From: Prorocentrum cordatum
Taxonomy: Eukaryota
Length of the DNA stretch: 64,000 nucleotides
Direction: 5' to 3'
Assembly: GCA_963575745.1 (NCBI GenBank)
Contig: CAUYUJ010000003.1
Coordinates: 1,364,001-1,428,000, forward strand
Shown here: positions 1 through 64,000 of the stretch, piece after piece
Layout of the letters: each line of letters opens with the position of its first letter
Numbering within the stretch: position 1 is the stretch's first letter
Program-made: the position numbers and the translations under genes
The notes under the pieces: generated by a model
Database searches by the model: none
Told to the model about the DNA's origin: nothing
The model's input: only the letters and a program-made list of their open reading frames with translations

Positions 1-67
1 CTCGAATCAGGTCGCGCCCTCGAGCGCCCTTGTCCAACGGCATCAACTCAAACTGTCGACGGTCCGC

Positions 68-135
68 GCGGATTTCCTGGATCGGCGCTGGACCCCCTGG
101 CGCGCGGAGGCCCAGCGCAAATCCAAGAAATCCGC
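68..135. repeat. Palindromic hairpin repeat (MITE-like), copy 1
   Basis: Arms gcggatttcctggatcggcgctgg and ccagcgcaaatccaagaaatccgc are near reverse complements. A homolog lies at 36187-36303. Confidence 0.6.
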
Positions 136-199
136 AAAGACCGTCGAAAGTTTATGCTTATGCCACTTCTCCTCCTTCGACTCCATTCCTCTCGTGGGT

Positions 200-410
200 T
201 AACCTTCATGAGAGCCTTTGGACCTCCACGGCCCTATCCTAAGCGTGATTTCGACCGGATTTCGTCCAGATTTCGGCCACCCCTCTTTTATCCTTTCGTC
301 CAGATGTCGCCCAAATGTCGTCCAAATTTGGTGAACATGTCAACCAAATCCGACGAAGTCCAAACGGAATCACTAAAAAATCATTAATGTTGAGGCCCTC
401 TGAGGCTGCC
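200..410 (+). repeat. Interspersed repeat family R1, copy 1
   Basis: Shares ccttcatgagagcc...ctatcctaa.cgtg.tttcgacc...gatgtcgtcca...aaatccgac with 25620-25820, and partly with 10760-10930. Confidence 0.7.
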
Positions 411-1267
411 ATGTGACAGTTTTCCTTCCTCTGAGGCTCTGGGTACACGGGGGAGAGGGGGGTCGGGCGGGAGGTCACGGTAACGGCGGACGCAGCGTGC
501 ACCTGCCAGGGTGCGTCCGCGCCACCAGCGCATGAATCACCTGTGCTGTGTGCCCCCAGTATATAGAGGGAAGTCTAGGCCCACCTCCTAAAACTTACGA
601 TCGTTAAGGGTCATTGGGCGGGGTGTGGAGTGGTCCGGGTGACGAGCGTTATCCTGGGGAAGAGAAAAGAAACGTTCACCCCGAAAGACCACACAACCAT
701 CGGGGATCTACTGACCCGGGTCAATCCAGGCCCAGGCTAGTCAGGCATTGCAGGATCCTGCAGGATCCTGCAACCAGACCCGGGTCAATGCCACCCTGGC
801 GCTGCAGGACCCTGCGAGATCTGGCGCTCTGACTGACCCCCCTTTTGCATCGACCCCCGTCTCTTGAACCCCGCAACCACTCCCCCGTCTCCACCGGCCA
901 CGCGCCTGTGGGGTGGCTCCCCCGAGGGCCCTCCCGAGCGGTGAATCCGTCGGCTCCCCCCCACGGCACGGGGCGCTGGCCGCGCCCCGCGCCCGCCGCT
1001 GGCCGAGAGGGCGCGGGGGTCAAGGCGAGGGCGTGGGAAGGGTCTGGGTCGGGTGCTGCTGGAGACAGTTTTGCATGTTTCGGTGACGCAATCGCAACGC
1101 TGTCAGAAGGAACCCTGACTACGGAACGAGGCCCCTTTCTTCCATCAATGGAATTTCGGTCTCCCACGGAAAACCTAAGGAAACCTGAGGCACACTGTGG
1201 ACAATTAAGGAACACTGAGCCCCTCCCAACGAAAAGGGTTCCTTCTTCAGCGGCCCGACTGTAGCCC

Positions 1268-1360
1268 AGGGTATCCGAAGGGGGACATTGGGGGGACGGC
1301 CGATAACCTAGCTTTTTCGCCTTGGGCAGCCCCACGTTTGCCCGTGCGCCACAGCGCTGC
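1268..1360 (+). repeat. Interspersed repeat family R2, copy 1
   Basis: gacggccgataaccta...tgggcagccc...tgcccg is shared with 39070-39160. Confidence 0.6.
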
Positions 1361-1639
1361 GTACCGTCCTTCGGGCCTGCGCAACCGACAAGGTCATCCA
1401 AGGGGACGATGGGGGAGTGCGGGTCCGATAACCCAGGTGGTCGCCGCCTGGTCCCATAACAATGCAGTCTCCTAGAAGTGCCCCTGACCCAGGGAGCCCC
1501 CAGGATTTCCAAGGAGGCCCCCACGGCCTCCAGAGCACCCCTCACGAGGCCCAGGGGGCCCAGGGGCTTCAAAGTGGAGCGAAAAGCTGGGGGCAACTTG
1601 AGCCAGGGGCACCTTTAACAACCCCCGAGGGGGCAAACG

Positions 1640-2170
1640 GCGGCACATTCTGTCCACAGAACATCATCGTCAGGCAAACCATCGCCAGGCAGACGATCAG
1701 GCGGAGCCGACAGGTCAGCACTGTCAGTCTTAGGAGGCATCTTCTGATAGGTCTTTCGTCAGAGCGACTAAGGGCCATTGAAGCTAGATCGAGCTACTGT
1801 GCTCCCAAAGTTGTTATACAAACTGGAATATATCTGGTTACTTCAAGCGGATCGTAATCGATTGGATACTTTCTAAGCTCTAAGCAGCATGCTTGAGGAA
1901 CATATTGAAAGTGCCACATGCGTATCACTCCAGGGTGTCAAACGAGGAGTTGCGAGGAAGAGCGAAAACTAAACCATCGGCCGCAAACTTACTTCGCAAA
2001 CAACTCAAACTGTACGACCAAATCGCAGACTTCTCCGAGGATGTTGTGCTCCGGAAGCCTGTGTGCGAACCCGTGGCGTGAAGTCCAAAAAAGTGGTATC
2101 GTCATCGCAGGCGTGCACGACCAATTACAGTGGGCATCTTCTGTACACCAGCACGTGTTATCCCAATAAA
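1640..2170 (+). pseudogene. Degenerate 3' fragment of a non-LTR (LINE) RT ORF
   Basis: LRNILKVPHAYHSRVSNEELRGRAKTKP...LLRKQLKLYDQIA matches the post-RT 'LRxIL...SRVSNEEV...QLxxxGHIA' region of RTE/CR1-like LINEs. Stops and frameshifts lie upstream. Confidence 0.7.
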
Positions 2171-2779
2171 GTTGCCTCCCCCCTCCTCCTCCCCTTCAGA
2201 TGGCAGCGCGTTTGGCGGACTGCATCGCAGACGCGTTTGGCGTACTCTCAGCCGCCTAACTTGCGTATGCACCGTGTGGGCACCTGGCTTGACTTGACTT
2301 GACTTGCGTTGAACCAAATTATACGGGATCATGCCACGGTAGGCTGGTTTTCGGCCGCGGATGTGCCAGCGCCGATGCTGAAGTTCACCTCCCAGGAGTT
2401 TGCATCCTAACAAAATCCTGCCCCCATCCCCAGTGGGTCAAGGCCCCTAAGCGCCACCAGTCTACCCTCTTGAGGCGGGGGTGGTTGCCGCAAAACTCGA
2501 CGGATGCGGCATCGTTCCCAACCCAGGGAGTGTATCGCATAGCGGAATCAAAGGCTCCTAGTGGGGATGGTCGAATTATGCTGAGATGGGCCCATGAGCC
2601 GATGGGAGAAGGGCGGGCAGCCCGCTGGGTAAAGCACGAGCAAACCTTGCTAAAGACAACCACGAGAAGCTCAAAGAGAGCTCAGGACATACCAGGTGAG
2701 GCCGTTCGCGAGGAGAGGGAGCCCTGAGACTTTGGAGAAGATGCACGAGGGCGAGGTGGGCGAGGGGGGGGCGGGAGCG

Positions 2780-3080
2780 GGCGAGAATCTGGCAATCCAT
2801 GGACGACCCGCGGACCCAGGGGGCATGCATGGGAGTTGGCGGACAGCACGGTGGAGGTATTTGGGGCGGACTGCGCCAACGTCACATGTTAGGCCATTGG
2901 CGAGCCATGTCCGAAGGAAGCAAGGGGGGGTCTGAAACAACTTGCAGGAGGGCAGCGGAAGCCGCGGGCACGGAGAAGCGCGAGAGAGAAACTGTGCCAA
3001 TCATGGGCGAAATGTGGACGGGCCGCAGACAAGCTGGGGATGCCGTGATGGCGGCTGTGGAAAACTAGGGAGGGAGCATA
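2780..3080 (+). pseudogene. Degenerate RTE-like LINE 3' fragment
   Basis: Across frames, RWRYLGRT...WRAMSEGSKGGSETTCRRAAEA resembles the RTE tail 'RWRWLGHxLR...WxPEGKRxRGRPxxTWRR'. Confidence 0.45.
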
Positions 3081-3542
3081 ACGCTCGAGGAATTGCGTGC
3101 AGCGGCCACTCCGCGACCTGTCCACTCACCAGCCAGTCGACCTTTGACTTAAGCGACCATTAACTGCAGCGTCTGCAGATGAGCGAGAGCAACACTCGCA
3201 CGCAAGATGCAGCAGCTGCCAGGAGGAGTGGAGGGGCCCGCAAAGCACGCAGAAAAAGGGCCCTGGTGCTCCTGCTGTTTCCCCCCGCATGAGGCCGAAG
3301 CTCGACCGAGCCAGAGTTCGCTCGCCAGGCGCCCCTCGCCTGGGGATGCGAGAAGCGTCAGCGACGCAACTCCTCTCCTGCTGCGCTGCTGCGCTGCTGC
3401 CCTGCTGCGCTGCTGCCCTGCTGCGCTGCTGCACTGGCACGCGGGCGGGGCCTGCCGCGAGCAGCCACTCAAAAATATAATAGAAAGCTAAAGCGCTAGC
3501 GCCGCGCGGCCCCGCAAGAGTCTAGCACAGAAAGTTGGCGGC

Positions 3543-3695
3543 GCGCGCAGGGGGTAGGGGCAGGGGGAAGGCTTCTTAAAAGGAGGCTGTTTCTTAGACG
3601 GCACCGGCCCTACATCTACAGACAAGGCCCGCGCCTTGTAAGGAGGGGTGTTTCTAAGAAGCCTTCCCCCCTCCCCCATGCCCCCCTCTGCGCGT
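3543..3695. repeat. Short inverted-repeat (MITE-like) element
   Basis: Perfect 16-bp inverted repeat gggggaaggcttctta (3563-3578) / taagaagccttccccc (3655-3670), with imperfect outer extension. Confidence 0.65.
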
Positions 3696-3958
3696 GGCCG
3701 ATAAAGTCAAGCGCGAACCCACTGGATCTTCTTCCGCCTCCACCTTCGGGCGACGTCGACCGACCACCTCACCGACCCTGGACGGGCCCATCTCGTGGTC
3801 CCAGGATCGGTGCCTTTGCCTACCTGGCCAGAAGCCAGGAAGTGCATGCACCGATCCTGCGCCAAGGCGGCCCCGCCAGGATCGGTAGGGAGGTCCGTCC
3901 TTCTGGGTGCCCCGATCGAAAGGACTATCAAGCCTGCTCGGAGGCTGGTGTGTTTTGC

Positions 3959-4012
3959 GTGCCAAGCGCAGGTAGCTTTCGCCCTCCAGGGACTCTTCAG
4001 CCGAAATGGCAC
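3959..4012 (-). ncRNA. Minimal type I hammerhead ribozyme (3' repeat of the PLE)
   Basis: Minus strand reads gtgcca-tttc-gg-CTGAAGA-gtcc-ctgga-gggc-GAAA-gc-TA-cc-tgcgct-tggcac. It has the CUGANGA and GAAA cores, stem II, a palindromic AGCU in place of stem III, a UH cleavage site, and stem I with an internal loop. Confidence 0.75.
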
Positions 4013-4099
4013 TGCGCAGAAGCATCGGGTGAAAGGTCGCTCGCATGTACAGTTTTCTAACAAATGCAGGCCCTACCCTCCCTGCCACTGCCTGGTTTG

Positions 4100-5900
4100 C
4101 CAGGTTCGGAAATAACGTCTCAAAAACAGGTTCGGTCGTACACTCCGCGCTATGTGCGCTGACGCTGTCCGTCCGAAAGCCTTTCTTAGAAGACCTCTGT
4201 CTGAATTCAGTGCCGCACGCTAGTCTGCTGCGCGGACCTGGGAGCAGACCGGGACTTTCATGTAGAACTTGCGGACATGATTCGTGCGCATGCTTTGTCG
4301 CACTCTACGCCTGCAGCCCCTGAAAGCATTCAGCAGCGAAAAACACAGACTTGCTGTATATCCTCGCTCGGTCAGTTTCTGTATGAGAGTTCGTGCGTGG
4401 CGTAATGCATCAGATTTGTACTTGTTCCTCGCAAATGCTCTACGGATACACCCTGTCACTTCCGAATCGAACGCGCTCGGGCGATGGCAACTGCACGGAA
4501 TAACATACAAATATAACTTTTGAGGCTTCGAATACATCTCCCATTTGACGGCGTTGTCCGCGTCTCTGGACAAAACGGTATCTAGGAGCACTACTTGCTG
4601 ACCAGTGCCGGTCAACTCGGTTTGGACACTGCCTCTCCAGCTGTTTATGGCAGCTCCGAGCATCTCTGGCCCACCGGTCAAGATTGCTAGGATGTCATCA
4701 ACGAAGCGCTTGTAGAACTTCAGGTCTGCCTCCAGCGACCGCTCCAGGTGGTAGTCGACAGCTACGAGGTACAGATTTGCCAGGATCACTCCTGGAGCGA
4801 AACCGGTTGGGATGCCGTCGTCTGACGAACGCACATCCCCACCGAACTGTACTAGACAAGATTTCGAAACCACCTCCACGACATTCATGATGAAGGTGGC
4901 GAGGCCCTCCGCGAAAGAAGAACGTATGATTGGAGATACGTGTTCTAGGACATGACTCTGTTCCACAGGTGGGTGCAAGTTCTTCGCATCGTACGTGTGC
5001 ATCTTCCTGTTCTCGTCCAGTCGCAAATTCCTCAAACATTCCAGCAATATGTCTGTCGAGTTTAGCACGGTGCGGAAATTCTCCAGTAGGGGGCCAAGCT
5101 TTTCCACGAGGAACTTCCCGAAGGGTTCAACGAAGGTGCCGCTCATGTTGCACATGGGCCTCCCAGTTACTGGTGTCTTGTGCATTTTGACCCTGATCCT
5201 AAACGCTCCAACTTTCAAGGAAGCTGACAGATGTAGTAGAAACTGGAAACACTTACCATCCAAAACGTTGTTTTCGAGCGCTGATTCCGATAGCCGCTTT
5301 AGCAAGAATGTTCGTCGTACCGCGTACTCTTCGGCATCATCTCTGGAAAAGTGACGGAAACCAGCCTGGAGCTGCGCATGAACGAGTTCATTCAAAGATG
5401 ATATGAGAATCACGGCGTCTCCCAAGCCTTTGTCTGTCCACAATTGCCAGCTGGTCGGAATGCTGCTTGAGCCATTTCTCTGTTCTTCGGTCCAGCCAAT
5501 ATGTGTTCATAGTAGGGCTGCCGATGCAGACGCACACGTCTCTCTCCATCCTGCGCCGCAGCAGCCTGCAGTACGAAGATACGTCTGGATCGAGAGATGG
5601 AGGGTTCCACATACGATTCGTCAGCCTGCAGCGTGTGAGGTGTCTGGCTCGTTCGTGTGCCTGCTCTTCTCCGTCGAAAAACTTACATACGTGCAGTCTG
5701 CGCTCCAACGTCGTGCAACTTGACAGCATGTCCTTCTCTGTAATGGCCTGGCGTCTGGGATGAACTTCGAACCTTTAGAGAGGCACTGCATGACGAATTC
5801 GGGCACTTGGATGTCGGCATCGTGGGGGAGGAGGTTGCGCATGCCTCTCTGTACTAGACCATTGCAGCGTTTTGAGAACTTCGCCCGCAACGTCTCGGCA
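4100..5900 (-). pseudogene. Penelope-like reverse transcriptase (frameshifted; main ORF 4220-5443)
   Basis: LSKGSKFIP (PLE N-terminal motif), KMHKTPVTGRP, YDAKNLHP (motif A), GIPTG...LANLYL (motif B), YKRFVDD (motif C), thumb region YSKP..LYLY...CH.P...RGY, and PNLF near 4120-4135. Confidence 0.85.
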
Positions 5901-6739
5901 ATGACAAACTTGGTGAAGTAAACCTGCGTTCGATCAGCATCAAACCACGAAGATCTGCACCTCCTCCTCCCCGCTGCTGTTTGTTTGGCCTGCCTTTGCC
6001 TCGTCCACGGCCGCGGCCGTAGCGGCCGCGCCCCTTCCCTTTGCCGCCTGAGCTGCGATCGGAACGCCTACTTCCGGTGCTTCGGTGGCTTCGTGCTGAT
6101 CCGGACCGTGCTCTAGATCGAACTCTGTTCGGGACGCGCACTGATTGTGAAGGGGCTCTACTCTGTCTTCCTTGGGGTGGCCGTGTTGTTGACCGGCCAC
6201 GTCTGGAAGCTCCGCGTTGGCTCACTGATGTGCTTCGCCTGTGGGATGTACTTCGACCTCTTCGTCTGTCGCGCGATGCATTTCTCGAAGTCGTCCTCTT
6301 AGACGTTGGCCTCGTAGTGTGAGCTCTCGCTTGAGACGCAGGCGTCCTGTAAGTCCCACCAGCCCTTTGGGCGTGAGTGGTTTAGGGAGCTCTCTCTGTT
6401 CTCAACCCCCCGTCTTCCCCTTCGGGGAGGGGTTTACCCCTCCCCCGACCCCCTCCCCCTGGACCTGGAGAGGGGGTTTCGCGGGTCGTTGGAGGGGTCT
6501 TTTTCGACTCCTGGGAGGGCTAAAAAACGACGACCCTCACGAGGATTCTGGCCCCGACGGGGGGACCCAGTTTGGCCCCTCTGCTCTTCTTTAAAGCCAG
6601 AATCATTGATTTTACTACGGTTCTGGCTCCATTTTGGCGTCCTGGGGGGGCCGCGCTCATTTTCCGTCATAGCAAAGTCATTGCTTTTACCAAGGTTTTG
6701 GCCCCATTTTGTCCTTTTCAGGGGGCAGCTCTCGCTTGC

Positions 6740-6985
6740 GCTTCTGAGGAGGCCCCCAGAGGGGCCAAGATGGCCCCCTAAAGGCCTCCAGGAGGCTCCC
6801 AAGAGGCCTCCAAGAGGCCCCCCGGAGGCGCCCAAGCGGTCCCAGGAGGCCCCCAAGAGGCCCCCAAGAGGCCCCCAAGAGGCCTCAAGAAGCCCCAAGA
6901 GGCTCCCAAGAGGCCCCCCAGAGGCCCCCAAGAGGCCCCCCAGAGGCCCCAAGAGGCTCCAAGAGGCTCCCAAGAGGCCCCACGA
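6740..6985 (+). repeat. ~11-12 bp minisatellite (ggcccccaagag)
   Basis: Directly visible tandem units. Confidence 0.9.
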
Positions 6986-7390
6986 GGAGCCCGAACGACT
7001 CACACCAGGCCGAGGGGCCCGGACGACTCCCACCACGAAGAGCCCGAACGACTCACACCACAAGGAGGGGCCCGAACGACTCACACCAGGACGAGGCGCC
7101 CGAACGACTCACACCACGAGGAGCCCGAACGACTCACACCACGACGCGGGCCCCGAACGACTCACACCACGAGGAGCCCGAACGAGTCACACCAGGAGGA
7201 GGGGCCCGAACGACTCACACCAGGATGAGGGGCCCGAACAACTCACACCACGAGAAGCCCGAACGACTCACACCAGGACGAAGAGCCCGAACGACTCACA
7301 CCACGAAGAGCCCGAACGACTCACACCAGGAAGAAGGGCCCGAACGACTGACACCAGGACGAGAAACCCCAAACGACTCAAATCACGAGG
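6986..7390 (+). repeat. ~25-28 bp minisatellite with 18-bp core CCCGAACGACTCACACCA (~15 copies)
   Basis: Conserved core separated by short purine-rich linkers. Confidence 0.9.
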
Positions 7391-8947
7391 AGCGCTTTCT
7401 CTCCCTTCTCCTCCGCCTCGTCCTTCCCCCGCTCCCCCCACAAGGAGGATGTACAAGGAGGCGGGAGGAAGGAGGAACAGGGGAGATATGCGGGGCCAAG
7501 CGGACACACGCCTGAAAAACACGACTGTCGGCATGCTTCGCCAGAATTGCTGCTGTGAGATGGGCTGGTGGGGATACGCGAAGCGTAAAGAATTTCTGAG
7601 GGCGCATCTGGCTTGGGCCCCTTAGCCCTAGTGAACTTGAGCTTGTGGTATGTGACAAGCTCTTTGGCAAAATCTGCATTGGAATGAACCAAGTAGCGAA
7701 GAATGCCATCTTCTGGTACATGTGTATAACCTTTTGTCGTCTTTGCGCGACCGCCTGAGCTCGAGCAGTGCTAATGTCAATGTCTGCTTGGTGTCCAAGC
7801 TCCTGTATTTTGTCTCGGCATCTGTAAGCGCCTTGTCTCTCAGCTGTTCGACCTTGGACTGCTTCTCCAAGCGCCCGTGCGTCTTCGGGGGAGCGTCCCG
7901 AAGCAGAAACTCTACATACTTGGACGCCATGTCGTGGAGGTAGCCAAGGTTGGAAGCTGCGATGGGTTGACTGTTATGCCAACTCGAGAGTTTGTCTTGC
8001 AAGCGCCGCTTCACCGAATCTGGATTCACCTCTGCCGTAAACAGCTCCGTGCAGGCCTTCTGGTGCCGGACGATCAACTCCCAGCACTCTCTTGCATGCC
8101 TATCGCGCATGCTCTCCCATGCCTTCGTGACTGAGTAGTCCAACTGGTCTTGATTCTCACCCTCCTGAGGCACAGCACGTGCGATATGTAATATATATAT
8201 ATATGTCTTGGGACACTGCCAAGTGTATCTGCGCTCTGACTCAATATGGGGATGCTACTTGCCCTCTCCTTGCATCCGGTCGTATTTACTTTCTACTTGC
8301 ATCTGCGTCTCGTACGCCTTTAGCAAATCACGAAACTCTTTGCCAGACTCTCGGAAAATCTGTGCAGCTGTCGGCTCCACGTCTCGCAAGAGGTCGTCTG
8401 GGGAGCTGTACTTGTTCAGCTGCTGACAATCGAGGAGCCATGAAGGCTGTGCTTGCTGCTGCTGATTGGCGCTGTTCGTGCTCATCGTCTGCATTTGCTG
8501 TTGAAGTAGCTGCACCTGTTGTAGGAGAAGAGCGTTCTGTTGTGCGAGCAATTGTTCGACACTCATCTGCGGTTGCTGAACGCCCGCACCATGAACTGCA
8601 CCTGCAGGTTGAACTGGGACCGGCACGGCTGCGTTGGTCGGCTGCGCTGCCGGTGGAACGCTACTCGGCCTTGCACTGCTTGATCTGACACCATATGGAC
8701 GACGTTGATGAATATTTCCTCCTTGACACTATTGCTGCTCCTAACCGCTCGGACAGCGGTCTCGCGTCCGGTCCGCCAAGTGCTGCTGGAACCTCAGTGG
8801 CTTCTCTCGGCACGCTCACTGCAGCTGCGGCCGTGGATTCTCCCACATGCGCTCCGGTTCCATCCATGGCGGTGGCGACAGTCCAAATGTGATCAATCCC
8901 CCGATCGAAAGGACTACCAAGCCTGCTCGGATGCTGATGTGTTTTGT

Positions 8948-9001
8948 GTGTCAAGCGCAGGTAGCTTTCGCCCTCCAGGGGCTCTTCAGCCGAAATGGCA
9001 C
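8948..9001 (-). ncRNA. Minimal type I hammerhead ribozyme (5' repeat of the PLE)
   Basis: Minus strand reads gtgcca-tttc-gg-CTGAAGA-gccc-ctgga-gggc-GAAA-gc-TA-cc-tgcgct-tgacac. Stem II (GCCC/GGGC) is perfect. Confidence 0.75.
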
Positions 9002-9335
9002 TGCACAGAAGCATCGGATGAAACTGTACGTGCCCCCCGGATCGGTGCCTTCGCCCCCCGGATCGGTGCTTTCGCCCACCTGGACAAAAGCCAGGAAGGG
9101 TATACACCGATCCTGGGCCCGGGGTGGCCCCACCAGGATCGGCGTGGAGGTCTGACCCAGATGTGGACCCTATGAGGTCTGGACGTGTGGACCCCCTCCC
9201 CAAGACAAGGCGTCATTCTGAGCCAGCTCTTCACGGCCCAGGGGTCCTGGAAAAGGTTGTTGGAGGCTGAAAACTGCCAAACACCGTCCGACGTGATATT
9301 TGTCACGACACCATCCTGGTGCCCATCCTCCTTCA

Positions 9336-9548
9336 GAGGCCTCCTTGATGGGATCCGAGTAGACGAGGAACGAGGATCCCGACGTATCGCCGATGCATCA
9401 GCGATGCGCGATGCATCAGCGACGTCGGGGGTGCATCGGCGACGCCAGAGCGGAACAAAGCAGACTCCAAATCGAGCCGCATCGGCGATGCATCGGCGAT
9501 GCGATGCGGCGCTCTCCTCCGACCCCGTCTACTCGGACCCCACTTGGG
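9336..9548. mobile_element. MITE family R4, copy 1
   Basis: Inverted ends tccgagtagacg / cgtctactcgga and internal gcatcggcgatgcatc palindromes; homolog at 24670-24871. Confidence 0.65.
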
Positions 9549-10005
9549 CACAGGAGAGCACTCTTGTGTTCGCGGCGGTGATAACGGGCGTCATGTGAAT
9601 AGGGAGGGAGGGAGGGGGGGAGGGGGGCGAGGCGTAGCGCTCCTCCCCCCCCCGCCGCGTGGATCCGGAACCACCGACCGTGGTGGCGAACGCACTGCGG
9701 CAGTGCCGGGGATGCACTGGGCGGGGGGGGGGGGCGGGGGAGCGTTACGTTCTGGGGAGGGGAGGGGCGAAAAACATGTTGGGACGGAGCACAAATTTCA
9801 GCCCAAATTGGGAGCGAACATGTGGCCCAGAGGGTGCCCAGAGGGTGCCCAGGCAGTCTCCGGATCCTCTCCGACGGACCCCGCCGCCCGGCCGCGGGGC
9901 CTGCGAGCCACACCGTCCACGGCAGCAGCACGCCGTCCGCGCCCACGCTGCCGCTCGTGTACGCCTCGCGGCCGCGGGGGCCCGGGAGGGGCGCATGGGG
10001 TGCCA

Positions 10006-10150
10006 CAGGGCTGAATCTCAACGGTGCTTTTAGTTCTCGGTTTGTTTTTCGTTATTCCTTGTTTTGCCGTCGCTTCGCCGCGAATGCAAAACAAGGCGAA
10101 AAACACAACGGCCCACGAGATGGCCAAAACACCGTTTAGGTCCAGCCCTG
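10006..10150. mobile_element. hAT-type MITE with 8-bp TSD
   Basis: TIRs cagggctgaatctcaacggtg / caccgtttaggtccagccctg. Flanking 8-mers gggtgcca and ggatgcca are 7/8 identical. Confidence 0.7.
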
Positions 10151-10759
10151 GGATGCCACGGGAGCGCCACGAGGACGTATTTGGACGTGGGTTACAGTCA
10201 ACCCGCATAGTAGGGATGAGCAAACTTCCAAAGGGTACCCCTGCATCCTTGCCTCATCGGCCCATCCTGGGCGACTTTCGCTGGCCGATCTCGTTCGAAA
10301 AACGATAACGTGACCTTCCAAGGCCCTCGAATCCATACCGCCCATCCATATGATATGGGTTGACTGTAGGGTCAAGCGCCAACTTCGATACACTCGGCGC
10401 AGGAGCGAACGGGGACCGAAGGAGGGCCCGAGAAGACAAATGAGCGAGGGCCCCAGGAGAGGCACGGCAGCGCCACGTGGGCGGGGGGGGCAACTGGGGG
10501 GAGGGAGCATCGCCGACGGATCGGCGGCAGGACCCCGGCAGCAGAACCGCACGCTGCTGCAGGCTGCGAGGCGCCAGGAAGCGCCACGAAGCCAGATGGG
10601 ACGGTGTAGGCGAAGGGGGGGGGGCCAGCTCGGGGTGGGGGCACCAACTTGAATTGGGCGACGCATCGTCGACAGAGCGGCGGTAGGCCACCGACAGCGG
10701 CGCCGCACGTCCCAGGCCCCGGGAACGGGCCATAACCGTCATTCCGACTGGGTCTCCTC

Positions 10760-10930
10760 CACCTTATCTTCACTCTTTCGTCCAGATGTCGTCCAGATTT
10801 CGTCAAGATGTCGTCAAAATTTGGTCCAGACTTCGTTCGGATATTGACCGAATCCGACAAAACCAAACGAAACCTCCAAAACCGCAAGGAACTCTAGGAC
10901 CCTCTGAGGCTCCCATGAATGACCACAGAG
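10760..10930 (+). repeat. Interspersed repeat family R1, partial copy
   Basis: tatcttcact...cgtcaagatgtcgtc...ctctgaggctcccatgaa is shared with 200-410 and 25620-25820. Confidence 0.6.
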
Positions 10931-11204
10931 CCGCCACACTCGACGAAACGGCGACGGGCGTCATGCCTGTAGAGGGCCAGCAGGCAAACTCGAAATCAGG
11001 CAAAAAAGAACAGGAGGAGGGGAGAGGGGGGAGTCGGGAAGGAGGACCGGTGACCAGGGTGCTGTGCTCAAAACGAGAAGCCAACGCAAGAGGGTTGGGA
11101 GAAAGAGAGGTTGGCCAGGCGCGGAACACTCAAATTTTCACCACTTCCACTCGGCGCGAGGTGCACCGGCACCTGGATGACAGGAACCGAATAGAGAAAC
11201 TGGA

Positions 11205-11343
11205 CAGGGCTCGAGCTAAACCGTGTTTTTCGTTTTGGCGTCGGTTTCCTTCGCTCTGTTTTCCTGTATGTCTGTGCTGCGACACGAGATCAACACGAAA
11301 ACGGCACACGAATTCGCCAAAACAATGTTTAGCTCGGGCCCTG
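11205..11343. mobile_element. hAT-type MITE, second copy
   Basis: TIRs cagggctcgagctaaac / gtttagctcgggccctg; internal similarity to 10006-10150; TSD degenerate. Confidence 0.6.
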
Positions 11344-11836
11344 GAACTAACCCAGGGAGGGAAACGATGACCCGAATTCCTCGATGCGTCGCCGAGTGGC
11401 TCCGATCGGCGAAGAATGGGCCTTTCGGGGCCGACGCTTCGTCCCCTGAGCTTATCCCCCCCTGTCGGCGCACCGTGGCCTTCGGGCCTGAGCTCGGTTC
11501 GCCGGCGGCCGCCCGGGACGACCCGGGCAACCCCCGGAATGCTCTCAGAGAGGCGCAGCTGCTGGAAAGCATCCCGAAGCTGGCAAGCCGCCGAAAACCT
11601 ACAAATTCGGAAAACCTCAACCCACCGCCAAAACACGGCTGCCCCTGAGCATGGGGAAACTTAACGGTACCGATGCCACCACCCCCCAAACCTCTCCCTG
11701 GGATGCGTTCTGACCAGCAGTTCGAGGCGAGTCCAAACGTGGCAACGAGGGCATCACGAGACCCAAGAAACGAGAAACAATATAAGAGCAGCCGCATGGT
11801 CACAGTAGGACCTGGGCCACACAAGAAACATCCTTC

Positions 11837-12037
11837 AGTCGAAAAGAAGCCATCGGAGGATGATGAGCCCCGAGGCTGACTAGAATCAGATAAAGCCTCT
11901 TCCTCCACGCAATAGTTACTATAACCGGTGTCAAATCAGGACCCTGGCTAATCAGATCCTGGTGTCGACACCCTTGAACCAGGGCGGCCGCGGAAGTGTT
12001 TGCTCATGCTTTGCCTCCGCTCGCTGACGCGGCGGAA
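11837..12037 (-). repeat. 3' LTR (alignable part) containing a spliced-leader-like 22-mer at 11973-11994
   Basis: Aligns with 24346-24543 (catcggaggatg.tgagccc.gaggctga; ctggctaatc; atcctggtgtcgac; ttgcctccgctcgctgac.cggcggaa). It lies downstream of the pol end at ~12490. Confidence 0.65.
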
Positions 12038-12484
12038 GGTCCCTTTGAAGCTGGGGGGAGGAGGACGAAGCACATCGCAACGGCAAGGATCAAGGAGTAA
12101 CTCAAGATCTAAATGTTTGTATATATATATATACATATGTATATATATATATATATATCATCTGATGTCCTGCAAGATTATGTCAGCTTGCCAAGGGGCT
12201 CGCCTAACATGAGCGCCCGCTGGTCGGCAATTCAACTCACGCAGGAATGCGCGCGTGCGCTGACCGACGCAAGAGGAAAGGAGTGCGTGCCGACGGTCAA
12301 GTTCCGAGCAAAAGCACACGTGGCCAACAAGTGGGCCACAAATGTTCATCTATTCCCGACGGGAAGCTTCAGCTACAAGATGACAGTGGCCATGTCACGT
12401 GAAAACCCGCGACTGGGAGCCTTTTTTCCTGCGCGGTCCGCAGCCCCATCGCGGGGCAGGCTCGGAACTGCGTGCGCGCCGTGC

Positions 12485-14050
12485 TAGTGCGATGTGGCAC
12501 GTACCTCCTGACATCATGTTTGAATGACTGATGGCCTGACATCACTTCTAGCATGGAAGCACAATCCGGACTTCCCTTAGTTTGTCCGACTGCTGTCATT
12601 CCACGCGTGTCACACCACGGGCACAATATACTATATTTACATCCATCAATTGACCGGTCGAAAACATATATATATATATAAATATATACGCAAGAGTCAA
12701 ATACAAGATGCAGACTTGTTTGGGGGCTTACTGGACGGGGATTAAAAGACTGACTCGGTATCGATGGCCAGGGATACATCACCCTTTATGTTGCGCATTT
12801 CGAGGCTCGTCAGAGGGCCTAGGGGGCCCCTGCATTGAGCTCATGCAGCGCGACTATCGTCGGGCAGCCGCCCTCGAGACTGCGCGCCGCAGCTAGCGCT
12901 TCCGCTAGATAACTCAATGCACCTGAAGTCGAAGCGGCTTGCAGCAAGCATCCACGAGGTGGAAAACGTCTGCGCCGTTTTGCGTGATCCAACGCGTTCG
13001 CAGGTTTGCCTCGTGGATGCCGTTCCCATTTTCTTCATCGCCCGCATCTCCCGCCAAGCGAATGTTCATGGGCTCTCTCGTTGGAATGAAACGACTGAGA
13101 CCATGAGCCACGCCTCAGCGATGAGAACACATGCCGGCGCATCCCTCAGACCAATGAACACGCCGGTCAATCTGAACGGCTTTCTTCGGGCGCCGCCCCC
13201 TGTAGCTCGGGATTCTGGATGGCTTTCATCTGTTCGACGTCCTCACGTCGGCCCACGGTGACGTCGCCGCGCTGCAGTTTGCTGCGACGCACAGCGAATT
13301 TGGCACATGCGTGCTTATCCGGATGACATGTCCCCGACGTCGCCCCCACGCATTGCACGCGCTCGTCGATTCGAGCTTCCTCGCCGGACAAGTTTACATC
13401 GTCGACGTGTTGAGCCGTAATCAAGGTCGGGCTCACTTCGAACTCTCCGTTGCATTTCGTACCTTGGAGCCCGAATCCCCCTGCGATGCCCTGGGCATGA
13501 GCGAGAAGTCGCGAGAGTCACCCTTGCTGCCCGCGCCGCGCATCAGACCCTGAAGACAAGGTCTTGCCATGTCAAAAATGGCAAAGTCTGGCGGGGTTCG
13601 GAGCGCCGATGCAGAGACATGAGGGAACGCCAAACGCACTAGACTCCCCTTTTCTCCAGGGGCTGCCGCCAGCCCATTATAAGTTTGCCTTTGAGAAAGG
13701 CATTGCCAATATCCAGGGATTCGAGTATCAGATCCTTCTTGCGCGCTGCCGCGCTGGCCCAGAGTTTTTGGCAAGCTCGTCGCGCCGTGCCCGAGAGAGC
13801 TTCGACGTCGAAGACCCCGACGCCCATGAAGACTCGCAACGAGAGCGAAGCGCACCGCGCGCCCCAATCTCGCCCTTGTCCGAATCGGCGAATTGCCACT
13901 CGCGCGCGCATTCTTATGTCGCGCGCAAAAAAACCTTGATAGCATGCAAGCTGCGTCACTCAGCGTAAAAGAAATGTGCCTGGATCCCGGCTTTCGCAAG
14001 CAAGTCTTCATTTTCGACCACAGCGAGCTTGGAAACGATGGCTGCGCACG
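12485..14050 (-). pseudogene. Copia RT and RNase H, frameshifted
   Basis: LDIGNAFLKG (13639-13959 frame), HVDD (13167-13436 frame), and WCDTRGMTAVGQTKG (RNase H 'ADxxTK' tail, 12369-12782 frame). Confidence 0.8.
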
Positions 14051-14999
14051 CCCTTGCCGCGGCTGTGTCCGCGTCTCGGAACTGATGATGTTGTTATGAT
14101 GAGTATAACCTTGGCCATGGCGGTTGTGAAACACAAGTCGAAATACCCCCCATGCCAGTCGGAACCGAGCGTCTGATTATCGTCGTACTCGCAAAGCCCG
14201 AGCCTGCTGCCGGGCCCCTGAAGCAAGTTATCTTGCTCCTAAGGCATCGTGGAAACCAGGGTGCATTCGTCGGGTGCCATCTGCGCGGGCACAGCCTATA
14301 GAGCTGGCAAGTAGTGGCTGTCCAAAGGCTCCTCGCGTTGCAGCGGTAATCCTGTCCCAAGCTCGCAGGGCCAGGTCCTCCGCGACGCGCGCGCCCAGAA
14401 CTTCCTCAGTCGCTTCCTGGATGGTGCGAAGTCGTCCTGCGCCAGTGCCAATGGCGGAACGTTCGGGGTCGCAATATGATGGTCGATATTCCTGGATGTT
14501 GCCCCACATGTTTAGGCAAGTCCGCATCAAATCCAACTGAGGGCTTGGCTTGGTTGGCCAATGGATTATCCTGTGCCGGTTGCCGCCAGTAGCCGTTGTC
14601 GCACTGTATGAGTATTCTGCTGTTGGCATGGGCGAAATGTGGAATCTGTGTTAAATCTTACAAATCTTAGCAAGGCGCACTACAACTACGTTCTCAATCC
14701 TGAAGTAGTTCCGGACAAGGTACTGCAGTGCAAGATGTGCCTTTAGGTATACTTTGGCTTCCAACAGTCATTCGCAAGTCGCCTCGCGAGTCGGGGGCGC
14801 GGCCGAACAATGGCTGGTTGCCAAGCCGCCAGACCAGCAACGAATGTGACCATTGTGCGCATGGCGGCATTGACAGATCCTGAATCACGCACCACAAGAA
14901 CTTCGATGCACAGCGTGTGCCGGACGCTGGAAGAACGCATTGCAGCTGACTTCCTACCCGCTTGTAGTATTGCTTCTCATCGGACGTGTACATTGCGCA

Positions 15000-15930
15000 G
15001 CACGAGGAACGGTCCACTACATTCTCCCCATTCCATTATCCTTGTTTGCTGCAGACTGGTGGTATTCAACTAGGTCTCCAGGTTTGTAACGATGCTGCCC
15101 AGCTTGGCGCGCGGTTGTCTTCAATGCTCGGCTGGCTTTCGCCGCTGCCGTTGCCTGCGTGGTCGCTCCTATGCTAACCTGCCGTGCCTGTTGTTCCCTG
15201 CTGTGGTCAGACGTTTCCGTCGGCGTATCATGGTCAAGAATACGAAGATCAGGTAGACAAGCGAGTTGACATCCAAGTAACGCACTGCGCGGATGCACGC
15301 CACTGAAGAATGTAGAAGCATTGTTCACAAATGAAACTTCGGCAGAGAGTCCTGTAAATTGCATTGGCATGCCCCCGTGCTTCAGGCATTCCTCCACGAC
15401 GCGCGTCGTGCCGCGTAGGAGACCAATCCAAGATACCACGGCGCTTGCGCGTTGGCGGGGAATTCGCACGCGAAGGTCAACGCCCTATTCCCCAGCATAA
15501 GTTGCGCTGCGTCGTTGTATAGGGCACCTTCCCCGTCGGAGCAAGAGGACCTCGGCTGGATTGCGCCCCCCAGCACAAGCGATGGGCATCTATGATAGCA
15601 AGCGTGGCCCCGCCAGAAATCCCCTGTCCAGCGCTCCACCTGGCGCGTCGATCACAGATGTGGAAGACGACGTGCTCTCTTGTATGGAACATGCAGTCGC
15701 ATTCCGCTTCCTCGTTGAGGCGACCTGGTACTCCCACTCAAGTCATGGCGGAGTCTCCAGGATTTCCCCACGCCCGACACTCTCTGCAGGTGACGCATAC
15801 CTCATTGATCACGATGCGCAGCCAAGTGATGTCGAGACGAACCTTCGATCGGATCAGCCTCATCTTGGGTTCCTCTGCGCGGTGCCACCAGGTGTAGTTT
15901 ACGTAACACACCTGGGGCAACTGATGGACC
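15000..15930 (-). pseudogene. Copia integrase, frameshifted
   Basis: HHCC-like WWHR...CVTCRECRAWG (15738-16073 frame) and SDGEGAL (second Asp of DDE, 15382-15639 frame). Confidence 0.7.
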
Positions 15931-17069
15931 GTGGCTCCTGAGGCTCTGTAGACTGATTTGGGGGCGTCGAGTCGAATCCAGTCTCGGAGCTGTGATGGCC
16001 CCGAGGTGCGCCCGCTTCCTCTTGGGTCGCCAGGTGGCATCGCGGCTCCCCGTGCTCTACCACGGCTGCCCATCGCCTGCTCAACTCGTTCAGAGCCGAG
16101 CCGTCTCCACGCGAACGCACAGGGTCGCGTCGCGCGGCTGGTCGTGGCGCTTGTGCTTGTGCGTCCCCGCTGCTACCGGCGCCTGAAGATGCTGGCGCTG
16201 GCGCGGGCGCTGGCACTGACGCCTCCGCAAATTGCCTTGCCGACGGCGGCGCCGGCAGGTTTGCGCCGCAGTCTGGCGGCAATTTGCGGGGCACGGAAGA
16301 CCTGCATTTCCCGAGAATAAGCAAGGGTCCTGGTACATTGTGACCGTTGTCCTTCTTGACTTTTGCACTGTCTCAAAGAATGACGGACTTGTCGCGCCAG
16401 CGGCAGGACATGGAATTTCGCGCAGGTTTAAGGTTTGGCATGACAACATTGTCCGCGCAAGCTGGGCAAACGAATCCTCTTGGTGGCGCTCTGATGATAG
16501 CGCCAGCAGCTGTTCTAGGGATCATCGGATCGTCGAGGTCGCATCAATAGTCTACATGGGGCAATGCTGGGTAGACCGGCGCGTCGCCGCGCTCTCATTC
16601 CAGCGTGGAACCATGCGCGGCATTGCCTCGCATGGGTCGCACAGCTGCTACGCACGCTGACTGCGCGCGACGGGTGCTGACCTGCGCATGGACGTGCTTT
16701 CTGTCGCAGTTAAATTTCCTGACGAGTTGCACTTAAAGATGGGATCGTTGACCACGATCCCAATCGGATTCCTCAAAAGAGCGCCGTCTGCCGTCTTGGG
16801 GCCAGCAGCGCGTTGACCCGCGATGATCTTAAGCGCTTCAGGGCGCACGGCTAACCACTTCAACCCAAAGATGGATCTGGCCCACTCAAGTGCCGGACAG
16901 CTGCTCGCCGGCAACATGTCTTCTGAGTCTACCTGGGACATGAGCCACAGTGCCAATGTGCGATACATGGCAAGTCCCCCCGATAATGTTGGAGCCAAGT
17001 GTCGCAGTTGACCCGGGCATTGGAGGACGACGGCAATCAATCCAGTAGTCCTGCAGGTCGGCCCGACAA

Positions 17070-20000
17070 AAAAAAACAATCTCAACATGGCAACTGCGTA
17101 AACGCTGCACTGCAATTCCCTCTACGTCGCAATTGTCTAGGTCAGGCCCCACCCGAAGTTAAGCCGCGCTTGAAAGCCAGCTCGGCGACGCCGCCGCCCC
17201 CGCCGGATGTCAATCCAAGGCTGCGCGGGCGCATGCGCGCAACATGTAAGCGCGCATCCTGCGCATCATCGCGCACGGGCGGGGCAAGGGACAAATATGC
17301 GGGAAGACCAGGCATGACAGCGTGCATCTTGCGGGCTCTACCCTCGACAAGTAGATTACGCATTCTCCCCCAATGCGGCCCGGCGAGCTTGCCAAGGGCG
17401 CGAGCGCACCAATCCGCGGGGGTCAATGCCCACGCGCGCACTGCGCGGACAGGGCCTCCCGATGCGCGATGCGATCGCATAAGAAGCCCCGTTGGCGGAG
17501 AATGGCGGCAGCCTCTCGCTGATGCTCGACATCGAATGCTCTAGAGTGAAATTGCGCGCGCGCGTCCGCGCCCCCTGCAGGCCCCTGCGCGAGCACGGCG
17601 GGCGCGGGCCCATCGCCGCCCCGCCTTCCCTGGCCTGTCCTTTACTGCTGCGCGGCAGCCCCCGGCATCCGGGCCGCGTCCAGCCTGAAACCGAGCGGCG
17701 TCGAGGCTACTGTCGGGGCTTCGGCGCTGGCCTCGGCGAGCGGCCGCGCGCATTCCACCCTCCGCGCGGAATGCAGAGGCGCCGGGACATGGATTTCTCC
17801 ATCTTCACGCCTATGGCACCCTTACCAAGCATAACTTGTAGGGCTCGTTTTCTGGCATGATCAGCACCTCCTTGCCGCGCTCGAGCCAGACTACGGCCTT
17901 CTTGTCTTGAGCTGCCTCGAGGCCAAGGATAGCCGGCAAAGCAATGCCACAACCATTGGCGATGTTTGCAGAGTATGCGTCCTCCTAGATAATATCCTGA
18001 CACGAGCGCGCTATCGGCAAAACACCACGGGCGTCGCACGGTGCAATCCCCTCCCTAACTCTATGGACATCGATGCGTGGACGCGCGGCCTGGGTCAATA
18101 CCTTGCCCGTCCACTCGACGGACTTGCGGTCGAGCTCCAAAGCCGCTGCATTGGCGCCCACTGCGTCTATATTGGAGCCGGAACGAATAGCAAGCTGGTC
18201 CTGACATCCGATAGCCTGGTCCTCTGGGGGTGCCTCGCCAGCGTCTGGACGTCTGCGCATTTGCAATCTCTGCGCTCGGATTCAGACATGTATATATAAC
18301 TATAAATATATACATACATACATGTCCGTACATGTTACCAAGCCGTCTCACGTGTTATGTATTCGCTGGTGAGTTCATCCCCGTGGTGGGTGGGCCCCAA
18401 GTGGGACACAAATTATGCGCCTCGTCCTCGGTGATCGGCGCACTCGCGAATGGGTCGCGCGCCCCCGCGGGCAGCGCGAACAGGGCGCGTCGTTCGCCGT
18501 CGTGGATCATCAGCGCTGTCGCCTCGCCCGACGCCTGTGCCTGACATTGCTCTGCGCGGGTCGCTCGCGGGGCGCTGCCTCAGGGCGCCTTCACCCGTGC
18601 CCGTTGCAAAGCGGCCCGCCGCGACGAGGGCGACTTGCCGCGCGCGCCCCAGGCGGCGCGGCACAGGAATCTCCATTCGTCTTGCCAAGTCCCCATCGCC
18701 TTCGCATGAAGGTCCGACGCTGCTTCACGGCGAAGCCAAATCCCCATGACTTTGCTCGCCCATGGACCATTATCCGAGAGAGGGGGTCGGCGGCAGGGGG
18801 CGAAGCCCTCGCTGATATCCATGGGCGTCGGAGGCGGACCCTGCAGCGTCAGGTAGTTCGGGTGCGCAGCGAATGCCAGGGTGAACGGGCTCGCTCGCCC
18901 ACCCCCGCGCCTCGTGACTGGGGCCCCGGCGCCCACTCCCAAATCCCAAGGGGGTTGCCATTCATGGGTGCTGCTCGCCGTCAGATGCAGCGCCTACAGT
19001 TCGTCGGCGATGCGTCGCCGCTGCTGCTCCACGAACGTCCTCTGTCATCTTACGGGCAATGTCCCTGGCAGATATGCCCAGGGCCTCTGACGGCGGCGCG
19101 CCGAACGGCGGCGTCGCCCGCGTTGCCGACTTCCTCGGTGCGCCGAGCTCCACTGGAGAATTCACGCGTTTCCAACGTGGGCCGGCGGCCGCTGGGCTTG
19201 CGCAGCGCCGCGCCTGAATGCTGCAACTGTTGCGGCTGTTGCTGTGGCCCGCGGGTCGCGTTGTAGTGGAAGATCCAGTCGGCTCCGATCTTCGAGCACA
19301 AGCGCGGCGATGTCGGCAGGCGCAGGCATAGCCCGCGATTGCTCTGACTGCCCGTCGCCAGGCCCGCGCAAGTCGCCCTGCTGCACGGCGCCCATCATGG
19401 GCGCATCTTGAGTGCGATATTGCAGATCCAATATAAAAACGCAGTCGTTGGGCGCACCCCTGGCGTCGCCGAGCGGATGCTTGGGCACCGCCCGCGCACG
19501 TGCGTCGTCGAGCTCAATCTGCGAACCGCGAGCCTTCTCATCGATCGAACTGAAGACAGGGCCATTCCAGACATTGCCCCGAAATGGGGCCAGTATGTCC
19601 CGCCAAATGTGCGATGCTGAAAAGAAACACAATGCCGCTGCGACCGTCGCACAGCAGCGAGCTGTTCTCAGATTCCCAAATGTGCACACTATTTCCCAGC
19701 ACCCTCGGAACCGATGGGAGGAGCACGCAAATCTCTGCGCCGGGGCGCATGCCGAAGCGAATGCGGGATCGAGCGGCACATGCGGACATCCATGAACGAC
19801 TTGGCGCCCGCCCCGCTTGCTGGCGCTGCGCTCTCCCCTGCATGGTTGCCCAGTATCCGAGTTGGGCAGCGGCGCCTCCCACGTCGCCCCATGCGCCAAC
19901 GCGCCCGGCAAACCTGTCGGCGCAAGCTCGCAGGCGCGCCCATCCCAGGGAAGAAATGCCGAGCGGTTGCCCGACTATGGAGCTCGGGAGGACCGCCTCC

Positions 20001-22510
20001 GTCACCACGATAGGAGAAAACAACCTGGAAGCAGAGGTTTTGTCGGCCCTTCCCGCCCACCATCTGAGCGACACGGGCCTGGATGTAGCAGCGGAACAAG
20101 ACGCCCTTGTCCATGAACACGTATTCGACCGCGCCTGTCCTCTCCCCGCTGACCCAGCCGCCTGTCGATCGCGTCGTGCATTTCCATCCGGCCATCGAAC
20201 CCGTCACGTTAAACAGCAGACTCGACAAATCGGTGGCTTAGCTGGTCTCTGCGGAAAGACTCATGCTAGCATGCTCTAGAAGACCAAATCGGATTGGCTC
20301 CTTTCGCGTTGCGCGGCGCGTTGCCCACGAGCGCGCCGAAACGTCGTTGCTCACCCGCCGTCTCCAGGAGGTTGATGGGCCTTGACGGGCGAGGGCCATG
20401 CCTGACCCCTGCAGTTCCCGCCCGCGTAGATTCTCGCAGGTCCGGCGACGCGGCGCCCGGCGCAGCGCGTCGCCATCAGAGAGACAACTGGCATCGGCAG
20501 ACGACGCACTCGCAGCCTGGCGCAGGCAGGCACCCCCGCGGGGCGCGCCGCAGCAGGGGCCCCCGCGGGCAGGCCCAGGAGCGGCCCCAGCGCGGGGTCG
20601 GCCGAACCAGCTGCCTGGCCAGGCGCAGGAGGGGCGCGCGCGAATCGCGCTCCCGCTGGCGACGCCCTGCGCGGCGGCAACTCGGATCGGCCTGCCCGCC
20701 CACTTGTGCTAAGTGGGGCCGAGAACGATATGGTGGATGATATGGTCGCTGACGCGGCTCGGCCGGCCCCGGGATCCCCCCCTTCAAAGGATCCAGGATT
20801 GGCTGTCCATCCGCAACGTTCTCCTCGATCACCTCCGAGCGCGTCGGATGCGCCTTGTCCGAGCAGCGCGAGGCGGCGCAGAATCTGGCGCGGCGCGCTG
20901 CCACCGCCATCTGTGTCTGAGGGGCGGCTGGGCGAAGACTCATGCGAAGAAGCCGGAAATGGGCTGGGGTTCGCTTTGGAGGGGCTCCCTTACTCTTGCG
21001 ACTTGTCTAAACTCGATGAGCCCTTACCCTTCTCGAGCTCGGAGATCGCCGCCGCGGCCAATTCCTCGGCTTATCGCTCTGGTGCAATCGAGCTCTCAGC
21101 TGTCGAGTGATTGCTCGGCGCTCTTCACCGTCGAGAGCCTCCGGTCATCTTTCGTCTTGCGAGGTGCCTCGCGTCGCCTGTCCTCTTCCATCCGCTGGCG
21201 CAACCTCTTGGCCATGTGATTCATCATCTCTTTCACCTGAATGTTTCTTGATGGAATATCTTCACTATGAGTAAGGGCCAAACCAACGACTCCTCCGTCG
21301 CGTCGCCGTGGCCGCTGGCCAGGAGGGGGCGGGGCCCCGCGCGCGCTCCTCGCCCGCGTCGCAGCTCCCCTGGCGGCCATGGAGGTGGCTCTCTCAAGTG
21401 CGATAGCGAGTGCAAGACGAGCGCGTTCACGGCGCCATGCGCGCGAGCTGAAACTCGCCCGCGCCTCACAGTCCGCACGCGCGCGCACTGGCCCCCTCAT
21501 GCGCGCACGCCCGCGACCGGGGTCGCGCGGCGGTCGCGTCGTGGCGCGGTGGATCTTGATCCGACGGTCGTCGGGCAGCGCTGCGTGCGTCTCGTTGGTC
21601 TGATCGGCGGCCGCTTGCAAGTGCGCCGCGACTTCGGCAACGCGAAGGGCCGGAGCATCCACCCCACCTCCATGCCCCTGGTTCCACGCGCCGGCACCCC
21701 CCTGGGACTCTTGGACTGTGGTTCACGTGAGCTTCACGCAGACAGACGCGGTAGGTTTCGGGACCCTCAATGGCAGCGCGCTCGGCGCGGCGCCTCTGTT
21801 CTGCTTCCGCCGCGCCGGCGAATGAAGCGCGGGCGAGGTCGCAGCGTTGATCCCTCCATACCTGCGACACATTACCCCACCAACGACAGTCACGGAGGCG
21901 TCGTCGTGCGCCCGCGCCGCGGGTTCGCGGCGGCTGCGCTGCGTCGCCTACCTCTCCCCCCCCCCGACCCCAGCCCGCGCGGCGCTCTGCGATGTCGCCG
22001 TCGAAGACTATTCTACAATGGGGCGGGGCGATCCCTGTGCCCTGGCTGAGACTTGCGAAGTGATGAGGCGCCTGCGGATTGCCCAATATTTGGCAGACGT
22101 TGCCGTCGCCACCAGCACGTCGTTGCCGTCTCTGCCACGCCACCGGCAAGGGGCACCGAAAGCATGTCGCCCCAGCTCGTTGCCGCGCGCAGCGCCGATT
22201 CCCTCTTGAGCGGCCGGCGCGGTCGACGCTGGAGACGACGGGAGTCGGTTGCGAATCGCCCTGCGCCACGAACTCGCCGATCTGCATCGCGTCGCCGCGC
22301 CCCATCTCGACGCCGAACTCCTGAGAAATTGCACGGAGCTTTTCGTTCAAACGCTGTCGGGGCGCGACAGCATGGTACCAGAAAATCGGGGAAAAAACCA
22401 AACGCTGTTCAACGTATCGTTGCAAGAAGAAATCAGACTTAGACGCGCTGGTTCGCTTGCTGCAAAGAAGTGGTCGTAGCCTCTGAAAATGCTGAACACG
22501 CACCGCACAA
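17070..22510 (-). mobile_element. Degenerate DIRS-like tyrosine-recombinase retrotransposon nested in the Copia element
   Basis: RT-like FILDLQY...DIAALVLE...QRD..AFRR (~19160-19600); RNase H-like LELDRKSVEWTGKVL (~18000-18200); YR tail RPCP...GLTSGGGGVAELAFKRG...RRGNCS (~17100-17500). It separates Copia gag from pol. Confidence 0.55.
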
Positions 22511-22514
22511 TCCC

Positions 22515-23830
22515 TATCCCCCCCCTTTCCCCCGGCTGCACAGCGATGCAGGAAGGTTCGGGGGCTCGCGTGCATTGCGCAACATGGGACTGCCATCCTT
22601 GCCGGTGGAAGCGCGACCTCGCGTCATACCTTCACCTCCAAAATGACATCGCGTCGCACTCGTCGCTAGATAAAGACGCCATGAACGAGGCGACGCCATT
22701 GCCGCGCACCCTTCGCTTCCCCACGTCCGTCTTCGCCCTTGCCCCGCCCTTCGGCACGCGGCGCAAGTCTGACATCTGCGCGCGAGACGCAAAGGCTTCT
22801 GCCTGACCCTCCACCCCACCTCCTCTTGGCATGGTGCGCGGCAAACTATAGGAATTCTGTCCTCTTGCGATCAGTAAGATGCGCGGGTATGTCTGGTTGA
22901 TCTTTTGACCCTGCTGCTCACGACGATTCGGCGTCGACGCGCGCACCGGAGTCGAACGACAAGGCAGGCTCAGCCAGGCCGCGTTGGCCCCAGAGGGTGG
23001 CACTCGGCAGCGCTGGGTGAGTAGCTGCTTCCCAAATCCAATCCGCGCCGCCAGCTGCCCATCTGCCAGACGCCTGGCCGGTGAGAAGGGCTGCGCCTTC
23101 AGTGGGGTTGTTTTGGCGATGTGCTATGAGGAGTAGTCGCATCGACACCGGCGCCGCTAAATACCGCATGGTCTGATTGAGAGTTGGCGCGGAGCGACGC
23201 GCTACCGCGCCCTCGCCCAAGCACCCCACCGATGTGCCCAGGAGATCGTTCCGAGAGATGGCCGAATGATAGCATTCGCTCAAATCGTGCATCATGATAT
23301 ACCTGGGCCCTGGGCATTCGGTGGCTTAGCAGCTGCACCATATGTGGCGCTCGGACGGCCCGCACTTGAAGCGCACGAAACAAGATTGCGGGCAATATCT
23401 GTAAGTTGCGAATGTCAAATACAACAGATTGGGCCTCTAACTTGGCCGTCTCAAATCTCGCCAATGTTGCCTCGATCCTTTCCAGAAAGCACACTGAAGT
23501 CAATTAGTCGTGTGCCTATGTCGAGTTGACGTTCGTTTTTTCGGTGCTCGAACTTGTCACTTAATGTATACATGATGTATGTCACTGGATCGGTTCTGGC
23601 ACTATTACTCTACACGCCGTAACTGAAAATGTACGATCGCATGCGCAATGCTATTATTCGCGCTAGTCCTGGGTGGCCTCGTTGGATGGTGACTGCTTGT
23701 TGTTGAAGTGTAGAGCGGCCGATGGTGACGTTGAGCCACGCGTGGACCTCCTGGGCATAGGTCCCCAAGGGCACGTTGCCCGCAAGTTCCCAATGAGGTT
23801 ATCTAGTATATGTAACGCGATCTGCACCGC
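22515..23830 (-). pseudogene. Copia gag with C-terminal zinc-knuckle remnant
   Basis: PHWE...YAQEVHAWL..., DPVTYIMYTLSDKF, ERIEATLARFE, GHLSERSPGHIG, DSGARVDAESS and GKDGSPM...C occur in order, directly downstream of the PBS and leader. Confidence 0.6.
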
Positions 23831-24328
23831 GCTGCATGTGCCCCACAGCAAACCCGAAGATAACCCAGCTGATGCCGAATCTGGTGATGTGAAGATCGTG
23901 ACCCAAGGTATCGGAATCCTTCGGTTGTGTTATGGTCTCTGTGGGTGGCGAGCAGCTGTTAGACATTGTAAGAGTCTTGGCTGCATGCGTCCATGCTTGG
24001 GACAGCGATCGAATGGAAAGTCGGCGTAACTGAGCCCGTTGCCAAGCTGAGTGCACGCATTGCGCGGAATGTAGCGACGTAGGGCCGTGCTGTATGCACC
24101 CACGATCGAAGTAGGTATGTCGTTGGTAGAGTGGGTTCGCGTGCTGGCATCGGCGAGTCCACTGCTGGATAACAGTCCATTGTTGAACATTGGAACCGAT
24201 GCGGGGTTCTATGTGCCAGCTTCCAAGTTCTACTCCCCGAAAGGACGTCGGCGGATGGTAGTCCAAGCTGGATATGCGTATTGCGCCGTGGAAAATTGCA
24301 AGCAATAGAGCTAATCACACAAGTGCGT

Positions 24329-24345
24329 AACCAGCTCCGCTACCA
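24329..24345 (-). promoter_or_regulatory. Primer-binding site complementary to the initiator tRNA-Met 3' end
   Basis: Minus strand TGGTAGCGGAGCTGGTT lies immediately 3' of the 5' LTR; the canonical eukaryotic iMet PBS begins TGGTAGCAGAG. Confidence 0.75.
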
Positions 24346-24543
24346 AGTCGAAAAAAACATGCATCGGAGGATGGTGAGCCCTGAGGCTGATGCAGAAGCA
24401 GATGAAATCTTTCTCCCTACACAATAATACCCCGAGTCAAGTCATGGTACTGGCTAATCCAATCCTGGTGTCGACGTCCTTGAGCCAGAACGGCCGCGGA
24501 TGCGCTCGTTCCTGCGTTGCCTCCGCTCGCTGACACGGCGGAA
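24346..24543 (-). repeat. 5' LTR (alignable part) containing a spliced-leader-like 22-mer at 24479-24500
   Basis: Homologous to 11837-12037 and abuts the PBS. TCCGCGGCCGTTCTGGCTCAAG matches DCCGTAGCCATTTTGGCTCAAG at 18/22. Confidence 0.7.
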
Positions 24544-24669
24544 TATGCCCTCCGCCGACCAAAACAGACAAAACGTCCAGGGGGGCCCTCCCCAGGATGC
24601 ACAAGAACATCCAACAGCACACGAAGAACACTAGGGCACCCTCCCCGAACCGACCTCGATCGATGTTTT

Positions 24670-24871
24670 GAGGCCTCCTATATGGGGTCCGAATAGACGG
24701 GATCGAAGGATGGCGCCGCATCGCCAATGCATCGCCGATGTATCGGCGACGTCGGCGATGGATCAGCGACTTCGGTGTCGGGAAACACGGGCTCCACATC
24801 GAGCCGAGCCGCATCGTCGATGCATCGGCGATGCGGCGAGATATCTACTCGGACCCGATCTAGGAGGCCTC
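24670..24871. mobile_element. MITE family R4, copy 2
   Basis: Perfect 11-bp TIR gaggcctccta / taggaggcctc, plus inner gggtccgaataga / tctactcggaccc. Confidence 0.7.
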
Positions 24872-25619
24872 GAATATGATACCTTGGTCCCACTGTACCT
24901 GTCCCTCCTCTGACCCTGATCAAAAAGGGGGGACGAGGCTAAATATCCGCTCAAAATCGGTTCCCCCGACAATCCTCCCGGGCTCCCATCTGGTGCAATT
25001 TCTCGCCCCAGGTCCGTCTCTGACAGTCCCGGGGACGGGTGGCAAATGGTTGCCTTTTCCTCCTCTAAGGCGAAGCCAGGACGAGGATAAGTTCGGGAAT
25101 ATGTGAAATCCCGCAGCTCCGGAGGATGGCGGCCTCCTCCGAGCGCTCTGGAACGCTCTGACTTCGCTCCTGAGCACTCTGGAACGGATTTATCCTCGTT
25201 CTGGTCCCGTTTCCTCCTCCACGAACAGCGCACCTCCCTTAGAGCTAAGCGGAGGGAGCGCGAGGCGAAGGCGGCGCGCTCGGCGTGCCAGCAGCGCCAG
25301 CTGCACGAGAAGCAGGGGCACCAACACGGTCACCATGGCGAGCAGCGTGACCTCGCGGACGGCAACTTTCCCTGCTGGCTGCCCCTGACGACGAAAGAAT
25401 AGCACACACACACACACACCGTTACCCATAAGGGGGTCGGAGGGAAGAGAACTGCACTATGGGTATGGGTGTGGGTTGTCGGACCTCGGGGGAGGCTCCC
25501 GTTCGAGCGGGCAACTCCCGTCCCACAACACGCACCCATGCCTCTTTCCGTCCCCCCTATGGGTATGGGTGTGTGTTTATTGTTCGTCATCTGAGGAGCT
25601 ATCGAGTAGAGGGAGGCCA

Positions 25620-25820
25620 GGTGAGCCTTCATGAGAGCCTCTGTGGACCTCCGCAGCGCTATCCTAAACGTGGTTTCGACCAGATTTCGTCTAGATTTCG
25701 ACCACCCTATCTTCACTACATTTCGTCAAGATGTCGTCCAAATGTCGACCAAATCCGACGAAATCCGGACGAGTTCACGGAAATGTGAGATCCTGTGAGA
25801 CTCCCATGAAGGACCACACG
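25620..25820 (+). repeat. Interspersed repeat family R1, copy 3
   Basis: Aligns with 200-410. Confidence 0.7.
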
Positions 25821-26209
25821 GAGCAGCGATCGACCAGAGAACCAGGAGGAATAGGACGATAGTGCGGAGAAAGAGGAGGAGGAGGAGGAGGAGCCCCGAG
25901 AATGACGACAGAGTGCCTGGAGCCGGTAGCAGCAGCAGGAAGACGAAGACCAGTCGCTGCTCTTGCCTCGGGAAAGCCTGCCCCTGGCAGTCACTTGTCT
26001 CAAAGGTGAAAAGATGCCCCGGTCGGATGGAGGGCTACCCTGATCGCACCTGTGCGTGCACCATCTTGGGGAGCTTACCAGGTCCAGGTACAGGTGGCGA
26101 AGTTGGAGGCTGGAACTGTAGGGCGACATCGATCGTTTCCCAAACAGTGTTTGCATTTAGGGGTTCCCTCTTCTCTCCGTTGAGAAATTGGTCAAGTGTT
26201 AAAAATTTT

Positions 26210-27160
26210 CGCCACGTTGCGACCCGTGTCGCCTTGTGGGCGCCTCGAGGGCGCCCCACGCTTGGGGGACATGCCGAGAATACGGCAGATTGCCGCCTTG
26301 TGAGCGCCTCGTGGGCGCCCCGTGCGCTGGGGGAGGGCATGTCGAGGTTGCACCACGTTGCCGCCCGTGCCGCCTCGTGGGCGCCATGCGCTTGGGGAGG
26401 CATGCTAAAATTGAGACCACCTCCGAAATCCTCGTCGACCGTGGTGATTTCCTAGAAATGGAAACCTCGGTTCATTATCTTCAGATGATACCCTGTGGAA
26501 CATTGTCCTGTGAATGGATCGGGCTCAGCCCCCCCCCCCGGCCGAATCATTATCTTTCCGGAATAATCAACCTACGTTGAATTTCCAACATTATGAACCA
26601 TGGTTTATCTCAGTTCAGTCTGGAACGTACGCTCAAACGGCGCCCCCCAAGCTAAATCATCTAAAAACCCGAATAACTAACCCGGGGTCAATAGTCCGGG
26701 AATCATATGAACCCGGGTTTAGTATCTCGTAGAGATAACGAACCCTGGTCAATATTCCGACATGAAAACCTGGTGGGGAACCTGGGGGCTGGGGGGGAAA
26801 ATAATAATAATCACTACCATTCCACGAAAAACGGGTTCATTATTCCCGGGACATTGTAAACTCCAGTCAATATTCCTGCAACATTATGAACCCAGATTAA
26901 TATGATTTCGGGGTCGATATCCCCAGAAAACTATAAACCAGGGTTTATGATGTTCCACGGGACATTATGAACCCCTGTCAATATTCCCGGAACATTGAAA
27001 CCCAGGTTGGTAATGTTCCGGGGGAGACATTATGGACCCGGATCAATAATCCTGGAACATTATACACCCCGGTTAATATCGATGTGGGATCCATCCTGCA
27101 AAAATTGCCCCACGCTGCCGCCCGTGCCGCTTCGTGGGCGCCTCGTGGGCGCCCAGTGTT
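26210..27160 (+). repeat. Composite repeat: GC-rich ccacgttgccgcccgtgccgcctcgtgggcgcc units flanking an AT-richer ~30-35 bp degenerate satellite (acattatgaacccggg...)
   Basis: Units at ~26212, 26290, 26352 and 27110; satellite at 26460-27090. Confidence 0.7.
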
Positions 27161-27599
27161 CTGAGTTCACACGACATGACTGCTAGCACACAACTTGCAC
27201 CACACAACTTACGCCACATGCCACATAGCTTGCGCCACATAGTTTGCACCGTACACGTTCCACAACACATGCGAAACATCACGCATCTTACACCCCATAG
27301 CTGTCACCGCACTATCCTACGACATAGCTTACACCACATAGCGCACAACGCACAAAGTGTACCTCCTCAGTTCACACCAAGTATATTATCCCTTTCTAAA
27401 AACAGAATAGGATCTACCCCCCCCCCGGCGTTATCGGTACCACTTTCGGGTATGTAAATCGTATACGATTCTGACCACATGTCCATCCCCAATATGAAAT
27501 CACAATGTCCCAGGCCGGCCGGTATCCCCCCCCTGAGGTTCCCTTTATAAGAAACACTACGCGGTGACATTTTTTAAAACATAACACTTGTTCGCCAAC

Positions 27600-28550
27600 C
27601 CCTTGCGCAAAATGGGACGAAGTGCAAACGCGCGCGCCGTCGCGCGCGCATGCCGAAATTCTTCAATGACCTTCGGTTTCGGAAGGACTTCGCAATCGAG
27701 TTCCCCCCCCAAATCAAACATACAAAAACACACGGTTTCGCAACACTGATTTGCTAAAAAAGCTTGCGCGCGAGATCTTGCGACATCTCAAGAAAACAAT
27801 GTTTGTTCAACACTTTGACAAAATACTATCAAACGGGCTTCGCACGCGCGCGTGTCGAAATCTGTCGAACGCCCTTGCGCGTGTGCCGTCGCGAGAATCC
27901 TTTGCAAACAAAAAAAAGGACGAAGTGCAGACGCGCGCGTCGTCGCGCGCGTATGCCGATTTCGGAAGGATGTCAAAATCGTGTCCAAAAAACCTACAAA
28001 AACACAAGGTTTCGTCGTTATCATCATCATCGTCTTTCCTCCCCTCTCGTCGTCATCATCATCAGCGTCGCCGTCCTTCCTCCTTCTTCGTCGTTCGCGT
28101 CGTCGCCGTCCTCCCTCCTCCCTCGTCGTTGTCGTCGTTGTCGTCGGTGTCATCGGTGTCGTCGTTGTCGCCGTCGTCGTCCTCCCTCCTCCCTCGTCGT
28201 CGTCTTCGTTGGCGACGTCGTCGTCGTCGTCTTCATCGTCGTCGTCGGCGTCGGCGTCGTCGTCTTCGTCGTCGATGTCGGCGTCGTCGTCGTCGTCGCT
28301 GCTGTCGTCGTCGTCGTCGTCAGCGTCGTTGACGTCGTCGTCGTCGGTGTCGCTGTTGTCGTCGTCGTCGGTGTTGTCATCGTCGTTGTCGTTGTCATCG
28401 TCGTCGTCTGCGTCGGTGTCGTCGTCGTCGTTGTTGCCGTTGTCAGCGTCGTCGAAGTCGTTGGAGACGTCGTTGGTGTCGTTGTAGTCGTTGTCGGCGG
28501 CGTCGCCGTCGTCGTTGTCGCTGTCGTGGTCGGCGTCGCTGTCGTTAACA
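27600..28550 (+). repeat. ~300-bp duplicated unit followed by a degenerate (GTC)n tract
   Basis: ggacgaagtgca.acgcgcgcg.cgtcgcgcgcg.atgccga at ~27615 and ~27918; (GTC)n-like tract at 28010-28550. Confidence 0.8.
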
Positions 28551-29419
28551 AGTGCCATTTGGTACCCACCGTCACGGTCTTAAGATATTTTGCAAACACA
28601 GTTGCGGGTGGGTGGGTGGGATGTTTGCGCGAGCAGTGGAGTGGACAACTCACTGCGAACAGAAATTATTTGCACTTCATACGTTTTCCCACACAGCTTA
28701 CACACCGCATAGCTACCACCCCCACAATGCAAGAACTTCTTGTTTGCGGTCTTCGCCTGCTAACATCATACTGAAAAGGAAGAGGATGGAGGAGGAGGAA
28801 GGACGGAGGGAGGGAGGGCGGAGGAGGGAGGAGGATCGTAATGTCCCCAGCCCTCAGATCCCCTGGCGGGGGGGCGCACCAGCGCGTACTCGGTCCACTC
28901 GCGGTTGCCGCGGCAGCCGAGCCAGCAGGCTGCGACCTGGGGGCGCCCTGCTGGGAGTACCGCCGACGAGCTGCCACACTGGCTCGGTTTGATGATCATC
29001 ACAGCACGAGCGGGCCGAGATTCACGTACATACACTTGCTGCTCGTGTTTCCCAGCCGGCTGGTCCAACACAGCGAAAGATTAGCGAGGGCGCCTTTGAG
29101 AATCATCACAAAGCGTTGTTGATGGAGTGGCACTGTACGCCAGATGCAAAAAAATACCCACGGCCATGCGAGCGCCAACCAATAGTGTCGCAACAGGAAA
29201 GAACGACTGTACAACGCGGTGGCGGGAAGACGGTTGGCAGGGCGGCTCCGCAGGGTGAAGCGCCAGGCGGAGGAGGCTGCCAGGACCGAAGCCCAGCGAG
29301 CGATTCCGAGGAAACACAGCGGCGCCGACCCACAGGTGGACGACCCGGAACAACGGCACCGACCCACAGCTGAACGACCCCGGAGAGCGGAAGAGCGAGA
29401 AGAGAGGAGAAGGGCGACG

Positions 29420-29463
29420 TACATACACACACACACACACATACACGCACGCACGCACGCACG

Positions 29464-29520
<57 letters not shown>

Positions 29521-29799
29521 TGACGCAGACGCAGACACACACACACACACACACACACACACTTTTGCGTCGGCGGCTAGGCAGGGGGACTGCTCTGGCG
29601 AAGTGGCATTAGAGGGACACGCAAAATGCGAATTAAGCCGCGATGCGCGGGAGGGAGAAACAAGAAACGCGGCGCGGGCGGGAAGGAGAGGAGGCCAGGC
29701 CCGCTCAGAGCAGGGCCAGGCGGCGGCGGGGCGGGCGCCGGGGCAGGGAGCCAGCGGCGCACACACACACACACACACATTCACACACACACACACACA

Positions 29800-29843
<44 letters not shown>

Positions 29844-29920
29844 CACACACACACGCACGCACGCACGCACGCACGAACGCACGCACGCACACAGACATAC
29901 ATACACCCACACCCACACAC
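29420..29920 (+). repeat. Compound microsatellites (CA)n, (GCAC)n, (GCAGAC)n
   Basis: Directly visible at 29420-29562 and 29759-29920. Confidence 0.95.
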
Positions 29921-30559
29921 CAGGCTAACAGTTAACACAAGTGCTGGAGATCGTCGATCGGTCATCCCCTCCCCCCTCGAAGATATCGAGCAGCTGTGGC
30001 AGCTGTGCGCCCGCGGTGGGGGGGGGCTCCAGCAAGGGGCGCCTCCCTCCCCAAGGGCCGAGGCTGGCTGGGACGCGCCAAGGACTGCCTCGGTGCGGCA
30101 TCGCCGAGTCCCGCGAGAAGGAACGGGGGCATCTGCGCGACGCGAGGGGCCCCGACTGCCACGAGGCCTGCTCTCTGCACGGCACCGCCCTTCGCGTAGC
30201 CGATCAGGGTAGGGCGGTGCCTGGAAGTGCAGGCGCTGCAGGAAGGGCGGACTAGGGAGGGCCGTCCTCCGAGCCACGCCTGGGCGCGGCGACGGTCTCA
30301 TCCGAGAACCTTCCGGGGATGGCAAAAGACTTCCAAGGAGGACAATCCCTACCGGACCTGACCCAGGCCCTGTCGACACTGCGCCAAATCTAACCTGACC
30401 CATAGTTAACGTTGCCAACGGGCTCGGCGACACCAGTGTGTCACGCGCGCGCGGCGTAGCAAATGATGCACCAAAGTGGGGCGACACAGCAACATGCGAT
30501 GCCGAAGTGCCAACTGTATCACTGATCCCTTCGGCTCCAACGAGGAATCTCGCCGGCGC

Positions 30560-31150
30560 TGAGATGAGCAATTTTCGCAATCGATGATGTGGTTGGCGAT
30601 GAGGCGGGAGCGACATTCGCAACCATGTCGCGGGTGTGGCCAGCGGTGAAGCGACAGCAGCGTTTGCAGTCGTGGGTGTGGCCAGCGCGAAGGCAAGAGA
30701 AACTGTCGCAATGGTGAGTGTGGCTGGCACTACGGCGAAAGCAACATTCGCAATAGTGGATGTTGCCGGCGCCAAGGCGACAGCAACACTCGCAATCATG
30801 GATGTGGCCAGCGTTGAGGCGAGAGCAACGTTCGAAATCATGGATACGGCTGGCGCTGAGGCGACAGCAGCCGTCGTAAACGTGGATGTGGCTGGCGCTG
30901 ATGCGAAAGCGACGTTCGCAATAACCGGTGTGGCCGGCACTGGAGGGAAAGCAGCGTTCGCAATCATTGACGCGGCCGGCGAAGATGCGAAAACAAAATT
31001 CGTAATCATCGTTGTGGCCTGCGCTATGGCGAAAACAACATTCCCAACAATGGATGCGGCTTGGGTTAGGCTCGGTTAGGGCAACACAAAGTCAATGTAA
31101 TGGATGTGGCCACCGGTGAAACGAGAGCATCCGTCACAATCGTGGGCGAG
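30560..31150 (+). repeat. 39-bp degenerate tandem repeat (gcaacattcgcaatc.tggatgtggccggcgc.gaggcga)
   Basis: Over ten visible units; related units recur at 34560-34740. Confidence 0.8.
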
Positions 31151-31179
31151 GTGTCCCGCTGCAAACGCAGACTGGCTCT

Positions 31180-34100
31180 AGCGCAACCAGCAGCACCACT
31201 GAGACGAGTACCGCCAGAAGCAGAAACACCATGCGCAGCAGCAACAACACCAACGCCAACAACAACAGCAGAAAGTATTGCAAGCCACACGAGCGACTCC
31301 AACAGTGCCTCTCTGACCAACACGACAGCAAACAACACCACCACAACGCGCACCAGCACTAGCGTCACTAGCAGTAGCAGTATGGCGACCACGACGGGGA
31401 ATGGATCAGCACCACCACGGCGACACAGCACAAGCGCCACCAGCAGCAACATTGTGACCAACATTGTGAACAACACGACAGCAACTAGCACCACCACCAC
31501 ACTAGCAACACCAGCGTCACCATCAGCGCGACGATCACGACTGGGAGTAACAACGCCAAACGAAACAACTCAAACGCAAACAGCAGTACTAGCGTGACCA
31601 GCGCGACGGGAAACAGGAACACTACACGCACCAGCACACGCGCAAGGAGCAGCACCGCCGCGACGCGCACGACAGGATCCAGCAGCACGACACGCGCCAA
31701 TACAAGCACCACCAATAGCGCCACTGTAATCAGCACGACGAATAGCAGCAACACCGCAACACCACGCACAGCAACATACACGCCACCAGCAGTTCCACTA
31801 GAACGAGCGACTCAAGCTGGATTGCGCGAGTGCCCCCAGCCCCCCGCAGGCCAGGCCAGCAGGTGGAGAGGCGTTCGCTCCAGCGCAAAGCGTCATGGCC
31901 CAAATCGCTCAATTTTGCAGTGGGGACCGGGGTGCCCCAAAGCAGAAATGTGCAGTCCGTCCGCGCGAAGTTTTGCGAACCCCACCACGGGAGGAACTGC
32001 TGCTCGCCCCAAGCCCGAACGGCGGTCGCTCCCAGGAAACGGCTTGCGCCAGCCGGGTCCTACAGTAGCAGCGCTACCCAAGAGCGCCAGGGCGAGCGCG
32101 AGGGCGGGTTAGTGACTCGTCGCGGGCCCGCCGTCAGCGCCCGCCGCCTGCCGCCGCCCAGCCCGGACAGCAGCTCCAACGCCTAGCACCGGCGCCCTGT
32201 CCAGCCAGCAGCAGCACGCGCGCAAGCAGCACCAACGCCACCAGCAGTTCCACTAGAACGAGCACGACGGGAACCAGCAGCACCAGGCGATTCGCGCTGG
32301 ACTGCGCGAGCGCCCCCCTCCCCCCCCGCCGGCGAAGCTGGCGGGAGGGAATTGTTCCCGTGCTCCAGCGCAAAGCGTCACGGCCCAAATCGTTCGATTT
32401 TGCGATAGGCGCTGAGGGCGCCCCAAGGCACAGCCCACAGCCTGTCCCAAAGGAGCCAGCTGCTCGCCCATCGCACCGCAGTCCACGCGGCCTGGCGGAA
32501 ATGCGTACGACGACCCGCGACGCGTCGGTCAGCAACACGAGCGAAACGTGCAGTTCCACTGTGACCAGCCGACAGGAAGCAGCACCACCACCACCAGCAG
32601 CAGCAGCACAAGCGCCACCAGCAGCACAACTGTGAGTAGCAAGACAAAGGCAGCAGCAAGAGTGCCACCTGCAGTGCCACTCCACCAAAGGCCTGTCGGT
32701 CGGAAACAGCAACACCACTCGCAGTATCAACGCCGCCAGCAGCAGTAGCACGAGCATCGCAAACGCGACCAGCAACGGAGCCACCACCAACACCTCTGTG
32801 ACGATCACCGCGAGAAGCAGCAACACAACACGCAGAAGCACCAGCAGCCAGCAACACCACCTTGACCCGCACACTGGGAGCCAATAGTACAACGCGCACC
32901 AACTCTAGTGCAATCAGCAGAACTACCGCGACGAGCACTTCAGCAACATCGGCGCCGCCACCAGCAGTGCTGAGAGCAGCAATGGCAAAACGACGCCAGC
33001 AGTACGAGCGACCCAAGCAGCTCCAGCATGACGAACACGACGAGGAGCAGCAACAACACACGAAGCAGCATCAACGCCGCCAGCACCACCACTGCAACGA
33101 GCACGACGGCAAGCAGCGGCGCCAAGCGCAGCAGCACGAGCGCCACCAGCGGCACCACTGCGACGAGCACGACGGGAAGGAGCTGCGCCACGCAAGGCAC
33201 CACCAGCAGTTCCACAAGAACGAGCACGACGGGAACCTGCAGCACCAAGCGATTCGCGCTGGACTAAGCGAGCACCCCCACCCCCTCGCCGACGAGGCTG
33301 GCGAGGGGGAAGCGCTCTCTCGCCCCAGCCCAGAGCGTCACGGCCCAGATCGTTCGATCTTGCGCTGGACACTGGGGGGCGCCCCAAACAAACATGCGCA
33401 GTCCGTCCGTGCGAAGCTTGGCTGGGAAGTGCGAGCCCTGCCCCAGAAGCAATTGCTGCTCTGCCGCCCGAGCGGCGGTCGATCCCAAGGGGAAAACGTT
33501 GCGCCAGCCGGGGCGTATAGAAGCAGCGCTACCCAGGACAGCCACGGCGAGCGCGAAGACGGGGTAATGGCTCGTCGTGGACCCTTCGTCAGCGCCCGCC
33601 GCCTGCTGCTGCCCGTCCCAGCCAGCAGATCCAGCGCCCAGCACCAACGCCCTGCCCGGCCAGCAACGGCGCCTAACCTGGCCAGCAGCGGCCGCTGGGC
33701 AGCGCCCTCCCACGGTCGTCGTCCAGTGCGTCCAGCGGCTGCCGCGCTGCCGGCGTCGCCACTGCCCGCTGCAGCTGCAGGCTGCCACGAGTCGGGCGTG
33801 CAGCAGGAGAAGTGCGAGCGCAACGAACACATTCAACTGTGAACAGCACGACAAGAAACAGCAGCACCACTCGCAGCAGCACCAGCGCCACCAGCAGTGC
33901 CTTTGTCAGAAGCACGACGAAGACTAGCAGCAACACCAATGCGACCAGCCCGACAGGAACCAGCAGCAGCACCAGCAGCAGCGCGAGCGCCATCAGCAGC
34001 ACTGCAATAATGCGACCAACCCTAGCGCCACTGGTGGCCCCTCTGTGACCATAACGACAGCAAGCAGCATCATCACGCTCAGCAACACCAGCGCCACGAT

Positions 34101-34450
34101 ATCTAGCGTTGGGCGGGAGACAGCAACACTAATTTCACCAGCCCAAGCGCATCGAACAATACCAGTGTGACGAAGAGCACCAGAAACAGAAGCCTTCCGC
34201 GAAGCAGCAGCGCCAGTGTGACCAGCAGCACAACAAGTAGCACTACCGGCGCCATCAGCAGCACCGCTGCGACCAGCCCGACGGGAAACAACAGCACTAC
34301 GCGCACCAGCACAAGTACCACTGAGAGGAGCACCGCTGGAAGCAGCACCACTGTGACCAGCACGCGGAAATCAGCAGCACCACGCGCAGCACAACTAGCG
34401 GCACCGGCAGCCCCAATGTGACCAGCAAAACGATAACCAATAGCAAGACG
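31180..34450 (+). repeat. CAG/CAC-rich low-complexity block with three copies of a 250-450 bp module
   Basis: Module cagcagttccac.agaacgagc...agcgtca.ggccca.atcg.tc.at.ttgc starts at ~31787, ~32243 and ~33205. Confidence 0.8.
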
Positions 34451-34949
34451 CGAAATACTCTAAGCGGCACCTTGGCACCAAACTGACCGCGGATGGGGCC
34501 GCGATCCTCAAGCTTGCGCAGCCCACAAGCTTGTGAGGCTGCGTCTTCCCCTGCGACGCGAACAGCGTTCGCAATCAAGATGTGGCAGGCGCCCACGCGA
34601 TGGTACAGTCCAGAATCAAGGCGAGAAGGGCGTTCGCAATCAAGGGTGCGGCCGGCGCCGAAGAGGCAGCACAGCATTCGCAATCGTAAGTTTGGCTGGC
34701 GCCAGGCGAGAGCAGCATTCCGAATCGAGAGACCGCAGGTGCCTCGGCTGGCGCCTCGCGGCAAATCCGCGCTGTCGTCGGCGATGAGTCCCCAAACCTC
34801 TCCGAGCCCCTGCCATGGTCGCCCCAAGGTTCTCATTTCACGGCTTCGCCGCCCGCTGAAGCAAGCTTGCATGGGCTTGTCTGCTGTCGCGCGCAGCCAA
34901 TGAACCCGGCGCGACCCCAATTGGGAGAACAACTCCTACTGCATGGGCG

Positions 34950-35580
34950 CATTGTTTGGCGCTGCTTGGCTTTGCTTAGCAACGATTTGTATTGCTTGGC
35001 GTTGCTTGGCATTGCGTAGCATTGCTTGGCAGTTCTTGGCATTCCTTTGCATTGCTTGGCACCGCTTGGAATCGCGTGGCATTGCTTGGCATTGCGTGGC
35101 ATTGCTTCGCATGTATTGGCATCGCTTTGCATGGCTGGACTTTGTCTGGCGTTGCTTAGAATTGCTGTGCAATCACGGGGAACCCGAGGAACGAGACCGG
35201 GGAGCCCGAAGAACTCAAGCAAAGAGCAAGACTGGGGAACCCGAGAAAAAAAAACGCGGAACCCGAAGAACCAAGACAAGAAACAAACGGAGAACCCGAG
35301 GAACCCAAGCAAGAAACAAGACCAGGGTACCCGAAGAACAAGACTGGGGAACCTAAGGCCCTTATAAAGAAGCAAAGCCGATGAACCCGGGGAACCCGAG
35401 AAACCTCCGAAGAACGGGCAACGCAAGACTCGGAGGCACCAAGGAACCCGAGGAACCCGGGGAACCTCCGAGCGACGGGCAACGTAAGAATCGGAGGCAC
35501 CGAGGGCGAGGAACCCGGGGAGCCCGAAGAACCCTGGAACATCCGAGCAACGGGCAACGTAAGAATCAGAGGCACCAACC
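34950..35580 (+). repeat. 10-bp (cattgcttgg) minisatellite followed by gaacccgag-based minisatellites
   Basis: Directly visible tandem units at 34950-35170 and 35175-35580. Confidence 0.85.
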
Positions 35581-36186
35581 TTTAGCCAAGTAAGCATCCC
35601 CTGGGCAAGCCTAGTTGGGGAATAAAAAAACGTGGAGCCAGGGAGGCAGGAGGAGGAGGAGGAGAGACGGGCCCAAGGGGGAAGGGCGCCCCTGCCAGTG
35701 CGTATGGCCTTTGGAAGATAAGGGCCCGGGGAAATAATCATTTAGGAGCCGCGGAGGAGACGCACGCCCCCGAGGAGGATTCGGATCCCTGCCCCTCCCC
35801 AGGAAGCCCAAGCCCTCCGCCCCAAAGACGTCCGAGGGCGACCAGAGACTGGTGTGTTGGGTCGAGCCCCTGCAGAGCACGCGCAACCTCAACAACGCGT
35901 GGATGCACTGCCACTTTGTCTTGAAAGCATGTCCGTCTTGCCCCATCCAGCAAGAAGGGGACAAGCGGAGGCCTGCGCCCGAGCACCAGCAGTTTTTCGG
36001 GCGCGGCCTCCACGATACACATCTCAAGAGACACGCGTCCCTATCAGTCGCCCGCCAGGTAACAGCCGCGTAGCTTCGAGCAGCCAAGATGCCACGTTGC
36101 CCTGCGCACATGACAGGCCCTGTCGGCCCGATCGTCGACCATTCCAGAAGAAAGCAGAAACGCCATGACCATAACTTGTTGGTGCT

Positions 36187-36303
36187 CCGCGCGGATTTCT
36201 TGGATCTGCGCTGGACCCCCCTCCATGGCACGCGGAGCGCGCCAGGGGCGGCGCCGGAGGCGCCGCCGTGGGGGGCCCAGCGCGGACCCGAGAAACCGCG
36301 CGG
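36187..36303. repeat. Palindromic hairpin repeat, copy 2
   Basis: ccgcgcggatttcttggatctgcgctgg...cccagcgcggacccgagaaaccgcgcgg; homolog of 68-135. Confidence 0.65.
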
Positions 36304-37464
36304 ATCGCCGGAAGCGTATGTTCACGGCGTGTTTTCTTTCTCGGCATTCCTTCTTCGAAATGGGAGGCTGCCGTCGGCTTCCAGATCTGCGCTGCAGCCT
36401 GGCCTCTCCTGCCCCCAAAACAAAACGGGGGGCGTCGGCGTCCTGGGCCGCCCGACTTCGCGCGTCGCGCCCCGCGGTACGCGACGCTCGGCCATCTCCG
36501 CGCCGCCGCGAGGCCACCTTGGATAAGAGCAAGAGCAGCGCTCCGTCGCGCCCCTGGGGGGACCTGGGCTTCCATGTCGCTGCCAACCCTCACCCTATCG
36601 GTCGCAACGAGCGCGCCCTTCACGCGGCTGGGCACCGAGTGTGCTAACCCCGTCGGCCGCATGCGGCGGACCTCTGCGTATTCTGCCGGGCCCGAGGTGC
36701 CTTGAGAGAGGGCGCGGGGGGGCGTGCTCATGGTTTGGGGGGGGCCCTGGAGCCTAGGCCAAACCTGGCACGGATTACCGTTGCCGTCACCACACACCAT
36801 AGTCACAGTCGTATCCGCATCCTCAATATAAGCCGAATCATACTCCTCCGCCAGAATCAACACACATTACATCCACCCTCCAGCTCCATACTTTCATCTC
36901 CATCTACCTCTCAACCTTCGCCGCGTTCTTCATCCATCCCTTCCTTCGCACGCACGCTGCTGATCTTTCTCCACGCAGAAAATAGCGACCACCAGGAAGC
37001 CGACGAAGACCAGTGCGAGACCAGTGACCTGCGGCGGAGTGCAATCATTCCCCTCCGACATTATCTAGGACAACGGTGCGAATGGCGGCGAAAGGACTTG
37101 CAACGATCCTGACGTGCTATCACATGACGTAGCGTTCGCTTTTCCTGGAAAGGTGATTCCTGGGAGCTTTCGCGCTACTGAAGCCTGCTGTGGAGCGCAG
37201 ACGCCAAAACACTAATGTCGCCTGAGAGACTCGCACAAGCAGCACTCGACTGCGCGCGGTCACCTCTATTCAGAATGCGAGCGACTTGCAGCGAACAAGG
37301 AGGGCAACTAGGTGCAAAGGCCCGTGGCACCGACTCGCACGCTGGCTCGCAAAACCGTGCTGGCGGGGCCACTGGCAGGCCATGCGCATAATTGTAGCTT
37401 GCGCGCGTACGAGGGCGCACAGCCGATGTGCGGCTCGTGGACTTCGATAATGCAGAAGGGGAAT

Positions 37465-37525
37465 CAACATAATAAGAGTACTAATAATAATAACAATAAT
37501 AATAATAAGAAGAAGCATAATAATG

Positions 37526-37556
<31 letters not shown>

Positions 37557-37585
37557 GAAGAGTAAAAAAGAATAAAACTAATGAT
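37465..37585 (+). repeat. (AAT)n microsatellite
   Basis: Directly visible. Confidence 0.95.
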
Positions 37586-38389
37586 AAGAAACAGTGCGTG
37601 AAGCGATAACGTAGCGCGTGCTTCTCCACAGAAGCTCTTTCGGTATGTGGAGCGCGGTGCGCTGAGGGCCGCCAAAGGGGTTCCAGTGCTGCCGGCGGGT
37701 ACTCGCTACACCTGAACTGGGATAACATGCGTTCCATGGACCATCGCTTGCCGCAAGCCCCCAATCCAATACCGTAGGCCATGTGATTTGGCGCATCGCG
37801 CCCCGCGATCCGCGGAGCGCGATTCTCTTCGCGCCGACGCGAGACCACCCTGGAGAAGAGCGGCTTTCCGACCGACGCCGCGGCGGGGAAGCGTGATAAT
37901 CTTCGCGCTCTGGAGTACCCAGACTGCGCCTGACGGATGCTCGCGACCTCGCCAACAGGCAGCAGCAACGCGCGAACGAGAAGAGCCCGCAGCAGCACGC
38001 GGGGCGGAAGAGCGCGGCCCACCCCCTCAGCCGCGCGGCTCTGGGGCTTCGTGCCGAGTGCCGAGCACGCGTGCCAGGGGCAGCGGAGGTCCATGGAGGT
38101 CTGGAGAGATCTTCTGAGGCCTCCCGAGCGCCCCAGAGCTCCCCAGAGGTCCCCTGCGTCACCAAGTCTCGCGCCCCGCGCCCCGCGACGCGCAGTCATC
38201 CTCGCGCCCTCGCGCCGCCGCCCTCGAGAAGGGGTGCTTTTCCCAACCATCCTGTGGTGTTGGGTCCTCGATTTGAAGAGTCAGCGCCCCGCGTCCACTC
38301 CCTCCTTTTTCCTCGCCCTCCTCCCATCCCTGCCTCTGCCCTCCGCAGGTAAAGAGTGTCAACGCATCCTACCACGTTTCGATGCCCAA

Positions 38390-39012
38390 CAGGTAGCTCC
38401 ACCTAAGGCCCCAATGGCAGCGCCCGCACAACACCACCGCGCCCGTTTCGGCACACCCTCACACGTTTCGTCGCCCCATAAGAAGCTCCCCAGAAGGTCC
38501 CAGAGGCAGCGCCCGCATGGCACCACCGCAACCGTTCTGGCACACTCTTCACACGCTTCGTGGCCCCATAGGGAGCTCCACCGAAAGTCCCTGTGGCAAC
38601 GCCCGCATGGCACCACCGCACCCGATTCGGCACGCCCCTCACACGGCTCGTGGCCTCAAAAGAAGCTTCACCTAAGGCCCCAATGGCAACGCCCGCATGG
38701 CACATCCGCGCCCGTTTTGGCACACCCGCGGCACACTTCGTGGCCTCATGGGCAGATCCACCTAAGGCTCCAGTGGCAGCGCCGGCACACCCTTCACATC
38801 TTTCGTGGCCCCAAAGGGAGCTCCACCGGAGGTTCCAGTGGCAGCGTCCGCATGGCACCGTCGCACCAGATCCGGCACACTCCTCACAAATTTCGTGGCC
38901 CCATAAGGGTCTCCTTCGAAGGTCCCAATGGCAGCGCCCGCATGGCACCACCGCATCCAATTCGGCACACGCTTCACACGTTTCGTGGCCCCACAGGGAA
39001 CTCCACCGAAAC
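38390..39012 (+). repeat. ~90-bp tandem satellite, about 7 copies
   Basis: ggca.cgcccgcatggcaccaccgc recurs at ~38416, 38505, 38595, 38685, 38774 (short), 38840 and 38930. Confidence 0.9.
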
Positions 39013-39069
39013 CGTCACCCACAAAAAGGTCCTCACAACTGCATATGATTGAGTTTTTCGCCTGGATAA

Positions 39070-39160
39070 GCTATCCTGGGGGGGAGGAGACGGCCGATAA
39101 CCTAACCTTCGCGCTGTGGGCAGCCCTGCATATGCCCGCGCGCACATGTGCTGCGGCCCC
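39070..39160 (+). repeat. Interspersed repeat family R2, copy 2
   Basis: Aligns with 1268-1360. Confidence 0.6.
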
Positions 39161-39279
39161 TACTGCTGGTAACGATGCTGTAACGATGCTGCTGTTGGTG
39201 CTGCAACGATGCGGGCGCCGTCTGAGAATACAGCTAGTATTGGGATACACGGGATGGGATTGCTGAGAGTAACCGCTGA

Positions 39280-39990
39280 ATCTTGTGTACACTATAGTGC
39301 ACGCGTGCACCAATGCCTGAACTTTACAAAGAATGCCTACGCCACGACGCTCTTGTGCACCACAGGTGACCGCTGCAGCAGCAGCTTCTGCTTGCACCAC
39401 AGCGCCAGTGTACACCCCGATGCTTGTGCACACCACAGGAGCCGCGTGCACCACAGAGCATGGCGAACATTTGAGCCACAGCGCTTCTGTGCACAAGTTA
39501 CTTGTGATTATACATTTCTGGCCTGAGGTACGGTCTCCCCGATTGGGGCCGACCACGTCTGTGTACACAACAATGCCCGTCTAGTGTACACCACGACGCC
39601 TTTGCACAGCACAACTGCTTGTGCAAACCGCGCCGCACGTCTGCACATCAGTGCTTGCGTGCACCACAATGCCTATGTACACGACAACATCTGTGTGCAC
39701 GGCAGCGCCTGTGTACATCACAACACCTGTGTACAATGCGACGCTTATATGTACCACGGTTGCTGCTTCAGTTCCATGTGTGGACTACAGCTCGGGTGCA
39801 CCAAAGTGCTTATGTATACCACAGAACTGCTGCGTACAGCTCCAAGGCCCCAGCGGGACCGAAGTCCAGAAAGTCGTAAGGAATCCGAGCGTATCAAGTC
39901 CAATATGTATGTTATGTGTGATTAATATTTTTTCTGGCGAACAGAATGTCCCGTCTTTTGGGCGCACAGCGCCTGTGTACACCGTGGCAC
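39280..39990 (+). repeat. 18-bp degenerate minisatellite (gtgtacaccacagcgcct)
   Basis: Recurring GTGCAC/GTGTACAC cores at ~18-bp spacing. Confidence 0.75.
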
Positions 39991-40254
39991 CATAGCGACA
40001 GCCCAGGATGCGGAGCGAAAAGTGCCGCTGTCCTCGAGCTCTCGCGGGTGACCTGGGGGTGCCCCAAAAGTCCCCGTGGGATTCCTCCGGGGGGATTCTG
40101 GAGATCCCCAGAGCTTCTCTCTCTCTATGTATATATTTCCCAATCAGTGCTTGCCTCTGTAGGGGTCCTAGCGGATTCGCATGGTTAGGTGAAAATTGCC
40201 GCCGATTTCCGCGGCCCGCCTGGGTGCCCAGGTGCCCCGGTGCCCGGGTGCCTT

Positions 40255-40700
40255 ACAGCCCTACAGCCCCATAGCCCCATAGCTCTATAGCCCTATAACC
40301 CAATAGCCCTACAACCCTAAAGCCCGATAGCCTTATAGCCTTATAGCCCTATAGCCTTATCGCCCTGGAGCCCAGCCCAACGTAAAACGGAAGGACGTCT
40401 CGGGCGGGAGCGCTGGTTTTGTCGGGGCGGCGGTTTTCAGCGGCGAGGAGGAGCACCGCCTTGAGTAAAAAGGGAGGAAGCCTCGAGCGGGAGCGTTGTT
40501 TTTCCTGGGGGCGGCGCTGATGAGAGAAAGAGTAGCGCGCCTGTCCAAGGTAAAACGGGAGGACGTCTCGAGCGGGAGCGCTGGTCTTGTTAGAACGGCG
40601 GCTTTCGGCGGCGAGCAAGAACACCAGCCCTGCGTAAAATAGGAGGAAGTCTCGAGCGGGAGAGTTGTTGGGGAGCCAGTTTTGGCGGTCCCCCAAACCG
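40255..40700 (+). repeat. 9-bp (agccctata) repeat, then a ~57-60 bp repeat (ggacgtctcgagcgggagcgctgg)
   Basis: Directly visible. Confidence 0.8.
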
Positions 40701-40789
40701 CTCGAGCATGAGCCTCATTTACAAAGAAAATGTAGCCGGCGCCTTGGCGAGAGCACCAGGGCGCCTATAAGGGGTCCAACAATAATAAT

Positions 40790-40873
40790 TTAGTAATTAA
40801 CATCCAACAGCAACAACAATAATAACAACAACAACAACAACCCCACCACCAACAACAACAACAACAACGACGA

Positions 40874-40911
<38 letters not shown>

Positions 40912-43900
40912 ACAACAACAAAAACAATAAGTTTAGGACTGATCGCTCTATCTGCCCGCGTGTCACCCAACACATATATCCCAAACCCTCGAAACCCGCC
41001 TTCTTCGTCTTCGATCGTACCCCCTTAAGGGTATACCTTCCTTACCTGCAGCGTGTATTTCGTGCAGCCCCTGAGGCAGGGGAAGAGATGACGGATGGAA
41101 GGAAGGGACGAGGGGAAAGGAGGATAATGGAGCACGAGAGAGAGAGAGAGACAAAAGGGGGGCTAGGAGCAAAAAACAAGTGGCAGAACCAGACGGGCAA
41201 ATCGGGCGGGCAGGCCCTTGCGGGCGGGTCGGGAAGGCAGGCACATGCGGCCATGTCGAGAAAGCGGGTTGCTGAAGCGTACGTCCTGCATGTATCGCAA
41301 GGGAGTCTCGAGCGACAGCGCAATATGCAACGGGGCCACGAAGAGTAGAGAGGGGGCCGCGAAGAAACGGGGCCACGAAGGGCAGCGAGGTAGGACACGA
41401 AGGGCTGCAACGGGGCCACGAAGGGCAGCGAGGGGGCCGCGAGGCGCTGCAACGCGGCCACGAACGGCTGCAACGGGGCCACGAAGGGCTGCGAGGGGGC
41501 CACGACCGGCAGCGAGAAGGCCACGAAGGGCTGCAACGGGGCCACGAAGTGCACCGAGGGGGCCACGAAGGACTGCAACGTGGCCACGAAGGGCAGCGAG
41601 GGGGCCACGAGGCGCTGCAACGGGGCCACGAAAGGCAGCGAGATCCTGACTCCTAAGTGAGCCGTGAGCGAGTCCTAGGCGTGAACGCGACTCCTGGGTG
41701 CCTGAGTGTCGGGAGCGCGGCGCTTGAGTAAATTGCGAGCGAGTCTCCAGCGAGAGCGCGACTCCAGAGCGCCGAGAGAGCGATTTCTACCTACATTGCA
41801 AAAAATCCTAAGCGAGAGCGCGATCCCTGAGCAAAATACGAGATGGTCTCAGGCGGGAGCGGGGTTCCTGGCTAAATTGCGAGGAAGCCTCAGGCGGGAG
41901 CCGTGGTTGTTGTAACCCGGGGGACAGGGGCGCAGTTTGGCCCGTGTGACTTTCCCTGGCAAGAAAACGAAGGTGCGAGCCCCGCGGGAAGCAAGTCAGT
42001 TGAAACATGCAGAGAGCGCACTGGAGGTGGATCAAACATAATTGTTATTCAGTAGTGAGAGGTCGACATCAACAACAACAGCAGCAGCAGCAGCAGCAAC
42101 AACAACCATCATTTTAAACTGTTCGCTCTTACTGGCACGCGTGTCTTACATTCAGTATACCCCAACCCTCGATACCCGCCCAGCTCGTCTTCGATTGCAC
42201 CCACTTTCAGGGGGAATCTCTTCCTTGTCGGCCACTTACTGAAGTGCGAAGAAGTCTCGAGCGAGTGCCGTTCCTGAGTTCGGGTGCCTCTCTGGCCAGG
42301 GGCTCTCGGAATACCTATGGACAAATATCAAGCGGGAACCCTTGTCGCCGTGTCTGGGCCTCCACCAGCTTGCCTGAATTGCAAGAGAGTCTCGAGCGAG
42401 AGCGCCGGTCCTGAGTTCGGGGGCCTTGGCCTTCTTGGCCAGGGGCTCTCGGAGTAAATCGTGGGGAAATATCGAGCAGGAGCTCTTGTCGTCGTGGCTG
42501 GGCCTCCGCCAACTTGATGAATTGCAAGGAAATCTCGGGCGAGAGCGCCGTTCCTGAGTTCGCGCGCCTTTCTGGCCAGGGTGCCTCGGGGTAAATCGTG
42601 AGGACCTATAAAATGGGAACCGTTGTCGTCGAAGCTGGGCCCAACGCTCGAGCTGGAGCCTCGTGTTCAGAGAAAATGCATCCGGCGTCGAGGCGAGAGC
42701 GCGCGGAACCGTTTCTGGAGATCAACAATAGTTGTTCTTTAGAATTGAGTGTTAACAACAACGACAGCAACCTCAACAACAACAACAATGACAACAACTG
42801 CAGCAACAGCAACAGCAGAAACAACACCAACACCAACAGCAACAACAGCATAAGCATCAGCAGCAGTAGCAGCCGCAACAATAACAACCACGATGCGCTT
42901 ACGACTGTTCGCGCTTTTACCTGCTCGATCGCCCGTCAACAAATATGTCCAACACCCTCGGTACCCACCCTCTTCCTCTTCGATCGTACCCGCCTGGGGG
43001 TATCTTCCGTATCTGCCGCATGCAAATGGAACAGACCTTGAAAAAAAAACAGAAGAGAGGACGGATGGAAGGGGGAGGGAAAAGGATGGAGCATGGGATT
43101 AGCAGGGGGCACTCGGATCACAACGCACATGGCAGAACCAGACGGGCCCAGTGCGTGTGGTGGGTGCAGCCCCTAAAACAGGGGAAGGGAAAACGGATGG
43201 AACAAGGAAGGAGAAGGATGGAACACGGGATTGGCAGGAGGGGCGCGGCTAGGAGCAGAAAGCGCGGGGCAGAACCAGACGCGCCCATCGGGCGGGTAGA
43301 CCCTAACTGGTCGGGAGGCGATTCCCAAATAAATCGTGAGAAAAACCCATGCGAGACCGTGATTCCTGAGTGTCGAGGGCGCGGCATCTGAAACAATTGC
43401 CGGAAGTCCCACGCGAGAGCACGATCCGTGCATACATTGTGAGGAAGTCCCGCGCGAAAGCACGATTTTACAATGAGCTGTCAGGTAGTATCTGGCGGAA
43501 GCCGATGTTGCTGTTGCTGTTGAACTTTCACTACACAACAAGAACTAATGTTGATCCCCCCCTTCTGGTGCACATTGGATTTGTTCAATTGAAGTGCCCC
43601 TCCCGGGGCTCGCACCCGGTTTTCTTTTATCAAGGAATGTCATCATCCTCAAACTGTGTTGTTGGCCCCCGGGGTACGACAACAACGGCTCCCGCCGAAC
43701 ATTTCCTCACAATTTAGCAAGGATCGCCGATCCCGCCCGACATTTCCTCGCATTTTATGCAGGAATCGCGCTTTCGCTTGGGACCCCCTTACAATTTATT
43801 TCGGAATCGTTCTCTCGGCGTTCTGGAGTCGCGCTCTCGCTGGAGACTTGCTTGCAACCTACTCAAGAATAGCGCCATTGCGTTGGAATTTCCAGCAAAG

Positions 43901-45349
43901 TACTCAAACGCCGCGCTCCCGACACTCGGGCACCCAAGAGTCGCGCTCACGCTTAGGACTCCCTCACATATTACTCAGGAATCGAAAGATCGCTGCCCTT
44001 CGTGGCCCCGTTGCTGCCGTTCGTGGCCCCCTGGATGCCCTTCGTGGCCCCCTCGCTGCCCTCCGTGGCCCCGTTGCAGCCCTTCTGGCCCCCTCGCTGC
44101 CCTTCGTGTCCCCGTTGCACCCCTTCGTGGCCCCCTCGCTGCCCTTCGCGGCCCCGTTGCAGCCCTTCGTGGCCCCGTTGCAGCCCTTCGTGGCCCCCTC
44201 GCTGTCCGTCGTGGCCCCATCGCTGCCCTTCGTGGCCCCGTTGCACCCCTTCGTGGCCCCCTCGCTGCACTCCGCGTCCTGGTTGCAGCCCTTCGTGGCC
44301 CCCATCGCTGCTGCCCCTCGTGGCCCCGTTGCAGCCCTTCGTGACCCCCTCGCTGCCTTTCGTGGCCCCGTTGCAGCCCTTCGTGGCCCCCTCGCTGCCC
44401 TTCGTGGCCCCGTTGCAGCCGTTCGTGGCCCCCTCGCTGCCCGTCGTGGCCCCGTCGCTGCCCTTCGTGGCTCCGTTGAACCCTTTCGCAGCCCCCCGCT
44501 GCACTTCGTGTCCCCGTTGCAGCCCTTCGTGGCCCCCATCGCTGCCCTTCGTGACCCCGTTGCAGCCGTTCGTGGCCCCCTCGCTGCCCTTCGTGGCCCC
44601 ATCGTTGACCGTCGTGGCCCCCATCGCTGCCCTTCGTGGCCCCGTTGCACCCCTTCGTGGCCCCCTCGCTGCACTTCGCGTCCCGGTTGCAGCCCTTCGC
44701 GGCCCCCCGCTGCACTTCGTGTCCCCGTTGCAGCCCTTCGTCGCCCCCATCGCTGCCCTTCGTGACCCCGTTGCGGCCGTTCGTGGCCCCCTCGCTGCGT
44801 TTCGTGGCCCCGCTGCAGCCCTTCGTGGCCCCCCCGCTGCCCTCCGTGGCCCCGTTGCACCCCTTCGTGGCCCCCTCGTTGCCCTTCGTGGCCCCATATA
44901 TGCATGCCCTTCGTGGCTTCGCCCGTCGTGGCCCCGTGGGCATGCCCTTCGTGGCCCCGCTGCGCCCCTTCGCGGCCCCCTCGCTGCACTTCGTGTCCCC
45001 GTTGATGTCCTCAGTGGCCCCATCCTTGCCCTCCGCGGCCCAATATACGCACGCCACTCGTGGCCCCCACTCGTTCGCGCCCGTAGTGGCCCCATGCGCG
45101 TGCCCTTCGCGGCCCCGCCGTCGCCCTTTGCGGCCCCCATCGCTGTCCTACGTGGCCCGGTTGCTCCCTTCAGTGGCCCCGTCGTTGCCTTCTGTGGCCC
45201 CGCATTATTTGCCCTTCGCGGCCCCCGCTCATTCGCGCTCTTCGTGGCCCCAATGCGCATTCCCTTCGTGTCCCCGCTGTCGCCCTTCGTGGCATATTTC
45301 GTGTCCTTCGTGGCCCTGCCGTCGTTCTCTCTCTCGCTCTCGGTTTCGC

Positions 45350-45384
<35 letters not shown>

Positions 45385-45640
45385 GTGGTCGTTCCCCTGT
45401 CCGTCCCTTTTGGGGTCGGGCTACCGCCGATCAGCGCTGCCGCTGGCCAGGCCGGCAGTCCGCGGCCGCCCCGCGTCTTGCCAGGGCACGGCCTGCAGGG
45501 AAGAACGGTCTACCCCCCAAGTGGGGCACAATCGAAGACGACGGGGGCGGGTATCGAGGGTTTGGGGAATATGCGTGAACGGACACTCGAGCAGGTAAGA
45601 GCGAACACGATTAAGATGGTTGTTGCTGTTGTTGCTGAAG
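40790..45640. repeat. Large inverted (foldback-like) repeat; arms ~40790-42090 and ~43505-45640, each containing a 21-bp minisatellite
   Basis: 41640-42090 is the reverse complement of 43505-43995. The 21-bp ggggccacgaagggc... array is at 41325-41640 and inverted at 43990-45315. 40940-41040 is inverted at 45505-45610. Confidence 0.85.
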
Positions 45641-45889
45641 TCTGGGGCACAACAACACATTTTGGTGGCACCAAGCTTCTTCTCTTCCTGTAGTTCAAAA
45701 AAGTGCGGGGCCAACACATATTCTTCTTTAGCAATGTGAGAACAACAACAAACACAAAACCAAAACACTGAAGAACCACCACCAAAATCGAACACCTCAG
45801 ATCGACAATGATCAACATCAGATCACACAACAAAACAAAGACAACCAATTTGAGCTCGGGGGGCCTGGGGAACTGCCCCAATTGCCTCC

Positions 45890-46755
45890 TTTTCCCTCCT
45901 CTCCTCGTCCTCTTCCTCCTGTTCCCCCTTTATGCCCTATCTCCCTCCCGCCTACAAGCTCCCATCCTCTCGCCCATCCCACTCCCTCCTCCACCTTGTC
46001 TTCCTCCTCTTCCTCCTCCTCCTCCTCCTCCTCCTCCCTTCCCCCCTCCCCCACCTCCCGCCCCGTCCTCCGCATCCTCCGCCTCTACGTCGTGCCGTTC
46101 ATCTTCTATCCTCCCCCCTCTGCCTCCTCCCTCCTCCCTCGCTGTGCCGATCCTCCTCCCTCCCTCCCCCTCGTGCCGATCGTCCTCCCTCCTCGCCCTC
46201 TCCTGGCGCGACTGGGGGCGGTCATTCGCCCGCGTGCCCGCGTGGCCCGCCCGAGCCACCCACCGAACACGGCGAGCAACAGGACGGCAACGTGGCCGAT
46301 CGCGTCGCCCGGCAGGAGGAGGAGGAGGAGGATCGAGGAGGAGGATCGAGGAGGAGGATCGAGGAGGAGGATCGAGGAGGAGAAGGAGGAGAGGGAGGAG
46401 GAGAAAGAGGAGGAAGGAATCGAGGAGGAGGAGGATCAAAGAAAAAGCCCTGGGCGTCCCTCCTCCTCGCCCGCCTCCGGCTCGCCGAGAGTGGGGCGGC
46501 GCGGAGGGGCCACGAGGCCGGGCGCGAAGACAGCGAGGCTGGGCATCTGCGGCATCACCGAGCACCGCAGGAACAGGAGCACCTCGACAGGCGCGTTCGT
46601 CTCGGGGATGACGGATCGAGCTTCGATGATGAACGGACCGAGCTTCGAGCTCGTGCCGAGGACCGTAGATCGAGCACGTGACTCGCCTCGAGGATCGAGG
46701 ACCGAGGATCGAGGATGGAGGTTCGCGGACGTTGCTCGTTTCGAGGATCGAGGCC
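45890..46755 (+). repeat. CCT/GGA low complexity and gaggatcgag repeats
   Basis: Directly visible. Confidence 0.85.
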
Positions 46756-47660
46756 CGACATTCTGATCATCGGTTAACCGATCTCTATCCCTACTGGCGT
46801 GGCCTGGGCTCCACTGGCCGATTTACCCCAATGGATAGGGATAAGGACTGTTCCCTCCAGGTTCCCAGTGGCCTGTCCCCAATTGGGGGGGGGATGGTAG
46901 GGCTGAGATGCCATGGTTCGGTGGGGATCGGTTTCATACGAGAACGGCACCTATGCACCGTACCATGCATAGTTACAGCCCCCCCTCCAACACGGTAGAA
47001 TGCATAGTTTGTCGGCTCTGATTGGCCAAAAACCTGTGCACCGTACATTTCGTGGGTCGAAGATCGACGACACCCTGAGAGACGCCAGCGCGGTACGGTG
47101 CACACGACCCGTCCGCAGATTTAACGGTACTGACCTGAGGCCGCACAGGAGGCAACGAGCCGCCCCCCCTCCATTTGCCTTCCCTATTCTGTTCGTTCTC
47201 CTCTGCCTCTTCCTCCTCCTCCTCATCATCACCTTCTTTTCCTCCAAACCTCCACACCTTGTCTAGATGGCTACTACTCCCATGTCACCGCCAATGTTGC
47301 CTTTCTACCGGAACTCGCCGTCGAATTCGCCGAAACCGTATACCGAAATGCACAGTTGCGATCGAGACCCAGGTAGGAGGAGAGAGAGCTTTGCACATGC
47401 CCCGATGCTGGCACGGCCAAAATTGGTGCATGTGAACTCTCCTCGCCCGATTGGGCACGCCCACCATCATCATCGTCCTCATCATCGTCCTCATCACCAT
47501 CATCAACAGCATCATAAGCACCACCAGCATCACCATAACCAACATCATCAGCAACATCAGCATCATAGGCAGCATCACCATCAACACCATCAAAATCAAC
47601 AGCATCATCATCAGCATCATCAGCTGCATCATAATCATGTGGCCCAGCTCCTGTACCTGC

Positions 47661-48030
47661 GCCAGAAATGAACAGCATATCCGATAGCAATAAAGGGCCT
47701 GAGAGCAGGCCAGATAAATTTCACACTGATCAGAGGCACTGAAATGAATGCCGAAACCCCCAGGTTTGCTGAGCAGGAGGGAGAAAGGGACAGGCTTGGT
47801 GATAGCCAGAAAAACGTGACCCATCGTGTCCATGGAGATGACCGATGCCCTTCAAAACAGCGAGGTGCTCAACCTGCAGACAACAGTCCCGAGCAAACAC
47901 ATACAGGCGGCTCTGCTCATTAATCACCGCCAAAGATGAACAGCATATCCGATGGCACTGATGGGCCTGGGAGCAGGCAAGATGAATGTCGCACTGATCG
48001 AAGGCACTGAAATTCGCGCCGAAACCCCCG
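47661..48030. repeat. 268-bp tandem unit interrupted by the adjacent DIRS element (continues at 52764-52864)
   Basis: atgaacagcatatccgat at 47668 and 47936; agccagaaaaac..ccatcgtgtccatgga at 47804 and 52764. Confidence 0.75.
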
Positions 48031-48059
48031 ACCCCAAGATTGGGACTGTCCGCAGGCGA

Positions 48060-48760
48060 AACGCGAAGCGTCAAAAAGAAGACCGCACACATACTCAACA
48101 GACAGTTGTGGACAGGGTTTGCTACTAGCGTCATAAATTGTCCAGCTGCCGCCCTTCCGACGAATTTCTCATGCTTCTCATTCGTGGCCAAACAACGGCA
48201 TCGTTGCATCACGCATTTACTGGGATTTGCAAGCTGAGGGCACCCGTAAGCGAGCAAGGACGTGTTCTTCTGCCACGGGGTCCCGCACTGACAACAACTC
48301 GCAGTAAACATATCAGCTCAAAACGCCGCAAATAATGGAACTGTCGTATAAGCCAAACCATCGAGGTCATGAAGTTTTCGATGGCCACCCGACTTCGGGC
48401 TTCCTGGCGCGGACGAATAAGGGCCGCCGAGGCGCGCATGAGCGCGCTGCCTAAGCGGGCCCCCTTAAAATCCGTTTCACCGAGGTCGGGGATACCAAGC
48501 AGCCCGCGCCCCGGATCCCTGAGAGGGGCGGGGCCAGCCCCCCCCCCCCAGGCCCTGGGCCAGGCGGCGCAGGGGGCCCCCAGCCACGAGGCGACAGAAC
48601 GGGGCGCCGTCAAGGGCGACAGGGGCACGCCAGGCGTCAGCCCCGGAGAGGCCCTGTTCAGCTGCACGCGCGACGTCGAAGGCACATGCCGCGACGCCTC
48701 TTCTCGCGAGCTCACGCGAGAGGCGGCTGCAACCAGCGAAGACCTCGATGCAGTCGCGCC
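48060..48760 (-). pseudogene. Cytosine-5 DNA methyltransferase-like domain of the DIRS element
   Basis: CIEVFAGCSRLS...FDV (motif I/II), WLGAPC (motif IV PC), AIENF (motif VI EN) and CQCGTPWQKNT (motif VIII-like), spread over three frames. Confidence 0.7.
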
Positions 48761-48859
48761 GGCGGCCGGCGCCTGGCGGCGGCCCAACGCAACTGCATGG
48801 GCGGCGCGCAGGCGGCCCTCGCTGCGAGCGCCCGCTCGCGGACCTTCCGCGCCAGCCGC

Positions 48860-49600
48860 GCCCCCTCGCGCCGTGGGCGCGCCGCCGCCCCGCGGGGCCG
48901 CATCGGGGCATCGGCGCTCCAGCGGCCTCTCTGCTCCACCTCCGGGGGCGCCCTCGAGCTGCCCCTCCTGTCCTCGGAGGGGCCGCCGTGGCGGAGCTGG
49001 CGCGGGGCGCGGGCCTTCTCCAACCGCGCCCCCGCCTGCGCCGCAGGGAAGAGCGCGTTGAAGCGGGACATCTTGAAAGGGAAGATCCGCGGATCCACCG
49101 CCCTTCTCACCGCCAGGATCAGCGCCTGGCCGACGAAGCCCCGACGAGGGCGGTCGATCGGCAAACTCTCGCTCGCGAAGCACGCGAAGCAAAGCACCGC
49201 CAGCGGCGCCGCCAGCGGCCCCTCCCCCAGGCGACCATCACCCGGGCCACCAACGCCGCGACGATCCACGGCATGGACGGCCTCGCGGTCGCTGGATGGA
49301 GCCTCGCCCAGTCCTGCGGGCCACGGCGCGCGCGGGGCGGCGAGGCCCCCCCTCGGCCCACCAAGGGCGCGTCGCCAGCAAGGCCGCGTGCTGCACTTGC
49401 CCCGCGGAGCAGTCGTCGCCGCCGGCGTGCATCTCCTGCGCCAGCTCGGCCATGGCGACGTCCGCCGTCTCGACCGAAGTGACGGCCAAGTCCCGGCGGA
49501 GGCGAAAGGCGCGCGGCCGCCTGAGGGCGCCGTGGTAGCGGGGCCAGGGGGCCGGCTTCACGGCCGCCAGTGCCAGGTCGTTGGCGACGCCCGAGCCGAA
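48860..49600 (-). pseudogene. Tyrosine recombinase of the DIRS element
   Basis: ARPSMPWIVAA, then RQLRHGGPSED...EVEQRGRWSADAPMRP (LRHGG and RGRW boxes; the catalytic Tyr is not visible). Confidence 0.75.
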
Positions 49601-49739
49601 GGAGTGCAACCTCCCTGATGTCGTGCCAGAGCGTCGCTGACAAAGATATCAAACTGGTCTGCTTGGCAAGGCCCCTGGACGAAGCGCGGCGCCTCCGAGT
49701 CACGGAGGAGCGCCTCATCGCCACCCCGCAGCCGCGAGC

Positions 49740-51160
49740 AACCATCCGCGGCGTTCAGCTCCGAGGGATGCCAGCGATGTCGGACCTGCCCATCGGCGGC
49801 GATAGAGCGAGTGGGCGCCGACATATGAGCGCAGAACGAGCGATATATTATCCCCATCACGTAGAAGTGAACAGCCGAGAGGCCCAAGCGACCGCAGCTG
49901 ATGTCTGAGGGCCGCCACAGAGCCCATACCTCCCAGTCAAATGATGCGTTCGGCCTCCGAGAATCGCGCCGCGAAGGAGCTGCCGGCCCATGAGGTCCAG
50001 GAGCTCCTGGGGGACCACGGTCAAGACCGGGCTCTCGTCGAGGGCCTCCTGAGCACCCTGCGGGCCCATGGGTTTGACCGCGCTAACAATGCTGAAGACG
50101 TCCGTGCCATTGAGAGAGCGGCCCCTGGCTCGGATCGCGAGGGCGCCCGCCTTGCATCTAGACTTCTCCTCGGCGCCCCCCTGCTTCCCGACGACATCTG
50201 GAGATATCACCCGAGAGCGCGCCGCATAGCCCGTAAGACACGCATCCGCAAGCGTCGCCCCCTTGAACTCCATGGCCTATCGAGCCGCGCCCTGCAGGGC
50301 GGCAACAGAGCAATGAACCAACGAATCTCACGACAGACCGAAACCCAGACGCGAGAACGGGGGCCCGCGTGAGCTGCTATGAAAGCGTAGACGCGATGGA
50401 AGATCGCAAACATATCAAGATGCAAGAGACAAAAATGAGCGCAGTGGCCAACGAGCCGTTCCAACACTTGGCCAACGACGCGGGGGCGCCGGAGAAGCCG
50501 CAGCCCCGCGGCCATCGGCAGCTCCAGCTTGCGGCCCATCGGCGCGACGGCCCTCTCGCGGCCCAAGCCTCTGTAGCCCAAGGTACCAGCGCCCACCGAA
50601 GGGCCGTAGAACTCGCGGACGACGAACCCGATGCTACAGAAATGCTCCACCAGCTCGCCCCCGCGCGTCCCGACGCTCTGCGAATCGGGGCCTGCGACAT
50701 TCAAGTTGCCAGCGTAGGCCAGCAGCGCGGGCTTGCCCTCTGACATGTCGGGCGCAGGCTTCTCGTCGCTCATGATGCGGTCCACTGGCTATGTCCGCAG
50801 CAGATAGCCCGGTGCTAGACCATGCGCTGCGCGACCCAGATCGCCCAAGTCCATTCCATGGGCGCCACCGCCAGGGCCGGCGCCACCATCGAGCCGTCGG
50901 GCAGCTCCTCGACGTCCGCGGGAAGGCGGCAGCGCCCTCGCGGCCAGGGTGCCGGCGGCGGCAGCGCGAATCAGTCCGACAGCTCGGGGTCGATCGCCAA
51001 GTGGTAGAAGTAGTTCCCGAAGTCCGCCTGCGCAGTGAAAACCTCGTTCTCCATGGCGACATGTTCAGCTTCGGGCACTTGGTAAAGCGAGTCTTCACAG
51101 ACCTGCCACCCCAGACGACCCTCAGCTTGCCCGATTTCTCGGCGTGCCCAACCGCCGCCC
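49740..51160 (-). pseudogene. DIRS RT and RNase H
   Basis: Motifs as listed for the element, in frames 50634-51476, 50207-50785, 49857-50273 and 49558-49887. Confidence 0.75.
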
Positions 51161-52864
51161 CCAGGCGCCCTTGCGCGTCATGAGGCCCCTGCGGCATGGG
51201 CTGCCGTCGAGCCGCCCTCGCCGCCCTTGGCCCTGCCCTGGCCCTCGCGATCGCCCCCCCCCCCCCCCCCCTCGCCGCGCACGCCCCCTCTGCTTGAGCT
51301 GGTCTGCCGCGCGCGCCGACAGGCTCGGCGCGATGGCTGCACCGCCAACCCTGCGACTCCAGCCCGTGAGCTGGTCGGCGGCGCTGTAGTCGGGCTGGCT
51401 CGGCGAGATGCAGCGAGCCCCCTTGATCGTCGCCATCCTGCGCGCCGGGAGCTCGAAGCACATCGGCGGCGGACAATTGAGATGGCCCTGCATCGCAGCC
51501 GCGTCGAGGACGCGACTTAACACCTCATGCTCGCAGATGCACCTGTCAGCTGCGGGCGCCTGCGAGAGCCTGACCCAGTTCTCTCGCGCGCGAGAGGCAC
51601 TGTTACCATAATCTCTCACGTACTTCATGCGCCAATGGGCCGTGCTCGGCCCTTGAAGGCCCCATCCGCCTGGGACCGAGTCCTTCGACGAGCTGGCGGC
51701 GGCATCGCCCCAGGTCCTGCGACGTTCTCCCCGGGCGTCCATCTTCACGGCCATCGAGAGAACATCCCCGCGAGCCAGCACCAGGGCGTCGGGCGGAGAG
51801 AGCTGCGCCGCGCTCAGCGACTGCCCCCCCCCCCCCCCGCCTGCACGATGGCCCCGCCGCCCATCGCCGCCGAGCCCGCAGGCCGCTGGCGGCGCTCAAG
51901 GTCGCCCGCCGCATGTCCTGCGCGGTCCGCGCGCGCCAACTCAAGCCAGCAGGGGGCAAGAGCATGCCACCTGCCGCAGGCGCCGCCGCGCCCGCAGCTC
52001 CGACGAGCCCAGGCGGGATGCCCAGCGCGGGGCCCGCCGCCGCGCCGATCGCCGCCGCCAAGGGCGCCCCGCCGCCAGGCGCGATCAAGCCACCCCCCAC
52101 GGCAACAGGGCTGGCGGCGCCAGGACCCGCCATCGCACCGCCTGCAGCGGCGGGCAGAAGCACGCCAGCGCCAGAGGCACCGCCCCCAGCAGCTCCAGCG
52201 ACCCCGCCCGCGGTTCCTGCGACAGGCGGCTGGGCGAAGTGGAACGCCAGCGGCAGCGGCGCGCAAGCCACACCCAGCGCGTGGGCGCCCAGCATAGAGT
52301 AAGCGTCGACCATCGGCTGCGGAGGCGCCGCGCGGAAGCCGTAAATGCCCGCGGCCGCGGTCTCAAGCGGCAGCCCCAATGCATGCGTGAGCACCATGAC
52401 GTCGCTGAAGTCGGCGCCAACAGCGGAACTTTCCTCGTAGTGGCGTAGTTGTCGTGGTCGGGCGTGAGCCCGTGCGACACGCTGGTCCCAGGCCGCACTT
52501 CCAACGCCAGCCTCGCGTGATACACCGCGGGCCCAGGGACACCACGATACCTCGCCAGGAGGAAGTCCCCGGGGCTGAAGGCGGCCATCGGCTCCCGCGA
52601 CCACCAACGGCGAAGGCGCGCCGCACACGCAGGTCGCCACGGGCGGCGGCGGGCACGCGAGGCTCGGCGAGCATTCGGGGCAAGGAGTAGTGCCCACCCA
52701 GAACGCCAGCCCTGTACTGACCCCGCACGCGAGTTCGAAAACGAAAGCGCGGGCGACTTGCACAGCCAGAAAAACTTGAGCCATCGTGTCCATGGAACAG
52801 ACCGATGCCCTTCAAGACGGCGGGGTTCTCAACCCGCAGACAACATTCACGAGCAAGCACATCC

Positions 52865-53208
52865 ATCATGATCATCAGCACCATCACCATCATCAGCACC
52901 ATCATCATCAGCATCACCACCATCACCATCAGCATCACCACCATCATCACCATCGTCATCATCACTATCAGCATCATCAACAACTTGAACACCAAGAAGA
53001 ACATCAGCACCAACTACAACGGCAGCACCAACAACGGCATCATCAGCATCAACAGCAACATCTAGATCCTCACTATCATCCTCCTCCTCAATTTCATCAT
53101 CAGCAGCAACAGCATCATCACCAACACCACCATCTTCATCAGTATCATCAACAGCATCAGTATCCTGACCATCACCACCATCATCGTCGCAGGCTTCGTA
53201 CATGTGTT

Positions 53209-53276
<68 letters not shown>

Positions 53277-54597
53277 GTCATCAGCATCATCACTAGCAAC
53301 ATCAGCACCATCATCACCATCGCCATCATCATCCTCACCATCAGCATCACATTATGATATTGCCTCGCATACTTCATACTCATCATCTGCATCGTCATCA
53401 TCATCATACTCATCATTATCAGCAGCATCATCATCACAATCACCAGAACCATCTTCATCATCAGCATCACTATCAGCAGTATCAGCATCATGCACAGGAA
53501 CAGAAACATCAACAACACCAACAACAACACCAGCAACAACGTCAACAGCAACAGCAACAGCATCAACAACATCAGCAACAACCGCAGCAGCTGCAACCTC
53601 ATCAACCTTCATCATCATCAATCAATTTCAACCTCCTCGTCCTCATCCTCATCATCAACCGTATCATCATCACCAGCATCATCACTTATACCACTTGCAT
53701 CGTCGTCATCATAATCATGATCATCATCATCATCAGCAGCATCATCATCATTATCCTCACCACAACCACCATCATCTTCTCCTGCGTCGTGTCCTACTTC
53801 CCCATCATAATCATCATCCTCATCAGCATCATCATCATCCTCATCATCATCAGCAGCATCAATATCCACAACATCATCCTCATCATCCTCACCATCCTCA
53901 ACATCAACATCGTAATCATCCTCATCGTCAATGACATCGGCATCCTCATCGACATCGCGGACGTCGTCGACATCGTCATCGCATTCACCATCTTCATCAC
54001 CGTGATCCGTCTCCCCGTCCAACTCCTCCTCCTCCTCCTCCTCCTCCTCCTGCTCCTGCTCCTCAATATCATCATTGCCTTCATCATCTCGCTACCGCTA
54101 CGCCTCCTCGCCTGTTCCTCACGATCGTGATGACGCGAGGGTTTCCCAGGGGGACCTCGAAGTCGCTCCAAGCTTCCTCTTAGCGCGTCCTGCCTGTATC
54201 CTCCTCCTCTCGTCATCTTCCTCCACCCCTCATCATCATCCTCATCCCGCCGTCCTCCATTCTCTGCCTCTTATCCTCATCCTCCTCCTGCCCCTCCCCA
54301 TAATCCTTGATCTTCCTCCTCGATCTTCCTCCTCCCGCTCCCCCTCCTCTCCCTCCCCCTCCTGCTCCTGCTCCCCCTCCTCTCCCTCCCCCTCCTGCTC
54401 CTGCTCCTCCTCCGCCTCCTCCTCCTCCGCCTCCCCCTCCTCCTCCTCCCAATCACGATCCTCATCGGCACAGGGCCCCCACCATCCTCGGCCCCGCTGG
54501 GACAAAGCCGCCGCCGGCGGGCCGAGCGAGGGCGCGCTGAGCGACACCAGGGGCAGCCACAGCAGCACGAAGGAACCGACGCAGCTCGCCTGCCGCT

Positions 54598-54628
<31 letters not shown>

Positions 54629-54691
54629 GACGACGACGACGACGACGACGACGCGGACGACGCGGACGACGCGGACGACGCGGACGACGCG

Positions 54692-54754
<63 letters not shown>

Positions 54755-54755
54755 T
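52865..54755 (+). repeat. Degenerate (CAT)n/(CAA)n, (CCT)n and (GAC)n microsatellite field
   Basis: Directly visible; a similar (CAT)n tract lies at 47460-47640. Confidence 0.95.
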
Positions 54756-55914
54756 CGCAAACTGCGCTGCGTCCCGCGCTCCCAGAGGCCACGATGCCAC
54801 TCAAACTGCGCTGCGTCTCCTGTTTACACGGCCACGATGACTTGCAAATCGCGACCGCGCCCCCCGCTCCCAGGACATCCAGACGCCAGGGTCATCTTGG
54901 GCGCTGGCACAACGTGTGCGCACTCCTGGCCGAGGCCAGGAGACCCTGCGCGCCTCCCCCAGCGGCCCAGGAATGCCTGTGGCCAAGCACAGGACGTGGG
55001 GGCGCCGCGAGATAGGCACAAGGGGCGCCCTATGCAAGGGAGCAAACAATGACATACACGTAAAAGCTCGGAGGCCCGCGCGGAATTCTTGCATCGGCGC
55101 TGAAGCCCCTTGGCAACGCCTCCGGCGCCGCCCCTGGCTCCGGGTGCCAAGGAAGGGGCCCAGCGCCGATCCAAGACACCCGCGTGGACCACCGCAACAT
55201 GCCTTTGGCATTGTTTGTTCCCCGACTTTGCCCCCGTTCTCGGGCCGGCGGGGGGCGCCCTCAGGACCGACGCGGCCCTGCCGTGCCGCTCCGTACGCAG
55301 ACGGCCTCTGCACACCACCACCGTGCCTGGCCACGGCCACCCGGGCCCCTCGCTCACGGGGCGCCGCGCGCCGCGCGTCTGCGGCGCGCCGAGGCCGCAA
55401 GAGCGATCCGCTGCGCAGCCCTGCGAGGGAGGCTCGCTCGACAGGAGCGGCACGCCTGCCCCCGCCGCGAGTGCGGCGCCGGGAAGGCTGAAATCCGTCG
55501 GGCGATTGGCGGCCTGGGCACGGCGCGCACAGTCAAGCCATCAGGAACACAAAATGAGGCAAGCGGCCCCTTGTTGGCCTCAAGAGCGCCTGGGTGCACC
55601 CTGGAGCAACAGCGACCCCTTCCGAACCCGAACTGTTCTTTGCTTGAGCGTCTTGACTACACGCCCTCCTGGCAAAAGCAAAAACGGCCGAATTGCATGC
55701 CGTCCGCAGGGGCAAAGGACGGGCCTTGGCCAAGGGGTGCGGCGGTGTGTACATGAGCCCTGTGCGGAGCTCGCACCAGCGCGCAGATGACCACCACAGG
55801 CGCCTTTGCGCCGTTCATGTTCGGGAACCTCCTCTTCCTCCTGCTTCTCCTCGATGCTCAATGCTGCGGACCTTTCGTCATCCGAAGAGCTGTGACATTT
55901 CTGAAATTTGTCCT

Positions 55915-56112
55915 CCGACTTCCTCCTCCTCCTCCTGCTCCTCCTCCTCTTTCTCCTTTTCCTCCTCCTCCTCCTCCTCCTTCTCCAGCCTTTTCCTCAT
56001 CGTCCTCCTCCCCCTCCTCCTTTTTCCTCCTCCTTCTCCTCCTCCTCCTCCTCCTCCTCCTCCTCCTCCTCCTCCTCCTCCTCCTCCTCCTCCTCCTCCT
56101 CCTCCTCCTCTC
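55915..56112 (+). repeat. (CCT)n microsatellite
   Basis: Directly visible. Confidence 0.95.
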
Positions 56113-57936
56113 CCTAAGGCCCGAACCGTCGGGGGGTTTTCCTGGCGGTGCGTTTTGACGCTGGTAATTTGAAGATGTTCCCAATCAAATCTCACAGGAC
56201 CTAGCGCGCCAGCCGCTAGACCAGTGGCCAGCTGCGATTCCAAGAGACGAGCCAGAGGGAGCATGGCACAGAAGAGCCAGACAACGCAGGACTGACAACC
56301 GTTTGTTGTTGAGAGCTGATGCCGCACAAACCCGACTGCTCAATCATCGTTCAACTCAGCGTCAGATGCAAAATAATTGGTTTTGTGCAATATGTGGTAC
56401 CGTCAACTCCTTTGGCTGTCAGCTCTGTACGGGGTGTATGCCCGATCAGTCCAATGCATTGCCCAGCGACCGTGGACACGTACCGAATCGTATGAATGGT
56501 CCACCTCGGCATGGCCCTGATGCGACGAGTCAATTCTACAGCCAAAAAGTGCCCATGGCATAGGACATGGTTCGGGATCCGTGGGCGAGACAACAACAGT
56601 CGGAGGATCAGCAGACTCCCCAGCGGAACACGGCCAGACGGTTGTCCAAAGGAAGATGGAGCCAGCCAGAACGTATCAGACAGAGATCTTCGTCTGTCAC
56701 CTTCGCAGACCAGGAGGAGGAGACCAACAATGGATCTTCCCCGCTCAACATCCTTCCCGCCCTCTCTGCTCTCGTTGTATACCATCACCGATTTCCCCAG
56801 CTGCCAGACGAGCACGCATCAGATGCAGAGAGGAAGCTGCATCTTTCACGGAGGAGAGCGGAGATAGAGGCATTACCAGCGTCCATTCGTATGAAAGAAG
56901 CAGCAGGGGACACCAGAGATGAGGAGCGCGAGCGGCATGCCATTGTTTCGACTGCGATACACCTTTGCCGCCACTGAGAGCAGCGAAACGAGTGCTAGCA
57001 GGCTGCATTGCAGCGATCGCAGGCGCTCATGGAGCCGCAGGATCAGGCGACACTTGCCAAGGAAGCCAAGGTCGACGCCCCACGTGCGCGGAGAAAAGTT
57101 CCAGAACAATAGGTTCATCGGCATGAACAAGCTTTGGCGGAGATCGAGAGCATGGAACCGACCGATCAAGAGCCTCAGGGGGAGCCAGCTGCGACGATGG
57201 AGACCGATCACGAGCACGTAGACAGTGCGGCGTCGACCACGAGGAGAAGGATGCCGACGAGAGCTATGCCAGCTACATCGCCTGCGCAGCCAGCTCAGGT
57301 CATAGACCTCTCCGTCGTGCAGGCGCAGGTTTCGAGTCTGTCGAAGAACATGAATGCGTTTCAGGAACGCATCGATTCCAACGTGACCAATCTGGGCACT
57401 CAACTCAACGAGTGGAACGCCAAGCACGAGGCTCTGCTGGCGGCGGCGAGGGTCCCGCCGCAGGGCATGATTCCGCCGCGTCAGTTTCTGATGCCTGCTC
57501 AGACGCTTGTCGCAGGTGCAACTTTGGCTTTTTCGGCCGCGCCTGCGCCCTCCGCTTCTGCATGCGCCGCGCCACGGAACCCGAGAGGAGGCTCGACAGC
57601 GGCCAGCCGCCCGAGGCAGAACTTGCATCACGGCCCCCTGTTCGAACAGGGCGCGCTGCGTCTTCAGATGCAGGAGTGGGCGGCATGCCCGACAGGGCTG
57701 CCCGCAAGGGAAGAGCCCGCGGGGTTGCCCAACCGCCTGCCCCGATTCCGACGGATCTCACCGATCGTAGTCCGGGTGGACCCTATACCACACTAGAGTC
57801 AAATAGTGTCAGTGCACAGACTTGTCGATAACGATTGAGGCGCCCTGGCCGTGGGCTCCTGCATCGAAATGGCAGGACGTTGGATCCCCTCGCCAACTTA
57901 CACTTTCTCTCTCTCTCTCTGTCTTTCTCTTTCTCT

Positions 57937-57977
<41 letters not shown>

Positions 57978-58009
57978 CCCGCCTGCAATCCCCCCGTCGG
58001 TTGTCGCGC

Positions 58010-58439
58010 CTTCGCTGAATTGGACGGGTCGGGGGGAGGAGGAGAGGTTGTGCCTTCTCTCGCTTCCGTCGCCCTCCAGCTGCACGCATCGGGCTCGCGG
58101 CACCTGGGTGGGTTCTTTGCAGGAGCTCTCGACGCGGATGCGTTGTCGATTCCCCCTGCCCACGCTAGCATGGCTGGCGAAATCATGTGGGCCACATCCT
58201 AGGCCTTGCAGTCCAAGTGCGAGCGTTTCAGCTTCCACGTTGACAATCCAGCGGTTGTCACGGCGGCGGCAGGAGAAGGTGGCTTGCCAGACATAGCCGG
58301 CTTATCCAGATGCCTTTGGTCTCTCACCCTCTTTCTGCAAGTCACTTCCCCCACCTTCTTCCATCATGTCACGTCCCACATGGGTGATCCTCTTAATGAG
58401 ATGGCAGATGCCCTTTGTGCGCTGGCTGCCCTTAACTAA
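58010..58439 (+). pseudogene. RNase H domain at the start of LINE ORF2
   Basis: LDGSG (first Asp), AGEIMW (Glu), VDNP (Asp), HVTSHMGDPLNEMADAL (His/Asn/Asp box). Confidence 0.75.
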
Positions 58440-58729
58440 GATCGCGCCCCCCCCCCCCACCCACCACCACACACACAGTGTCCTCGGGCCAATTGGGCGT
58501 CTAACCTTCGAGCTGCCAAGTGGGCGTGGATGGACTCGCTAGATATACCCACTCGCGTCCACTTCTCCAGCTTGTACCAAGACGGTCATATTCTTGTCGC
58601 TGACGCACCTAGCGTGACACACACTTGCCCACCACGCATCCCCCCCCTTCCTAAGTTCTCACCTCCCCTTTGCGAGGAATACGCCAAGTGGATCCCCTTC
58701 CCTCCTTTCTCGCGATGTTGTGCCGCGCG

Positions 58730-59600
58730 CCATGTTCAGCTGAGAATGGCTTTCGCCGACGCGTTGAGTTTGCGCGCCAGTGGGAACGGCAAGAAGGTGC
58801 CGGTTGGGCCCTATATGCGCATCGTAGGCCGCGCATGTTGGCGGTTCAGTTCGAAGCGGCCGATAATTTAGTTGCTGGCACCGCTGAATCGAGAGTCCCC
58901 CGACAAGGCTGGACTGACATTGACAACTATCTCGTCTTGCACAGACCGGCCGCCCCTCGGGGAACTCACGGGTGCCCCCTGCGTCTTCGCAAGGGGTTCC
59001 CATTGGTGCCTACCCTACCAGACAGCACGATTAAACGGCATGTTGTCACCGCTGCAGTAGCAGAACGTAGCACGTGGGATGTGAACGCGGCGGTTGGCGC
59101 GGATGCGCTTTCCTTTCGCGTCGGACACGCCCCTCGTTCCAGGCGCGACAAGGGGGACATCGTGGTTTGGTGGGACAAGTTCGCTCGCGTTGCGCAGAAA
59201 ACCTCGGGGCCACCCCGCGCGCCTTCCTGTCGCCGGTCGCCAACGCCACCTCGGTGAGCATTCCGTCAGAAGCGGTCGGACTGCTTGCGCGGGAGAATCA
59301 TAAATCTCTGACCGCTTGATCCTGCATGTCCCCAGCGACGTTTTCGGGCGATCCGCTTGCCTCTAAAACGTTGACCCCGCACCGGGGCGCGGCGGCGACG
59401 AGGGCGATTGACTTAGCGTCAGCCCCCGCTGCGCTGAGACAGTTTGCGGCGACTCCCGCCGTCAACAGTGGCGCTGTGCCGGCCATCGCCAGACCTGATC
59501 GCGCTCTCGTCCAGAGAGATTCCCATATGCCCATCCCTGATCTAAGGCATTTCCAAAAGATCGCTTCCTCTAAGCCATGGCTGGGTCGCTCGAAGCTGGG
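58730..59600 (+). pseudogene. APE-type endonuclease of the LINE
   Basis: LRMAFADALSL (N-terminal strand), VAGTAESR ('GxQExR'), GTHGC, VGHAP, WW, AIDL. Confidence 0.65.
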
Positions 59601-60499
59601 GGGCGCGCGTTTCATGGAGCAGGCTCCCAAGCCAGACTGGCCCGCGCCCCCGCCTCGACATTGCTCGACTGCGTCGCAATATGCGCGGCAGGGGATGATC
59701 CAGTTCTTTGAGCTAGATCAAGAAACGAAAGCCACCGGATGTCCAGAGCGCACGCGGGAGCTGGGTTTGGCACTGCGTTGATCAAGAAGGGCCCTGGCAC
59801 AGGCGCGTGGATTGGCGGCTCAGCTACGGGCGCGCATCGCGGTGCGTGCTCGGCGCCCGTCCTGCGCCATTCCGATTGGGCTGCCCCCCTGCGAGGCCCG
59901 CGCAGTCGAGCCCATCTTTCAGGCTCGACAGGTGCGCGCGCATCTTTCGCGCCGAGTTTTGCGCGCGCGGGCCGGACATATGATTTCACTTAGGCAAGCT
60001 CGAGAATTTGGCTGCCATTCCTCACCGGCCCCCCCTGCTCGCCAAGATGTCGGTTGCGCACGTTTCGTCGGCGGCAATATTGAAACAGAGGGCCGGGAGG
60101 AGTGCGCAAGGTTTTGCAGATTGACCATGATTTTGCTGCCGTCTTTCCCCCCCTTCCCCCCCTTGCCCCCCGCGCTCGATTTCGCGGGCAAGGCTGCGCA
60201 GGCAATGCACTATGCATTATCCTCTGCGTTGGGCGCGGGCGCTTGTTTTGCGCGCGGCTGCCATCCAAGGCTGGATTTTGACGCCGCAAGCGCAGCAGGT
60301 CCACGAGGTCATTCGAGACCAACAAAAAGCAACATAACATTGCAAAATCGGTCGGGGGCGCGCGGTCCGCCAAGAATTTTGCTTCGGCTTTCTTCCGCCC
60401 CGCGGCATCTGGGAGCAGCTGGTAAAATACATAAACAGCACAAAGCGTTGCAGGCTCTCCAGGGACCCGACGGGAAATTGCCACCGACGGTCGCCCAGG

Positions 60500-61750
60500 C
60501 CAATAACATGCGGCCACAGCACTTTGCCGCGCAAGAGCTGGCGGCGAGGTCGTCGCCAGACTCGATTGAGTTGGCGCGTCGGGATCCGGTGGCCGAACTG
60601 CGAAATGCGGCTCGCGTTCCCGCCTTTGCCGAGATTGAAAAATCGCTGCGCGGGACTGGCCATGGAACCCAGGCCCCCATGGGCTGCGCGGCTCTTCCGC
60701 CAGGGTCTGCGCGACCCCGCCGGCGCGGGCCTTTCGCCCCTTGGCTTTCAGAACCTCGGCGCTGGCATTTGAACCTGTCAGTGGAAGGGGGCGACCTTCC
60801 TCACATAACCAAAAGTAAAGGCAACCCCATCGCCGCCCCCTCGTCTCGCGCCACCCTCGCGGCGCCCCGCCTTGGCAAGTGATGTCGCGCATGCATGAGC
60901 GCGCGCTGCCTGCCATTCAGGATGCCGCGGGCGAGCGCCAGCGCGCCGCTGCCCCTGGCCGCGGAACCCCGACGGCCATGCTGGCAGCGAGAATTTTGCA
61001 GAAGTTAGCTTTGGCCCGCACGGCCCGCTTAGGTTTCATTTCTGCTGACCTGGCCAATACTTTCTACGTGGCCACGCGCGAGCTGGCGCTGCCCACGGGC
61101 CATGCTTGGGGCCCGCTGCGAAATATTATGGCGTCGGCTGGGCTTCCTGAGGCCCACCTGCCCATATCGGGGCAGAGATTGGAGGAATTGCTTCTCGTTC
61201 GTCGCCGTGGGCCACCTGGACGCTTTGTTGGCGCGGTTGAGGAAGCGCTTCGTCTGGGGTGGCCCCAGGTGCCGGGGGCAAGGCGTCTTGCCATTGCATT
61301 TCGGGGGGCGCCGCCTGGCGCGCCGCTTGGCGACGCGGTTCTCACTGTCATTATCGTGGAGGTCGCGGCCGGAGTTGCTGGTTCATTGGAGCAGCGAGGT
61401 CTCTCGTTCCAGGTCGATGCCTCATCCGAAGGCCCGGCCCCAGGGTTGGCGCATGCAGACGACTCTGGGTTCGCACTCACGGCTCCCTTCAGGCAGTTTG
61501 TCACGGCGCTGCCTGCACTCTGTCGCATCGCGTTGAACTCGTTTGCGCCAGTAGGGCTAGCGCCGCGCACGCAGGTCGGCAAGACCGAGCCACTGATGCA
61601 TGTCAGATGGCCTGGTTCAGCCGACCTCATGCGCAATTTGTTCCGCGACCCCTCCCCGCCCACCCGGGGTCCCGGTCCCTTGCGCGGCGGGGCCCGCGTT
61701 TCAATCGTTCGGTCCACGGTCTATCTCGGGAGCACGCAGGACCCCTGAGT
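60500..61750 (+). pseudogene. LINE reverse transcriptase
   Basis: SSRATLAAPRLGK, ISADLANTFY, RGAPPGAPLGDAV, LAHADD, GL...GKTE, VYLG. Confidence 0.85.
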
Positions 61751-63004
61751 AGGCTCGCAGGCACGCAGAAGCGGCAGGGGCCGCAAAGGCCCTGAAGCGC
61801 GCTGCTTCGTTGGCCCCAGGGAAAGACATGGCCCCCAAACTGTTTGCGCTGGATGCGCTGCCGGTGAGGACAGCCCTTTGCGCAGCAGGCGCATGGCGCG
61901 GATTGCCCCGGGCTGAGCTGCCGCGCGTCCAGGCGCAGCACATCCGCCTCTATCGCGGGTTCCTCCGCATGCCCAGGCATGAAGACGGAGGACCACGTGA
62001 CCTAGCAGCGTTGGTGCAGGCGGCCCGTCCGACTGCGATCGCCATCAAGGTTTCGAAGCTACGCCTTTTCGGGCAGCTACTTGCGCCGGCTCCTCGCCCC
62101 CTGCCGGCGCTGGTCGATGCAAATTGTCTGGCGACTAACAAGTCCTGGCTTCATACCATGCGGGGCGACCTCGTGCGGCTGAGAGGATCTCAGCCAAAAT
62201 AATAAAGACTTTGAGATCCTGGGCGCAGGCATAGATCCATGGGCGGCTGAGATTCGGAAGTCGCCTGGAGGGCGGAAGCGGGCGCTTCGAGCCGCCATTC
62301 GGGCCTCCGCGCCTCGCCTCCAGCGCGACGCGCAGGCTTCGAAATGGCACGACCGAGTAGCGGTAAGTTTGACAGCCAACGGGCTTCCTCATTGTCGCGA
62401 CCTTCCCCCGCCTCGCCCCACTCCAAAGTGTTGTTGACATTTTTGCCCAGCTGAGTTGTCGCGGCCGCGGTCAGTGGGCGCCCGCGTTAGGAGAGAGCAC
62501 GTCAAGTACACAGATCTAGCTAGATCGAAGCTGGATACAACACGGCGCGCATGCCGCACGAGGGCCTGCGCTAGCCGCGCTATTCTGGCGCGACGCATCA
62601 CGGCGTGGAAGCCGAATTGCCTGGTGCATCATCTAAAAAAATTGCCACCCGTCGCCTCTGCGCGCGCGAGAGTTGGCCGCCGAGGAAAACGCCATAATCA
62701 AGCGCGTAGGCGCCAAGACTTTTCGGCCTCAAGGGGCCGATCCCCTTCATTCTGAACCCCGGGGTCGCTTCCTTTGGCGGCCGTTGCGGGGCGGGCAAAC
62801 TATCCTCGAGCAGCGGCCCTGAAGTTCATCAGTGATCGCGTAGAGCAAATCACAAGGTGGTCATGGCGGTCTCTTGCGCCCCGCGCTTAGGGCGAGCCTG
62901 GGGTCGCCTGGTGCCCTAACCCATCTGTGAGTGGCACTTTGAGAGCCCGTCGTTTACGGGCATCTCAAGCACGCCGCCTCCCGGACGCACTTTGCGCTGA
63001 CAGG

Positions 63005-63770
63005 CCCTCGCTGCCAACTCGTTCTGCGGGCAGCGCAGACCTGGCGACGTCCAGGCGGCCACTGACTTGGCCAGGACTACGCGCACACTTTCCTTCGAGC
63101 TGGCAGCACTCTTCGTCGACGTCCCCAGATGCCGAGTTAGGCGGCTTCCGAAACAATACAATAATATATTTTGGCCTGCTGAGCACATTGGCGCGGGCAG
63201 GATCGCTGCTCTTTTTTTTTTTTTTTGGGGGGGGGGGGGCGATGCGTTTCGCGCAGCTCGGCGGCGCGAGGGGGGCGCCCCTTCCTTATGGAGCTGACAG
63301 GCACCCTGCGAAATTATTGGATTGTCTCCTAGGCAACGCCTGCAGGTTTCTTTCTTACGATTTGCTACAAGCCATGGTCGAGCTAATGGTTGTTATGACT
63401 GTCGATGAGGGTTGCGCTTGGATGGAGCACCCCCCCCTCTGTCTCGGGAGCCTCGCTCAGTGCCCTCTTGGAGATGCCTGCCCCTCAGAAGGTTTATGGC
63501 CGCATCGTGTCCTACGTGCACCACGTTTGATCAATGCGAATTCGGGCAAGACGGTCGTGCCCCCAGTGACCCCACGGCCATCCTAGGGATTCGCCCCCCA
63601 TACCTCCCCACCCGCACCCCTGGAGCCGGGTTTTGTTCCAACGGTGCACGGGCCCGCGAGGCCCTATGGGCTGGGGCAGCGTGCTTAAGCGGTGGCGCAC
63701 TGCGCCTAAAAAAGAGTACCTCCCCAGCTCTCTGTCACGTGCTTGCCCAAGCTATGTTAAAGGCACTTCC
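63005..63770 (+). pseudogene. Cytosine-5 DNA methyltransferase-like domain at the LINE C-terminus
   Basis: NSFCGQRRPGDVQ (motif I variant), LFVDV, GAPLP, CAWMEHP (motif VI), TFDQCEFGQ, WRTAPKKEY...PALCHVLA (motif IX/X). The PC region is scrambled by T and G homopolymers at 63212-63240. Confidence 0.65.
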
Positions 63771-64000
63771 ACCATCTTTGATCGGGCAGTCCTCGTTGTC
63801 AGGGAGCTCTGATGGAAGCAGTGGGGCAGGTGACCGTTGGCAGTTCTATGCTACATCGGCCAGCCAGCATCGCTCGCGGCGTGCCCAGCATGGGCCCAGA
63901 TTTTGCACGGGCGCTCAAGCCTCCACGGCCGTCGTCGGCAGTTGCAAGCATCAAGTCGATGCTACAGCCCGAGGGGATGGCCGTTCCAGCACGGAGGAAA

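Follow-up and report, generated by a model that had tools for sequence, protein, structure and literature searches.

A decayed spliced-leader-like sequence in an old pair of direct repeats of Prorocentrum cordatum

Can a dinoflagellate retroelement carry the host's spliced leader (SL) within its own terminal repeats? An LTR retroelement bearing the leader could be tested as a candidate for the agent that reverse-transcribes dinoflagellate mRNAs; a copia-type driver of retroposition lacks direct evidence, according to excerpts of Song et al. 2017 (PMC5585692). A first-pass annotation of a 64,000-nt stretch of the P. cordatum genome (hereafter, the window) proposed such an element, reading two repeats as LTRs that each hold a sense copy of the dinoflagellate leader (DinoSL). 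If such an SL-bearing LTR family existed, any host mRNA would have 22 nt of terminal homology to those younger members whose SL is still intact, and strong-stop DNA could then jump between them, giving the mass retroposition of dinoflagellate genes a route with a concrete enzyme and template. What this locus appears to add is another degenerate relic of the SL within a short, old repeat, surrounded by gene-free repeat-mosaic DNA, and no leader-carrying retroelement.

Repeat searching and gapped blastn identified the two repeats as one direct, same-strand pair, and these are the only two copies in the window:

24543->24346, minus strand: repeat copy A (the 5' LTR of the first-pass annotation), 198 nt, with ends TTCCGCC...TTTCGACT
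12037->11837, minus strand: repeat copy B (its 3' LTR), 201 nt, 77-78% identical to copy A
24521..24543 (copy A) and 12015-12037 (copy B), minus strand: 9-bp hairpin at the 5' end of the repeat (alignment columns 1-23), kept in both copies

By gapped blastn, 158/206 columns are identical (77%) with 13 gap columns, while MAFFT yields 153 identical positions, 29 transitions, 13 transversions and 9 gap columns (K2P 0.26). The start-to-start spacing from copy A to copy B is 12,506 nt. Both boundaries are sharp, as the 300-nt outer flanks align like shuffled sequence (58/300 and 106/300 shuffles scored at least as high as the real flanks). The best-kept columns of the alignment are 1-27, 69-82 and 160-188, and a T run lies shortly before the 3' boundary in both copies (TTTTTTTCGACT and CTTTTCGACT). 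No relatives of the repeat were found among 17 metagenome loci.

Measured against DinoSL (DCCGTAGCCATTTTGGCTCAAG) in sense orientation, each copy contains an SL-like 22-mer:

24500-24479, minus strand: SL-like 22-mer of copy A, TCCGCGGCCGTTCTGGCTCAAG, matching DinoSL at 18/22 positions, with mismatches T5C, A6G, A10G and T13C
11994-11973, minus strand: SL-like 22-mer of copy B, TCCGCGGCCGCCCTGGTTCAAG, matching at 15/22 positions, with the four mismatches of copy A plus T11C, T12C and C17T

These positions and scores, and the restriction of the mismatches to transitions, are as the first-pass annotation had given them; its approximate figures for shared sequence (40 bp upstream of the leader and 135 bp downstream) also proved sound, the measured lengths being 43 nt upstream in both copies and 133 nt (copy A) or 136 nt (copy B) downstream. 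The SL purine/pyrimidine pattern fits both 22-mers, and therefore every mismatch is a transition (7/7 distinct mismatches over both copies), in agreement with the A/B spectrum of 29 transitions : 13 transversions. The only matches to this pattern in the window are the two 22-mers, where 0.06 would be expected, and none of 100 shuffles contained two matches; likewise, the 21-nt SL core was seen once with at most 4 mismatches as compared to 0.04 expected per simulated window. The 22-mers thus very probably go back to a genuine spliced leader rather than resembling one by chance.

All four of copy A's mismatches (4/4) also occur in copy B, so the common ancestor of the pair already stood at 18/22. 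This ancestral 22-mer reads CGCGG for CGTAG and GTTCTGG for ATTTTGG, and by this reconstruction the AG acceptor (positions 6-7) and the TTTT core were gone before copies A and B parted. The first-pass annotation had asked whether a consensus of young copies would lie closer to the SL; the ancestor of this pair is no nearer to it than copy A, which leans against a functional reading. There is no sign of a working SL in either copy.

The pair is not alone in its surroundings. Other short direct repeats, similar to it in age and spacing, make the window a mosaic, including:

197-413, 10741-10934 and 25620-25827: repeat X
9336-9542 and 24667-24874: repeat Y
3910-4034 and 8899-9023: repeat Z

With these repeats nearby, two same-strand copies 12.5 kb apart do not stand out in the window. 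Repeat Z holds a further 15-mer resembling an SL relic (CCATTTCGGCTGAAG) on the strand that also carries the A/B 22-mers, and three sites in the window lie within 2 mismatches of the 15-nt relic, against 0.145 expected. SL relics thus appear to be common in this stretch. A 90-bp tandem array at 38373-39010 also has a loosely SL-like core and shares CCGTTCTGGC with copy A; its likeness to the repeat is not significant (nhmmer E = 1.8).

The explanation that we favor, with confidence that is about evenly balanced, is that an SL relic became fossilized in a dispersed repeat that is old and of low copy number. The repeat unit of ~200 bp would embed a full-length, decayed copy of DinoSL 43 nt from its 5' end. 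For the origin of the unit by retroposition and the mode of its copying, we infer the following course: an SL-bearing RNA would have been reverse-transcribed and integrated, by the established dinoflagellate 'mRNA recycling' route; the ~200-bp stretch around the relic would then have been duplicated at least once, as part of the patchwork of short direct repeats found here; and copies A and B would since have drifted apart, chiefly through transitions. The relic would have no present function, and the tRNA-like 12-mer beside copy A (see below) would be a coincidence. Since both copies have 43 nt in front of the relic, a simple retrocopy beginning at the SL does not describe the unit. Other observations also sit less comfortably with a fossil relic: the sharp boundaries at both ends are more what one would expect of a mobile unit than of a segmental duplication, the 12-mer follows copy A without a gap and its motif is rare, and the repeat end may be shared, together with the 30 nt that include the tRNA-like motif, by contigs of run X1.

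These same observations make up much of the case for the alternative that survives best, which we regard as possible but doubtful: that the pair represents the terminal repeats of a very old minus-strand LTR-type retroelement, non-autonomous or gutted and primed by initiator tRNA-Met, that took an SL into its LTR. The SL could have come from reverse transcription of the element's own trans-spliced RNA, or from an SL-capped host mRNA packaged alongside, through template switching to its 5' end, and it would have been degenerate already when the element inserted at this locus. Besides the same-strand repeats with sharp ends, two features flanking the copies bear on this alternative:

24345-24334, minus strand: primer-binding-site (PBS)-like 12-mer TGGTAGCGGAGC, abutting copy A with no spacer
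12040..12046, minus strand: purine run AAAGGGA, 7 nt, located 2 nt upstream of copy B, the sole candidate polypurine tract (PPT)

The first-pass annotation described an iMet PBS directly following the 5' copy. The 12-mer does directly adjoin copy A, whereas its naming after the initiator tRNA, like the term LTR for the repeats, is an interpretation and not an observation; TGGTAGC is a motif that we take to fit the eukaryotic initiator tRNA. It occurs three times in 128 kb (the window, both strands) and TGGTAGCNGAG exactly once, and for the motif to fall, in the correct orientation, 0-5 nt from a predetermined boundary the probability is ~2 in 10,000, a figure that takes no account of there being several repeat pairs to pick from. 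ARAGORN identified no tRNA genes in the window, and Rfam identified no tRNA-like stretch at the 12-mer. In run X1, three contigs among the matches listed cover the window from 24316 upward and then continue as unlike sequence; thus, at least one other genomic place may share the repeat end and the 30 nt with the tRNA-like motif, an arrangement such as the 5' LTR-PBS junctions of a family would have. The size of the putative element is not absurd given the LTR-flanked, ~10 kb copia-like elements of Symbiodinium (PMC5776459, in part).

However, three usual hallmarks of an LTR retroelement are wanting, those of its ends, its target site and its internal genes. The repeat ends are TT...CT and not TG...CA; both copies start TTCCGCC and finish TTCGACT, and since these ends are identical in both copies the TT...CT state is ancestral. 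No terminal inverted repeat is present at the repeat ends, and no exact 4-6-mer target-site duplication (TSD) flanks the pair at offsets 0-3 (the nearest is GCAT vs GGAT); loss of a TSD through decay is possible at the age of the pair. The 7-nt PPT candidate is embedded in pyrimidine-rich surroundings: the best 12-nt window near copy B has 8 purines, the 25 nt preceding AAAGGGA are pyrimidine-rich, and the sequence further upstream is C/T-rich. Moreover, an R region starting at the SL would require a U3 of only 43 nt, and further families of direct repeats, comparable in age, lie around the pair.

The sequence between the copies also tells against an element:

12038..24345: inter-repeat stretch, 12.3 kb, complex and GC-rich, with no detectable protein domain

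Among the 25 minus-strand ORFs of at least 120 aa between the copies, Pfam identified no families. When the cutoff was 60 aa (n=153), 148 ORFs gave two matches, both under the curated cut-offs, and the remaining 5 gave none. The six read-through frames (X at stops) likewise contained no families at E <= 0.1, whether gag, protease, RT, RNase H or integrase. No homologue of the longest ORF between the copies was found, and the inter-repeat ORFs display no GC bias by codon position (GC1 ~ GC2 ~ GC3). Coding capacity between the copies is therefore absent, even though decay of ~13% per copy should normally leave findable pol remnants. The stretch contains one TA microsatellite, and its depth in run X1 (0-6.3) is at the single-copy level except in bins spanning 18255-19288, which also speaks against a retroelement interior. 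Missing gag and pol genes are compatible with a non-autonomous derivative. LARD and TRIM elements are such derivatives of LTR retrotransposons, and the length of the repeat is within the range for TRIM terminal repeats.

Given the TT...CT ends, the missing TSD and the 12.3 kb empty of gag/pol or any other Pfam family, with a candidate PPT of only 7 nt, we find the LTR status that the first-pass annotation assigned to the repeats weak. The boldest form of that reading, in which the repeat would be the LTR of an initiator-tRNA-primed, non-autonomous dinoflagellate family that acquired the SL at or near the start of R and whose strong-stop DNA could jump onto SL-capped mRNAs, seems to us very improbable. 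Because the case for an LTR is thin, the locus has the look of a fossil left by RNA copying, not of a new mechanism; its value is as a lead, with a repeat profile and a PBS-like junction that lend themselves to genome-wide searching.

A decayed transcription unit of the SL-RNA type (an 'SL-like' pseudogene) that spread to two places is a further alternative, one that we consider unlikely. The repeat would then consist of a leader upstream, the SL exon, a former intron of ~130 nt and the T run near the 3' end, the last of which is indeed present in both copies, and its 198-201 nt fall within the 103-292 bp of SL genes in Fugacium kawagutii, where, in the portion of the report cited, SL transcripts carry sequence upstream of the SL and 'SL-like' genes have no GT/GC donor (PMC6616646). 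Nevertheless, AAG is followed by GA or GG in our copies, leaving no GT/GC donor, the Sm-type motif ATTTTGG is not retained, and the copies are neither tandem nor beside 5S rRNA. Folds of the whole repeat show no gain over shuffles in either copy (z -0.10 and -1.56), and Rfam gave no match, although the presence of a dinoflagellate SL RNA model in Rfam is not assured. The loosely SL-like core of the 90-bp array and the CCGTTCTGGC that it has in common with copy A would fit such a pseudogene, but for the insignificance of that likeness. Last, a chance match in GC-rich repeat DNA, unrelated to trans-splicing, is very unlikely: an event at 0.04 per window will turn up somewhere when very many windows are scanned, and the 22-mer is less well kept than the best columns of the repeat, but transitions at 7/7 mismatches have a probability of (1/3)^7 if the sequences are unrelated as compared to ~0.69^7 under real decay, and repeat Z supplies a second, independent relic-like motif on the same strand.

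Among the closest known systems, as far as the cited excerpts describe them, is a dinoflagellate +ssRNA virus with DinoSL at its 5' end (Levin et al. 2017, cited in PMC9651163). As in that case, a selfish element is said to carry the host leader and is read as mimicry or capture; unlike the viral RNA transcript with its near-exact SL, our sequence is a DNA repeat with a degenerate SL and no sign of use. SL RNA genes, in the part of PMC6616646 drawn on here, have an exact SL exon followed by a GT/GC donor, an Sm-type site and a tandem or 5S-linked arrangement. The repeat resembles the SL and 'SL-like' genes of F. kawagutii in spanning a few hundred bases, some of them upstream of the SL, and, as in the SL-like class, in lacking a donor, but those units carry an exact SL or several SLs, whereas here a single 18/22 copy, not in tandem, is known from DNA only.

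SmTCL1-4 are Ty1/copia-type LTR retrotransposons of Symbiodiniaceae with near-identical LTRs, and the word 'spliced' is absent from the available text of the paper describing them (PMC5776459). Our pair shares with SmTCL, TRIM and LARD elements the direct repeats, here ~12.5 kb apart, and a tRNA-like TGG... motif right after the upstream copy. Unlike the SmTCL copies, it has no integrase, RT, RNase H, TG...CA ends, TSD or convincing PPT, and its repeats are only 77% identical.

Close counterparts are also found in the genomic DinoSL relics of retroposed transcripts that attest mRNA recycling (PMC3229502, PMC5585692, PMC12014239 and PMC7245778, each in part), which are abundant, occurring in >20% of genes in two Symbiodiniaceae genomes according to the excerpted text of PMC5585692. 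The relic described here differs from those in lying inside the copied unit, behind 43 nt present in both copies, and not at its 5' edge, in having no gene or ORF with a coding signal downstream, in the lack of a tandem truncated relic beside it, and in the loss of the TTT(T/G) motif, which is mostly retained per Song et al. (PMC5585692, in part). It agrees with them in being a mutated, sense-oriented DNA copy of the leader that has decayed by point substitution, with relic-like motifs nearby on the same strand.

Both members of the repeat pair contain a 22-nt stretch resembling the dinoflagellate spliced leader (SL, or DinoSL; DCCGTAGCCATTTTGGCTCAAG as given in PMC12014239 and PMC7245778). 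The first-pass annotation had reported matches of 18/22 and 15/22 with transitions as the only mismatches, and this was confirmed at the positions below.

Repeat pair and spliced-leader-like sites
24543 to 24346, minus strand: copy A, 198 nt, previously termed the 5' LTR (direct-repeat search and gapped blastn)
12037 to 11837, minus strand: copy B, 201 nt, previously termed the 3' LTR (direct-repeat search and gapped blastn)
24500 to 24479, minus strand: 22-mer of copy A, TCCGCGGCCGTTCTGGCTCAAG, 18/22 to the leader
11994 to 11973, minus strand: 22-mer of copy B, TCCGCGGCCGCCCTGGTTCAAG, 15/22 to the leader

Only two sites in the window fit the purine/pyrimidine pattern of the leader (0.06 expected), and because these are the two 22-mers, every mismatch in them is a transition; among all substitutions between copies A and B, transitions account for 29 of 42. 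Mismatches consisting solely of transitions are what the decay of a real leader is expected to leave and would be very unlikely in an unrelated sequence, and judging from the sequence we consider SL ancestry of the 22-mers highly probable. A point absent from the first-pass annotation is that the mismatches are common to both copies: all four of those in copy A (T5C, A6G, A10G, and T13C) recur in copy B alongside three further ones (T11C, T12C, and C17T). By parsimony, the common ancestor of the copies would already have been 18/22 to the SL, this ancestral 22-mer having CGCGG in place of the leader's CGTAG acceptor and GTTCTGG in place of ATTTTGG. Such an ancestral state argues against upkeep of an exact leader, at least in this lineage. 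Were the copies LTRs, and hence identical when inserted, the leader would have been degenerate already at insertion.

The reading we favor, and hold with roughly even confidence, is a non-LTR dispersed repeat carrying a fossil SL relic. Gapped blastn aligned the copies with 158 identities in 206 columns, and in the MAFFT alignment 153 columns are identical, 29 differ by a transition, 13 differ by a transversion, and 9 contain gaps (K2P 0.26). The best-kept columns (1–27, 69–82, and 160–188) are kept better than the 22-mer. The boundaries are sharp, as the 300 nt past the downstream ends and past the upstream ends are no more alike than shuffled sequence (flank scores reached by 58/300 and 106/300 shuffles, respectively). 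A tandem gene or 5' UTR duplicate is rejected, there being no likeness past the 200 nt of the copies. A structured RNA is likewise disfavored: the repeat folds no better than shuffles, and the alignment of the two sequences has four both-sided changes, too few to weigh. A two-copy profile search found no third copy in the window. Beyond it, a scan of metagenomes with an 18-nt conserved block returned 17 loci, all 17 matching in the seed region alone under nhmmer, and a scan of viral contigs with a 26-nt conserved block returned no matches. Three sequencing runs (X1–X3), of which X1 is the one DNA run listed for this sequence, with a share of 0.32, were mapped onto 10500–26000 at 80% likeness. 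They showed very high-copy repeats close outside the pair, at 24580–24842 and 11547–11720, with no variants inside either copy among the rows listed and no empty-site joint (11836–24544) among the 15 joints listed.

The DNA around the pair is a patchwork of short direct repeats that are similarly old, in which a same-strand pair 12.5 kb apart is unremarkable.

Other direct-repeat families in the window
197–413, 10741–10934, and 25620–25827, plus strand: repeat X, three copies, 67–83% identical
9336–9542 and 24667–24874: repeat Y, partly palindromic, very high-copy (high-copy stretch beside copy A, 24580–24874)
3910–4034 and 8899–9023, minus strand: repeat Z, 125 bp, 93.6% identical

Y lies ∼1–1.4 kb before X on both sides of the pair, which may be either an insert in an older Y–X array or itself a piece of the mosaic. 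Repeat Z, which shares the pair's strand, holds CCATTTCGGCTGAAG, a 13/15 match to a truncated (15-nt) DinoSL relic, and three sites in the window have at most two mismatches to this 15-mer, against 0.145 expected; from these matches, SL-derived debris seems to be common in this stretch. The last 15 nt of a longer segment of Z, GCAGTGCCATTTCGGCTGAAG, are the 13/15 match, and a 102-bp block near Z (80% identical) flanks one copy of Z on one side and the other copy on the opposite side. Repeat X has an internal short periodicity (GACGAAATCTGGACGA-like), and its copies are joined by X1 contigs. Repeat Y, which starts ∼40 nt upstream of copy A, is 66% identical to its own reverse complement. It is extremely abundant in X1, where single places are covered by up to 100 contigs and reach a summed word depth as high as ∼24,000. 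A second high-copy stretch in X1 (11547–11720; 51–63 contigs, summed depth 1,700–3,700) lies ∼120 nt downstream of copy B and occurs just once in the window. Much of the window's second half (27700–56200) consists of long arrays whose repeat periods are 3, 9, 12, and 21 bases, including GAC/GTC, CCT, and CAG-CAC-rich types and inverted 21-bp-period arrays (41371–41769 versus 43862–45203); these yield long ORFs on both strands without a Pfam domain. No protein domain was found among the ORFs scanned in the first 32 kb, nor any Rfam match there. Of the 45 ORFs of at least 250 aa, 26 were scanned and gave one Pfam match, far under its cut-off, and 72 of the 250 ORFs of at least 110 aa outside the pair and its interval, these 72 being in 1–11.4 kb and 24.8–32.1 kb, gave none; the 178 left out lie mostly in low-complexity arrays past 32 kb.

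That the pair represents the terminal repeats of a single old LTR-type element, as the first-pass annotation proposed, is a minority possibility. The copies share a strand and have sharp ends, and a tRNA-like, PBS-like motif, TGGTAGCGGAGC, starts at the first base past copy A (24345–24334). The sequence TGGTAGC, which corresponds to the 3' terminus of initiator tRNA in eukaryotes, is present three times in 128 kb, against 4.4 expected; TGGTAGCNGAG is present exactly once. The chance of a PBS-like match falling so close to a given boundary, at most a few bases away, is ∼2 in 10,000 before correcting for the repeat pairs that could have been chosen. The first-pass annotation had picked this pair from several. 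Three X1 contigs cover the window from 24316 upward and then run into unlike sequence, a hint that the repeat end and the 30 nt with the PBS-like motif recur at one or more other loci. A tRNA pseudogene beside copy A was rejected (ARAGORN, no genes in the window; Rfam at E ≤ 10, no tRNA match), as was an element in reverse orientation, since on the plus strand 12037 is not followed by a TGG-type site, nor is 24346 preceded by a purine tract. The PBS-like motif is the one strong point for LTRs; a further four hallmarks are either missing or weak. Both copies begin TT and finish CT without a terminal inverted repeat, no target-site duplication of 4–6 bp was found around the pair at offsets 0–3, and copy B is preceded by a single purine run, AAAGGGA, in pyrimidine-rich surroundings. 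Finally, no Pfam family rose above its cut-off in the 12.3 kb between the copies by any of three routes: the 25 minus-strand ORFs of at least 120 aa gave none; 148 of the 153 ORFs of at least 60 aa gave two sub-cut-off matches (Beta-prism_lec, 16.9 bits versus 25; DUF7921, 16.4 versus 27), and the remaining five gave no match; and six read-through frames with X at stops gave no family at E ≤ 0.1. At ∼13% decay per copy, pol remnants should normally still be detectable, so any LTR element here would be non-autonomous or gutted. The longest ORF in the interval (385 aa) has no homologue, GC1, GC2, and GC3 are about equal in its ORFs, and its repetitive content is one TA microsatellite. X1 depth there is at unique-sequence level (0–6.3) save for two bins spanning 18255–19288. 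These bins are deep in all three runs, whose coded labels indicate different organisms; simple sequence that is low in complexity or widely shared is thus a likelier cause than a family specific to this genome. With an SL at the start of R, U3 would measure 43 nt, which would be unusually short. The LTR label is, on balance, unlikely at this locus.

Origin of the repeat from an SL-RNA-type pseudo-gene is improbable. Its unit length falls inside the 103–292 bp range of Fugacium SL genes (PMC6616646), and it has sequence upstream of the SL and a T run near its end, the splice donor having been lost; however, that absence of a GT/GC donor, the lack of tandem arrangement, and RNA folds no better than shuffles all count against it. 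At 38373–39010 (plus strand), a tandem array of ∼7 units of 90 bp, each with a core that loosely resembles the SL (consensus CCGCACCCGTTCTGGCACAC), may represent either degenerate SL-like genes or mere coincidence. The 10-mer CCGTTCTGGC of copy A, with the same non-canonical G10 and C13, recurs in one unit, and the nhmmer likeness to the repeat is not significant (E = 1.8). Chance likeness to the SL is very doubtful, with 0.04 matches of at most four mismatches to the 21-nt SL core expected per simulated window. No site in the window itself has three mismatches or fewer.

The mechanism earlier proposed, in which a trans-spliced element RNA would have fixed the SL at the U3/R border of the LTR and would allow pairing with host mRNAs, is here unlikely on balance. 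Should the repeat be an LTR, capture would be a simpler origin for the relic, with reverse transcription switching template to an SL-capped RNA at its 5' end. An SL inside an LTR was not found described in the literature searched, which covers few subscription journals and includes portions of PMC3229502, PMC12014239, PMC9651163, PMC7245778, PMC6616646, PMC5776459, PMC3942190, PMC5585692, and PMC11453091; as a text string, the 11-mer matched only unrelated papers. Song et al. describe the reverse transcriptase behind retroposition as unknown and a copia-type driver as lacking direct evidence (PMC5585692). The locus is most fittingly classed as a further degenerate DinoSL relic, lying within an old short repeat.
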